This document shows positions 1 through 64,000 of a DNA stretch of 64,000 nt, in pieces. The notes beneath the pieces were generated by a model that searched no databases, was not told where the DNA came from, and saw only the letters and a program-made list of their open reading frames with translations. Every line of letters begins with the position of its first letter. Positions within the stretch are counted from its first letter, which is position 1. The stretch is from Eledone cirrhosa (Eukaryota), in the NCBI GenBank assembly GCA_964016885.1, contig OZ024746.1, forward strand, positions 85,870,001 to 85,934,000, given 5' to 3'. The translations under genes and the position numbers were made by a program.

Positions 1-1076
1 TTTGTTGGTGATATGCCCAACCTGATGTAATTCTGATATAAATTACATCAAACCACAATTGCCCCTTAACTGTGCTTGTTTGCATCATAAAAAATTGTGC
101 ACAAAAGGTTAGTTGCTTAAAATAATGTAGTAATTATTGATTATAATTATCATACATTCAATGCACATATATTTGTCATAGGAAAACTACTAAACATTAG
201 AGAAAACATTACTTCAGACTCTATGTAGCTTTTAAAAACATACACATGCCTTTAGTTGTTTGTTAGAAACCAATGTTCTTTTAAAACTGTTTAATATTTT
301 GAGAAATTATATTCACACTGGAGAGAATTGCTGAAATTTCATATTTCTCTCCCATTCTATTTAATATTTATTTGTATGAGTTTTTAAAAGATGGCTGGTA
401 AACCAGTAAATTTTCATCACTTATTTTCTGTTCCACGTCTCTTTTCATTCCGACAGAGCATATTCTATAACGCGAGTCAGTAACCTTTTCAGTCTAAATA
501 AATAAAAAGAGAAACAAAATTTCAGTGCCTAAGAGTCACTCAAGATAGGCTGCAGTTTCCTGACACCTGCTTTATGATTAAATTGTCTTTCAATACTTCA
601 ACAACTAAACATTATTTTTGTAGTGTAATCTTAGGAGAGCTGTATGCTTTGTTAGCTATTGAATGGAAACTGTCCAAACGATATCAGACTTGATCTTTAT
701 TCAGAATCTTTTAAGTGACAATTTCAGTTTTTTTTAAATTACATAATGTAATTTTTTAAATATCTTGTTTTTACTGTTAACATCCTAGTTTAAAGGGGAT
801 CTGTACAATTTTGTTAAATGCCAAGAATATAGATGTAGTAAATTTGAGAATTAATTCATTGTCTTTAATTCTTTTATCCACATATAACTTGATTCATTCT
901 GTGAACACTACATTAGCAAATGGCATACAAATCTACATTTAGTTTTCATGCCCATCAAACACATACAATACAGGAGTCTTGTACAATAATGAATCCAATA
1001 TATTTCTAAACTTTACTTGTGATGAAATAACTGAACTTTTGAAAGAAATTAAATATTGTTACATGTTATTTTTCAG

Positions 1077-1298
1077 GATTGTATGCAGTATGCAAGTGAA
1101 TCCCGTAATGTAGATATTGCTGAAGAATTAATAGTTTGGTTCCTGGAACAGAAAAACTATGAGTGCTTTGCAGCCTGTCTTTTCCAGTGTTACGATCTTC
1201 TGCGGCCTGATGTAATCCTCGAACTTGCATGGCGTCATAATATCTTAGACTTTGCCATGCCTTATATGATCCAAGTAATGAGAGAGTATACTTCCAAG
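1077..1298 (+). CDS. CLTC: Clathrin heavy chain, internal coding exon (phase 0-0)
   Basis: Bounded by tttcag| and |gtatgt. Encodes [22 protein letters not shown]...[37 protein letters not shown], matching the proximal leg/trimerisation region of clathrin heavy chain. Confidence 0.97.
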
Positions 1299-2950
1299 GT
1301 ATGTATGTATAAATGAAGAATTATTTTTTTGTTAATGTCTTTCTTATAAAAATTTAACTCTGGCATAGCTGTGTGGTTAAGAATTTCCCCATTATAACTG
1401 TGGTTTTTTGTTTTATTCTACTGCTTGGCACCTTGGGCAAGTGACTTCTACTATAGCGTCAAACTGACCAATGCCTTGTAAGTGAACTATACACACATTT
1501 TAGTTTAGATAGACATGCTAGGCTCTGCCCCATCTGAAAGGTCAGTAGCTCCATTGGAGTACTGACTCTGTGACAACCCATCCAACCCTTCATAGCAGGG
1601 AAAGTGGATGTTAAGTGATGATGATTGAGCATACATTTGCAGCCATAAATTGTGTGTATCTGGTTTAGAATAAGTACACCATATCCTTACATGTTTTAAG
1701 AGGGGACTAAATTAAAAGGTTTGTCACCAGAAAGAGCATCCATTGCTTCAAATAAAATCCTATAGAGTATGAAGCCTATTGTGGGGTCTGCTGGGTTAAA
1801 TGCTGCTTTATCAGGGGGAAAAGGCCTTAAAATGTTTTTATTGTATATGTAATAAAAACATGGAAATAAAGGAAGTTTTTTCCATTTTTCATTATTTACC
1901 GTCTATATATGTTCATTCTGTGATAAGATAGAATACTATGTCTAACAATGTTATTGTTCAAAATGCTTGAAAAAAAATCAATGATTTTTCTTTTAAGGTA
2001 GTGGAATATACAATCAGTAAAATCAATCCAAATATCATTAATACTTTTATTGATTTTTGAAGAATGAATATGCTTTCAGTGGAGTTAGTTTGGGAGATGG
2101 GGTCAATGTATTAAAACCTTACTTGGTCTCAGAGGCCCTAAACAAGGTCATGGTCACTGCCCTACATCCTTTGGCTAAGCAAGAAAGTAAATACATAAAA
2201 AATATAATATATAAAACAAAACTTGATATTTCTCCATAGTTTTGCAGGCTTGAAATATACTATTTTACTAGGTGTAATGATCAGTGCAGTGGGGAGCCAC
2301 AATCTACTCACTGAGACCACCATTTTGTTAGCCCTTTTATGATCATATTTATAATGAAAGTTTTTGAAAATAGCCAACAATTTGGAGGGATTTTGAATGT
2401 AATTAACTTTCTAATTATTAAGCTGCTGTTTAGGGCAAAACTTCATTTCTTACATAAAATTATGATGGAAGGTTTTTAGATAAATACAGTCATAGGACCA
2501 AGAGCTGTTTCAGATGGCTTTAAAGAAATGTTATTCAAAAAGGCACAGACATTATGCAATCTCATTTCACAACCTCCAATAAATTCTTCTAGCTATGTAA
2601 GAAATCATCTTGTTAAATAGAGTAAGGTAAATGTCTTAACTGGAAAATTGTCAGAAGGGTTTCTATTTAAATTAAAATCTCCAGCATAATTTTATATAAA
2701 AACATTCTATGTTGCAAATGCTCTTTTAATGATTTCTAATTTTCTAATTTTATTTTTGACATAATTAATTTTAGCATTTATTGATTGAAATATTGTTTCA
2801 TTAGCAATACGGTCATGAAAGAGTAAAAAAAAAAAGATATTTAAATGAAAAGACAATAATTATATATTCATTTCATAAAGAGTATAACTGAGTGAATATG
2901 TCAGCATGTATGACTTTTTTATCATTCCATTTACATTTAATTTATTACAG

Positions 2951-3026
2951 GTTGACAGGTTGGAGCAGTCTGAAGCTGTGAGAAGTGAAGAGGAGCAAAA
3001 GGCCGAAGAAAGACCACTGGTCATTG
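2951..3026 (+). CDS. CLTC: Clathrin heavy chain, penultimate coding exon
   Basis: ttacag|GTTGACAGG...GTCATTG|gtaagt. Encodes VDRLEQSEAVRSEEEQKAEERPLVI(G), in frame with the previous exon; compare human VDKLDASESLRKEEEQ. Confidence 0.95.
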
Positions 3027-4353
3027 GTAAGTATTGTTAACACTTTCGTTAACTTATTTCTAATGAAAGACAATGACTGAATTTCAAATCACTGAAAATA
3101 ATCAGGAATTTTGAGAAATTTAGTAATATAAGTAACTTTCTCATAATTTGGTGTTTAGAGCATAATTTAACAATGGTTCTCGCATGAAATTAGACTTTTT
3201 AGTCCTAAAAAATGAAGAAAAGTATGGATATTCTATATTGTTTGTGTAATAGCTTATATAGCTGAAACTCTTCTGTGTATCTAACTAACCATCTGAGAAA
3301 CGGATATGGAATTTGAGTTTTACTCATGACCACAAAAAAAAATGGCTGTAATGAAATTGGAACATGCAGTTAAATCTTAATCTCCTGTATTGTATGAAAC
3401 TGCATTAAAAGATGTTCTTGAAAAGAACAAGACAGCTCTATGATTGCGTCATATTAAAAATTAAAGTCTTTGTTGTAAATATTCGTTGTATTAAAATAAT
3501 TTATCTGCTAGTAACATTAATACAAACATTTAAATTAACAAACCTGTTTCTAGATATTTTTTACTAATTTATTGCAGGATGTTAAGTTAAGAGTTAAATA
3601 TGTAAGAAAATAATGATGTTATAAACTACCTTCTAATTTGAATTGATTTAACTCATTTTTACCCTATGTCTGTCTGTCAAATTAATTTTGAAAATAATAA
3701 TAATAATAAAAAAAAAAAAACCTGGAAGAATTTGATAAAGTAACTTTTTTAATAGTATGCTGATGTTTGGTACATCATTTAACAAACATTTTGTAAATAA
3801 AATTATGATAGTAGGTATTAATATAACTATGGGCAGTTTTGTATCATAAAGCCCACATGTGGCATTATAGAATTCAAATATATTGAAAAACTTTCATCCA
3901 AAGTTTAATCCTGCTCACTGCAGCTGAAAATAACTAATCAGCTTCATATATATATCATTATGAATTTGATAGACCTGGCATTAGTATGTCTATACTAGAA
4001 CATTAGTTCAATTCTTATAAATTGACTATTATCAAGATTACCAATTAGAAGCAAATTTATTAATGGTGTTTTATAAACAACAAAAATGCATGTTTTAACA
4101 CCATCACTCTGTATAAATATATTTTTTTCTCTAAAATAATGTTACAGTAAATATTACTTAAGGCATTTTCATACTAATTCTCTTAATGCTGAATTTCTGC
4201 TGTCGTCTATTCAATGAAAAACGTAATTTGTAAATATTTTCATATAATAGTTATTTGTATAAAATGAATTGATCTTTATATTACTAATGGGTTCAAACTA
4301 AAATGTTTTTTTTTATAATGAAAATAACATAACAAAATTAAAATTATTTTCAG

Positions 4354-4487
4354 GTGATACCCAATTGATGTTGACTGCTGGACCGATGTCGATGGGCATG
4401 GCAAATACCACTGGCCAGGCATATCCTAATCCCACCATGGTGGGAATGGCAACTCCTATGACCAATCCAGGCTATGGATACATGTAG
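4354..4487 (+). CDS. CLTC: Clathrin heavy chain, last coding exon
   Basis: tttcag|GTGATACC. Encodes (G)DTQLMLTAGP...NPGYGYM*, including the Hsc70-binding QLMLT motif; TAG at 4485-4487. Confidence 0.95.
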
Positions 4488-5880
4488 ACCGCGACAGCTC
4501 ACCTGCCCAACCAGCCAGCAGCATGTAATTTTTATGGAAACTAATTGGACTGGCTTATGAAAAAAAAAAGAAAAAAAGGGGCGGGAGGGGGGTGGGGCCA
4601 GCAGTTTCTGCTGCCTTAGGCCTTTATACTCTGCAGCATTCATTTTAGGGTGGACTTACACTGTATGGGAAGGCACATAATGCTGTTCTAATGAACACTT
4701 TCGGGACGCAAGCTGATTGGTGGAATTGTGTAATTGATTTGATGGACCAGTCAATGGATTCATGTAGACAACTCACTAGCCTGAAATAAACGTACATTTT
4801 TTTTTTTTTTTTTTTAATGCACACATTTATACACACATTAACATTTGAAAAACATTGTCAAAATGGTTTGGATCTAACCAGAATTGATGTGTTGCTTTCA
4901 GCAGTGGGCTTGTAGTGAGTCAGACTAGTAAAAATAAAATAAATATTAATGGGCTTGGCTAAGGTACCACCAATGGATCGGTGTTGCTAAAAGGGTGGGT
5001 AAAGGAGTCGGGTAGCTTGAAAAGATCAAGTCTTAGGGGATGGAGAACAAGGGGTTTGGTTGGGGTGGGTCAGGCAGGGTGCACAACCATTCCGTAGCTG
5101 AAAGATATCTATGGGAGAGGTGCTGTCTAGGAGAGGGATATGAATATTCATCGGCTTGTTTTTGAATAGCTTTGTCAATTACGTAGAATTCCTGTTGCCA
5201 GGAAATGATATTGAAAATTAAAACTACAAGAACTTCTGGGGAATAATAAAAGGTAAAAAGTAACAAAAAAAAAAGAGTAATAATTCTAGCAAATTTAGTA
5301 GTTGAAAGTATAAATTCTTGTTTACTATACACAATATTGTGTATTCATTAATTCACTCACACTCATGCAGTCCAGCAAGAAAACTAACTAATGGTGACTT
5401 CAATAACCATTAGATTGTATGGGTGTTAATCAGTCTCAGAGAAACATGTGTAAACTAATTTTTGTAGCCATGGCTTTTAGTGGGAGAGAGCGTTCTGCTC
5501 CAGCTTTTTCTCCCTCTGACTTCTCTCTGGGAAGGAAATCTAAAATACACACAGTTTTCAGAAGACTCATTTTCTCTCTCTCTTTCTCTCTCTCTCTCTT
5601 TCTCTTTTGGTTGGTTGGTTTATTTGTTCGCTAAAATATTGTAAACAGCTCATGTTGCCTCTCTTCTTCACACTGAATATTATCAGAGTTGTCGTTCATC
5701 CTGCTAACCAGCTTGTACAGAACGCCATTTAATTAAACACACACTTACACACACACACACATATATATGTGACAAGTAAACAGGAACTGGGCTCACAGTT
5801 TTGTTGGCTGCTATTTTTTCTTTATTTTATTTTTAATTTTGAAAAATGTGTGTGTGTGTCTGTCTGTTAGTGTATATGTG

Positions 5881-5921
<41 letters not shown>

Positions 5922-6403
5922 CAGTTTGCTATTTTGCTTATATTCTCCATACAAATGATGAAAAAGAAATAGAAAAAAAGTACATATATTGAAGAGAAAT
6001 AAAATTTTTTTTTTTTTAAATTAACAAACTAAACTGATAAACCATATAGTACCTGAGCACTTCTCAATCTTTTAACATTCTATTTTACAATTATATACGC
6101 TGTTGAAATCACAGAGATATAGAGAGAAAGAGAGGAAAATAGGATGCTTTTTTGTTTTTAATTTCACTGTTTTGTTTATATTTTTTTCTGTTATGTCGTA
6201 TTCTCAGTTAATGTCATTAGTAAGAAGCCACATTATTGAGTCCTGTTTCTATATAAATTTCTGTTTAATAAATTGATTGAAATAATGTATTTAGATTTTT
6301 CTTTGAATGTCTTTAACAAAACAAAAAATCCTCTCCCAACCTTTTACCGAATCAGAGGAAAACAACTATTTAGGGAATTTACATTGTTTCCTGAAACAAA
6401 AGG

Positions 6404-6459
<56 letters not shown>

Positions 6460-7229
6460 TATATATTGTTTAAAAGTTTTCTATGTTGACTCATACATGT
6501 AATTCTTTTTTCTTATTATTCTTCAGAAATTTATTTCATTCCCCATCAGATGTTACCTGATATTGTATAATATCTTATAGACAAAAATGATAACAATAAT
6601 GATGATAACTACTCTAATAAAGTACTTTTTATCCACTACATAGTTTATCTTAGCAATAATTGTCTTAAGTTTTAAAAAGATTTTTGGCTATTATCATTAA
6701 AAGATGTATTGAAATTTGGGCTTTTTTACCCCCCCCCCCCCCTTTTTTTTTTTGAAGAAAGAAAAATAAATACATTTATTGAGAAATATATGGTATGTGT
6801 GGGTATATAATAAATATATATGTATTTAAATTTTATTTCAGCTTCCTTATTTTTTTTTTTTTATCCTTTTTGTTAATCATGTTTCAATCCAATATGGAAT
6901 TTCATTTTAGTTCATAAAGTTTTTGCCATATCTCAAATTAAGAAGTCTGCCACACATTTTAGCCAGTGGCTGCCACAAACTCACCTGTTGTATGCCTTGT
7001 CTTTAACATTTGTCTGTTAAAACATATAACTCCCCTTCCCCTGTTCCCCTCCCCCATTACATCTCTCTTTAAATAACATTAATGGAAATTATATTTAAAA
7101 AAAAAGAAAATGAGGAATGGGTTGAATTAGATTAACACAACTCTTTCTAACAAGTTTCTATTCTCTTTCTCTACCCCTCTCTCCAAAGAACACTGTGTGG
7201 GTATGTGTATGTGCACATGTATGTGTGTG

Positions 7230-7264
<35 letters not shown>

Positions 7265-7380
7265 GTGTGTGCATGTATGTGTGTTGGTATGTATGTATAT
7301 ATGTGTGTGTGTATATATGTATATATATACGTGTGTCTGTATATGTATGTATATATGTATGCATATGTGTGTGTATATGT

Positions 7381-7422
<42 letters not shown>

Positions 7423-8610
7423 CTGTATAAATACAGATATGTATTCATTCATTTACATTGATGCTGAATGTTCACCCCCGTTACTCCTCGTTTTGTGTTT
7501 GTTCAGGCAAATAAAGTGAATCATCAGTTTTGAATGAATAAACTCTTAACGTATTGAGTACTTCTACCTACTTACACACATATGCACACACATTACACAT
7601 GCAAACTAAATCACGGTTTGAGATACTCCCTTCCCTACTGACAATTTTTTTTTTTTAAAGGATGCGCAACAATTGTCTTTTAATTTCTTTGTGATTATGG
7701 TTCTTCATTCATTCATATAGGAAGGAGATCCTGGTAAAAAAAAAAAAAAGTAATAAATATTAAAATAAATTGTTCATTTTGTAACTTTTCTTAATGTGGT
7801 GTGTATAACAAGTATTTGTAGAGTCCTTCCCATTTCAGTGTTGGGCTGTTGTGGTTGGTCTCTAGTTTCCCCAGAGATTTCTTAATGCATATGGTTGGTA
7901 ATACTATTATTATTATTATTATTATTGTTATTATATGGGAGGCACAACTACAGCAGTTATAGCAAAAAAAAAACTAAAAAAACAAACCAATAACTGGAAG
8001 GATGTTAATTTTAATTTTTTATTTTTACTTTAACACTTCCTGTCATTGTAGTTGTTCTAACTGCTGTTGCTGCTATTACTACTACTACCACTACTATTGC
8101 TATTTCTTCTACCATTGGTCTTGGTTGCAGTGATGGTAATGGTAGTAGTAGTAGTGCATATGGTGGCAATGTTGTCTCCGTTGTTGTTGAGGACAGCCTT
8201 GACATGATTGAGGTTTGGTTACTGTTCATCTGTCACTGACAGTTGCTAAATAGTGTCCTCTATTGGAAATGATTGAATAGCATAGTTTCTACTACTAAAG
8301 CAGATGTAAAACTCTATACATGTTCACAAATAAATAAGCAAACCATAAACTGTAAAACATGTCTTTTGTTCTTTCTTGCAATTATTTCCAACTTAAATCT
8401 TTCCTGGTTACTTTTTACCACACAATTGCTTTATTTTATTGTATTGTGTATTTTTACTGCTGTCTTTAACCTATTGACTGCTACATATATTTTACAGTTG
8501 CTGTGCCTGGGTTTTTTTTCTTTTTCCAGTAAAATGACTATTCTTTTTAAACAAATATTTATTAAGAATATATATCTGAATGATTGACAAACGTCACCTC
8601 AATAAACTAG
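4488..8610 (+). other. Probable long 3' UTR of clathrin heavy chain
   Basis: Free of recognisable TEs and rich in U-runs and microsatellites. AATAAA candidates lie near 7510, 7536 and 8601; dispersed repeats resume after ~8640. The end is uncertain. Confidence 0.45.
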
Positions 8611-8950
8611 TAACCCCATCTAACTTGTAAATTAATTCAGATATGTTAGGACAAGTTACCTTGTCTGTGGCACTGGAACTCATACATGTTAGGACGAGTT
8701 ATCTCGCCTATGGCACTGAATAGGTTAAATAAGCACAGTTCTGGCTTGATGTTTTTAGGGGAGAGCAAATAAGATGCGCCAGCATTCATGTCAGTTTTCA
8801 AAATCTTATATATTGAAATGAAGTCAACTAGTTTGAAACCATTTTACTGTTCTGGTTTGTCAAGATCTCTTCAGCTTCAATGAATTATGTCTTTATTGCT
8901 CAATTTTTTTTTTATTTTTCTTTTTTTTTGCAAAGCATAGTAAAGATCCA

Positions 8951-9121
8951 TTAACCCATTAGTATTTACATTTCTCTATATACTATTGTATTTTTGTGGT
9001 AAAGGCTTTATCTTACATAATTGTTTCACATAATATCGAATCGACAAGATTTTGATATTTATTTTGAGAATACATTAACGCCAGTTATGGCCGATTTAAA
9101 CAGAAAGGGGTAAAGGGTTAA
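8951..9121. mobile_element. piggyBac-type MITE copy
   Basis: TTAA-CCC...GGG-TTAA ends; internal sequence shared with the copy at 13079. Confidence 0.7.
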
Positions 9122-10499
9122 TCTGGTATTCAGTAGCCCAAACCCGATTGTCCATCACTTTTTGTTGTACTCCACTAAATTTATTTTCCTTAAGTTCTGA
9201 CTGGTTACCAATGCCACTCTGCCCTTGTTTACATCCAAGTTAAAAAATGCTGGCTAGTGTTTAATTTCTACAGACTATATATATATTGAAAATAAGACCA
9301 AAGACTTAATTTATTCTTAATTTAAATATATAGACAAATACAAGGGTGATGCCCCAGCATGACCTCAGCTGGATGGCTGGAACAGGTAAAAGAGTAATAT
9401 ATATATTGAATTATGGTGGTGGTACTAATATGAGCACTCAAACAGGTAGTGTGTATAAGAAAAACAATGAAGTTTCATTTGCATATATTTATTTTATTGT
9501 ATCTTTATATCATCGTTTAACGTCTATCTTCCACACTAGATATGTGTGTGTGTGTAATGGTACTTTTGTATGTGTGATTGTGAGTGGTAATTCTCACTGT
9601 AGTGAATGATGTGTATTGGTTGTAGATAATTGCAATGGGTAACCAATGTCTACATCTGCTGGAAAGCAAATGTTTTATCCATGAGGAAAGTGAATTCCTC
9701 AATCACATTGCTAGGAGTTTGGAAGAACGAAAGCAGCCATTACTTTTATATGAGATTTATTGTGAAGTATTTTCTGATGGAAACACTTGAATTAACATTT
9801 TGTTATAGCCAAAAGATATGAACAACAAACAATGAGGAAATAATTTGTGTGAGATATGTTTGGGTAGGATGAATGCGTGTGTGCAGTGATACAAGTTAAC
9901 TTGCCTTATAGGAAGTGGCTGGGTGTTATTTTTAGTGGCCCTGCAAACAGGCAGGGTGGAGAGATTTTGCCTGTGACTTATATGGCTTGGGCACCTTGAT
10001 TTAACTTCGTTGTTGTGTTGCAATGTAGATGGAAGAATATGGCTGGGCTCTGATCGAAAGGGCCAAAGTTTTTGCTAAGTACTACATCTTGCTAGTTGCT
10101 TGAGCAGGTCAATCCGATGTCTCTCTGGCGAGGGACCAGAGTAGACTGAGTGAAAATAAAGTTATTTTCTCTTCACTGCAAGATGACCTGCCACTCCAGA
10201 CAAACTGTCAACTCTGACTGATAACAGCGGAAAAACAGCTAGGTGTCAACTGAGGGTCAATGTGAATAGATTTCGCTATATATATATATATATAAATCCT
10301 TCCATTGGTGTAAATGGCTTTCAATGTTAAAAGAAATTAAGTTTAGAAAGATGGAAAGAAAGCATGTAACTAACGTTAAAATGCTACACAGCATTTGAAA
10401 AGTGGTAAATTGGAATGTTGTCATGTGTGGATTTATTATAGGTTTTTTTTTAACAATTCATGACATTAAGAAACAAAAGGGCTTACCAATACATTTCAA

Positions 10500-10673
10500 C
10501 CATTTAAACAATTCTCTCACCTCTTTCTGTTCAAACCAGCCACTCGTATTTATAAGGTATTGTTCTCAAAATAAATAACATACATAATATTGAATCTATG
10601 AGATTTTTAAGATAAAGCCTTTACCGTGAAAAACAATAGTAAATATAGAATAATGTAAATGCTAAAGGGTTAA
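10500..10673. mobile_element. piggyBac-type MITE, partial copy
   Basis: Homologous to 13079-13306; ends aatgctaaagggTTAA. Confidence 0.7.
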
Positions 10674-11849
10674 GGCTGATTCCAAGATACGTTGATGTAA
10701 TGATGTGCAGCAAAGATTTTAAAAATCAAAAATTTCTGAACTAGATGCACTGATTTTTAACCCTTTCATGACCATATTTTTAATGAAATAGTTTTTAAAA
10801 ATTAATCTTGCAATTAGGAAAACCTTTTTCATTATTAGTATATTAAGTAGGTATTTAGAATATAATAGAAATTTTCATGTAAAAATTGTGTGAGAGGTTT
10901 TACTTGGATATGAACAGTCATGGCTGTAGGTGCTGGCATGTCTGTAGTTTAGAAGCTCATTTCTAAAGCATGTGGTTTTTGGTTCATTCCAACTGCATGA
11001 CACCCTGGACAAGTGTTTTCTACTATAACTCCTGGCCAACTAATGACTTTAAGTAAATTTTGAAGACTGAAATTGTGTGGAAGTTTGTTTGTTAGTTTAC
11101 TCATGTTCACAACCTAAGCACTTGAGTCAGTGAATCTTTATTATATTGAAAAGTATAGGTTGGTGACGGGGAGGGTATCCAGCTCTAGAAATTTGCCATG
11201 GATAAAACAGAGTGGAATACTTGAAAGTCAGTAAATTGGTAAAAAAAAGATGAAATTAATGTAAGTAATTGAACCCCAGATATTAATGGCACTTTGGTGG
11301 GTATAATAGATTGAATAACTCGTAACTTTATCTACCTTGGAAAGATGAAGTTATGTCCAGTAGGACATGGGTTAGATTTGGTGTACTATTTAAATTTTGC
11401 TCACATGACATTTTGGATAAAATGCATTATGTGGCTTAGTGGTTAAGGTATTGGATTAATTCCTCGACTGGGTAGTGCATTGTATTCTTGAGCAAGAAGC
11501 TTCATTTCATTTTTCTTTTGAGAGTGGGGTCACTATCATAACAACCAAAAATCTCGAGATGCAACCTTGCAAGAGGCCAGCTGAACCAGCATATGTGTAA
11601 GCTGTAACATGATGGTAGGACTTGGGCTTCTATCATTACAACATCCAAGATGACTTCCATTAGATACAACCTTGTAGGAGGCAAGCTAAACCTTCATAGG
11701 TGTGAACTGTAAATTTCACTTTTCAATGTTTGAACCCCTACTGCAATACATATGTATTCATTTGATGAACTACTGTACCGTATTTTAACCAGTACACTAT
11801 AATCATTCCACTCATGTATTTCATCCATTACACTATTGTTTTCAACCAC

Positions 11850-12055
11850 TCTTCATCATCATTTTACATCTGCTTTTCCCTGCTTGCAAGGGTGGGACAG
11901 GTCCTATTCAGCACAGCATCTCTCCACGGTCCTTCGTCATCTTCTCCGTGAGCGTCGGCGACCTGAGGTCTGCTCTCACCACCTCCGCCCATGTTTTTCG
12001 TGGTCTTCCTCTACTCTGTCTTCCTTCTACTGGGATTTCTTTACCCAGCAGTCAT
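11850..12055 (-). mobile_element. RTE LINE 3' fragment
   Basis: Homologous to 23095-23290, with a (cat)n tail on +. Confidence 0.75.
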
Positions 12056-13078
12056 AGATAAATATTCAACAATGTTACAAATATTGAAGTTGGGTGCATA
12101 TTTATTTCAATCAACTTCTCACTTTTCATAGGTCTGGAATAAGATGGAAAGATTAAATAATATAATACCCTAGTGGAATTTGAACTCAGTTGATATCTAA
12201 AGACTTGGTCTGAATAAAATTAAATACATTTTATTTCATTAATAAAGAATTCAGAGATTTACTAAAAAGTTTTTCATTACTAAGATAGTAACTTAACATG
12301 GCTCTTACATAAAATTGTAAAATTTCAATTTAAATAGGAACCCTTTAAAATACATTGATTTATTTCATAGAACCAGAGCCAGTTTTGGGTTAAGACACTC
12401 AAGGATCAGCCAACGAAAAGCAGATACAGATCAGCTGATAGGTTTTCATACTGTTTTCCATCTAATCTGAGGTTATGTTCAAAATGTTGTACAGTGGGAT
12501 TGAACCTGGAACCACAGGATTGTGAAGCAAATTTATTAACCATACAGCTATATTAGTGTTCAAAGGAATCAATGGGTTACAAAGCACACCACTGTACATG
12601 TGGAAGTAAAATACCTAACTTGGTTGTAGAGGGTACCATTTGATTTCATTTCTTCATAAAATGTATCTAAATTTGAACCTGGGAGATTCTGACATTAGTA
12701 TTGTAAACTAATAGAACACTCGTGAATCATTCAGTGCTACCATGAGCAAACAAAGATTCTACATGATCACTCGACCTGCTATAAATAGCAGCTAAATCTC
12801 CTTCAAATCACACCTTACTATCTAATAATAATAAATAAATAAAAAACAAACATTAGATATCCTTTAAAAGACATGAGCATAAGTCTGTTCAATTTGGGTT
12901 GATCTTGGGCTAAACAGCTGAATTTCCTATCTCTCTTTGCAATAAAAGTTAGCTGACTCTTTTGAGTAATAAGTACCTTTGTTGCCAATATTTGACAGCA
13001 TCATTGGCTGTGTCTACCATTGAGTAGACACAGCCAATAGACTCATGCATATCTTAAAACTGAAACCAGTCAAATGTT

Positions 13079-13306
13079 TTAACCCTTTAGCATTTAAACC
13101 AGCCATATCCGGCCAGAATTCTTTCACCTCTTTCTGTTCAAACCGGTCATAATTGGCCACTCATACGGACGTTAAGGTATTGTTCTCAAAATAAATAACA
13201 TCGAAATCTCGTAGATTCAATATTATGTGGGATATTATCTAAGATAAAGACTTTACCACAAAAATACAATAGTAAATATAGAGTAATGTAAATGCTAAAG
13301 GGTTAA
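13079..13306. mobile_element. piggyBac-type MITE (~225 bp), full copy
   Basis: TTAA|CCCTTTAGCATTTA...TAAATGCTAAAGGG|TTAA: terminal inverted repeats with a TTAA target duplication. About 8 copies in the window. Confidence 0.85.
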
Positions 13307-13345
13307 AACAAAATCAGTAACAAAACAAAGATTTACATTTAAGAA

Positions 13346-13351
13346 TTTATT
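13346..13351 (-). terminator. Candidate CRIPT polyadenylation signal AATAAA
   Basis: tttatt on + strand, ~310 nt downstream of the CRIPT stop. Confidence 0.45.
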
Positions 13352-13661
13352 CACAAATCACATTCTAAATTTCAATTTGACTTAGCACTAACATTTCATT
13401 AAATAACTTTTAAGATTCTAAAAGAAATGTGTGTGTATATATATTTACAATGTATTCAGTCAACTTTTAAACCAACACAGTCATGCAATGAGAATAAAAA
13501 GGGGAGCCTCTGGAAATTGGTACACACTAAATTGCAGTCAAAATAAAAAAAATTGCTTGAACATGAAAATGTGTATTATCTCTATAAAAAATCTGTGTAT
13601 TGGTGTCTGGTATCATCATTCTAGTAGCCTTGTAGAAAACTGGATATGTTGCTCAGTAAGT

Positions 13662-13726
13662 TCACACTGAACTTTGTCGATAGTTTTTGGTATCAATAAC
13701 TTTCTTGCCACACATTGCACAAATTC
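13662..13726 (-). CDS. CRIPT: CRIPT (cysteine-rich PDZ-binding protein) exon 5
   Basis: Minus strand ttgcag|GA ATT TGT GCA ATG TGT...AGT TCA GTG TGA = (G)ICAMCGKKVIDTKNYRQSSV*, a class I PDZ-binding C-terminus. Confidence 0.95.
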
Positions 13727-14824
13727 CTGCAATGGAAAGATAAATAGAGATGAGAAAAGATAGGACCTTAATTCCTTCAGGGAAATGGCCCAGTTCAATA
13801 TGTAGAAAGTGAGTAGGCATAAACTCCTTATGATGTACACAAGGAACATAGCAAGATAACTGGTAGACTAACAGGAAGGGAAGACTTTGTATGTAGAAGA
13901 TGCAGAGGGGAAGAGCACCTGTGATATAAACCTTTTCCAGTCACAGGAAAGGCCCATAAAAGGATAATTAAATATCAATATTTTGTTTTAATGATTATAT
14001 CCATCAATTGTTATCAATCCTTACCACCAATATTTGATGTAACAAAATACTCATGGTATGATTGCTGCAACAGTAACAAATAATTTAGTGATTTTTGTAA
14101 ATAACAGAAATCTTCCAAACAAGTTAGACAGTCATGTTATAAGATGCTTAATTTCATGTTGAGTTTCATGACAAAACTGGGGACTCTATCATTTAAACAC
14201 CCCAAAAACCTATGAGATACAACTTTGTATGAGGCCAGCTTAACCTGTATAAGTGAAAGCTGTAAATTTCGTTTTTTGCTTCATATATATATGTAGGTGG
14301 CGAATTGGCAGAGTTATTAGAATGCTTTATTGTATTCGTTCCAGCTTCCTGCTCTCTGAGTTCAAATCCTGCCGAGGTTAACTTTGCCTTTCAGCTTTTC
14401 GAGGTCAATTCTTCCTCTCTGGAAGAAATCTGCTGTACTCAGTCCTGGAGAGGGATGGGCTCTGCAGGGTTAAAATGTCCAAGAAATGCTGTATCTCAAT
14501 ACGGCACCCCTACAATGTATCAGGAGTTATGGGACCCAAAATACATACATATATATGTAAGGTGGGAGTGCTTGAGCCACAAGAAAATGCTCCCAGGAAG
14601 GGCATCCAGCTGTAGAAAATATGAGCAAGATATGGTCACCTGCCTGGTCTAGCCTCAGAACATGATGGCTCGTCTAAGCCATGTAAGCAAGGAAAATAGA
14701 CATTAAATGATGATGATGATATATATGTCCAACCAATGCAAGCATAGAAAAGCAGATATATGATGATGGAAAAGGAAGGTATATGTACTCAAAAAGCAAC
14801 TATAAAATGGAGGTAGCTACTTAC

Positions 14825-14842
14825 CTTTCTTGTATGCACAAG
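14825..14842 (-). CDS. CRIPT: CRIPT exon 4 (18-nt microexon)
   Basis: Minus strand tttttgacag|CT TGT GCA TAC AAG AAA G|gtaagt = (A)CAYKK(G); supplies exactly the residues missing between exons 3 and 5. Confidence 0.92.
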
Positions 14843-15094
14843 CTGTCAAAAAGAAAGGAATAAATGATTATGTTATAGAAAGACAAAGATAAATAATATA
14901 AAACATTAGAACAGCAATAAATACATCTGTATTAGTAACAAACAATGAGGGTAGGAAGTCGGCTTATATATGCCACCTCAACAATGTGTTGGTTAGCTAT
15001 CTCAGCTTATAAATGGATTTTTGCCCATTTCTCAGACATAGAACAGGGGGGTCGGCTTATATTTGAATAATATATTTCTGTCACCATTTTTCAA

Positions 15095-16900
15095 AGACAA
15101 TGGTAATACTAGAAGGTGTCATACAAAAAGATTGGTGCAGTAGCATCATTGTCAACTGCTACAAAGGTAAAGGTGATGCACTCGATAGAAGAAACTATAG
15201 AGGTATAAAGCTGATGAACCAGGTCATGAAAGTAACAGAAAGAGTTATAGCACAGTTGATTAGGGACCGGGTGAAACTAGATGAGATGCAATTTGGGTTT
15301 GTACCAGGAAGAGGTACCACTGATGCCCTCTTCCTTGTGAGGCAGTTACAGGAAAAGTACCTAGCTAAAAGTAAGCCACTCTACCTGGCATTCGTCGATC
15401 TCGAGAAAGCCTTTGACAGAGTTCCACGTGCTGTAATCTGGTGGGCTCTTAGAAAACTAGGAGTAGATGAATGGCTTGTGAAAGCTGTACAAGCCATGTA
15501 TAGGGGAGCAGTCAGCAAAGTTAGGATTAGCAATGAGTATAGCGAGGAATTTAGCGTACAGGTTGGAGTCCACCAGGGCTCTGTTCTTAGCCCTCTCCTG
15601 TTCATCATAGTCCTGCAGGCAATAACGGAGGAGTTTAAGACCGGATGCCCGTGGGAACTCCTGTATGCTGATGACCTCACACTTATAGCTGAATCTATGG
15701 TAGAACTAGAGAAGAAATTCCATACTTGGAAGCAGGGACTAGAAAGAAAGGGTCTCAAAGTCAACATGACAAAGACTAAGGTCCTTGTAAGTAGACGAGA
15801 AAACAGAACCCAGATCCCCTCAGGGAAATGGCTTTGCTCAGTATGTAGGAAAGGTGTAGGTAGGAACTCCATTCTCTGCCCCAAATGCAAACAATGGGTA
15901 CACAAGAGATGTAGCGGGATCTCAGGAAGCTTAATTAAGAATGTAGGTTTCACATGCAGCAGCTGTACTGGGACAGCAAGCAGCAAACAGCCACAGGAAA
16001 CAAGTACCACCAATCTCTGGGAGGGCTCTGTAGAGACAGTAGACAGCTTCTGCTACCTGCGGAGGTGGGTGTTCAGAAAGTACAATAACTAGGGTGAGAA
16101 CGGGATGGAAGAAGTTCAGGGAACTACTGCCACTGCTAGCTGCAAAAGGCTTCTCCCTCAAAATGAAAGGCAGACTGTATGATGCGTGTATCCGAACAGC
16201 AACGTTACATGGTAGTGAGACCTGGGCGCTGAAGGTGGAAGACTTACGTAGATTAGAGAGAAACGAAGCCTGCATGCTCCGATGGATGTGTAATAGTAAT
16301 ATACGCGAACGACAAAGCATAAATGAATTGAGAGAGAGACTGAGCATAAGAGGAATCAAATGCTGTGTGCAGGAGAAGCGGTTGTGTTGGTATGGACATG
16401 TGATGCGTATGAAGGATGACAGCTGCATAAAAAGGTGCAGAGCACTAGAAGTCGATGGAAACCGCGGAGTGGAGAGACCCAAGATGACCTGGGATGAGGT
16501 GATAAAAGCCGACCTTACCCAATTACACACGACCGTGACCTCTGGCATCACGCAGTGATACAGAGTACCCGACCTCCCATGGGTACAAGCTGAAGCATAT
16601 AGACAATATGCCCCCACACCCTCCCACTGCAAGGTGGTCGTGGAGGTGCCACGGCAAAAAAGCACCGAGCCCACACTGTAAAGTGGACGTGTAGGCGCCA
16701 CGAAAAAGCACCCAGCACTCACTGTAAATGAGGTTGGTGTTAGGAAGGGCATCCAGCTGTAGAAATCAAGCCAAATCAGTTCCTGTATGAGCAAGGCATG
16801 GTCAGCCGACCAGACACTGCCCACAACAGGACATCCCGTCTAACCCATGCTAGCGTGGAAGAACGGACGTAAAACGGTGATGATGATGATGATGATGATG
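15095..16900 (+). mobile_element. RTE-clade LINE, 5'-truncated and frameshifted, in CRIPT intron 3
   Basis: RT motifs YRGIKL, QFGFVPGRGTTDA, FVDLEKAFDRV, GVHQGSVLSP, LYADD; Cys/His finger; YGHVMR thumb region; (GAT)n tail. Confidence 0.93.
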
Positions 16901-16968
16901 AATGAAATCCACTACTTGTAGCCCAATCATGTAGCTTCTGTTAGGATAAGAACAAAGACAATGCTTAC

Positions 16969-17103
16969 CTTGGCAATAATGTGATCCAGACTGATGTACA
17001 GATGACTTGCATATACGACATTTTTGAAATATGTTGTAGGGGCTGTATCTGTTCTTTTTCGATGTTAGAGCTTTGTTTTCATTGATGATTCGTCCTCCAC
17101 CCT
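16969..17103 (-). CDS. CRIPT: CRIPT exon 3
   Basis: 135 nt with tag| and |gtaagc. Encodes (E)GGGRIINENKALTSKKNRYSPYNIFQKCRICKSSVHQSGSHYCQ. Confidence 0.95.
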
Positions 17104-17151
17104 CTATTATTACAAGAAATTACAACTGTCAACCATATACATGGGTAAGTT

Positions 17152-17410
17152 TTAACCTTTTAGCATTTAAACCGGCCAGAATTCTTTAACCGCTTTCTGT
17201 TCAAACTGGTCTTAACTAGTCGGTCTGTGTGTGTGTGTGCGCGCGCTGGGTGTATATATATATATATATGCCATTACCACAACAGAAGTCCAACAAGCTT
17301 TTGATTTCCGAGTCGGGCGAAAGCTCATAGATTCAATATTATGTGAGATAAAGCCTTTACCACGAAAATACAATAGTAAATATAGAGTAATGTAGATGCT
17401 AAAGGGTTAA
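17152..17410. mobile_element. piggyBac-type MITE copy with a microsatellite insertion
   Basis: Same TIRs and TTAA ends as 13079-13306. Confidence 0.75.
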
Positions 17411-17471
17411 TTAGAAACAATCATTGAGTATTGTAGATCAATATGGCATTTTAAGTGTTTTATGTATAAGT

Positions 17472-17513
<42 letters not shown>

Positions 17514-18836
17514 GATAATATATATACATTACCAAATAAATTTAACAAATGACTCACTTATAATTTGAGGATAAATGATATATTTCATACAGTGAAATTT
17601 TAACACTACCACTCTCTCTTTCTCTCTAGCACACACATTCTTACCATCCCTTTTGCATAGTGTGACCGACAATTTACACGTGTAATCTATTATTTGTATT
17701 TTGATATAATAAATGTCAATGCAACAAACTAAGGCAGACAAATGTTCCAAGGAACTATGAAAAACTACCTGACTGTTAGAAAACTACTGAGGTTTACAAA
17801 GATCGAGGAGAGGTCACAGGAGTAGGAAAACAGCCCCTGATACTATATCTGGGACCTCTGTATGTCTTGTGAGATTGTAGGTCTGCACTAGGAAGGGAAA
17901 GTGCCTTTCCAAGGTGCAGGCTTGGGTAAGGCGTATTTTTCTTTTTCTGAAAGACCAGCAGTCACTTATACATCCAAGTCTCCCTTCTACACACCACCAA
18001 TATTCTCTGTTTACACTACTTCTTGGTGATAATGACCTTTACGGGAAATATAAATGCATCTACCTGTGACTTGGTTGCTCTTCTTGATGCCAACCCTTTT
18101 AGTCACCTCTTAACACAAACAGGGATATGGTGTACCTATTCTAAAAACCAGGATATACACATGGATATTTGGTGAGCTGAATTTTAGGTTCCAATAATGA
18201 CTATCTGTAGCTCTTTGATGAACCTATATTTTTGTCAGACAACTTTATTTATTAGTTCATGTATTAATCAACAGTAAATGTTTGTAGAGCTGGTTCTAAG
18301 TAGACCAAACACACTGCTATTTCTAGCATTCCTGTTAGCCTGCCTGTATCCTTACATTATTATGTTTTCTCACTATGTGCGTTCAAAACTGCTTTGAAAG
18401 CATGGAGATGAGTCTTATTTTTGCATCTTATAAGATGAAAAGATTCTACTAATGATTGAGTGGGTTTTCATCATCTGGCTTTGCCATTCTGTTTTTCACT
18501 CATGAAATAGCGCTATACAGAATCAAGAAATCTTGGAATTTTACCATTCTTAAGTAAGTTTTTTTACTTGCTATCCAATTTGAAAATCATCAAAATTTTA
18601 CCATCTATGTAAGTTCTTTGACTTGCTATCCGATTTTTCTTTGACACACACACACACATATATGTATATATATGTGTGTACTGCGTGTGTTTATATTTAT
18701 ATATATATGAATGGTAAGAATTGATCTTTTAACATCTTTTCTCTCAGATCTTCTTATACCATTGCACCCGTATAATTTTATAAAGACGCATATGGCTACA
18801 TTTGTGTCAACATTACCTTTCCTTTGCATTTTATAT

Positions 18837-18870
<34 letters not shown>

Positions 18871-19041
18871 TTGTATGTGTGTGTGCTGATACCCATCGTT
18901 TTCCGTCCAGTGGATTTATACGCCCCGTTATTAGACTATATTATGTTGTCACTCCTATTTCTACTCTCTCTATCTACAGACACACACACACACATATATA
19001 TATACACACATACAATTCCTCTCAGAATAGCAAGCAATTAC

Positions 19042-19107
19042 CTGTTGTATTCCTGGCACCACTCTTCCATGGATCTGGCGTGATAACTTTGCCAAGTTTG
19101 GTCTGAC
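19042..19107 (-). CDS. CRIPT: CRIPT exon 2
   Basis: 66 nt with tttag| and |gtaatt. Encodes (C)QTKLGKVITPDPWKSGARNTT. Confidence 0.95.
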
Positions 19108-19239
19108 CTAAAATATGAAGTCATTCTTTTATTATAAACAGAACCTCAAATTTTAACATATATTATTGTGGATGGCAAAATCATTGGGGCATCATACATG
19201 CTTTTCAGCATTTAGTTACGTCCCCTTTGCATTCTGTTA

Positions 19240-19390
19240 ATAATTGTTTCTACTTTAGGCATAAGGCCAACAATTACCCAGTGCATTACTGGTACTTTAT
19301 TTTATCGACCCCCGTAAGGATGAAAGGCAAAGTCAACCTCGGCGGGATTTGAACTCAGATCGTAAAGGGACGTAACTATGCTGGAAAATA
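19240..19390 (-). mobile_element. tRNA-derived SINE (related copies near 14296, 22408, 45310, 49350, 59810, 62600-63240)
   Basis: B-box-like GAGTTCAAATCC on the sense strand, shared core gaggttaactttgcctttcatcc...gtcgataaaataaagtaccag, and an (ATT)n-type tail. Confidence 0.75.
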
Positions 19391-19751
19391 ATGCTCTTTA
19401 CGATTCTCTCACACACACACTTGTCAATCACGCTCAAACATTTCTTCATTATGTAAACAAAATACACACAGCCAAGTATTATTGCTGATTGTTGTAAGGA
19501 GATCGTTCAATTAAATACGGAGATTACCGAATTTTTCACTCACATGATACTTAAAACGATATTCATGTTATTGTCGATCTGTTTCATTTTTGTCTTTCAC
19601 TTCCGCGATATTTAAAACGAAGGATTATATATATGTAAATTCTCCCCCCCCCCCTCTCTCTCTCTCTATATATATATAGTTCAAGGAGACAACTAACAGG
19701 AGTACAAAAAGTGTTATTAGTTTCACGCTTTATATTGGAAAGAGGAAAGAA

Positions 19752-19788
19752 AGTTCGACGTATCGGGTTTAAGCCCTACACCAGGAGT
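19752..19788 (-). ncRNA. Degenerate minimal hammerhead ribozyme (PLE-type)
   Basis: Minus strand CTGGTGTA-gggc-ttaa-accc-GATAC-GTC resembles CTGATGA-stem II-GAAACGTC with core substitutions. Confidence 0.35.
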
Positions 19789-19827
19789 ACAAATTAAAAG
19801 GAGAAACAAAGGAGAAACAGAAAAAGG

Positions 19828-20041
19828 GGCACTACAACGCTATTAGCTGTCAGTCGAAAGCAGCCGATGAAAGCAAAACATCGTTTATTTCCGTATTACT
19901 ACCACGCGTAAGTGGAGTTACTTAAATGAAAAAAAATTTTTTTTCACGCGTTTTTAATTTTTTTTTTTATTAAAGCATATAGATGTAAGTGGAGTTACTT
20001 AAATGAAAATATAGGTGGCCCTTAAAAGGGCCAAATTAGAA
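19828..20041 (+). mobile_element. Partial MITE with GG-starting TIR (left boundary of the 13.1-kb block)
   Basis: GGCACTACAACGCTATTAGCTGTCAGTC; inverted homology to 32680-32923. Confidence 0.7.
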
Positions 20042-20073
20042 TATACCGCTGCATTTTTACAGTTTTACTAGTT

Positions 20074-20110
<37 letters not shown>

Positions 20111-20112
20111 CA

Positions 20113-20194
20113 CACACGGTGTCCCCACCAAAATATATACACACTTTGATTACTTTGCTGTTGAAGTGTGAATACATTTTTTGGGACACTGTGT
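20113..20194. mobile_element. Tiny Tc1/mariner-like hairpin MITE
   Basis: cacggtgtcccc...atacacactt pairs with aagtgtgaatac...gggacactgtg, within TA/CA repeats. Confidence 0.55.
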
Positions 20195-20818
20195 TTGTAT
20201 ATATATATATTGGGGGAAGGGAGACATTTTTAGATGCTATACCTGACATAATAAAAAAACAAAATACACCCCTAACATTTGCCGGATTATCAATCACGAG
20301 AGTAGATAAATAAATATATAAATACATAAATAAGAAATGATAGAAAAGGAAAAGAAAATCCCTACATTATATAATATTCCCAGTCACCCCTAAATTTCAA
20401 AACCAGGAGGGAAAAGTTCGAGGGTTAAAATCCCAAATGATGGTACCTCAAATACTAGTGTATCCCTTCGCATTACAGTTTAAAGGAATACATATGATCG
20501 CTTTGATGACTCTTATTCGTTTCTAAGGGTTTCGTTTTTTTCTCTTCTTTCTATCATATATATATATATGTCAAAATCTTTCCCTCTGTCTATCTCTTTC
20601 CCTCTCTGTATATCTTTTGCCATAAAAACGATAATGATAATCAATTCAATTAAGAAATATATATATATATATTATTAGTATTATTATTAAAATTAAATAC
20701 CATTTATTCTGCGGCAGAGAGCTTTGTCTTCTCCATCATTCGCTCCTCCAGAATCGTAGTACTCGTCGTTATTGTATGTGTGTGTTTCTGCGTGTGAGTG
20801 TGTATGTATGTATATATA

Positions 20819-21633
20819 GGCATAGGTAAAATATAACGTCCGGGAAAGTGAAACTAATTTTTATGACAAGTGAATGTGTTTGTTTTTTAGTATTGCGTGT
20901 GTGATTATTTTTTCTTTTTCTTTTTTTGTGTATTGTGTGTACGGAAAATTATACTTACCTTATCAACATCCTTATTAGACCGTATAAATAGCTGAAATAC
21001 AGTTGATCATCTCGCCAAATTTGTTGGCACCAACTCTCTGCCGCCAAAGAAAGTCAGCTAAATACGAGGGGAATAAATCGTCGCTTGTCCCATGTTGTCG
21101 ACGGAGCTTTTTCTTCGCACGGCTCCAAGTGTTCTCTCGTGAGACTCTTGTCCCCATTATACAGGAATGGATTTTGCCAGGAAGCCACATCATGTCCGAT
21201 GGTTGGTCTTCCTATTCTGATAGAGGAAATTCAAGGTGGCATTTACCTCCATGATGTTGTGCACCAACGGAACTTTGTCGATCCTGAAGACCCTAATGTG
21301 CACACACAACTCATAGAGAACACTTGGAGCCGTGCGAAGAAAAAGCTCCGTCGACAACATGGGACAAGCGACGATTTATTCCCCTCGTATTTAGCTGAAT
21401 TTCTTTGGCGGCAGAGAGTTGGTGCCAACAAATTTGGCGAGATGATCAACTGTATTTCAGCTATTTATACGGTCTAATAAGGATGTTGATAAGGTAAGTA
21501 TAATTTTCCGTACACACAATACACAAGAAAAGAAAAAGAAAAAATAATCACACACGCAATACTAAAAAACAAACACATTCACTTGTCATAAAAATTAGTT
21601 TCACTTTCCCGGACGTTATATTTTACCTATGCC
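20819..21633. mobile_element. Palindromic Merlin (IS1016/ISXO2-like) derivative
   Basis: 319-bp near-perfect inverted arms around a 177-bp spacer. Encodes IMSDGWSSY...HQRNFVDP...HTQLIENTWSRAKK...YLAEFLWR (Merlin/ISXO2 DDE C-terminus). Ends start with GG; GTATATATA on both flanks. Confidence 0.88.
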
Positions 21634-21669
<36 letters not shown>

Positions 21670-22101
21670 TGTGTATGTGTTTGTGTGTATATGTATATAT
21701 GTTTGCGATCTACACTTTCGCCCTTCGTGAGGAGAATGCTGTGTACGTATTCACATATTTAGAGGTAATATCACGTGAACACAATCACGTGACAAATCAC
21801 ATTATTTTTTTCAAAAGGAAAAGTTTGAAGCCATTTTTCTTTCAAAAGGAAAAGTTTGGCGCCAAAATTCTCTCAGTGTTGTCTGAAGCTGAGGAACCGG
21901 AGTTATTCCATTTCTGTCAACAGCTTACTGGCGAAACAGATCTCTTTGGATTTGTACGTGTGTTATATAGTTATAGAGGTATTTTTAATTATCGTGTCTA
22001 TACTCTGCCTTTCATAGGTTATAGATTCCATACACTGGTGGTTTTTTCTGTTTTATTGATAGCGCACTGTATATCTCTCTCTAGTGTGTTACCTTTTCAA
22101 C

Positions 22102-22172
<71 letters not shown>

Positions 22173-22177
22173 ATATA

Positions 22178-22407
22178 TATAATAATAAAGAAAGACGGTA
22201 TCACTTGTTCATCCCTATTTATTTTATTATACTTATTTCGAAGACATATGTCATTTGTATAATATCTGCCCTACGTGTTTTATTCCGTGCAAGATGTAAA
22301 TATCCGTTGATATGAGAACACGTAGGGCAGATGTTATACAAATGAAATACGCATAATAAGATAAATAGGGATGAGCAAATGATACCGTCTTTCTTGTTTA
22401 TTATTAT
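22178..22407. mobile_element. Fold-back MITE-like element next to (TA)n
   Basis: aagaaagacggtatcacttgttcatccctatttat...ctgccctacgtgtt pairs with aacacgtagggcag...ataaatagggatgagcaaatgataccgtctttctt. Confidence 0.7.
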
Positions 22408-23070
22408 AACCCGCCGAGGTTAACTTTGCCTTTCATCCTTATGGCGTCGATAAAATAAAGTACAAAAAATACACTGAGTAATTGCTGGCCTTGTGCCAAA
22501 GTAGAAACAATTATTATAATAAAACTCCGGATAAACATAAACTGTTGAGTGTTTGTCATCTCTTATGAAAGAGTCGGCAGATTTTCAATCAACCAACTTT
22601 CCTTAGTTGTATAAATATATGTATGTATATATATATACGTATATTTCCTTTAATATTGTAACATTAAAGGAATATATAGTTCTGAAAGAATCGCGAGCAA
22701 TTTATAATGTTATTTAAGCATTGGTAATGTTATTTATGTATATATTTAAAACATATTTGCTATGTTATTCTACTGTAAATTTATTTATGTTTTGTATATA
22801 TATATACACAAATAATGAATCTGTATATTAAAACATCGTTTGTATTATTCAATCAGTTTATTGAACTAGAATGCTCATCGTCAAGTACTTTATACATATA
22901 TATATATATATGTGTGTGTGTGTATGTATGTATATCTATATATATGTGTGTGTGTATATATATGTGTATGTATATATATATGTGTGTGTGTATGCATGTG
23001 TGTATGTATATATATGTGTGTGTGTATGTATATATATATGTGTATGTATATATATGTATATATATATATA

Positions 23071-24690
23071 TCATCATCATCATCATCATCATCATTTTAC
23101 GTCCGCTTTTCCCTGCTTGCAAGGGTGGGACGGGTCTTATTCAGCACAGCATCTCTCCACTCGTCACGGTCCCTCGTCATCTCCACCATGAGCTTCAATG
23201 ATCTGAGGTCTGTTCTCACCACCTCCGCCCATGTTTTTCGTGGTCTACCTCTACTACGTCTTCCTTCAACTGGCATTTCCTGGCACTTCTTCACCCATCG
23301 GTCATCCTCCATGCGCATCACATGTCCATACCACCTCAGTCTCCTCTCCCGTACACTACATTCTATCCCTCTCAGACAGTTTCTCTCTCAACACATTTAT
23401 GCTGGGTCGTTCACGCACATTTACACTGCACATCCAACGGAGCATGCTTGCCTCATTTCTCTCCAGCCGTCGCATATCTTCTGCGGTAGCTGCCCATGTC
23501 TCACTACCATGCAGCATCGCGCTCCTCACACAGGCATCATACAACCGGCCTTTCGTACGCAGGGAGAAACCCTTCTTCGTCAACAGAGGAAGCAGCTCCC
23601 TAAACTTCTTCCAACCCGTCCTTATTCTAGATACTATGGCCTCGGAACACCCTCCTCCCATGCTAATCTGATCTCCTAGGTACCGGAAGCTATCCACCAC
23701 TTCTATAGCGCCCTCTCGCATTTGAAAAATGTGTCTATCAGTGCGACTTCTACTGTCTAATTTCCCTGTACATCTACTGCATACATATTTCTCCCTACCT
23801 GTTAGTTTGCCTGCTATCCCGCTACATCTCTTGTGTACCCAGGACCTACATTGTGTGCATTTTATAGAATTTATGCCAGTTCCTTTTCTGCATATCGAAC
23901 ATGGCCATTTCCCTGACGGAATCAGGGTTTTGTCCTCTTTTCTACTCATCAACACTTTTGTCTTAGCTAGATTTACTCTCAGTCCTCTTGCTTCCAACTG
24001 CTGTTACCATAGCCGGAATTTATTCTCTAGCTCCTCTACTGATTCTGCCATAAGAGCCAGATCGTCAGCATAGAGAAGTTCCCATGGACAGCCAGTCTTA
24101 AACTCCTCTGTTATGGCTTGGAGGACTATAATGAACAAGAGCGGGCTGAGGACCAAACCCTGATGTACTCCTACTTGTATCTGGAATTCCTCACTAAACT
24201 CCATTCCTACCCTGACTTTACTGAGAGTACCTCTGTACAAAGTTTGCACTGTCCTTACAAGCCATTCCTCAACACCCAGCTTCCTTAGGGACCACCAGAT
24301 GACAGATCGGGGTACCCTATCAAAGGCCTTCTCTAGGTCAACAAAGGCCAAGTATAGTGGCTTATTCTTCTCTAAGAACCTCTCTTGCATTTGTCTCACC
24401 AAGAAGAGGGCATCTGTTGTACTCTTCCCAGGCACAAAACCAAACTGCATCTCATCTAGTTTGACCCTTTCTCTAATTAGTTGTGCTAAAATCCTTTCTG
24501 CCACTTTCATAACCTGATCTATCAGTTTTATACCCCTATAATTGCTCCTCTCCAAAGCATCCCCTTTACCTTTGTAGCAATTTATGAGAATACTGCTGCA
24601 CCAGTCTTTGGGTATGACACCACCATATATAGCCTGATTGATTATGCGTGCAACCAGTTTAGTGCCTACGTCCCCTGATGCCTTCAGCAT
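23071..24690 (-). mobile_element. RTE-clade LINE, 5'-truncated
   Basis: Three ORF pieces closely related to the RT at 15100 (YADD, FRYLG, Cys/His finger); (ATG)n tail; embedded in TA/TG microsatellite. Confidence 0.93.
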
Positions 24691-25029
24691 ATATATATGA
24701 AGATAAATTAACGGAGCCATAGAGTCGCGTTATTCCCTGTAAATTATGTGCTCAAAGGGAAAGGATTCCTATAGATATTGTATATGTATATATATATATG
24801 CATGTATATATATGTATATGTGTATATATATGCATGTATATGTGTATTTGTGTATATGTATGTATATATATGAATGTATATATATATATATGTGTATTTG
24901 TATGTATGTATATATATGAATGTATATATATATGTGTGTATTTGTATATATGTATATGTGTGTATGTATGTATATATATGAATGTATATATATATATATA
25001 TGTATGTGTATATATATAGATGTAATCTG

Positions 25030-25990
25030 AATAGTATGGTAGAATATTAAGTGTTAAATGTTAATTGAACAAGTACTTTCATGCTTTCGCAATCTTCAGG
25101 TTCATATTCTGTGGTGACAGTCAAGTTTGCAATTTTCAACTGTAATGAGATGGGTAAATTTTGCAAACTGTATTTCGACCAATTGGTGTGTAGTTTCACT
25201 GGATTACTGAAGCTGATTGGTTTAGGCGTCATGGTTGGTTGAGCATGTCTAATGACTTCTATTTGGCTCTATCCAAAGCATCAATTGTTTTGCTATTTTT
25301 AGAAATGATGTAAATAGCATTTTCTAGGGTTTTTATACCCCTAAGAATTATTATTGTTCATTTAGCTTGGGTTGGAATTTATCAATAAAATTCTTTTCTT
25401 TGATTTTTCTCTTGATTTCACTTGGCCTGTGTAATTTGTAGAATGGAAATATTATAAATAAGTTGCTAGATGGTTACTCAGGGGTATCTGACGGACATTT
25501 GGGTCTTTGATTTGCTGTCGGTGCACCCGTGCACGTTCCGATAGTGCATTTCCAGTTTGACCGACATATAGTTCTTCACAATTCGGGCATTTAATGCAGT
25601 AAATTAGATTTCTGCTTTTGCAGTTCATATTTGCATTTGGGAATATTTTTCAAAATTCCAACCCAAGCTAAATGAACAATAATAATTCTTAGGGTTATAA
25701 AAATTCTAAAAAATGCTATTTTCATCCTTTCTAAAAATAGCAAAACAATTGATGCTTTGAATAGGGCCAAATAGAAGTCGTTAGAGATGCCCAACCAACC
25801 GTGATGCCTAAACCAATCAGCTTCAGTAATCCAGTGAAACTACACACCGATTGGTCGAAATACAGTTTGCAAAATTTAGCATTCTGTAGCCGCTTTTCAC
25901 TGTATATAAGGCACAACATTTACCCACCTCATTACAGTTGAAAATTGTAAACTTGACTGTCACCACAGAATATGAACCTGAAGATTGCTA
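25030..25990 (-). mobile_element. Penelope-like element 3' fragment with inverted pseudo-LTR
   Basis: Minus strand 25650-25352 reads MNCKSRNLIYCIKCPNCEELYVGQTGNALSERARVHRQQIKDP...(frameshift)...IDKFQPKLNEQ*, a PLE GIY-YIG endonuclease. The 3' region 25089-25380 is repeated inverted at 25652-25988. Confidence 0.88.
25066..25104 (-). ncRNA. Minimal type I hammerhead ribozyme in the PLE 3' repeat
   Basis: TGAAC-CTGAAGA-t-TGC-gaaa-GCA-t-GAA-AGTACT-T-GTTCA: perfect 5-bp stem I, intact core and palindromic stem III. Confidence 0.8.
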
Positions 25991-26107
25991 TTTCATTCTA
26001 ATACCATTATAATTTTAAAGGATTGTAAATAAAATGAGTAAATCAGACAAAGTTGGAATTCCTTTTATTAATATAATCTTCTATACACAATCATACACAC
26101 CCATGTA

Positions 26108-26139
<32 letters not shown>

Positions 26140-26667
26140 GCTATTAAGCTATTTTGTAGTATCTCTGTTCAGGAACACACCACTTATATTAAATTTATCT
26201 CTCTGGAGCTTTGTAAAAGTCTGAGAGATTGGCTACATATGTTTTATATATTTTTTTTTTGTTTAGATGGAAGACAAAACAAAGATGATTACACAGATGA
26301 AGAGAAAGATAAAGATGAAGAACCTCACTGCACCACACCACACCACACCACATAAAAACATACAGCACTACACCACACAACACACCACTCCTCACTACAT
26401 CACTCCACACCTCACTACATCACACCACATAACACCCAAAATTTTTCCCTCATCTTTTTTTCATGTGTTATCAACTAATCCGAACTCCAAGATGTTTGTT
26501 ATTGACTCTCTCTTCATGGAAAACTATCGTGGATGCACTTCTCTCATTTAACCCCAGAGTTTTCTCTAAGATTTTTTGTAATATATCAAATCAAAATTGC
26601 ATTATTAAATCTTATTCTTATTTTGTTTCTTGTAAATAATTTTTTTCAAAATATCAATTGAAAACTT

Positions 26668-27389
26668 TTGTGAATAGGCATCATATCTTGTCATTTACCT
26701 ATGGTTTAAGTTTCATATAAATCGAAAGGAAAAGTTTTCAGCGGGGGTTTATACCCTCGGGGAACCCTAATAGGGGGTTTAACCACCATTAAGATGTCTT
26801 ATAGTATTGACATGTTGTGAATAGGCATCATATCTCTTCATTTATCTATGGTTTAAATTGCATATAAATCGAACAGAAAAAATTTTCAGCGGGGATTTTG
26901 TGCCGTTTAACCCCCATTGGGGTATTGTAATTTTATTGAAATGATGTGAATAGGCATCATATTTTGTCGTTTACCTATGGTTTAAATTGCATATAAATCG
27001 AAGGGAAAACCTTTTCAGCAGGGGTTTGTGCCACCGGTGAACCCTAATAGGGGGTTTAACCCCCCATTAGGGTATTTTAATTTTATTGAAATTTGCTGAA
27101 ATTTTGTGAATAGGCATCATATCTTGTCATTTACCTATGGTTTAAATTTCATATAAATCGAAGGTAAAGTTTCAGCGACGGTTGTGTGCCTCCGATGAAC
27201 CCTTTGATTAAAATGAAATATACTTATACAAGTACCCTGGGCAATGTAGTTTCAGAATATATATGGTTATGGGGGTATATCTCCAAAACCATAGGAAGAG
27301 TTCGTAAAATCTTGTTCCATTTATTGGCCAAACTTTTCACTATAGGGCGTTTAACCCCCATTAGGGTGTCTTAATATTATTGAAATTTG

Positions 27390-27390
<1 letters not shown>
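26668..27390. repeat. Diverged tandem repeat, ~130-160-bp unit, about 4 copies
   Basis: Recurring gtgaataggcatcatatcttgtcatttacctatggtttaa..tcatataaatcgaa at ~26670, 26817, 26947 and 27106; possibly internal repeats of a non-autonomous DNA or rolling-circle element. Confidence 0.75.
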
Positions 27391-27453
<63 letters not shown>

Positions 27454-27653
27454 TACACAAACACACACACACATATTTATATCTTTTAGCAGAGCATTTT
27501 AATATTGCCACTCAATGAAAACCCTTTGTTTGTTTGGAATAAATGAATCTTGAAAATTAGGAGTGCCTGTCAGTGTGTGTGTTTGTCTACTTAGCATCAA
27601 TTTACTACCCTCCTCTACCACCAGAAAATAACACCATATTACATTGACAGTCA

Positions 27654-27703
27654 GCTTTTCTGATGATTTCCTCCAAATGAAACAGTTCTAGTCCTGTTGA
27701 AGC
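27654..27703 (+). ncRNA. Hammerhead ribozyme motif with an extra U before the core
   Basis: GCTTT-t-CTGATGA-tttcctccaaat-GAA-ACAG-ttctagtc-CTGT-T-GAAGC; same family as 34490-34551. Confidence 0.6.
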
Positions 27704-27792
27704 CATTTCTATATTAAATATATATACTCTTTTAGCTGTTCCAGCCATCCGGCTGAGACCATGATTGGGCACTGCCCTTGTTGTTACACATT

Positions 27793-28372
27793 CTATCTCC
27801 AGCCTGTGTTGGCTGGCCATTGATGTAAGAGGGAGTTTGTTGCTGCTGCCCTTAGGTTACCTTCGTACCGGGATGTGGGCTCATCCGGGATCCTGGATAA
27901 CAGGGTGTCGAGAAGTTTCTTGAAAATATCCACGGCCACACCATGTAGATCTCTCAAATTCCTTGGCAGTTTGTTGAAGAGTTGAGGGCCTTTGAACCCC
28001 AGTCTATTGCAATATCTGCTTCTTGTTCTAGATGTGGAAGACGGGACCTTTGTCACCACACAGTGACGTCCTATTCGGGGGTTGGTCCTGCTCTCAATAC
28101 CAAAGTTTGGCGCTAGTCCCTCCAGGATTTTCCATATGTATATCCCTGCATATCTCTCCCGTCTTCGTTCCAAGGAGTAGAGTTTCAGTTCTTTTAGCCT
28201 CTCCCAGTAGCTCATCTCCTTCATCGTGCAATCCTCTTGGTGTAGCTTCGTTGGATTGTCTCAAGTTCCGTGGTTAGTTTGATACTATGGGGTGACCACA
28301 GCTGGGAGCAATAGTCCAGGCGGCTTAGGACAAATGGCCTTCATAGTATCAACATGGTCTCCCGGTCTCTTA
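27793..28372 (-). mobile_element. CR1/L2-group LINE 3' fragment
   Basis: SYWERLKELKLYSLERRRERY...GPQLFNKLP...FKKLLD, the typical post-RT region; LSRLDYCSQLWSP upstream. Confidence 0.8.
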
Positions 28373-29076
28373 TATGAAAACCTCAAATAAAAAGTCAAGA
28401 TTTGTTTCGATTTAACAGAGCAGAAAGAATTCGCGTCAGGATATTCCAACCAATCCAGCCTATATCAGCTGAATAAATATGTATATGGAGACATATATAT
28501 ACACACCCACATATATATATACACACACACACACATACATGCATACATGATGGCTGCCCCCTCGTTATCGAGTATGGCCATTGCACGATATACCATTATT
28601 AATAATTATTAATTAATTCTATCGTGCAATGCCTGTGCGTGACGAATATTTTTAAAGTGAGGAAAGACTGTGTACTGAGCCAATCCCACTCTCTGAGCGA
28701 CAGTAGCTATAACCCGAAAAGAAAATATCAACATCATCGGTAACTACTGAGCCTCAGGTTTTATATCGGGGTTATCCCAGTTTCCTGAGTTGCCTTCTCC
28801 TAGAAGAATGCCCTGACAAAGGCTAGGGGTCCTTCACTCCCAGTGGTTTAACTGCGCGATCGGGTGTCCAGCCCGATTATTTCTATGTCCCCGCGCATGT
28901 ACATACACATGCACCCATTTATATACACATATACATATACATACATATGTACATGTGTATATACATATTTACACACTTTTGGATGGCCGTTGACTCTTAT
29001 GAGATCTTCCGCCCTTTGTTAGGTTTTGTTTTTTGTCCTGCAGGGTGTACAAAATCAAGTAAACTTGGTGGGGTTG

Positions 29077-29155
29077 CCAGTTTAGTCGCTGACGACCTGA
29101 CCATGCGACAGGTTGTACTGGGTTACATGTTACCAGTAGCACTCAAGAGTGACCC
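29077..29155 (-). ncRNA. Degenerate HDV-like ribozyme candidate
   Basis: Minus strand P1 GGTCA/TGGTC, P2 CCAGT/ACTGG, L3 ACCTGT pairing with AGG, P4 TCG-tcag-CGA, J4/2 CTAA; P3 is mismatched. Confidence 0.45.
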
Positions 29156-29169
29156 GACATACATACATA

Positions 29170-31592
29170 CTACATGATGGCTACAAACTCATGTTCAAGT
29201 ATTGCCATCGCCCGATAAAATGTTCAAAAATATTGAAGCACAAATGTGACTCTTTAAACCAGCCAAATACTTGCACCCGCTGGCACACACATGGCAACTT
29301 TAGGCTCCCCCGAAACCTTCCATTGCTTTGTTCTGGCTGTATGTTCACATGTATCTTTTAAGACCTCCCATGCTTGTACATTTCTTGCACCTTTTCAGAT
29401 CATAATCTACATGAGGTCTACTGATATGACTTTGTTCATGTCTAGTCAAACCAGCTTTGCTCAGGCTGACTCGACCACAGTGCTGGCAAACCAGATGATG
29501 TTCTACAGCAGGCAGTTCAGAACAGTCTCAATCCTCACCTTCCTTTTCAGTGTTAGGTGTTCTCTCCGACAAGTTTCAAAGTGTTCACCACCTGACTTGG
29601 TCAAACGTCTCCACTTCACACGCTCGTCAGCCATTTTCTCCCATTCGTCAGATGAAATTCCAGCACAAGCCAAGGTGCCCCTGATACAGTCCCGGTACCG
29701 CCTTCCTTCACACAGTTCTCCATAGAGAAGTTGCTTTGGAATACAATCATCAGACATCCGGACCACGTGACTGCACCACCTCAACCGATACCGAAAGATT
29801 ATGCTCTCTATAGTCACGCACCTGCTCCGTTCTAGAACTTCCAAATCACTGGCGAACATTTTCCACCACACCCCAAGTAACTTATGAAGAGATTGTTGGT
29901 GAAATCTCTCCAGATCCTTGAGGTGCTTTCTGTATGTGACCCACGTTTCACAAACATAAAGTAAAGAGGAGACGACACAAGTCAGATACACTTTCACCTT
30001 GGTTTTGATAGTGATACCTCGTCCAAAAGCATCACTGGCTTTCTTGATTCTTAAGGATATTTCATTATCATGTGTGCATGAAGTGTTCAACGTACTACCA
30101 AGGTAAACAAACTTGTCAGCAACTTTTAGCCTCTTTCCGTTAACGTACACACTTGGTGCAGTGTACTAGTTTCCAGGTACTGGCTGATACATGACAAGAG
30201 TCTTTTCCAAGCTTATTGTGACGCCCAAAGTGCTGCAAGCTGCAGAAAAAGAGTTCATAATATGCTGCATGTCACTTTGTGAGTGTGCAAAAAGATCGCA
30301 GTCGTCTGCATACAAAAACTCTCGGATTATAGATGTTAATATTTTTGTGCTTTTATCAAAGCGCCTGATGTTGAACAACCTTCCTGAAGTGCGATACCTG
30401 ATGTAAACCCCATGAGAACAATATTTGAATGCCATGAGAAACACTATCGTAAAATATAAGGAAAACAGAGTTGGAGCCGGAATGTCCCCGTTTCACTCCA
30501 TTTTCAACTGATATTGGTTCAGAGATGCTACCACCAATACTGACCAAAGCCTTCATGTCATCATGGAAAAGGTGCAGAATCTTCTACCCTACCTTGAATT
30601 TTTTTCCCACAACGCAGTTCGATTGACAGTGTCAAAAGCCTTTGTCAAGTCAACAAAGACCTGGTAAAGGTCCATACATTGTTCAATACACTTTTCTTGC
30701 AGCTGCCGAGCAGAAACGAACATATCCACTGTTCCTCTTTCGTTTCTGAACCCACACTGCGACTCAGGCAACACATTCAGAGCAACTCTTGGGATCAATC
30801 TATCCATCAATATTTGAGAAGACTTTACCAACTACTGAAAGAAGGGATATGGCATGATAATTGCCACATTTGTCCTTGCCGTCCTTTCCCTTATGGAGAA
30901 TCACCATGAGCGCATCCTTCTTGTGGGACATTCTCATCTTCCCACAACATTTTCATGAGGTCAGTCAAGCGCTGCGTGAAGTTTTCACCACCACACTTCA
31001 AAACCGCTCCACTCAGACCATCCATACCAGGAGACTTACCACAGTTCAGCTTATGCACAACAGAAGTCCCCTCTGCAAGAGAAGATACATTAGCCATTTC
31101 ATATGCTTCACTGGTTCAATAGGAATGGAACAAATGAAATCATCATCAACCTGGGATGGCTGGTTTAAGAGCTCATCAAAGTGATCTCTCTATCTGTTGA
31201 GTGTCTTTTGGGTCGCGCAGTAATTGCTTGCCATCTTTCGATCTCAAAGGGGCCACTGGAGAGCTGAAAGGGCCATACACCTCTGTGAGTAGAAAGTGCG
31301 GCAGTTTCACATTGTTGCCGTCAGATGCCACTTGAACTTCATCTGCTTTGTTGCTCCACCAGGTATTTTGCATAGCCCTGAGTTTCACTTGCACTTCCTT
31401 CTTTACCTGTCTGTAACGCTCATAATTGTCACCAACAGAGATACCACCTTTAAGAACTGCATCAAGTGCCTTTTGTTTTTTGTCTACCTCCTGGTCATTC
31501 TCATCAAACCAGTCCTTGTTTTCTTGTGACAAAGCCAAGGACCTCTGCTGAAGCCTCATAGACCGAGCCCCTGAAGTCCTTCCAGTTGTTCT
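29170..31592 (-). mobile_element. RTE-BovB-like LINE, degenerate, flanked by (TATG)n
   Basis: Broken ORFs: NKDWFDEND, GKSPGMDG, LPESQCGFR..RGTVDM, FVDLTKAFDTVNR, FLYADDC, FVYLGS, RLRWCSHVVRM. Confidence 0.9.
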
Positions 31593-32269
31593 CATACACG
31601 CATACATACTTACATATATACATGTATACATACATGCATACATCCATACATACATGTATACACACATACATCAATCCATACGTGTATACATACATACATA
31701 CATACAATGGTTAAAGTGTTTGACTGACGACCATAAGTTCATGGGTTCATATTTGGGACCGGGTAGTTATTGAATCAACCTGAAATCAATGTTTATTATA
31801 CAGCACACTTCCCCTTTGGTATAATATGACACATAGTAATATCTAACATAGTACCTATCTAATCTGTTATAATATGATTTACCTTTCCTCTGTCAAGGCA
31901 CATGCCTTAGGGGTTACGGTACTGGACTAACCATTATAAAGTCATGGGCTCGTTTCTTCGATCCTGCAGCATGTTGCGTCCTTCAGTAAAATACTTTAGT
32001 TCGTGTAGCATCTTCTACCAGGACTTGCGGCAGACAGATAATATCAGTAATGGAAAAAACCTTGTTTCATTAGTATGACCTGGAAATCAGTTCCACTCTA
32101 TCTTCTTTATTAAAGGCAATCAAATTATTTTTTATTTTATTCTTTTTCTTATTTTTCCATGTTTGTTAAATAAATTCCAAAAAATCGAACTAAATTGAAA
32201 TTTTGTAATAAAATTTCCATAAAAGTTAATGTTTACAATACAATAAAATGAAATAAAATGTATTGAAGT

Positions 32270-32563
32270 CGACGAAATGTGGACCTTCATTTTTGAAAGA
32301 TGGATAATGCTATAAGCAGACCTTACAATATTGTACCACAATTTTCCTTTGTGCAAAAGTGGGCAGCCGAATTTAGGAAAGGATAGGGGATTCTTGAAGA
32401 TGACCCAATGTCTGGACGTCCTACAACTGCCACTACCGAGGAAAACATTGATCTCAGTACTGCAACACCGATGGAAGGAGTGTGTGGAACGCAAGGGAGA
32501 CTATGTTGAAAAATAAACCTCATTTGGTCACATTCCATGAGAGTATCTTTGTCAACCCTCGTA
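32270..32563 (+). mobile_element. Internally deleted mariner element
   Basis: EDDPMSGRPTTATTEENID joined to LQHRWKECVERKGDYVEK*; ends ccctcgta. A related copy is at 50405-50594. Confidence 0.75.
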
Positions 32564-32598
32564 TCTATGCGCAATATACGTAAAGATACAGAATTGCG

Positions 32599-32923
32599 GG
32601 CACTACAACGCTATTAGCTGTCATATTTGTTGGTGAAAAAATGTTTATTATAAAACTTAAATTTATGAATGACTTGTTTTCTAATTTGGCCCTTTTAAGG
32701 GCCACCTATATTTTCATTTAAGTAACTCCACTTACATCGATATGCTTTATAACCATGACTTGTTTTCTAATTTGGCCCTTTTAAGTCTTCCCCCTCTCTC
32801 TCAAAAAAAACGCGTGAAAACTCCACTTACGCGTGGTAGTAATACGGAAATAAACGATGTTGACGAGTGACGTCACCTTCGCCTGTTTTCCACTGGACTG
32901 ACAGCTAATAGCGTTGTAGTGCC
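32599..32923. mobile_element. MITE with 25-bp TIRs (GG start, Merlin-like)
   Basis: GGCACTACAACGCTATTAGCTGTCA at 32599 and its exact reverse complement at 32899-32923. Confidence 0.8.
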
Positions 32924-33336
32924 GAAAAAGGGTCCAAGTGGGAAAAAAAAAAAAAAGTGTGTACACCACCACAACAAATATAAACACCAGGTAATTGTAA
33001 ATACATCGCTAAATAGTGTTAAAACAACTATAGATTGAGCCAATTACAGAACGTCTAAGCGTTCACTCGACCAGCTAGAAATATGAATTAAATCTTCTTA
33101 AATATGGAAAGGATACATTAGATAACGTATTTCTGTATTCCTAACACAGATCTGCTCAATTAAGGTTGATATGAGGATAAAATAAAAAATACAAAACAGT
33201 AACAATTAATATTGTTTTTCCGAAATAACATAATATTGCCTGATATATTAGCGATCTTGTTAAAAAATATAACATTCGAAACTAGTGCACATCAAAGTTA
33301 TAATATAATATATATATATTTAAACAGTATACTTAC

Positions 33337-33352
33337 ATTTCTCACAGACCAT
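33337..33352 (-). CDS. CRIPT: CRIPT exon 1, coding part
   Basis: Minus strand ATG GTC TGT GAG AAA T|gtaagt = MVCEK(C), as in the CRIPT N-terminus. The five exons total 300 nt = 99 aa plus stop. Confidence 0.92.
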
Positions 33353-33639
33353 TGTGAAATAAATATTTTGATAGTGACTCTTCTCTCCAGTAACTAAAAC
33401 TATACAAGAGTTACAAACCTAAGGGAGACCACTTATTGTCGCTTGTCGCTGTTCACGTATATATATCCGTGAAATTGCAATAAAATCTTACAAATAGCAG
33501 AACACATTGGATAAGGAAGTCCTAGACACACTATATTTGAATAAAAGATGATAAATTTATAGATCGACACCGCCACCGATTTTAGTGGAAAATCATTTTT
33601 TTCTTCGTGTGCTATCAATTAACCTTACCTCTTTTTCCC

Positions 33640-34360
33640 CGGAAAAGGGAGGAAGGACCTCGGACGTTTCACCCCTATCCCACCGATTTCAACGCGCTGA
33701 CCTGGCCGAGAGAGAGAGACCTAAACGGATCAGTGTGTGAGATTGTTGACCATTACATCCTGGTTAGTCGATATGAACGCTGGAACTGCTGGAATCAGAC
33801 CTGCCAACCTTTAAAAACTCAAACAGGGAGATTTTGCATTATGAAAGTTATACCCACTTTCACAAGAGAAGACATCTCTCAACCACCCAAAAGTGGGTGG
33901 GAGGTCTCCCTGTTTCCAAAACTCCAGACATAGGATATGCACCAAGGAAGTTCATCTCAGAGACATAAACCCGAGCAAGGTGTTTATGTGGAAGACCAGC
34001 AGTCGCCCATGCATACCGGTCTCCTCTCTCCGTGTCACTGATGTTGTCCAAAGGAAAGGCAAAGGCACCAGTGACATCGCAACCCATTTCTACAGCCAAA
34101 TGAATTGGAGCAAGGACAAAACACACCGGTCCAAGTATCGAACTCAAAATTTTCCCTGGATGAATTGAGATGTGCTGTATATAGCCTTATTGACAATACA
34201 TATGTCTGATGCTCATTTGCACATAGCAAGTAGAAAACAGCGGTTGGAAATGCTCATCACGTAAAATCTATAGAGTCTATTTTCATTCAGTACCGGTTGA
34301 GTGAATATCACTGATGAAAAATTAACGAATCTTGAAATAGTTCTGTCTGGCATTCTCGAC
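33640..34360 (+). mobile_element. Highly decayed Penelope-like 3' fragment
   Basis: Frameshifted VYV(G)KTSSR...TSDIATHF remnants resemble a PLE GIY-YIG domain; followed by a same-strand hammerhead. Confidence 0.4.
34303..34355 (+). ncRNA. Type I hammerhead ribozyme (slightly decayed)
   Basis: GAATATCA-CTGATGA-aaaatt-aacg-aatctt-GAA-ATAG-tt-CTGT-C-TGGCATTC; one mismatch in each of stems I and II. Confidence 0.7.
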
Positions 34361-34489
34361 GGCTACTGGCAAAATCTGTGGTGTGTTCACAGAGAAATTA
34401 ATTTTTTCGTTATGGACAAACTATATGTTTATAAGATATGATTTCATATACACCCCTATCATACGTATCTACACACACACATATATATA

Positions 34490-34551
34490 TAGATGAGATT
34501 CTACAGGACTAGAACTGTTTCATTCTTTAGAAATCATCAGAATCTCATCTA
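34490..34551 (-). ncRNA. Hammerhead ribozyme motif
   Basis: Minus strand TAGATGAGATT-CTGATGA-t-TTC-taaa-GAA-t-GAA-ACAG-ttctagtc-CTGT-A-g-AATCTCATCTA; 11-bp stem I, off register by one nucleotide. Confidence 0.65.
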
Positions 34552-34651
34552 TATTAAAACTTTTATACTCTGCAATGTATTGAGTACCTTACTTACTGTG
34601 GTTACCTCCGATTCAACCCGGAATAACGTACTATATATATATATATATATA

Positions 34652-36605
34652 TATCGTTAAAATACCGTCACATATAGAACAAGTCTACAATCAACCATAC
34701 GATTTAAAATCGATAAAGGAAGATTCGGGCCAAACAGATAAAAAATATCAATAAAACAATACGTCAATAATTTAAATGAATGTAAAATCATACCCGGACC
34801 CACTAGAAAGGTGTTAAATCTAGCTTCATGGGTTTCTGTAAATCCTTAGACAGTACTCTATCAGCTCACATATAAATATAAAAGCCTACTAGAATAAGTG
34901 GAACGGAGTTTACGTTGTCAACGAGTTTTATCCTGGCGGCAAAGGAGTCAACTAGCGGTGAAAAACGCACATGGCATTAGACAAGGGAGATGACCCCTAT
35001 ATCCGCGAAAACAATTCGAGTGAATGTGGAAATACACATATCGAATTAGAGTGCTCAATAGACATGTTAAAATAAAACAAAAGCTATTCATCACTCAATA
35101 GAATCGACAAAAAATGAGCAATAAAATTAACTGGTGGATAGCTATGTCCAGAGCTAAATATATTAGAAAGATCGAGTATCGAAAAATCGGCGCACGAGTT
35201 CACGAAAAACGAAATTCGATATGAGCGGCAGAGGGCTCAATAATTCAGATGAATCAGAGCTATAACTATCGTTAAAATACCGTCACATATAGAACAAGTC
35301 TACAATCAACCATACGATTTAAAATCGATAAAGGAAGATTCGGGCCAAACAGATAAAAAATATCAATAAAACAATACGTCAATAATTTAAATGAATGTAA
35401 AATCATACCCGGACCCACTAGAAAGGTGTTAAATCTAGCTTCATGGGTTTCTGTAAATCCTTAGACAGTACTCTATCAGCTCACATATAAATATAAAAGC
35501 CTACTAGAATAAGTGGAACGGAGTTTACGTTGTCAACGAGTTTTATCCTGGCGGCAAAGGAGTCAACTAGCGGTGAAAAACGCACATGGCATTAGACAAG
35601 GGAGATGACCCCTATATCCGCGAAAACAATTCGAGTGAATGTGGAAATACACATATCGAATTAGAGTGCTCAATAGACATGTTAAAATAAAACAAAAGCT
35701 ATTCATCACTCAATAGAATCGACAAAAAATGAGCAATAAAATTAACTGGTGGATAGCTATGTCCAGAGCTAAATATATTAGAAAGATCGAGTATCGAAAA
35801 ATCGGCGCACGAGTTCACGAAAAACGAAATTCGATATGAGCGGCAGAGGGCTCAATAATTCAGATGAATCAGAGCTATAACTATCGTTAAAATACCGTCA
35901 CATATAGAACAAGTCTACAATCAACCATACGATTTAAAATCGATAAAGGAAGATTCGGGCCAAACAGATAAAAAATATCAATAAAACAATACGTCAATAA
36001 TTTAAATGAATGTAAAATCATACCCGGACCCACTAGAAAGGTGTTAAATCTAGCTTCATGGGTTTCTGTAAATCCTTAGACAGTACTCTATCAGCTCACA
36101 TATAAATATAAAAGCCTACTAGAATAAGTGGAACGGAGTTTACGTTGTCAACGAGTTTTATCCTGGCGGCAAAGGAGTCAACTAGCGGTGAAAAACGCAC
36201 ATGGCATTAGACAAGGGAGATGACCCCTATATCCGCGAAAACAATTCGAGTGAATGTGGAAATACACATATCGAATTAGAGTGCTCAATAGACATGTTAA
36301 AATAAAACAAAAGCTATTCATCACTCAATAGAATCGACAAAAAATGAGCAATAAAATTAACTGGTGGATAGCTATGTCCAGAGCTAAATATATTAGAAAG
36401 ATCGAGTATCGAAAAATCGGCGCACGAGTTCACGAAAAACGAAATTCGATATGAGCGGCAGAGGGCTCAATAATTCAGATGAATCAGAGCTATAACTATC
36501 GTTAAAATACCGTCACATATAGAACAAGTCTACAATCAACCATACGATTTAAAATCGATAAAGGAAGATTCGGGCCAAACAGATAAAAAATATCAATAAA
36601 ACAAT
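34652..36605 (+). repeat. 615-bp tandem array, left arm (~3.2 copies)
   Basis: gttaaaataccgtcac recurs at 34656, 35271, 35886 and 36501; no differences seen between copies. Confidence 0.98.
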
Positions 36606-39144
36606 CTGAATTATTGAGCCCTCTGCCGCTCATATCGAATTTCGTTTTTCGTGAACTCGTGCGCCGATTTTTCGATACTCGATCTTTCTAATATATTTAG
36701 CTCTGGACATAGCTATCCACCAGTTAATTTTATTGCTCATTTTTTGTCGATTCTATTGAGTGATGAATAGCTTTTGTTTTATTTTAACATGTCTATTGAG
36801 CACTCTAATTCGATATGTGTATTTCCACATTCACTCGAATTGTTTTCGCGGATATAGGGGTCATCTCCCTTGTCTAATGCCATGTGCGTTTTTCACCGCT
36901 AGTTGACTCCTTTGCCGCCAGGATAAAACTCGTTGACAACGTAAACTCCGTTCCACTTATTCTAGTAGGCTTTTATATTTATATGTGAGCTGATAGAGTA
37001 CTGTCTAAGGATTTACAGAAACCCATGAAGCTAGATTTAACACCTTTCTAGTGGGTCCGGGTATGATTTTACATTCATTTAAATTATTGACGTATTGTTT
37101 TATTGATATTTTTTATCTGTTTGGCCCGAATCTTCCTTTATCGATTTTAAATCGTATGGTTGATTGTAGACTTGTTCTATATGTGACGGTATTTTAACGA
37201 TAGTTATAGCTCTGATTCATCTGAATTATTGAGCCCTCTGCCGCTCATATCGAATTTCGTTTTTCGTGAACTCGTGCGCCGATTTTTCGATACTCGATCT
37301 TTCTAATATATTTAGCTCTGGACATAGCTATCCACCAGTTAATTTTATTGCTCATTTTTTGTCGATTCTATTGAGTGATGAATAGCTTTTGTTTTATTTT
37401 AACATGTCTATTGAGCACTCTAATTCGATATGTGTATTTCCACATTCACTCGAATTGTTTTCGCGGATATAGGGGTCATCTCCCTTGTCTAATGCCATGT
37501 GCGTTTTTCACCGCTAGTTGACTCCTTTGCCGCCAGGATAAAACTCGTTGACAACGTAAACTCCGTTCCACTTATTCTAGTAGGCTTTTATATTTATATG
37601 TGAGCTGATAGAGTACTGTCTAAGGATTTACAGAAACCCATGAAGCTAGATTTAACACCTTTCTAGTGGGTCCGGGTATGATTTTACATTCATTTAAATT
37701 ATTGACGTATTGTTTTATTGATATTTTTTATCTGTTTGGCCCGAATCTTCCTTTATCGATTTTAAATCGTATGGTTGATTGTAGACTTGTTCTATATGTG
37801 ACGGTATTTTAACGATAGTTATAGCTCTGATTCATCTGAATTATTGAGCCCTCTGCCGCTCATATCGAATTTCGTTTTTCGTGAACTCGTGCGCCGATTT
37901 TTCGATACTCGATCTTTCTAATATATTTAGCTCTGGACATAGCTATCCACCAGTTAATTTTATTGCTCATTTTTTGTCGATTCTATTGAGTGATGAATAG
38001 CTTTTGTTTTATTTTAACATGTCTATTGAGCACTCTAATTCGATATGTGTATTTCCACATTCACTCGAATTGTTTTCGCGGATATAGGGGTCATCTCCCT
38101 TGTCTAATGCCATGTGCGTTTTTCACCGCTAGTTGACTCCTTTGCCGCCAGGATAAAACTCGTTGACAACGTAAACTCCGTTCCACTTATTCTAGTAGGC
38201 TTTTATATTTATATGTGAGCTGATAGAGTACTGTCTAAGGATTTACAGAAACCCATGAAGCTAGATTTAACACCTTTCTAGTGGGTCCGGGTATGATTTT
38301 ACATTCATTTAAATTATTGACGTATTGTTTTATTGATATTTTTTATCTGTTTGGCCCGAATCTTCCTTTATCGATTTTAAATCGTATGGTTGATTGTAGA
38401 CTTGTTCTATATGTGACGGTATTTTAACGATAGTTATAGCTCTGATTCATCTGAATTATTGAGCCCTCTGCCGCTCATATCGAATTTCGTTTTTCGTGAA
38501 CTCGTGCGCCGATTTTTCGATACTCGATCTTTCTAATATATTTAGCTCTGGACATAGCTATCCACCAGTTAATTTTATTGCTCATTTTTTGTCGATTCTA
38601 TTGAGTGATGAATAGCTTTTGTTTTATTTTAACATGTCTATTGAGCACTCTAATTCGATATGTGTATTTCCACATTCACTCGAATTGTTTTCGCGGATAT
38701 AGGGGTCATCTCCCTTGTCTAATGCCATGTGCGTTTTTCACCGCTAGTTGACTCCTTTGCCGCCAGGATAAAACTCGTTGACAACGTAAACTCCGTTCCA
38801 CTTATTCTAGTAGGCTTTTATATTTATATGTGAGCTGATAGAGTACTGTCTAAGGATTTACAGAAACCCATGAAGCTAGATTTAACACCTTTCTAGTGGG
38901 TCCGGGTATGATTTTACATTCATTTAAATTATTGACGTATTGTTTTATTGATATTTTTTATCTGTTTGGCCCGAATCTTCCTTTATCGATTTTAAATCGT
39001 ATGGTTGATTGTAGACTTGTTCTATATGTGACGGTATTTTAACGATAGTTATAGCTCTGATTCATCTGAATTATTGAGCCCTCTGCCGCTCATATCGAAT
39101 TTCGTTTTTCGTGAACTCGTGCGCCGATTTTTCGATACTCGATC

Positions 39145-39156
<12 letters not shown>
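36606..39156 (-). repeat. 615-bp tandem array, inverted right arm (~4.1 copies)
   Basis: Reverse complement of the same unit; ctgaattattgagccc recurs at 36606, 37221, 37836, 38451 and 39066, then runs into (TA)n. Confidence 0.98.
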
Positions 39157-39224
<68 letters not shown>

Positions 39225-39312
39225 CCAAAGTTTATATGGTTCGTTGATTATTCAACGAATACAATTTTACAATAGATTAGAAGCACTCGACAATATTTTT
39301 CTGGAGTATTTA

Positions 39313-39615
39313 ATATTATTCAAAATATTCTCATAACCAAAATATATATTTTATTATACATATTTCAAAGGTGCAATGGTGTTTTAGTACGTTTTCATCA
39401 GATAAAGTATGAGAGATTGGATATGCGACATTCCGCTACGGTTTTGATTATTCAACTACAGGAATTGAATAATCAAAACCGTAGCGGTATGTCGCATATC
39501 CAATCTCTCATATATTATATCTGATGAAAACGTACTGAAACACCATTGTACCTTTGAAAGATGTATAAAATATATATTTTGGTTATGAGAATATTTTTCA
39601 TTTATTAATATTTTG

Positions 39616-39622
<7 letters not shown>
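39313..39622. mobile_element. Palindromic element with two divergent hammerheads
   Basis: Inverted arms 39313-39455 and 39465-39622. Each carries t-CTGATGA-aaacgtac...g(t/c)accttt-GAAA-(t/g)atgTA, on the minus strand ~39346-39406 and the plus strand ~39511-39575. Confidence 0.7.
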
Positions 39623-39656
<34 letters not shown>

Positions 39657-39776
39657 CATATATATAAGATTTATATATATAAGTATAAATATAACTCCAC
39701 TATCCAGGAGCTTCCAACAGTAATGGTTGCATTCTTTAAGGGTATATCAATATTTATTGATAAAACTGGTCTATAT

Positions 39777-39845
39777 TATATTTTATCTGATGAAAGCACA
39801 CCATAATTTAACTTGGTGTCCTTGAAATATGTATAATGAAATAAA
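39777..39845 (+). ncRNA. Hammerhead motif, third copy of the 39313 family
   Basis: tatatttta-t-CTGATGA-AAGcACACCA-taatttaact-TGGTGTcCTT-GAA-ATATGT-A-taa; stem II pairs at 9 of 10 positions. Confidence 0.65.
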
Positions 39846-40439
39846 TATGGTTTTATAAATATAGTTTCCATTTGTCAATATCGTATATATATATATATAT
39901 GAATGTTATTGCGTTCAATCATTTGTGTCATCAACCATAGATATGGAAGAATATCCAAGATATAATCGGAAATCTAAATATTCCATTAGGGAATGCTTCT
40001 ATTTCAGTTACTGTACTTTCATTATCGAATACTTTCAGGTTTTTTTTTCCAATATAAAAATATATACTGATGGTGATGAAGATTTTTGGAATAACACGGC
40101 ATAGCAGCAACTTTAGTAATGTGTGACATTTTCTCGAAAGCAAGTAAGTTTTGTGTCACCAGCAAACTAACTTTGATATTTATCATCTTCGCATATTCCT
40201 TGTCATCTCGATTATAACTGTAACACTCTTCCATACTTCATGACAAGTGTTTGTTAGTTTTCCCACCATTAGAAGTTTCAAAGGAAAAATTATTTCTAGG
40301 GCGAACAATTGAAGCTTGTTTTATTATTTGAAACACCTTAATATGTATGCTTTACTGAAAAACGTGAAGTTTTATCGAAAAGCAAAAATATTTATAGATT
40401 CTCTATATTATATAGTCTATAAGGAATAATTTACGCGGC

Positions 40440-40525
40440 AATACGCATGCGCAATAGAAACACTTGATGGCGGTAAACTTTGAAGTTATATGAATGTCAA
40501 CATACATCTGAGCAGTATAGATTTG
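40440..40525 (+). promoter_or_regulatory. Candidate Sororin promoter and non-coding first exon (NRF1-like and CDE/CHR-like motifs)
   Basis: CGCATGCGCA at 40444-40453; TGGCGG-taaac-TTTGAA at 40468-40484; consensus donor G|gtaagt at 40526. Confidence 0.55.
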
Positions 40526-42397
40526 GTAAGTTTGTAAAGTTGTGTTAGAATGAATGCATTTTATTTTCTATATTTCATGTAATTTAAGAGAAAAAGATTT
40601 ACAACTTTCGTTTTCCATTGTAATGTATAATATCGTACTTGAAGCAGCTCGTGTAAAAGTTGCCGTTTATTTCTATGTTCTTATAATATTTATAAATATA
40701 TTTACTAGTGACTTCTTATTTCTTAATTTTAGCTATGATTTTTCTTTACATAGAAAACTTTTCTGTGATGTTTGTCGACGTCTTTTAAAGTCTTATTTTG
40801 GTATAAAAATGGTAAATCCTTTTACGTTGGATTTTCAAACTTATCAATACATACACATTTTTGTGAGGCATTAAAACGTTTTATTCGAATAAATATGAGG
40901 GAAAGCGAATAAATAAATTACTGGCAATATGACCGCCCTGAAATATAAAAATAAATAAAAATTATCTAATATCCCTCGGAGTGACAACTTAATTATAGTG
41001 TTAAGCACATACAGGTGCTTTCTTGATCATCTCCAAGTTAAAATTATTTATGTTACAGAATCATAATTTTCCTTAGAATTATAGTAGTCGAATATACCAA
41101 ATTTTCTTGTAAAGCATTCCAACAAACCATCACTTTGCGAACATATTTTCCTAATATTTATTGTATTTTTCTTGAATATATGTTTATATCTTCATTTTTA
41201 TTCAAATGGAAATAAATAATAACAGTAGTGGCTTCTTAACCTGTATTTATTATGGTTACCTTTTGTCATAAGATAAACATAAACGTACGACAATGAAATA
41301 AAGAAAAACAAATATTTTACCAAAATTTACGTAACTTACCTAATGGAAAATATTTTTCTACAAGATTTCAGTGAAAAACATGCAATATTAAGGAAGTCAT
41401 GAGTAAATGAAATCGGGATGGGAATACTTAATTAGTGATGCCAAATTGGGGTTGTAGATAGACAAGTAAATATATATATATGTGTGTGTGTGATTACAAT
41501 AAAGACAATATATACACACTTTCTGCCGTTTATATTTACTCAATACTATTTACAATTAACAAAAGTTGGTTGTTGCCAGGACTTTATATATTGGGAGTAC
41601 GTCTATCAAACACCCAATAATATATATATAATTAAAAAGTATTTGTTAAATTATTTTTCTAAGTTAACTTTTTTCACGAAACATTCCAGCCCGTATGTTA
41701 TGTAACAGTAGTATACTCCTTTTCAGTAATTGTCATTTCGCGCTCAATTTAATTTTTCTTGCTTCGTAGAACTAGCTAAAACGACTTCTCTCTATCCCTC
41801 CCCCCTAAAAAAAGAAAGAACGAAATTCATTAGAATTTCACTAAAATAAAAAAAAAGCAAATATTTTCGTAAGTGATCCAGCATTTTCGGTTAAAGAAGG
41901 TATCTGGATTGACTCACAGGTGATGATCCAGCGATCAGCGTGACAGGCAGCAGTTATCTCTAGCCAACAGCAACAAGTTCAACACCGTGGACTTACTCAA
42001 TCATTCAAGACATATATACATATTTATTCCATCATCATCATCACTAACGCTGTACAAACGTGTTTATGTTTGGATGAAGAAAACGGAGAGGAATAACAGA
42101 AATATAAGATTAAAAAAAAAGGATTGGTTGCAGACTAGAGATAAAACGTCATTGCCATATTCCACTGGCAACAACGCATAGAACCAGCCAGGAGCAAATA
42201 TATTTACATACATATTGATTAATCTTTTACCTGTTGATAACTACACTCACATTACATACACAGTCATATATGCCTTCGAGTATACATCAAAAACACACAT
42301 TGTATATCTGCCCATGCATGATAATCTGTGTATATAAATACATAACTATATCATGAACCATTGATAAATTTTACAATCGGGCCTAGATTTATATGTA

Positions 42398-42428
<31 letters not shown>

Positions 42429-42589
42429 GGACATGAGAATGTCCACATACGAGCACATGCATACAATGTGTGTGTTACTGTGTGTATGCATATCAATCTT
42501 CAATATTCCCCACTAGAACAACCCTGGTTTTTTTGGGGTTTTTTTGTTTGTCTTCTGTTGCCTTCGGATCTGGTGTATGTCAGATATGA

Positions 42590-43500
42590 TGCATCCTTCA
42601 TATCATCACCCTGCCCACTTCCCCCTGATTTCAGTTTGTTCGCCCCACCCACCCTCTGTTGAGCCAAGTGCCCTGACTGGAAACTACCAGCCACACAACC
42701 ATGCTGCTGAATAGTGCTCCAGTTCCTGGCTCCACTCCCCACCCCCACTAGGTGATACTTGCATCACATGCAGCACCACCGAACATAGGCAGAAGAAAGG
42801 CCGGAACTTCAGTGTTGGCTTGGTGTGTCGAGCCTCCTGTGCCCTCGCAACATGGAGATGCAGCAACTTTCTCTTTCCCTCGTCTACACAGCTGCAGCCA
42901 TCCACTACACCACCAGATGAGACAGCAAGCTCGTCTGATGCTCAAGCCACGCTGGTCAACTTATCCAGCTCAGGTGGCTCTGGAAGATTACTCTCAAGAT
43001 CCTGGGAGCCAGTGGCCAATGCCCTCGCATCCTCAATCGAGCCAGCGACTGGGAACACCTAGCCCTCGGCCTCCCCAACTCTGGCGCTGACCAACGCGGT
43101 CTGTCGACAGCAGCTTTTGTCAAGGCCAATGTTTTATCCTTTGGACAAGCAGCCATCCAAAGTCTGTCCAAGGATATCACACCCTCTGCTCTCAGATACC
43201 CTCAGTACTAAACGTTTACGCGACCGTATAAACGCCAAACTCATCATGGGTGATGTCTCAGCTGTGGTCAGAGTGGTTGCTTCAGAGGACACTGTCCTCC
43301 ACTCCATTGAAGGAGATCCTAGCTGCTCTTTGGCTAAAACATCCTGAGCCACACACAGACCTCAAACCTATTCCTCCACCCAATCCCCACCTCTTTGTGG
43401 CATCAGACACAAACATCAGGTCTTTCTGTGCCAGCAGCAGCGGAGTTACTGATGGTCTCTGATCTGGCCACTTCAAAGTGTTGCTATTCCCCCTTTTGGC
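42590..43500 (+). mobile_element. Decayed CRE-like (restriction-like endonuclease) non-LTR fragment
   Basis: RINAKLIMGDVSAVVRVVASED...LKHPEP...SSSGVTDGL, resembling the pre-RT region of CRE-type elements; GC-rich island. Confidence 0.55.
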
Positions 43501-43673
43501 TGAACTTTGCGCCCACTTTGAGAATCTCTGATGTAGATAGTGGCTTCTTGAGAAATGTTCTTTTTGACTGAACTGAACTTTTTTGTTTTATGTATTTTTT
43601 CAATCTACATCTTTTTCTGTCTTTTATATCATGCTCATTCATCTTTGTCCTCTGTTTTAGATTTCTTTTATTG

Positions 43674-44759
43674 ATGAATCGCAAAGACATAATGGGTCGG
43701 AAGAAAGAAACTCAAACACCAGTTGTACAAAAACTGAAAACTCTGGAGGGATCACCCGAACTTGTACATGATGCTAAAAATTCCGAAACATTAGTGAAAC
43801 CTGAAGTTGTAAAACGCAGTAGTAGTAGGGTTTGCAAAATTCAGCCAAAACTTTTAGAAAATCGCCAAAACAAGAAAACCAAAGCAAGTTCTAACAGAGC
43901 CATTTTAAATACAGATAAAACTGAGACTGTTACTTCTGAGTTATCCCCGAAAATGTTTTACAGTAAGAAAGGGTTAACTAGATCTGCTAAATCTGTTAAG
44001 GATGACTGTGCATCATCCAACATTCCAAGCCGTATGACTCGATCTAAGAAAACAGTCCCTATTGTGGAAGATCAAGAAGCTCTGGAAGAAATAGACAATG
44101 ATGCACCTGGGATTTCTCCCAAGCAATTCTACAGCCGATCTAGGAAGTGCTCACAAGTACAGTCTGTACCTAAAGTTCTTTCTAAGGAAATGAAGCTAAC
44201 AGAAAAACCTGTTCGCTCGAAGCACACAAGTACCAAACAACAATCTAGTGAGATGGCAGTACAACAAATTCTTAGTAAACTTACTGACAGTCCTAAAAAT
44301 AAAAAATTGTTTCCTGTTGCTGAGGTTTTGGAATCAATTGTGGAAGATGATTGCCCGACCAAAAACACTAAAGTTAGCAGATTAAAGGATAACAGTTCTA
44401 AAACCTCTGCTAATAATGCATCAACAATAAAAGCTCCTAAAGTTACTGCAAATACATCTCTTAGAAATTCAGTAAATACTCCAGCACAAACCACCTCTAA
44501 AGCTGAGGTAACAAGAAGAAAATGTAGTTCTCGTCTAACAGTTGCTGAAATAGTTGCTGAAGTATCTACTGAAGGAGCCAGTGGTTTGGTGAAATCAACT
44601 GGTTCTGACACAAAGACTGATTCTACTACTTCATCAGTTAACAGTGAACCTAATGAAGATTTAGGCTTTGCTGAGCTAAAATCAAAAATAACTCAGAGAA
44701 TGACTACACAAAGTTCCAGGAAAAGGAAAACACCAACAAAGAAATCTTCATCTAAAAAA
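43674..44759 (+). CDS. CDCA5: Sororin/Dalmatian-like protein, first coding exon
   Basis: Acceptor ttttag|43661, ATG at 43674 (or 43692). K/S/T-rich low-complexity ORF with FYSR and several SP/TP sites; phase-0 donor |gtaggt at 44760. The identity comes from the last exon. Confidence 0.75.
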
Positions 44760-44789
44760 GTAGGTATTTTATTAAATACTTTATTTTAT

Positions 44790-45000
44790 ATAGGTGACTG
44801 GGGTTTGTTCTTGAGCAAAACACTTCATTTCACATTGCTCCAGTATATTCAGCTGAAAATGAGTATCAGCAATAGCTGGAGATTTAACTCTGGTGGACTG
44901 GTGTCCTGTCCAGGGGGGGAGTCTTGTACTCTCAGTCGCTTAACACTAAGGAAACTGGGATAAGCACCAGCCTAATAATCCTCTGGGCTCGAGACACTTT
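44790..45000 (+). mobile_element. SINE (second family; related copies near 11430, 52400, 52860, 60420)
   Basis: Core gttcttgagcaaaacacttcatttcacattgctcc repeated across the window. Confidence 0.6.
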
Positions 45001-46502
45001 AGACTTTATATAGGTGAAGGCATGGTTGTGGTTAAGAAGTTTGTTTTGCAATCATGTACTTTCAGATTCAGTCACCTTGGGCAAGTGTCTTCTACTATAC
45101 CGTGGGTTGATACAATGTCCTGTGAATGAAATTTGGTAGTTAGAAACTGATCAGAAGCTCGTATATATTTTCATCATCATTTCACATGTGTAGAGCAGTG
45201 GTTCCCAACCTTTTTTTACTCCATGTCCCACCTCAGCATCCAAAGAAATGTTTATGTTCCCCTTTGATATTCCAATTTAAGTTCAACTTAACTCACCGAG
45301 CTCAAGATAAACTAATTGTTTCTACTTTTGGCACAAGGCCACCAATTATCCCAGTGCATTACTGGTACTTTATTTTATCGACCCTGTAAGGATGAAAGGC
45401 AAAGTTAACCTCAGCGGGATTTGAACTCAAACCGTAAAGGGACGTAACTATGCTGGAAAGCATGGCGTCCGACCCTCTACCGATACTGCCATGAGATCCT
45501 TGAGTTTGATGTATGCTACAAAGTATTTTTATTTGAGGCACTAATTTAGTCAGTTTTAACCTTAAATCATGTGTAGACGAAGTGTAACTGGAAGTTTGGT
45601 CGCATTATATCACTTTCAAATCACTCCCCTGTGGGACATGTGCCTCACGTTGGGAATCACTGGTGTAGTGATTTGACATGGTGAGGGATGGAGGAGGTCT
45701 GGCAGTGTATATGTTTGTGTGTTTCTGTCTGTGTTCTGTAACTTAGATCAATAAAATGTGTACTAGGGGTGATATGATTGATTAAATCCTTTCAAGGCAA
45801 AGCACCAGCTGACCCTAGCCAAATGATTGAAACCAGTAAAAGATGAACATACCTCCCAGGGCATTTACTACTTGGGTGTATGTTTTGTATCAAACATACA
45901 ATATTTATTCTTAAATAGACTAAATAGATTGTTTTATGTAATTATTTGTGCTTTTGTTTAAAATATATATTGATTTTAAAATCTAAATTAACCTTTTAAC
46001 ATTTAAACTGGCCATATCCGGCTAGAATTCTCTCACCTCTTTCTGTTCAAACTGGCTGTAACCTGCCACTCGTACCGATGTTTAGTATATATAGAGTAAT
46101 GTAAATGCTAAAGGGTTGATGTTAATTGTGTTTTGGGTTCATTGTATGGAATTCTTGTAGATAAAATACATATGGTTCAAATGTAATATAACTATATTAT
46201 AACTATGCTAGTACATTATACATTTACAGACAGAATGAGTAATTGGTTTCTTCACTAAACTTAGAGTGGAGCTGATTGTTGTATTATTGAAGTTTTCACC
46301 TGTATATTGATTTTTGTAGTCTTTTGAAGTCTTTTATTACTATATTTCTAATTTTGAAAATAATCAAGTTGAGTGTTGATTTTAGGTTTCAGTTTGGTTA
46401 TTATAGATTCTTGTATTCTGAGATTGCTGGTATTTTTTATTTATGTTCTTGCACTTATCTATGTGTTTCTTGAAGGAGGATGTATGTGTGTTCAGGTGTT
46501 CT

Positions 46503-47062
46503 TTAACCCTTTTTTAGCATTTAAACCAACCTTATCTGGCTAGAATTCTCTCACCTCTTTCTGTTCAAATCGGCTATAACCGGCTGCTCATACTAATGTT
46601 AAGGTATTGTTCTCAAAATAAATACCATCAAAATCTCAGATTTGATATTATGTGAGATATTTATACGAGGTAAAGCCTTTATCATGAAAATACAATAGTA
46701 TATATATATAGAGTAATGTAAATGCTAAAGGATTAATATAGATGTGTAGTGGTATTATAGTGCTGCCGATGTAAAATTTAGCACATTGGATAAAGTATGT
46801 CACATATGTCTGTAAGCATGTCTGTTTTTAAATAAATATCTCTTTAACTCATTAGCATTTACATTACTCTATATATACTATTGCATTTTTGTGGTAAAGG
46901 CTTTATATTACATAATTATCTCATATAACATTAAATCTATGAGATTTTGATGTTATTTATTTTGAGAACAATACCTTAACATAAGTATGAGCAGCCAGAT
47001 TGAACAGAAAGAGGTGAGAGAATTCTGGCCAGATACGGCCAGTTTAAATGCTAAAGAGTTAA
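46503..47062. mobile_element. Two adjacent piggyBac-type MITEs in opposite orientation (more at 45988 and 50192)
   Basis: 46503-46735 and 46845-47062 are reverse-complement homologues with TTAA ends. Confidence 0.8.
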
Positions 47063-47240
47063 AACTATCAGTTTTGTACTAAAAGAAATCAATTAAGATT
47101 AAAGCTGTTTGACATTCACTTTTTGAATATAGATTTCTTGAACAGAACAATGTATATTTTCAAGAGCTCCTTCAGACAAATGAATATTATAAAAAAATGT
47201 TTATTTTTCTTGGGTAACAGCACTATTATCTTTTCATCTG

Positions 47241-47645
47241 TATCATCATCGTTTTACGTCCAGTTCTTCCACGCTAGCATGGGTTAAACGGGTTGTCCTG
47301 TTGTGGGCAATGCCAGGTCAGGTGACCATGTCTTGTTCATACAGAACTGATTTTGGCTTGATTTCTACAGCTGGATGCCCTTCCTAACACCAACCTCATT
47401 TACAGTGTGTACTGGGTGCTTTTTACTGTGGCGCCTACATGACCACTTTACAGTGTGGACTGGGTGCTTTTTTGTCGTGACACCTACATGACCAGTTAAC
47501 GGTGGGAGTGGGGAAGGCATACTGTCTATATGCTTCAGCTTCGGCTTGTACCCGCGGGAAGTCGGGCCTTCTGTATTATTGCGTAACGCCAGAGGTCTCG
47601 GTTCTGTGTCATCGCTTTTAAGAGGGTCAATTGGGTATGGTCAGC
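47241..47645 (-). mobile_element. RTE 3'-end fragment (similar at 57858-58087, +)
   Basis: Reverse-complement homology to 16510-16880. Confidence 0.8.
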
Positions 47646-47755
47646 TTTTGTTTTTGTGTATGTGTAAGAAAGCTTGTAAGAATGAATTATAACTCAACAG
47701 AATTGTAATGAATTATCTAATTGTAAATTAACTATCTTTCCTTTAATTTTTCAAG

Positions 47756-49010
47756 TTATCTGGTTCAGTTGACGATGATTTGGAGAAATCTCTTTTACCT
47801 GTAACTGATGATCTTGACTCCAGTAAAAATGTATATGACTTTGAAGAATTTCAAGTGGGATCATCTCAAGCTTCAAGTCGAAAATCTACTTCACAGCAAA
47901 ATTCTAACAGTAAAATCCAAAGTTCAGCAGAGAAAAACTTATCTGTTAAGAAAATAGCTGCAATAAAAGCTGTTTTCAACAACAAAAAGAAAAAAGTCCC
48001 CACAGGATTAATAAAAAAGATAAAAGTGAAGACAGCCACTAAGACAGTACAGCCAAAGAGAAAAACTGCTGTGAATAAAGCTGTTCCAGTGAATGGATAT
48101 AGTCATCAAAGTGAGAAAAAACAATTTCTTGTGACTGAAAGAATGTCTATCACTCCTCTGGACCAAATACTTAATGAGGTTCCCAGTTTTAGGGAAATTG
48201 AGAAAGAAAAAGTAATGAAACACAAAGAGAATAAAATTGTGTCAAAAATTAAACCTGTTTCAAATCAGCAGGGCACAGTGGCTAACAATGCTGTACCTGG
48301 TGCCTCCATTTGGCCTTATTTAGCTGCAGTTGCCTCCAAAACGTATACACAATTGAAACGGTCACCAATGGAGGGACCATCTCCTGCTGACATTCTGAAG
48401 GTGAAACAGTCAGTAATTCCCAAATGTCTACCTCCTGTAAGAAAAACCATTTCAAAATCATCTGATAAGATGGTTGGTGCTAAGAAACCCCCCCAATCAT
48501 CTATATCAGGTTTTACTAAACAACAGATTGTTGAGTGTGATAAACTTGGATTGAAATTAAATGACCCTCCACCTATTGGAGACACTGATAATCATATTGA
48601 CCTTTTCACCTATCCTGTACTTGTCTCTAAAATTAAAAAAACAAAGACTGATAAAAATGACAAGCTAAAAGAGAACAAGGCAACTCCTTCGAAAGGTTTC
48701 ATGGATTTCTTATATGTTGGTAGTGTGGAGCGTTACTTGAAGCCCTCAAAGAAATCAGTTCTTGAAAAGGCTAACACTTCTCCCTCAGCTGTCATGCTGC
48801 CAAAATTTCTCACTGCAGACACTTCAACACCAAACTCATCTTTGGCCAACAACAACAAACCTCCTGCCAAAGGTTTTGGAATGGACTCTTTAAGTATTTC
48901 ACCTGTTAAGGATTTCCAATCACCTTCATCAATGCGCACATATGCTCATGTTTCTTCACGCCGCAGTAGTTTACAGTTACTCTGTCGATCACACATTGAT
49001 GAAATTAAAG
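47756..49010 (+). CDS. CDCA5: Sororin/Dalmatian-like protein, second coding exon
   Basis: tttttcaag| phase 0 to |gtgagg phase 1. Contains VYDFEEF, two KEN boxes and an FGF-like GFGMD. Confidence 0.8.
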
Positions 49011-50404
49011 GTGAGGATTGGTTTTTCTCTTGTTATAAGCAAATATCTAAATTTTAATATATTTATGTATGCATATATAGACTTCACTATTTATATTTTG
49101 GTATAAATATTTTACATATCAAAACAATATACTGATGTTAAATGATTTACTGTACTTAATCTTTTCACCTTCCATTGGTGGTGTCAAATTTTTGATATTA
49201 ATTTTTTCATTTTCAACCACTAAGTCAAGCTTTGCCATTTCTTGAAGGCATTTAAAATGTTTTTTTTTCTTCTTTTTTTTTAGTTTTGATTATTAATACT
49301 ATGATTTCTTTTCTATTTTGAATCTTTTAATATAATGAGTGAATTTATCTTATCCCACCGAGGTTAACTTTGCCTTTCATCCTTACGGGGATCGATAAAA
49401 TAAAGTACCAGTAATACACTGGGATATAATTGCTGGCCTTGTGCCAAAAGTAGAAACAATTAATTATAATTCTTTTTACATGTTTTTCCATGCTGACATA
49501 ACTTGAACAAGACTTTTTTGTGGGGGCAGTATTTTATGACTAGATGCCTTTCTTGTCACCTGTAACGTATTGATCTTTGCATATTGTACTTAGCTGTGGA
49601 TCATTGTTTATGTGAGACACACGTTACAGGTTGCCTGATTAATTCCTACAGTTTCCACTTAGCAATTTTATTCACAAGTCATTGGTCAACTCAACCCCAT
49701 CACCGATTTACTGCACTCTCAAACAATGATCTTTCATTATCAAGGTCTGAACTTTATTGATAACAACAGGATAATAGTAGCCTCTAAACAAGCTAGTCAC
49801 ATTCCATTGGTTTATGGTCATCTTTGAACCTGTTATACCAATTGTTTGGGTAATATTCATGGCATTGTCATCAAAATGCTTCCACTTGGCTATCTCCAAG
49901 CTTTTGGCAAAACTTGAAGTAAGACCATTGTTCCATATGTTCTATCATGAGGAGTGAAATGAAAATGTGATGAGTAAGATGTAGAGTATTTCAAATGTTG
50001 GTTACATGATAATGACAGATACAGCCAGTGAGCTTGCCAAATACCACATATATGCATGAATGAATGCAGATCCACTCTGCACACGTCTCTCTAATGTCTA
50101 TTACTTCCTTTGGAAGGAAAAATAAAGTCTAATACTTTTTCGACTGGCCTTGTATGCATATATGTAGGCATGGCAGTTCACCGAAAATGCTTAACCTTTT
50201 AGTATTTACATTACTATTGTATTTTCACAGTAAAGGCTTAATAATATCGAATCTATCAGATTTTGATATTTATATTGAGAACAATACCTTAACATCAGTA
50301 TGAGTAGAGTGTTACAGCCAGTTTGAACAGGAAGAGGTGAGATAATTCTGGCCAGATATAGCCGGTTTAAATGCTAAAGGGTTAATGTGACGAAGACATT
50401 CACT

Positions 50405-50594
50405 TAGAAGGGTTGGCCGAAAAGTTCATAGGCTGACTAAGCTACTCTCATGGAATGACCAAATGAGGTTAATTTTTCAACATAGTCCCTGGAAAGAAAC
50501 AATGTAGTTATTTAGAAGTGTTAAAATTAATGCATGCAAGATTTCACAGCCCTAGCATCACCTCTTCATAGTCAGCCTTCAGCTGACCCTCGTA
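50405..50594. mobile_element. Mariner-derived MITE
   Basis: ta-gaagggttggccgaa...ttcagctgaccctcg-ta; shares tactctcatggaatg..accaaatgagg with 32510-32550. Confidence 0.65.
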
Positions 50595-50831
50595 TGTCTT
50601 GTGTAAACAATACAATATAAAGTTTTGATGAAGATGAGAGATATATATCCTACTGATTAAACATAGGTTGTCGTTATGAAGAGTATCTAGCTGTTGAAAC
50701 ACTCCCTTAAAATGTCTTGTACTGACCTTTCCAGCATGGAAAAAGAAAAAAATGTGTAAAAAAGAGGATATATCTTTTGAAAATTATTTACATCCAACTA
50801 TTGAGTTTTTTTTTTATTGTAACTTATTCAG

Positions 50832-50923
50832 GTTATATTCCTTCCATTTTAGACAATAATGTACCACCAGTAAAGAAAAATACTCACAAGTCGAAGAAAG
50901 GAAAGAAAGAATTTGTTCAAAAG
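50832..50923 (+). CDS. CDCA5: Sororin-like protein, third coding exon (basic patch)
   Basis: ttcag| (alternative in-frame acceptor at 50853) to |gtgtgg. Encodes (G)YIPSILDNNVPPVKKNTHKSKKGKKEFVQK; phases fit both neighbours. Confidence 0.8.
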
Positions 50924-51161
50924 GTGTGGATTTGTTTAGACATTTTATCATTTTACATTGGTTTTTTGATGCTGATATGATCTGGGACACTCGGCTATTG
51001 ACTCTTGAATTAATGGTAGTATAAACATGAAAAAGAAAATGTACAAGGGAGGTAACTTTGAATAGATTTTAAATGGGTTTTCTTGAATTACAACAAATAT
51101 TTGGAAGTAAAGAAAAAAATATTACACATTTTTAGACAACCTTTTCATTTATTTATTCCAG

Positions 51162-51245
51162 AACAAGGACATGGAAAAGTGGGCTGAACGTATGAGTAAT
51201 GAGTTTGATGAAATTGAGAACTTTGAGCTAAGTATCGAGGAATAA
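51162..51245 (+). CDS. CDCA5: Sororin-like protein, last exon (sororin C-terminal domain)
   Basis: ttccag|NKDMEKWAERMSNEFDEIENFELSIEE*, matching the conserved sororin C-terminus (human ELDEWAAAMNAEFEAAEQFDLLVE) preceded by a polybasic stretch. Confidence 0.88.
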   Translation, partial: NKDMEKWAERMSNEFDEIENFELSIEE

Positions 51246-53060
51246 GCAGTATTTTAACATCATCAGTATTATTACTGGATATTTTGTTTGCACATTCATA
51301 CCTGTACATACACACATATATATATAACATGTATGTGAGTGCATGTGTGACACCACTGAAAATTTGGTTTCATCATTCACACAGCCTTTATGAATGAAAC
51401 TTTTAAACTTCCCTTAAGTTGATTTCATATGCTTGCAGCGTTGTCATTTGTTCTGTTGATGCTGGCTGAAAACTCAACTCTTGGATGAAAATTTCAGTGG
51501 ACAAAAATTTTGTTTTTTTTCTTTCCCCCAAAATTACTTTTTAATAATTATTTTGTTTATTTTTTATTTTTTGCATTGATTTGGAAAGATAAGCAAAAAA
51601 AGAGAAAAGAACCCCCACCCCCTCCAAAATATATATAGTTAACGCAGTGATGACTGAGTATTAAAAGAACAAATTTAAGATTGATATCTCATCTCACATG
51701 TAAACAAAAACATGTAGTATGTATATATATATATATATAACATATATATAACATTAAATGATGTAGTATATGTGTGTATGAGTATATATATTTATATGTA
51801 ACATAGAAATAAGGAATATATTGTATATAATAGAAATATAGAAAGAAAATGGGCTTTGTGTGTTGAAATATTCTCTCATCATGGGAAAATATAATTTCTA
51901 AAGTGGCATGTATATCATTTATTTACTCTTTCACTAGTGATTGAATATATTAAATAGGTTTTGTTTTTTTTTCTCACCCCCACAAACGATTTATAATTCA
52001 CATTTTAAAATTTCATGTATGAACTATTGATATTTTTTAAATTCTGTAATGGATTTTCAGAATCGGTAAAGTATCGGACATAATGCATTACACTATATTA
52101 GCTAGATCCGTTTTTACATTTTGAGTTCAAACCCTTTCAGGGTTGACTTACCTCTCATTCTATTAACTTTCAGCTAATAATTTGTATGAATTGTTTCCCT
52201 TGACACTGCATTATTAAGGGGAGATTACTCTTACGGCGCCGTGTTGCCCACAGCTTGTTGAAGGTTAAGTTTGATAAATTAAGTACCATTCAAATAATCT
52301 ACTTGATCATATTTGACTGTTAACACATCTAAAATTTTTAGTGTTGCAACTAAGCAAAATTTTTAATTAATTTTCATCTAAATCCCATTCATGGTCGTAG
52401 TTGTCGGTTTCATTCTGCCTTGACTGGATGGCACAGTGTGTTCCTGAGCAAGAAGACACTTCATTTCATGCTGCTTTTCATGATAGGACTGGTGATCATC
52501 AAATTACTCGAGACACATTTGATACAATACCTTATCAGAGGCCAGTTTAACCTACATAAAACTCATAAAGCATTAAATCAGAATATTTACTAGCCAAATC
52601 CAGCATTCATTTAAACTAAGTCAAATTCAGTTATATCATATATTTAAAAAAACATGATGTATGAGGTCCTCTTATGGAATGTTTTGATATTTAGTATTGC
52701 ATTATATGAGCCCAAGCATATCCATGTGGTTAAGTTATTTTGTAATCACATGAATCATCTTAAGTGTCTTCAATCCTGGCTTTAAAGCCAAGTGTGAAAT
52801 TGGTTAGATGGAAACTATAGAAGCCTGTTAACCCATGAGTAGGGTTTTTTGTTTTAATTTCCATCCATAGGTGCATGGCCAAGTGGTTAATGTGTTGGAC
52901 TAAAGGCTGCATGTTTGGTTCTTGAACTGGATGGCATGTGTTCTTGAGCAAGGCATCATTTCATATTGCTTTCATAATAGGTGTGTGACTCCTATGGGAA
53001 ACTTCCTACAAGATGCAACCTGCATAGATGTAAGCTGTAACAATATCCCCATCCCCACTG

Positions 53061-53098
<38 letters not shown>

Positions 53099-53674
53099 AC
53101 TAAAATGCTGAATTTGTATATTCTTTAGTTTCAACTGAAAATCCATGAAATTTATCCATGTTTTGCAATTCTGTTCAAAGAATTTTTTTACTATCTGAGT
53201 ATGTAATATTTTGTTATGGTTTTTTTTTTGAGTTAATTATTATTAAAGCATTTTACATAATCTGCAATTATACAGTTTTAATATTAACTTTCTAGCAGAC
53301 ACTGGTACATAAGTGTACTTACATACATACACATATACACACACACACACACACAGATATATATTGTCAAAGCATTGTATTTGTTCCAGGTATCTTCTCT
53401 TACAGTTCAAGTCTAATTGAAGTCTATATAGATTTATTAAATAATTCCCATAACATTGTGTGTTACTTGAGGTGGTACCAATATAAGCACTCAATACTAA
53501 GGTTGTGTATATATTAACTATAACAAGATGAAAGTTTATATTAGTGTTTTTATTGATTGCCAACCAGTTACGTACATTTCACAGATGATTGGCTATTTGT
53601 GTTATAGACCCAACTCTAGCATCAATCTGCTCAACAGACTTGTTAATCAAGCTAAAAACTATATCATATCATTT

Positions 53675-54540
53675 TACATCCTTTGTTCTAAGCTTGCATG
53701 GGTTGAATGGGACCTTCTCAGTACAGCATCTCTCCACTTGTCGCATTCTTTTTTTTTCATCTTCTTTATCAGATTGAACAATTTAAGATCAGCTCTGACC
53801 ACTTCCATGCAGGTCTTTCTTTGTTTTCTACTGCGACTTCTTCCACTGGGATTACTTGGCACTTATTCACCCAACAATCATCATCCATGCCCATCACATG
53901 TCCATACCGATGCAGTCTCCTCTCCTGCGCACTACATCTGATTTTTATGGTTCTTGTGAAATGGATATGACTTGTTAGGCCTGCGAGTGACTTAGTGTTT
54001 TGCATTTCCAGCTTCAAATTCTCCATTTGGAAGTGGACTATCCTTCTGATGTTAGAGGGGAGCATTGTCATTAATCAAGTAGTGGTCATCGACTTTGGTT
54101 GGCACGAGAACCCTAGTGATTGATCTGCAATGTTTAGGGCAGAGCTGATTTTCTTTGTATGTGATGATCTGCTCCACACAGGTGAGGATTATTATGGGGT
54201 AGCAAAGGGCATGGGCTATGGTAGGGATTGTACCGGCATGGACACCCCATTTGGTATTAGCCAGCTTCTTTAGGATGTTATTTCTTATTCTGACCTTGGC
54301 TTTAGTCTTTGCAATATGGTTTTTGTATGTAAGGGACTGGTCCAAAGTGACCCCAAAGTAGATAGGATTGGAAGTGTACTCTAACCGTTTTCCAGTTCAT
54401 CTTGAGATGGTGGTTAGGTTCTCTGTTCCATAGGTGGAAGGCACTGATTTGGGTCTTGTCAGGGTTGTCTTGAAGGTGGTTGACAGCATAGTATGGGATA
54501 AAGCTGCCCAGTCCATGAAGAGTGTTCATTTTCATCGAGT
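53675..54540 (-). mobile_element. Decayed non-LTR retrotransposon fragments (RTE 3' end plus a second RT thumb region)
   Basis: RYGHVMGMDDD; NPDKTQISAFHL...DQSLTYKNHIAKTKAKVRIRNNILKKLANTKWG. Confidence 0.75.
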
Positions 54541-54899
54541 CACCTATTAAGGTTAAAGTCAGCCATTCACATGATTCAAAATTCCTTTGATATCAAGTAA
54601 TTCCTGTCAGTGAAGCTTTTTTTGTGATGAAAGGCCCTGCACTGGATCAATTACACCCATTGATCAACAACAGCTATAATCCGAAAATAATAGATTGGTT
54701 ACTATTGATCCACAGGTTTTACATCAGTTTCCCTTCACCTAGAGAGATATCCTAACGAGGATCAGGGTTTGCCCACACCATTAGGCTTACCACACACTGA
54801 CACCAACCTGAGTATTTCTGTCAATCATCATCATCATCATCTTCGTTTAACGTCCATCTTCCACGCTAGCATGGGTTAAATGTATACATGTTCTCTGTG

Positions 54900-56386
54900 T
54901 ACTCTTTCACTGCCCTTGGATATGGTACAATTCGGCATTCCTTGGTCTTTTATTTTGCCGGATACTTGTTAAATCATTGAGACTAGAATTTGTTGTCAGC
55001 CGTGTCGCAGTCCTCTTATGCCAAGCTGCTGCCACTAGGTTCCCTCTTTGCCTCTGTATTGTGTCACCTTATTTCTTCAATTTTGCTGAGGTAACAGTTT
55101 TTTGCATGTTTTTCCTATTTTTGCATATTCTGCTGCAAGCATAGGTCATATTCTTTAAAAGTTCCTCAGAGTTTGACTGAGGAGAAAAATTATCACAATA
55201 CACGTGATTTTCCCCCCATATCTCCTTTGTGAGATTCTTAACTTTTTCGCCAAGTCCTTGTTCTGTTTGATTTGGGTTTTTCCCTATGTAAATTTGGAAG
55301 TTGTTTACATAGCCATTATGTGGATCAGCCTACATCTACACTTTGATCTCAAACTTTGTAGACTTCAGTGGAAGATATTTTGAAGCCTAGTCATCCAGTG
55401 AAAGCAATCATGCCTTCATCAATTGATGTTTCATAGTGTGGACTGTACTGTGACTTCAAGTTCCTATATATCCTTTCAATAAATGGCTTAGCATGGGCAA
55501 GTTTCTAGTGGTCAGGGTGTCATCTGAAATATGGAAATATTGGTTTAGTTTGTCCTGTCTGTCTCTTGTAATCAATTATCTGATCCCTGCTGACCAGAAT
55601 AGATTATCTTTTTAAAAAATACATGTTATGATTAGAGACAAAAATAAATCCCACGTCTATCTGAAACAATATAAGCCCTCATTTCTGAAGCAATTGTGTT
55701 TCGCCATTTCTGATCAGGGCTTTTCATTTCAGTATATGTTTGTTTCAATCATCAGCAAATTGAACAAATCCTTATTAAATATTTGAAAGAAGAAAAAACT
55801 AGTTCTTTCTTCTCAGCAAATATTTACTGATCCAGGTTTTCCTCTGAATGCATCAACACCGACTTCAGAGAATCAATCACTCCATTCCAATGTGGGTATG
55901 CTATTATCTTCATTTTCACTTGAATTCATTAATATATCACTGGAGTCAGATTCTGACATGAAATCAATGTCTGATAAATTCTGTTCATTTTCAATAAAAG
56001 AATCCTATTTGTTTTGGGCTTCAACCAAATCAGTTTCAGTAAAACCTTCAAAAAGAATTTTATTTTCACCTCCTGACTCCATATTGGTTGATATAAAATA
56101 TTATTAAAATGTGTTGCTATCTTGCTCTCTCTCTCAAAAAGAGAGCGATTAATTGCAATATGCCCTTATATTAAAAAAATAAAACACTGCCTGATAGGTT
56201 TAAGCTAAAAATAGTTTCTTAATTCATCCAATCACTGAGTATTTTACATTAGAGTCTACTACATTAGACCACTACTACAGTTGTGGTTTGGCTACAAATT
56301 GAAATGTAAACAAGTTTTCTTGGGCTTCGATTTTCATTGACATTTTAATGTCATGACTAGAGTCATAGTTAGGGGGCAAGGGGTTA
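54900..56386 (-). mobile_element. Decayed piggyBac transposon
   Basis: TTAA-CCCCTTG end at 56386; acidic N-terminus; remnants PFIERIYRNLKSQYSPHYETSIDEGMIAF and HVYCDNF. Confidence 0.75.
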
Positions 56387-56449
56387 AACATTGAAACTAA
56401 GACATATGACTCCAAATATAGCTTAGTGCTCAATGTTGTAGTTTGAAAG

Positions 56450-57540
56450 TGATTGGATCTACCTTGTGTCTCCAGTTTGTTTCAGACCGAATTGTACCCT
56501 GCGCCGACATCCACATGATTTACGTCTGACTGAGGATGACAGAACCACTCTCGCTTACTTTTGCAAACACCTCCACAGTCGGTCATGATCTGATGAAAAA
56601 GAGGCAGTCAATAGGTCCCCGAACCCTGATGTGATGTCAGTTATCCTTCACTTCCAGTAAGACCCCAACCTCCGGCAGTCCCATCTTGGCAGCTCCACAT
56701 GCCTCCTCTGATCTCAAGGATCAATCACCCCATGATATTACTCCATGTCAAACTCCAACATCCATATGGGTGGATGGCGTTCCTGTGATCGCCACACGTT
56801 TCGGGAATTTAGAGCTGTTACCGTTCCCTTTCCTCACTGAGATGTGCAATGCGCATTCATATGAATGCATTCTCTCTCTTTGCTGCAGGGTGTTGTAATA
56901 ATGTGCACGGATGTTGCCATTCGTATATATGTATATCGCCCTATGTGGTACTGACTCTGAGGAGACATCTTGTACCAGAACACCACCTCCATTGAGGAAA
57001 TGTCCCCTTTCCTTCTGCTCTGACCTTGATCGTGTGATGGTGTCTTTCCACGATCCCATTTCCGCTTAGCCTGTAGGCCATGAAGAAGTGGCTCAAATTC
57101 CACTTGCTAAGCATCTGTCGACTGCCATGGGTTCCCGTCACTGCTAACGTTGCAACATTTCTCTCAGTGCCCTGTGTCACTACGCGGACCTGTGCGATTA
57201 GTTTGCTCATGATCATTTTTCTGTTGCCCAGAAATTGTTAGAACCTCACCAAAATCTCATTGGGGAATCCGTTCACAAACGCCATCTGCACAACCACCCT
57301 TTCAAGGTTTTGCCCTGTCAACTCTGCTAGCGTAGCGAACTGCCATATTTTTGCTGCAAATACGTCTGGTGGGCAGCACGAGAGGCTCGCAGGCGAAGAT
57401 CACAAAAAGAAGTGTTATTGCCTTTGAGCCTCAAAGTTAGGGAGGGGTCTGATATCTCTCTCTCTCGCAGTCGGATTCCCTACCAATGGGATCCTGAGTA
57501 CGAGGGGCGCAAAACTGAATATGTATAACTAAATTTTTCA
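56450..57540 (-). mobile_element. Decayed Ty3/Gypsy LTR-retrotransposon internal fragment
   Basis: AYRLSGNGIVERHHHTIK (integrase core) and a gag-like AFVNGFPNEI. Confidence 0.65.
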
Positions 57541-58569
57541 TTGGTAGAACATGGAAATGTATGTAAACAAGATGCAGGACCCCGGCCCGCCTGAGCAGTT
57601 GGTAGAAGCAAGGTATAGGCACAGCCATGGACCTTTTAATAGATGAAGTAGCTCTGCTTGAGTACTGTCTTGTTCTGTGATGATCCAGCCAACCTTTGCT
57701 AGCAGCAAAAATGGATGTGAAATGATGTCTGAAAATAAACACTTGAGTTTTATATTGTAGAACCAGGGGTGGTTTCAAGTGGGATGTTATCAAAAGGGTT
57801 AAGAAATATTTCCTAGTGTACAGTGGATTTTTAAATTAATTAATTTATTTTTTGTTAGAACCCAGCCCACACTGTAAAGTGGACGTGTAAAAGACGGAAA
57901 AAAGCACCCAGCACACACTGTCTATGTGGTTGGCGTTAGGAAGGGCATCCAGCTGTAGAAAACCAGCTAGAAACTCTCCTATATGAGCGAGACATGGTCA
58001 CCCGACCCAACTTGCCTCTAGTTAGGACAAACCCGTCTAACCCATGCTAGCGTGGAAGATAGACGTTAATTGATGATGATGATGATGAAAAACTTTCATT
58101 TAGTTCATGTGACACAGTATAAAAGAGCAAATTCAGGACAGACTTTTCTAAATCACTTTATTATAAGCTGAATTGTTTTTTCTCTTTTCAGTTTTATTGC
58201 TACCAACTGTATACTTTTCGAATTATAAATAAATCAACCTTCGACATAATTTTCTTCATGTTTTATTTCTATTTTTAGTACTTGTGATATCTATTCATTT
58301 ATAATATTGAAACCATGCAAACAAAACAGTTTTACAATACAGCACAGTTTTGTTTTATTATTATCTAAGAAATCATAGTATGCTACATTAATGTTATCCA
58401 AATTCTACTACTGACAGTTGATTGTCATATATAGTTCAATGTTTTATGCTTCATTCATTTCATATACCATTTCCTATCTACCTCTAGTAACTGGTTGAAT
58501 TATTGTGAATAAGACTAAATAAGGGTAATAATTAATAAAATACTGGCAAATGACTAATCATTTTTATAT

Positions 58570-58752
58570 CAGTGGAAGGAAAACGTAGTAGAGGAAGACA
58601 ACGAAAATCATGGGCAGAGGGGGGTGCGAGCTGACCTCAGATCGCTGAAGCTCACAGGAGATGAGGGACCGTAACGAATGGAGAGATGCTGTGCTGAATA
58701 GGACCCGTCCCACCCTTGCAAGCAGAGAAAAGCGGATGTAAAATGATGATGA
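58570..58752 (+). mobile_element. RTE 3' fragment
   Basis: Homologous to the 3' end of the 23071 element; (TGA)n tail. Confidence 0.75.
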
Positions 58753-58959
58753 TATCAACTTGCCCCAAACTGCCTCTGGTTGTATGAAACAAAGTTACCC
58801 AATTTAAAGCGTTCTCATTGAAATAAAAACCTTTCAACATATTCTTTTTTATAAGAACCTTTTGCAAATAAAATCCTTAAAAAAATATTTTTCTGTTCGC
58901 CTTCTTCATTCATATTCTTAATTATGTTGATCAATAGCAACATATAACAGTTTATATGG

Positions 58960-59200
58960 TGCTTTCTTCATTAGTATTTGTATAACGGACAAAACGGAAA
59001 AAGCGTTACCGTGGAGAATGGCTTGAGAAACCCGCTGCAACAGCCACTCCACCTCACGGGGCTGCCGTCTTTCCAAGATTACAGAGGAAATCAACAGTCC
59101 GGGGCCCAAGGACACCAGATGTCTTGACGGAGACCGTGCAAAGAGAAAGCTGGGGAACAGTATGTGCGAAATGACACTGGTGTTCTTAGCAATACTCTAA
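58960..59200 (-). mobile_element. CRE-like non-LTR C-terminal fragment
   Basis: WLLQRVSQAILHGNAFSVL resembles the QRIS..IQRGNA C-terminal motif of restriction-like-endonuclease elements. Confidence 0.6.
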
Positions 59201-59954
59201 TGTGTTATCTTCCGGACCCATAACTACTTTGATATCTTTTGTCAAGTTAGACTATAACCGCAAAGCACTTTACGAGATTATCACACCAATAACCCGGAGT
59301 CTCTGCAGTGTAGGTATGAAGAGTAGCCGCCCCTCAATGACCGAAGTCATCATCAGTTGCTTCCCCTGACAACACTGTTGTCTAAACTAGTAACATCGGT
59401 ATTTCTGGTTTGCTGCATTTTCGACCAACTGATACGGATTGAACAATAACAATCGTGTTAGCAATTGCTCTACCAACACACCACTTCGTTTATCAAATAA
59501 AACACGTATGTACGTAGGTATGTATAGTAATTTTGTTGACAATTGGAGGAGGCACCAATGTGAGCACTCGGTACTATAGCAGTGTGTGTGTATGTATATA
59601 TATATGTATGTATTATTTGGTGGGTCATCATGTTGCCAATATTACTAATACACACACTATTTGATTTTCACTTCAGTTAAACCATTAGTTTTTAGGTTAA
59701 TTCGTCACACATTCTGTGACCACCTCAATGACTATTTGTTTTCTTCTGTGCTTCATCTTCTTTCTGATCTTATACACACACACACACACACATATAACTT
59801 GCCGCCGATGTTAGCTTTGCCTTTCCTCCTTACTGGGTCGATAAAATAAAGTACCAGTAATGTACTGGGGGCCGATTTCAGCGACCCCCCCCCCCCGCCT
59901 CACCAAAAATAAAAATTGTTGGCCTTGTCCCTAAATAAGAAACCATTACACACA

Positions 59955-59998
<44 letters not shown>

Positions 59999-59999
59999 T

Positions 60000-60042
<43 letters not shown>

Positions 60043-60791
60043 CAAAGCGGATAGAATGTTACGTGGGAGATATTGCTGCTATTTCTAGCCACTCAATCTG
60101 CCTCATGAAGGTTCATTTCTTGTTTATTTTTGTAATATTGATTTCTCTAATTGGCAGAAGACCACATATTTTAGTTGTATTGGTTATTGGTCCAAATAAC
60201 ACATCGCAATAGTAACTACACATTAACACACTGCGATAGTATCAACCTATCACTAGAACTCATTTGGTTAATTTTACGAACGCGTATTGCTAATTGTTAA
60301 TTACATTCGTAAAAATTGTCTCATTTAATTATGGATTAAATACAGCCAACTAAAATTACGAAAGTGCAGTTTGCCCAATTTAAATTAAATGTATTTTATC
60401 TTTCACAGGAATTTACCAGTTTAACCCAAGTCTAAAGTCTAAAAGCTGTCTCGAGAGTACAAAGACTCCCCCTAGACATAACACCAGCCCATCGCAGGGT
60501 TAAACTCCTAGCTATTGCTGGTATCATTTTCAGCTGAGTATACTGGAGCAGCGTAAAATGAAGTGTTTTACTGAAGAACACAACACACAACCGAGTCCAG
60601 GAATCGACCCAATTACGCCCTTACTACTTGGCTACGCGCCTTGACAAGGGAGGTAACTTTACTTGAAAAATCATTATGTAATGGGAGATAATCTTAGTGT
60701 AACATTGCTGAGTTCAGTTTCATTTAATTACATCTGAGAAATCATGCAAAATATGGAACGTGTAAACAAGATGGGTGCATTCGACCTGTCG

Positions 60792-60852
<61 letters not shown>

Positions 60853-60879
60853 CTCTCTCTCTCTCACTATATATATATA

Positions 60880-60987
60880 GTAGAAGTAGTAACACAACAG
60901 TTAGTTCACCATACCGAGAAACAATTGTTTCACCTTATGGCAATTGTTCTTGGTATGGCGAACTAACTGTTGTGTTACTACTTCTAC
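60880..60987. mobile_element. 108-bp hairpin MITE
   Basis: gtagaagtagtaacacaacagttagttc pairs perfectly with gaactaactgttgtgttactacttctac; pairing continues imperfectly inward. Confidence 0.75.
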
Positions 60988-61046
60988 CAAACTCGTCCCA
61001 TGGACTGAGTGCTCTACCACTACGGATATTACCTTCCATTGTTCTA

Positions 61047-61166
<120 letters not shown>

Positions 61167-61258
61167 ACAAAGGAATTGTGGTAAGGAACCAGATGGACCA
61201 TAACGCACCAGAGAACTCAATAATTAGGGAAGTACAGTGGGTAATAGGAAAAAGTATG

Positions 61259-61354
61259 ACCCCGACGGCAGAGCTCAAGCCGTTTCAACGGCTATTTCTG
61301 GACTAAATTAGAATTTTTAGCCTGGTAAATAAATAGCCGAACTTGTCAAGGGGT
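61259..61354 (-). ncRNA. Extended type I hammerhead fold with a decayed core
   Basis: ACCCC-TTGACAA-gtt-CGGCTATTT...AAATAGCCG-tt-GAA-ACGGC-ttgagctct-GCCGT-C-GGGGT; all three stems pair. Confidence 0.65.
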
Positions 61355-61400
61355 ACTTCCTTATATGGGAAGATTGTAGTTGTCGAGAAGATTGGTCAAA

Positions 61401-61466
<66 letters not shown>

Positions 61467-61649
61467 ATATTTGGGGAGGGTCATATTTGCGTAATATTGC
61501 CAGAATTAATAACAGAACACACTCACTGTTTGGTTGGTTTTCGCTTCTCGCTGTCTTTTATATCTGCGATCTAACTTATTCGGTCCTCAATGTTGCCATT
61601 GACTGACCGGCGGTCAAAGATAATACAGATACAATATAGACACAAACAC

Positions 61650-62282
61650 ATATATATAGTTTACATAATTTACATAAATCTTTCGTTGCACATCTGCAAC
61701 ATCGTCAGTGGTGTTATATTCATTGTTCCTCCTGTTGTGTTGTATGCCTAGTGCTTTTTTTTTTTGTTTTTTTTTTGTTTTTTTTTGTTCAGTCTGTCTA
61801 TATATTTATTTATTTATTTGCTTGTTTGTTTATCTTATTTTATTTTGTCTTCTTTGCGCATGCGTTTGCGTGTGTGTATAGTGTTATGTGTGATGTGTGA
61901 CTAGTGTGTATAGTGTTGTGTCTGCTGGGTGACTAGTGTGTGTTTATGTGCTTGTTGTTATTGTGCTTGTGTATGTATTTATTTATCTTATTTTATTTAA
62001 TTTTATTTACTTATTTATACTTCTCTTAGGTCAGTGTTGTTTGTTTGGGTGTTGTTGTTGTTCCACTCATTCTTTCTGTTTAGCTTTGGTCTTCTAATTT
62101 CTATTTCACTGGCCTCTCTGATTTGCCTATCTGCTGGGTCATTCCTATGTTTAGATATTATTCTAATTTCTATGTTGTCTATGTTACCGTCATGTTGTTG
62201 TCTAGCATGTTCGTATAGTACTGACCCGTTTTTTCGTCCTTTTAGTTCCCCCCAGTGTTGGTCTATCCTTTCACCTATGCTA

Positions 62283-62284
<2 letters not shown>
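61650..62284 (-). mobile_element. Penelope-like element 3' end, truncated at (TA)n
   Basis: 62284-62015 is open: RSIGERIDQHW...SVLYEHARQQH...RQIREASEIEIRRPKLNRKNEW* (PLE GIY-YIG C-terminal half), followed by a 3' UTR and a hammerhead. Confidence 0.8.
61668..61714 (-). ncRNA. Minimal hammerhead motif at the PLE 3' end
   Basis: CTGACGA-t-GTTGCA-gatg-TGCAAC-GAA-AGATTT-A; 6-bp stem II, poor stem I. Confidence 0.55.
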
Positions 62285-62370
<86 letters not shown>

Positions 62371-63046
62371 TTTGTTTCTTGTAGTTCCGTACAAGTTACC
62401 TCTCATTGTACTCTATTGATCTTGTAAAATAAATACTGATAGTGGTTATAATCTATGACTAAAATAGCAGGAGATTGTGCTCCAGCATAGACCTTGTCAA
62501 TGACTGAAACAAATAAATAAAACAACAGAAGAACATCGATTTAAATTTAAGATATTTTTAATCAATTTAAAATATTGATGATGGTGATGATAACATTTTC
62601 TAATTTAGGCACAAGGACATCAATTTGGGTCGGGCGGAGCAGTGATTTGTATCGAACTTAGTACTTGACTGCTACTTTATGTTATCGACCCTGGAAGGGT
62701 GAAAGACATCGCTGACTTCGATGGAATAATAATAATAATAATAATTGTTTCTACTTTTGGCACAAGGCCAGCAATTACCCAGTGTATTACTGGTACTTTA
62801 TTTTATCGACCCCGTAAGGATGAAAGACAAAGTCAACCTCGGCGGGATTTGAACTCAGACCGTAAAGGGCCGTAACTCTTTGCTGCAAAGCATGTTGTCC
62901 GATAATAATAATAATAACAACAATAATAATAATAATCATAATAATTGATTCTACATCTGGTACAAGTTCAGCAATCTGAAGGGGAGGGGAAAGTCGATTA
63001 AATCGACCCCAGTGTATTACTGGTACTTTATTGTATCGACCCCGTA

Positions 63047-63091
<45 letters not shown>

Positions 63092-63604
63092 TACTTTTGA
63101 CACAAGGCCATCAATCACCCCAGTGCATTACTGGTACTTTATTTTATCGACCCTGTAAGGATGAAAGGCAAAGTTAACGTCGGTGGGATTTGAACTCAGT
63201 ACGTAAAGGACCATAACTCCATGCTGCAAAGCATGGTGTCTGATGCTAATGATGATGATGATGGTGATAATAAAAATGATAATTAAAATGATATTTATAA
63301 TGATGATAATTATTTTAAAAAAAAAAGATTAAGAAATAAAAAATGTAAAAATGTAGCGCAGTTACATTGAATGTATTTCAAACTGTAACGTGGTTGTTGG
63401 TTTTAGTTACTGTTCATTAGTATAACAAACTATATCTGTGATATAATGGGGTAGATATGAACATAGTAAAATGTTTGAGTGAAGATGTTGTTGTTACTGT
63501 TGTCTGATTGAGCAGATATGGGATCAAAGGCATTCCAGCCATGAAAGTTACATTATCTAATGTGTAATTTCTTTTATTTATATATAGGGAGACAAGAGAT
63601 ATTA

Positions 63605-63975
63605 TTCTAATTACAGAGGGATCTCCTTGGCAAGCCTCCCCGGTAAAGTCTAGGTTAAGTGTCTGGCAAAGAGATACAGGGAGATTGTAGAGTCCAGGAT
63701 AGTTGATGAACAGTGCAGTTTTCGCTCCGGACGCAGCCCAGCCGACCTAATATTCCCACTGCGGCAGGTATTCGAGAAATCGTAGGAGTATTGCTAAGTG
63801 GTAGACCTTGAGCAAGATGGTTGGATAGCATCCATGAGCTTGGCTGGCCTCGCTTGGGGATCCAGTCGGATTATTTGGAGACGGTTGCTTCTGACAGGAC
63901 CTGTTGGAAGGAGTTTTTGAGGACTCTGTTCCTACGAACCTCTCAGGAATAATTGGAGGAAGAAGAAGAAGACAA
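63605..63975 (+). mobile_element. Internally deleted RTE LINE fragment
   Basis: NYRGISLASLPGKV...DEQCSFRSGRSPADLIFPLRQVFEK; (GAA)n tail. Confidence 0.75.
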
Positions 63976-64000
63976 TATATTTTCTCAATTACTCTCTGAA

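What the first reader, a model, noticed from the sequence alone, without database searches (positions are those of the whole stretch)
34652..39156. Perfect 615-bp concatemer with one internal inversion inserted in (TA)n: footprint of a circular template copied by rolling-circle synthesis
Seen: ~3.2 forward plus ~4.1 reverse copies at an exact 615-bp period with no visible substitutions. The two outer ends and the inversion point fall at different phases of the unit. There is no ORF of 60 aa or more, CpG is not depleted, there are many local hairpins (e.g. aattcga..atgtg/cacat..tcgaatt, tgagc/gctca, cgattt/aaatcg), and TATTGA recurs five times per unit. Old satellites here (26668) are diverged, so this looks like one recent event. 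Known: animal non-LTR retrozymes are tandem copies of small circular RNAs thought to be mobilised by PLEs, usually shorter than this unit. Inference: an undescribed, larger circular-RNA (retrozyme/viroid-like) or eccDNA replicon captured by reverse transcription or repair. It creates a ~2-kb-arm palindrome between two promoters.
Basis: partly seen in the sequence, partly recalled or inferred. Interest (0 to 1): 0.85.

Follow-up and report, generated by a model that had tools for sequence, protein, structure and literature searches.

The report
Two-armed octopus hammerhead retrozyme insertion
This is a real, flawless 4.5-kb block of back-to-back 615-base repeats in an octopus-type genome; each repeat carries a predicted self-cutting RNA motif of an unusual form, and the block was likely pasted in recently by a Penelope-type jumping-gene enzyme copying one RNA, probably a small circle, from both ends of a DNA break.

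Summary
Observation confirmed: 3.18 forward plus 4.15 reverse copies of a 615-bp unit, no substitutions, in (TA)n. The host is an octopod. The unit is not a one-off: in one run it lies about 600-800 times deeper than single-copy flank, with many variants, and the right-hand (TA)n joint recurs at the same phase in two runs of that sample. In the whole unit its helix I is mostly sequestered, so cutting is unproven. Both arms have their RNA 3' ends outward at (TA)n, the layout described for Penelope-like elements; a Penelope relic in this window shows a similar layout. Best reading: a non-LTR retrozyme mobilised by a Penelope-like enzyme. The size is within the published range, so it is not a new replicon class. 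No RNA, circle, cleavage or read across the inversion was shown. New variant of a known kind.

The parts
34632..34654 (.). Left (TA)n tract, target side of the left arm
   Evidence: 3 bases shared with the unit
34652..36605 (-). Left arm, 3.18 units; inferred RNA sense is the - strand, RNA 3' end at the left (TA)n (phase 611)
   Evidence: strand from hammerhead and folding
36604..36605 (.). Inversion joint, 2 shared bases; the two inferred 5'-truncated ends meet here
   Evidence: no read across it was tested
36604..39156 (+). Right arm, 4.15 units; RNA sense is the + strand, RNA 3' end at the right (TA)n (phase 502)
   Evidence: (TA)n joint at this phase in runs X4 and X5
39151..39223 (.). Right (TA)n tract; shares 6 bases with the longest alternating AT run of the unit
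36928..37062 (+). Type I hammerhead, U3-A8 core at 36933-36939, helix II 36941-36949/37009-37016, GAAA 37018-37021, helix III, predicted cut after 37057
37543..37677 (+). Hammerhead copy, predicted cut after 37672
38158..38292 (+). Hammerhead copy, predicted cut after 38287
38773..38907 (+). Hammerhead copy, predicted cut after 38902
34792..34926 (-). Hammerhead copy, predicted cut at 34797
35407..35541 (-). Hammerhead copy, predicted cut at 35412
36022..36156 (-). Hammerhead copy, predicted cut at 36027
35158..35281 (-). Segment between and around the two arm start points (109-nt 'tail'); several times deeper than the rest of the unit in reads (one copy given; it recurs in each unit)
39048..39156 (+). 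109-nt extension present only on the right arm
   Evidence: mirror of the left arm ends at 39047

Best explanation
The block is one young insertion of a non-coding, high-copy 615-base repeat whose every unit holds a predicted type I hammerhead ribozyme (a retrozyme-type element), likely written into a (TA)n tract by a borrowed Penelope-like enzyme that primed both cut DNA strands on the same RNA, probably a circle. Shown: exact tandem arms, their geometry, the motif and its fold, no coding capacity, high depth with variants, Penelope relics in the same window. Inferred: (1) a tandem copy is transcribed on the hammerhead strand; (2) weak or protein-assisted self-cleavage gives 615-nt monomers that are ligated into circles; (3) a GIY-YIG endonuclease nicks both strands of a (TA)n tract; (4) each 3' end starts cDNA at an internal site, 145 and 254 nt downstream of the ribozyme cut, and runs round the template about 3.2 and 4.2 times; (5) the two cDNAs are joined at a 2-base overlap, which gives the inversion and the 109-nt one-sided tail.
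For: Motif: U3-A8 core, helices of 5, 5+3 and 5 bp; 0 of 2000 shuffles at these helix lengths, 3 of 2000 at 4/4/4, 19 of 2000 at 3/3/3, none in the rest of the window; unconstrained fold of the 141-nt motif is the three-way junction (-32.2 against -31.8 kcal/mol constrained). 0 of 39 variant positions fall in the 47 core and helix positions (P 0.04; 0 of 6 inside the motif, P 0.08). U3-A8 cores, a base between A9 and G10.1 and a bulged helix II are described for Penelope hammerheads (PMC4209133). The hammerhead strand is the one that folds better than shuffles and the one whose 3' ends face outward in both arms, as in Penelope-like insertions with an inverted 5'-truncated copy, a one-sided tail and (TA)n targets; Naiads occur in Octopus (PMC8557442). 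A purified Penelope-like protein cuts and extends both strands and starts inside the RNA at two sites (PMC11167929). Right end lies on the only 6-base alternating AT run of the unit, and the same (TA)n joint stands in runs X4 and X5. Head-to-tail joints in X1, X2 and X14. Penelope endonuclease relics at 62287-61988 and 25637-25348; the second has inverted arms with 3' ends outward and a minimal hammerhead.
Against: In the whole unit the active fold costs about 2 kcal/mol (4 in the ensemble) and helix I has probability 0.01, at most 0.10 at each of 9 nascent lengths. The core is non-canonical, with an extra A before G12. Rfam finds no hammerhead (it also misses the canonical core in the flank). 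The descriptor was written after the motif was seen. No similarity to a Penelope protein or to six local Penelope-like or flanking stretches (the one above shuffles was A-rich noise), so the helper is not identified. The left end has only 3 shared bases, as do many sites, and was not seen in reads (the joint was masked; 33 of 43 loose ends not shown). X4 and X5 may be the window's own sample, so the recurring joint may be this locus. The tail is 109 nt, not the usual 30-40. A linear multimer of identical units would give the same array.
Confidence: 0.55

Rival explanations
1. Same element and same Penelope-like enzyme, but the template was a linear, uncut read-through transcript of an earlier homogeneous array; no circle is needed and the hammerhead is a passenger.
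For: Helix I is predicted to be sequestered; in the purified system uncut RNA was the main substrate and ribozyme mutants did not block insertion (PMC11167929); 8 of 9 Xenopus retrozyme dimers did not cleave; hundreds of identical units exist as donors; non-autonomous Chlamys elements, a clade mostly without canonical hammerheads, make head-to-tail arrays.
Against: Variants avoid the ribozyme core and helices, which suggests selection on cutting; no substitution in 7.3 units although 41 variants circulate in the family.
Confidence: 0.22
2. A satellite-like repeat whose extrachromosomal DNA circle was copied into a break in (TA)n by microhomology-mediated repair, as proposed for Drosophila Rsp-like repeats.
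For: 2-6 shared bases at all three joints; depth alone cannot tell dispersed copies from one large block; precedent in 10.1101/846238 (abstract).
Against: Does not explain the hammerhead in each unit or why both arms start on the same strand, the ribozyme-template strand; depth peak next to the right start point.
Confidence: 0.12
3. The array or its inversion is an amplification chimera or a mis-assembly of a real repeat.
For: Concatemer plus inversion is a known pattern of strand-displacement amplification (recalled); no read across the inversion or the left joint was seen.
Against: The two outer flanks differ, so it is no fold-back read; the centre is asymmetric; the right joint stands in short-read contigs of two runs and the left flank matches run X5 without a difference; the layout matches natural Penelope-like insertions.
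Confidence: 0.06
4. An independently replicating viroid-like RNA circle that was captured into the genome.
For: Circular permutation, a swarm of variants and no CpG loss; RNA-to-RNA steps were raised as a possibility for such motifs (PMC4209133).
Against: Ribozyme in one polarity only; 60% paired, branched; depth is high in runs that also hold single-copy genomic flank; a contig joins the unit at a GATC site to a host repeat.
Confidence: 0.05

Closest known systems
Animal non-LTR retrozymes (Cervera and de la Pena 2020, PMC7229834, passages; Li, Clavereau and Pollet 2026, 10.64898/2026.07.22.740005, parts 1-3 of 5)
   Same: Non-coding, GC under 50%, head-to-tail units each with a type I hammerhead; unit length inside 51-972 bp; about seven units; co-occurs with Penelope-like elements.
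   Different: U3-A8 core with long inserts in helices II and III instead of the compact canonical motif; longer than the 170-400-nt circles shown by experiment; two back-to-back arms in (TA)n, which the passages seen do not describe; no cephalopod example turned up; RNA and cleavage not shown.
Penelope-like elements, Naiad/Neptune type (Craig et al. 2021, PMC8557442, passages and section 6; Frangieh et al. 2024, PMC11167929, parts 1-2 of 4)
   Same: Tandem plus inverted 5'-truncated copy, 3' ends outward, one-sided tail, (TA)n target, internal start sites downstream of a hammerhead.
   Different: No reverse transcriptase or endonuclease frame; 3-4 full rounds per arm; tail 109 nt rather than 30-40; no sequence link to a helper found.
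Hammerhead variants of Penelope pLTRs, including the U3-A8 core of Schistosoma Cercyon (Cervera and de la Pena 2014, PMC4209133, parts 1-2 of 4)
   Same: U3-A8 covariation, one base between A9 and G10.1, G10.1-C11.1 pair, bulge in helix II; the paper proposes circles as templates for more-than-unit copying.
   Different: Here helix III is long and stable, not minimal and palindromic; helix II carries an insert of about 60 nt; there is an extra A before G12.
Non-autonomous Chlamys elements such as MRC1 and Chlamys-N4 (PMC8557442 and PMC9977147, passages)
   Same: Non-coding, multicopy head-to-tail insertions, microsatellite targets, many short 5'-truncated copies.
   Different: Green algae, (C)n or (CA)n targets, clade mostly without a canonical hammerhead, 3' similarity to the helper is known.
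Mobile euchromatic satellites such as Drosophila Rsp-like (10.1101/846238, abstract and outline)
   Same: Small arrays at new sites with microhomology joints.
   Different: No ribozyme described in the abstract; DNA-circle route.

Membership tests
Non-LTR retrozyme | Head-to-tail tandem units of a few hundred bases | tested here: met
   range 51-972 bp
Non-LTR retrozyme | Type I hammerhead motif in every unit | tested here: met
   7 complete motifs in 7.3 units; U3-A8 variant core; 0 of 2000 shuffles
Non-LTR retrozyme | Ribozyme fold favoured in the full unit | tested here: inconclusive
   favoured in the isolated motif; helix I probability 0.01-0.10 in full-unit context
Non-LTR retrozyme | No protein coding, GC under 50% | tested here: met
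Non-LTR retrozyme | Self-cleavage at the predicted site | not testable with these tools
   needs in vitro transcription
Non-LTR retrozyme | Expressed as unit-length linear and circular RNA | not testable with these tools
   only contigs of unrecorded library type were available
Non-LTR retrozyme | Many dispersed genomic copies | tested here: inconclusive
   depth about 600-800 times single copy; no genome held, so dispersal not counted
Non-LTR retrozyme | Sequence kinship with a Penelope pLTR | tested here: inconclusive
   no match to six local stretches; genome-wide helpers could not be searched
Penelope-like element (autonomous) | ORF with reverse transcriptase and GIY-YIG endonuclease | tested here: not met
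Penelope-like element (insertion signature) | Tandem plus inverted 5'-truncated copy with 3' ends outward | tested here: met
   description
Penelope-like element (insertion signature) | (TA)n target and one-sided tail | tested here: met
   tail 109 nt, longer than the 30-40 described
Viroid-like circular RNA replicon | Ribozymes in both polarities or rod-like fold (recalled) | tested here: not met
   motif on one strand only; 60% paired, branched
Viroid-like circular RNA replicon | Replication without a DNA stage | not testable with these tools
   DNA copies are abundant
Helitron-type rolling-circle DNA transposon | Fixed ends TC...CTRR and whole-unit arrays (recalled) | tested here: not met
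   ends at phases 611, 104, 594, 502, none at CTAG
Satellite DNA | Bulk of copies in long tandem blocks | not testable with these tools
   no genome held

The most novel reading that the evidence does not exclude
Each such insertion is a frozen record of a Penelope-type reverse transcriptase priming both strands of a cut (TA)n site on one small RNA circle and rolling round it several times from two fixed start sites, with a large, monomer-type U3-A8 hammerhead making the circle. This would be direct genomic evidence for the circle-template model of Penelope tandem and inverted structures, proposed in 2014 and, in the papers searched, not shown.
Probability: 0.4. Interest if true: 0.62.

Novelty: new variant of a known kind. 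Interest (0 to 1): 0.42.

Why it matters
How Penelope-like elements make their tandem and inverted insertions is called an open question in PMC8557442, and how animal retrozymes move is only proposed. A short, flawless, protein-free substrate with two mapped start points and a mapped ribozyme site is an easy template for the existing in vitro Penelope assay: circle against linear multimer, and (TA)n target against control. It also offers a natural U3-A8 hammerhead with long helices whose activity is untested. The element itself is a genomic parasite of a known class, and similar families in this genome were already noted by other agents of this scan (unchecked).

Tried and rejected
No whole genome is held, so no genome-wide search. 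Rfam: 0 matches at E up to 10 over 3.3 kb; only chance-level matches on the motif; it also missed the canonical core in the flank, so the blank says little. No RNA holder listed; library type of X8 is not on record and X14 is only guessed to be RNA. Exact patterns found nothing in viral contigs or metagenome contigs. Reagent or spike-in contaminant, suggested by 14 organism labels among 17 holders: rejected, because organism D holds a swarm of variants at depth in the thousands together with the window's unique flank; the shallow holders (depth about 2-14) look like carry-over, since 5 of 5 listed sister runs score 0.00 and raw run X18 gave 0 reads in 1938 million letters. The loose end at 35173 in X3 follows a GATC site and is read as a proximity-ligation joint, not an element end. 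Decayed endonuclease frame on the forward strand, seen by eye: rejected; no Pfam hit, no hit with a profile from 70 relatives, frameshift-aware score reached by 144 of 150 and 71 of 150 shuffles while the two relics scored 132 (its own search query, so not independent) and 60. First hammerhead candidate with the inner core at 36990-36997 (0 of 300 shuffles): dropped, it lacks helix I and does not fold so. Idea that the ribozyme folds during transcription before a competitor appears: not supported. RNA-editing signature: none among 41 variants (A/G changes in RNA sense 9, C/U 13; counted from the list). Protein search with the 62015-62281 frame among longer proteins found nothing. By-sequence look-up in earlier findings found nothing.
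Full report
Observation. The array is exact. A forward arm runs 34652-36605 (3.18 units) and a reverse arm 36604-39156 (4.15 units), every base matching one circular 615-bp unit. The outer ends lie at phases 611 and 502 and the inversion joins phase 104 to 594, with 3, 6 and 2 shared bases. Both outer ends abut (TA)n tracts. There is no coding capacity; CpG is not depleted. The two arms form a 1954-bp palindrome with a 488-bp spacer, and the right arm has 109 extra bases at its outer end.

Host. An exon-like frame at 47747-49054 matches Octopus bimaculoides and O. sinensis proteins at 66% and an Argonauta protein at 54% (3 hits among 7290 candidates). The host is an octopod. No whole genome is held.

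It is a family, not a single capture. Of 24 runs listed, 17 hold the unit or part of it, under 14 organism labels. I laid 8 of the 24. In X4 (organism D) 527 contigs cover the unit with many variants. In X5, the same sample, unique flank 33000-33870 and 34066-34463 matches without a difference at depth 10.3 and 8.1, while an exact unit contig has depth 6616: roughly 600-800-fold, a crude figure, and this sample may be the window's source. X1, X2, X3 and X14 hold the unit at depth about 2-14, with head-to-tail joints in X1, X2 and X14; X1 and X3 show several of X4's variants. Five listed sister runs score 0.00 and raw run X18 gave no read, so I take the shallow holders as carry-over and not as independent hosts (inference). 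A (TA)n loose end at 35158, the phase of the array's right end, stands in X4 and X5 (2 contigs each; only 10 of 43 and 18 of 342 loose ends were shown). The segment 35171-35281 is several times deeper than the rest of the unit; in X8 single contigs give 331 against 25-35. It spans the stretch between the two arm ends, and could reflect many short truncated copies or a core shared by diverged subfamilies, whose traces appear as loose ends.

The ribozyme. Rfam found nothing, but also missed a canonical core in the flank. My first candidate, an inner core at 36990, failed on folding. Notes of other agents on this genome mentioned U3-A8 cores in similar arrays (unchecked leads). Testing that here gave a type I hammerhead on the reverse-arm strand: helix I of 5 bp, core UUGACAA at 36933-36939, one unpaired base, helix II of 5+3 bp with G10.1-C11.1, an extra A, GAAA, helix III of 5 bp, GUC triplet, cut after 37057. 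It occurs 7 times, once per full unit. A descriptor allowing either core and long inserts hit 0 of 2000 shuffles at these helix lengths, 3 of 2000 at 4/4/4 and 19 of 2000 at 3/3/3, and nothing elsewhere in the window; it was written after the motif was seen. The isolated 141-nt motif folds into the three-way junction unconstrained. None of 39 variant positions falls in the 47 constrained positions (P 0.04; within the motif 0 of 6, P 0.08; the variant tables are thresholded and variants are related). Against: in the whole unit helices II and III form (0.8-0.97 for most pairs) but helix I does not (0.01; at most 0.10 at 9 nascent lengths), the active fold costing about 2 kcal/mol. Activity is therefore open. 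The U3-A8 core and the unpaired base after A9 are described for Penelope hammerheads (PMC4209133, parts 1-2 of 4), and one Penelope hammerhead cuts only with its protein (PMC11167929, parts 1-2 of 4).

Geometry and mechanism. The hammerhead strand is also the one that folds better than shuffles. Read on that strand, both arms have their 3' ends outward at (TA)n and their 5' ends meet at the inversion. Equivalently, both target 3' ends were extended inward with the same strand of the unit, as expected if both were primed on one single-stranded template (inference). Penelope-like elements show this layout: partial tandems, an inverted 5'-truncated copy, a tail at one end, (TA)n bias in Naiads, which occur in Octopus (PMC8557442, passages and section 6). 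A purified Penelope-like protein cuts and extends both strands of AT-rich DNA and starts inside the RNA at two sites that bound the tail. Here the starts lie 145 and 254 nt downstream of the ribozyme cut; the second sits on the unit's only 6-base alternating AT run. The window itself holds two Penelope endonuclease relics, one with inverted arms, 3' ends outward and a minimal hammerhead. Each arm passes 3 or 4 ribozyme sites, so the template was a ligated circle or an uncut multimer; one locus cannot decide. No helper was identified: the unit has no endonuclease remnant and no similarity to six local stretches.

Rivals. Linear multimer as template (0.22) is the main one, since helix I is weak and uncut RNA served in vitro, and 8 of 9 Xenopus dimers did not cleave. 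A satellite moved as a DNA circle (0.12; 10.1101/846238, abstract) explains the shared bases but not the ribozyme or the polarity. An amplification or assembly chimera (0.06) is not excluded for the inversion, which no read tested. A viroid-like replicon (0.05) lacks support. That the unit is a hammerhead-bearing, retrozyme-type element I put at about 0.85.

Comparison and novelty. It works like an animal non-LTR retrozyme and meets the sequence criteria: tandem non-coding units, low GC, a type I hammerhead in each (PMC7229834, passages; 10.64898/2026.07.22.740005, parts 1-3 of 5). Units of 51-972 bp and up to seven repeats are ordinary there. Cleavage, circles and dispersal are untested. What differs is the large U3-A8 motif and the two-armed (TA)n insertion. 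Searches listed no paper on cephalopod retrozymes or on two-armed retrozyme insertions; the library is incomplete and no supplements were read. Copying of a circle to more than unit length was proposed in 2014. Other agents reported like families in this and another genome; these are unchecked and not independent support, and whether their 615-nt family is this one could not be checked (one search found no match by sequence).

Verdict. Real, young, and explained as a new variant of a known kind. Interest 0.42; about 0.62 if the two-strand, rolling-circle reading is borne out.

Noticed in passing
window 34492-34631 (- strand): Short, very high-copy element between two TA tracts, directly left of the array (summed depth about a million in X5). 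It holds a canonical CUGAUGA/GAAA hammerhead core, but in this copy a hairpin sequesters it by about 9 kcal/mol. No similarity to the 615-bp unit.
   Followed up: partly
window 25025-26105: Penelope-like relic: GIY-YIG endonuclease frame with CCHH-type cysteines on the - strand, inverted arms 25089-25393 and 25641-25988 with 3' ends outward, and a minimal hammerhead with core at 25099-25093 on the - strand read from the sequence.
   Followed up: partly
window 61988-62400 (- strand): C-terminal endonuclease of a Penelope-like element interrupted by an 80-bp (TA)n tract; 70 relatives found, some with reverse transcriptase motifs and weak GIY-YIG Pfam hits.
   Followed up: yes
window 39151, 61407, 62364: The three longest perfect TA tracts (73, 56, 80 bp) are each preceded by TTTCTA on one strand, in otherwise unrelated sequence. 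May reflect a cutting or priming preference; unexplained.
   Followed up: partly
window 34882-35029: A variant that skips about 148 bases stands in X5 at depth 655. It would remove the U3-A8 core and leave the inner CUGAUAGA core next to upstream sequence: possibly a shorter sister family with a different core.
   Followed up: partly
runs X5 and X8 over window 34664-35266: The commonest unit variant differs between two samples of organism D at seven positions: different individuals or different library types.
   Followed up: no
window 39310-39640: Near-perfect hairpin with arms of about 150 bp just right of the array, ending in a TA tract.
   Followed up: no
window 20803-21650: 336-bp inverted repeat, 98.5% alike, overlapping a transposase-like frame at 21007-21477 (likeness recalled).
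   Followed up: no
window 43572-44963 (+), 47747-49057 (+): Two long open frames, probably exons; the second matches uncharacterised octopod proteins at 66% and 54%.
   Followed up: partly
window 15067-16558, 23356-24729, 29503-31670: Broken LINE reverse-transcriptase frames, RTE-like by recall.
   Followed up: no
window 32820-32995 and 40440-40512: CpG-rich stretches each ending in a GT donor-like site, seen by eye; possible first exons.
   Followed up: no
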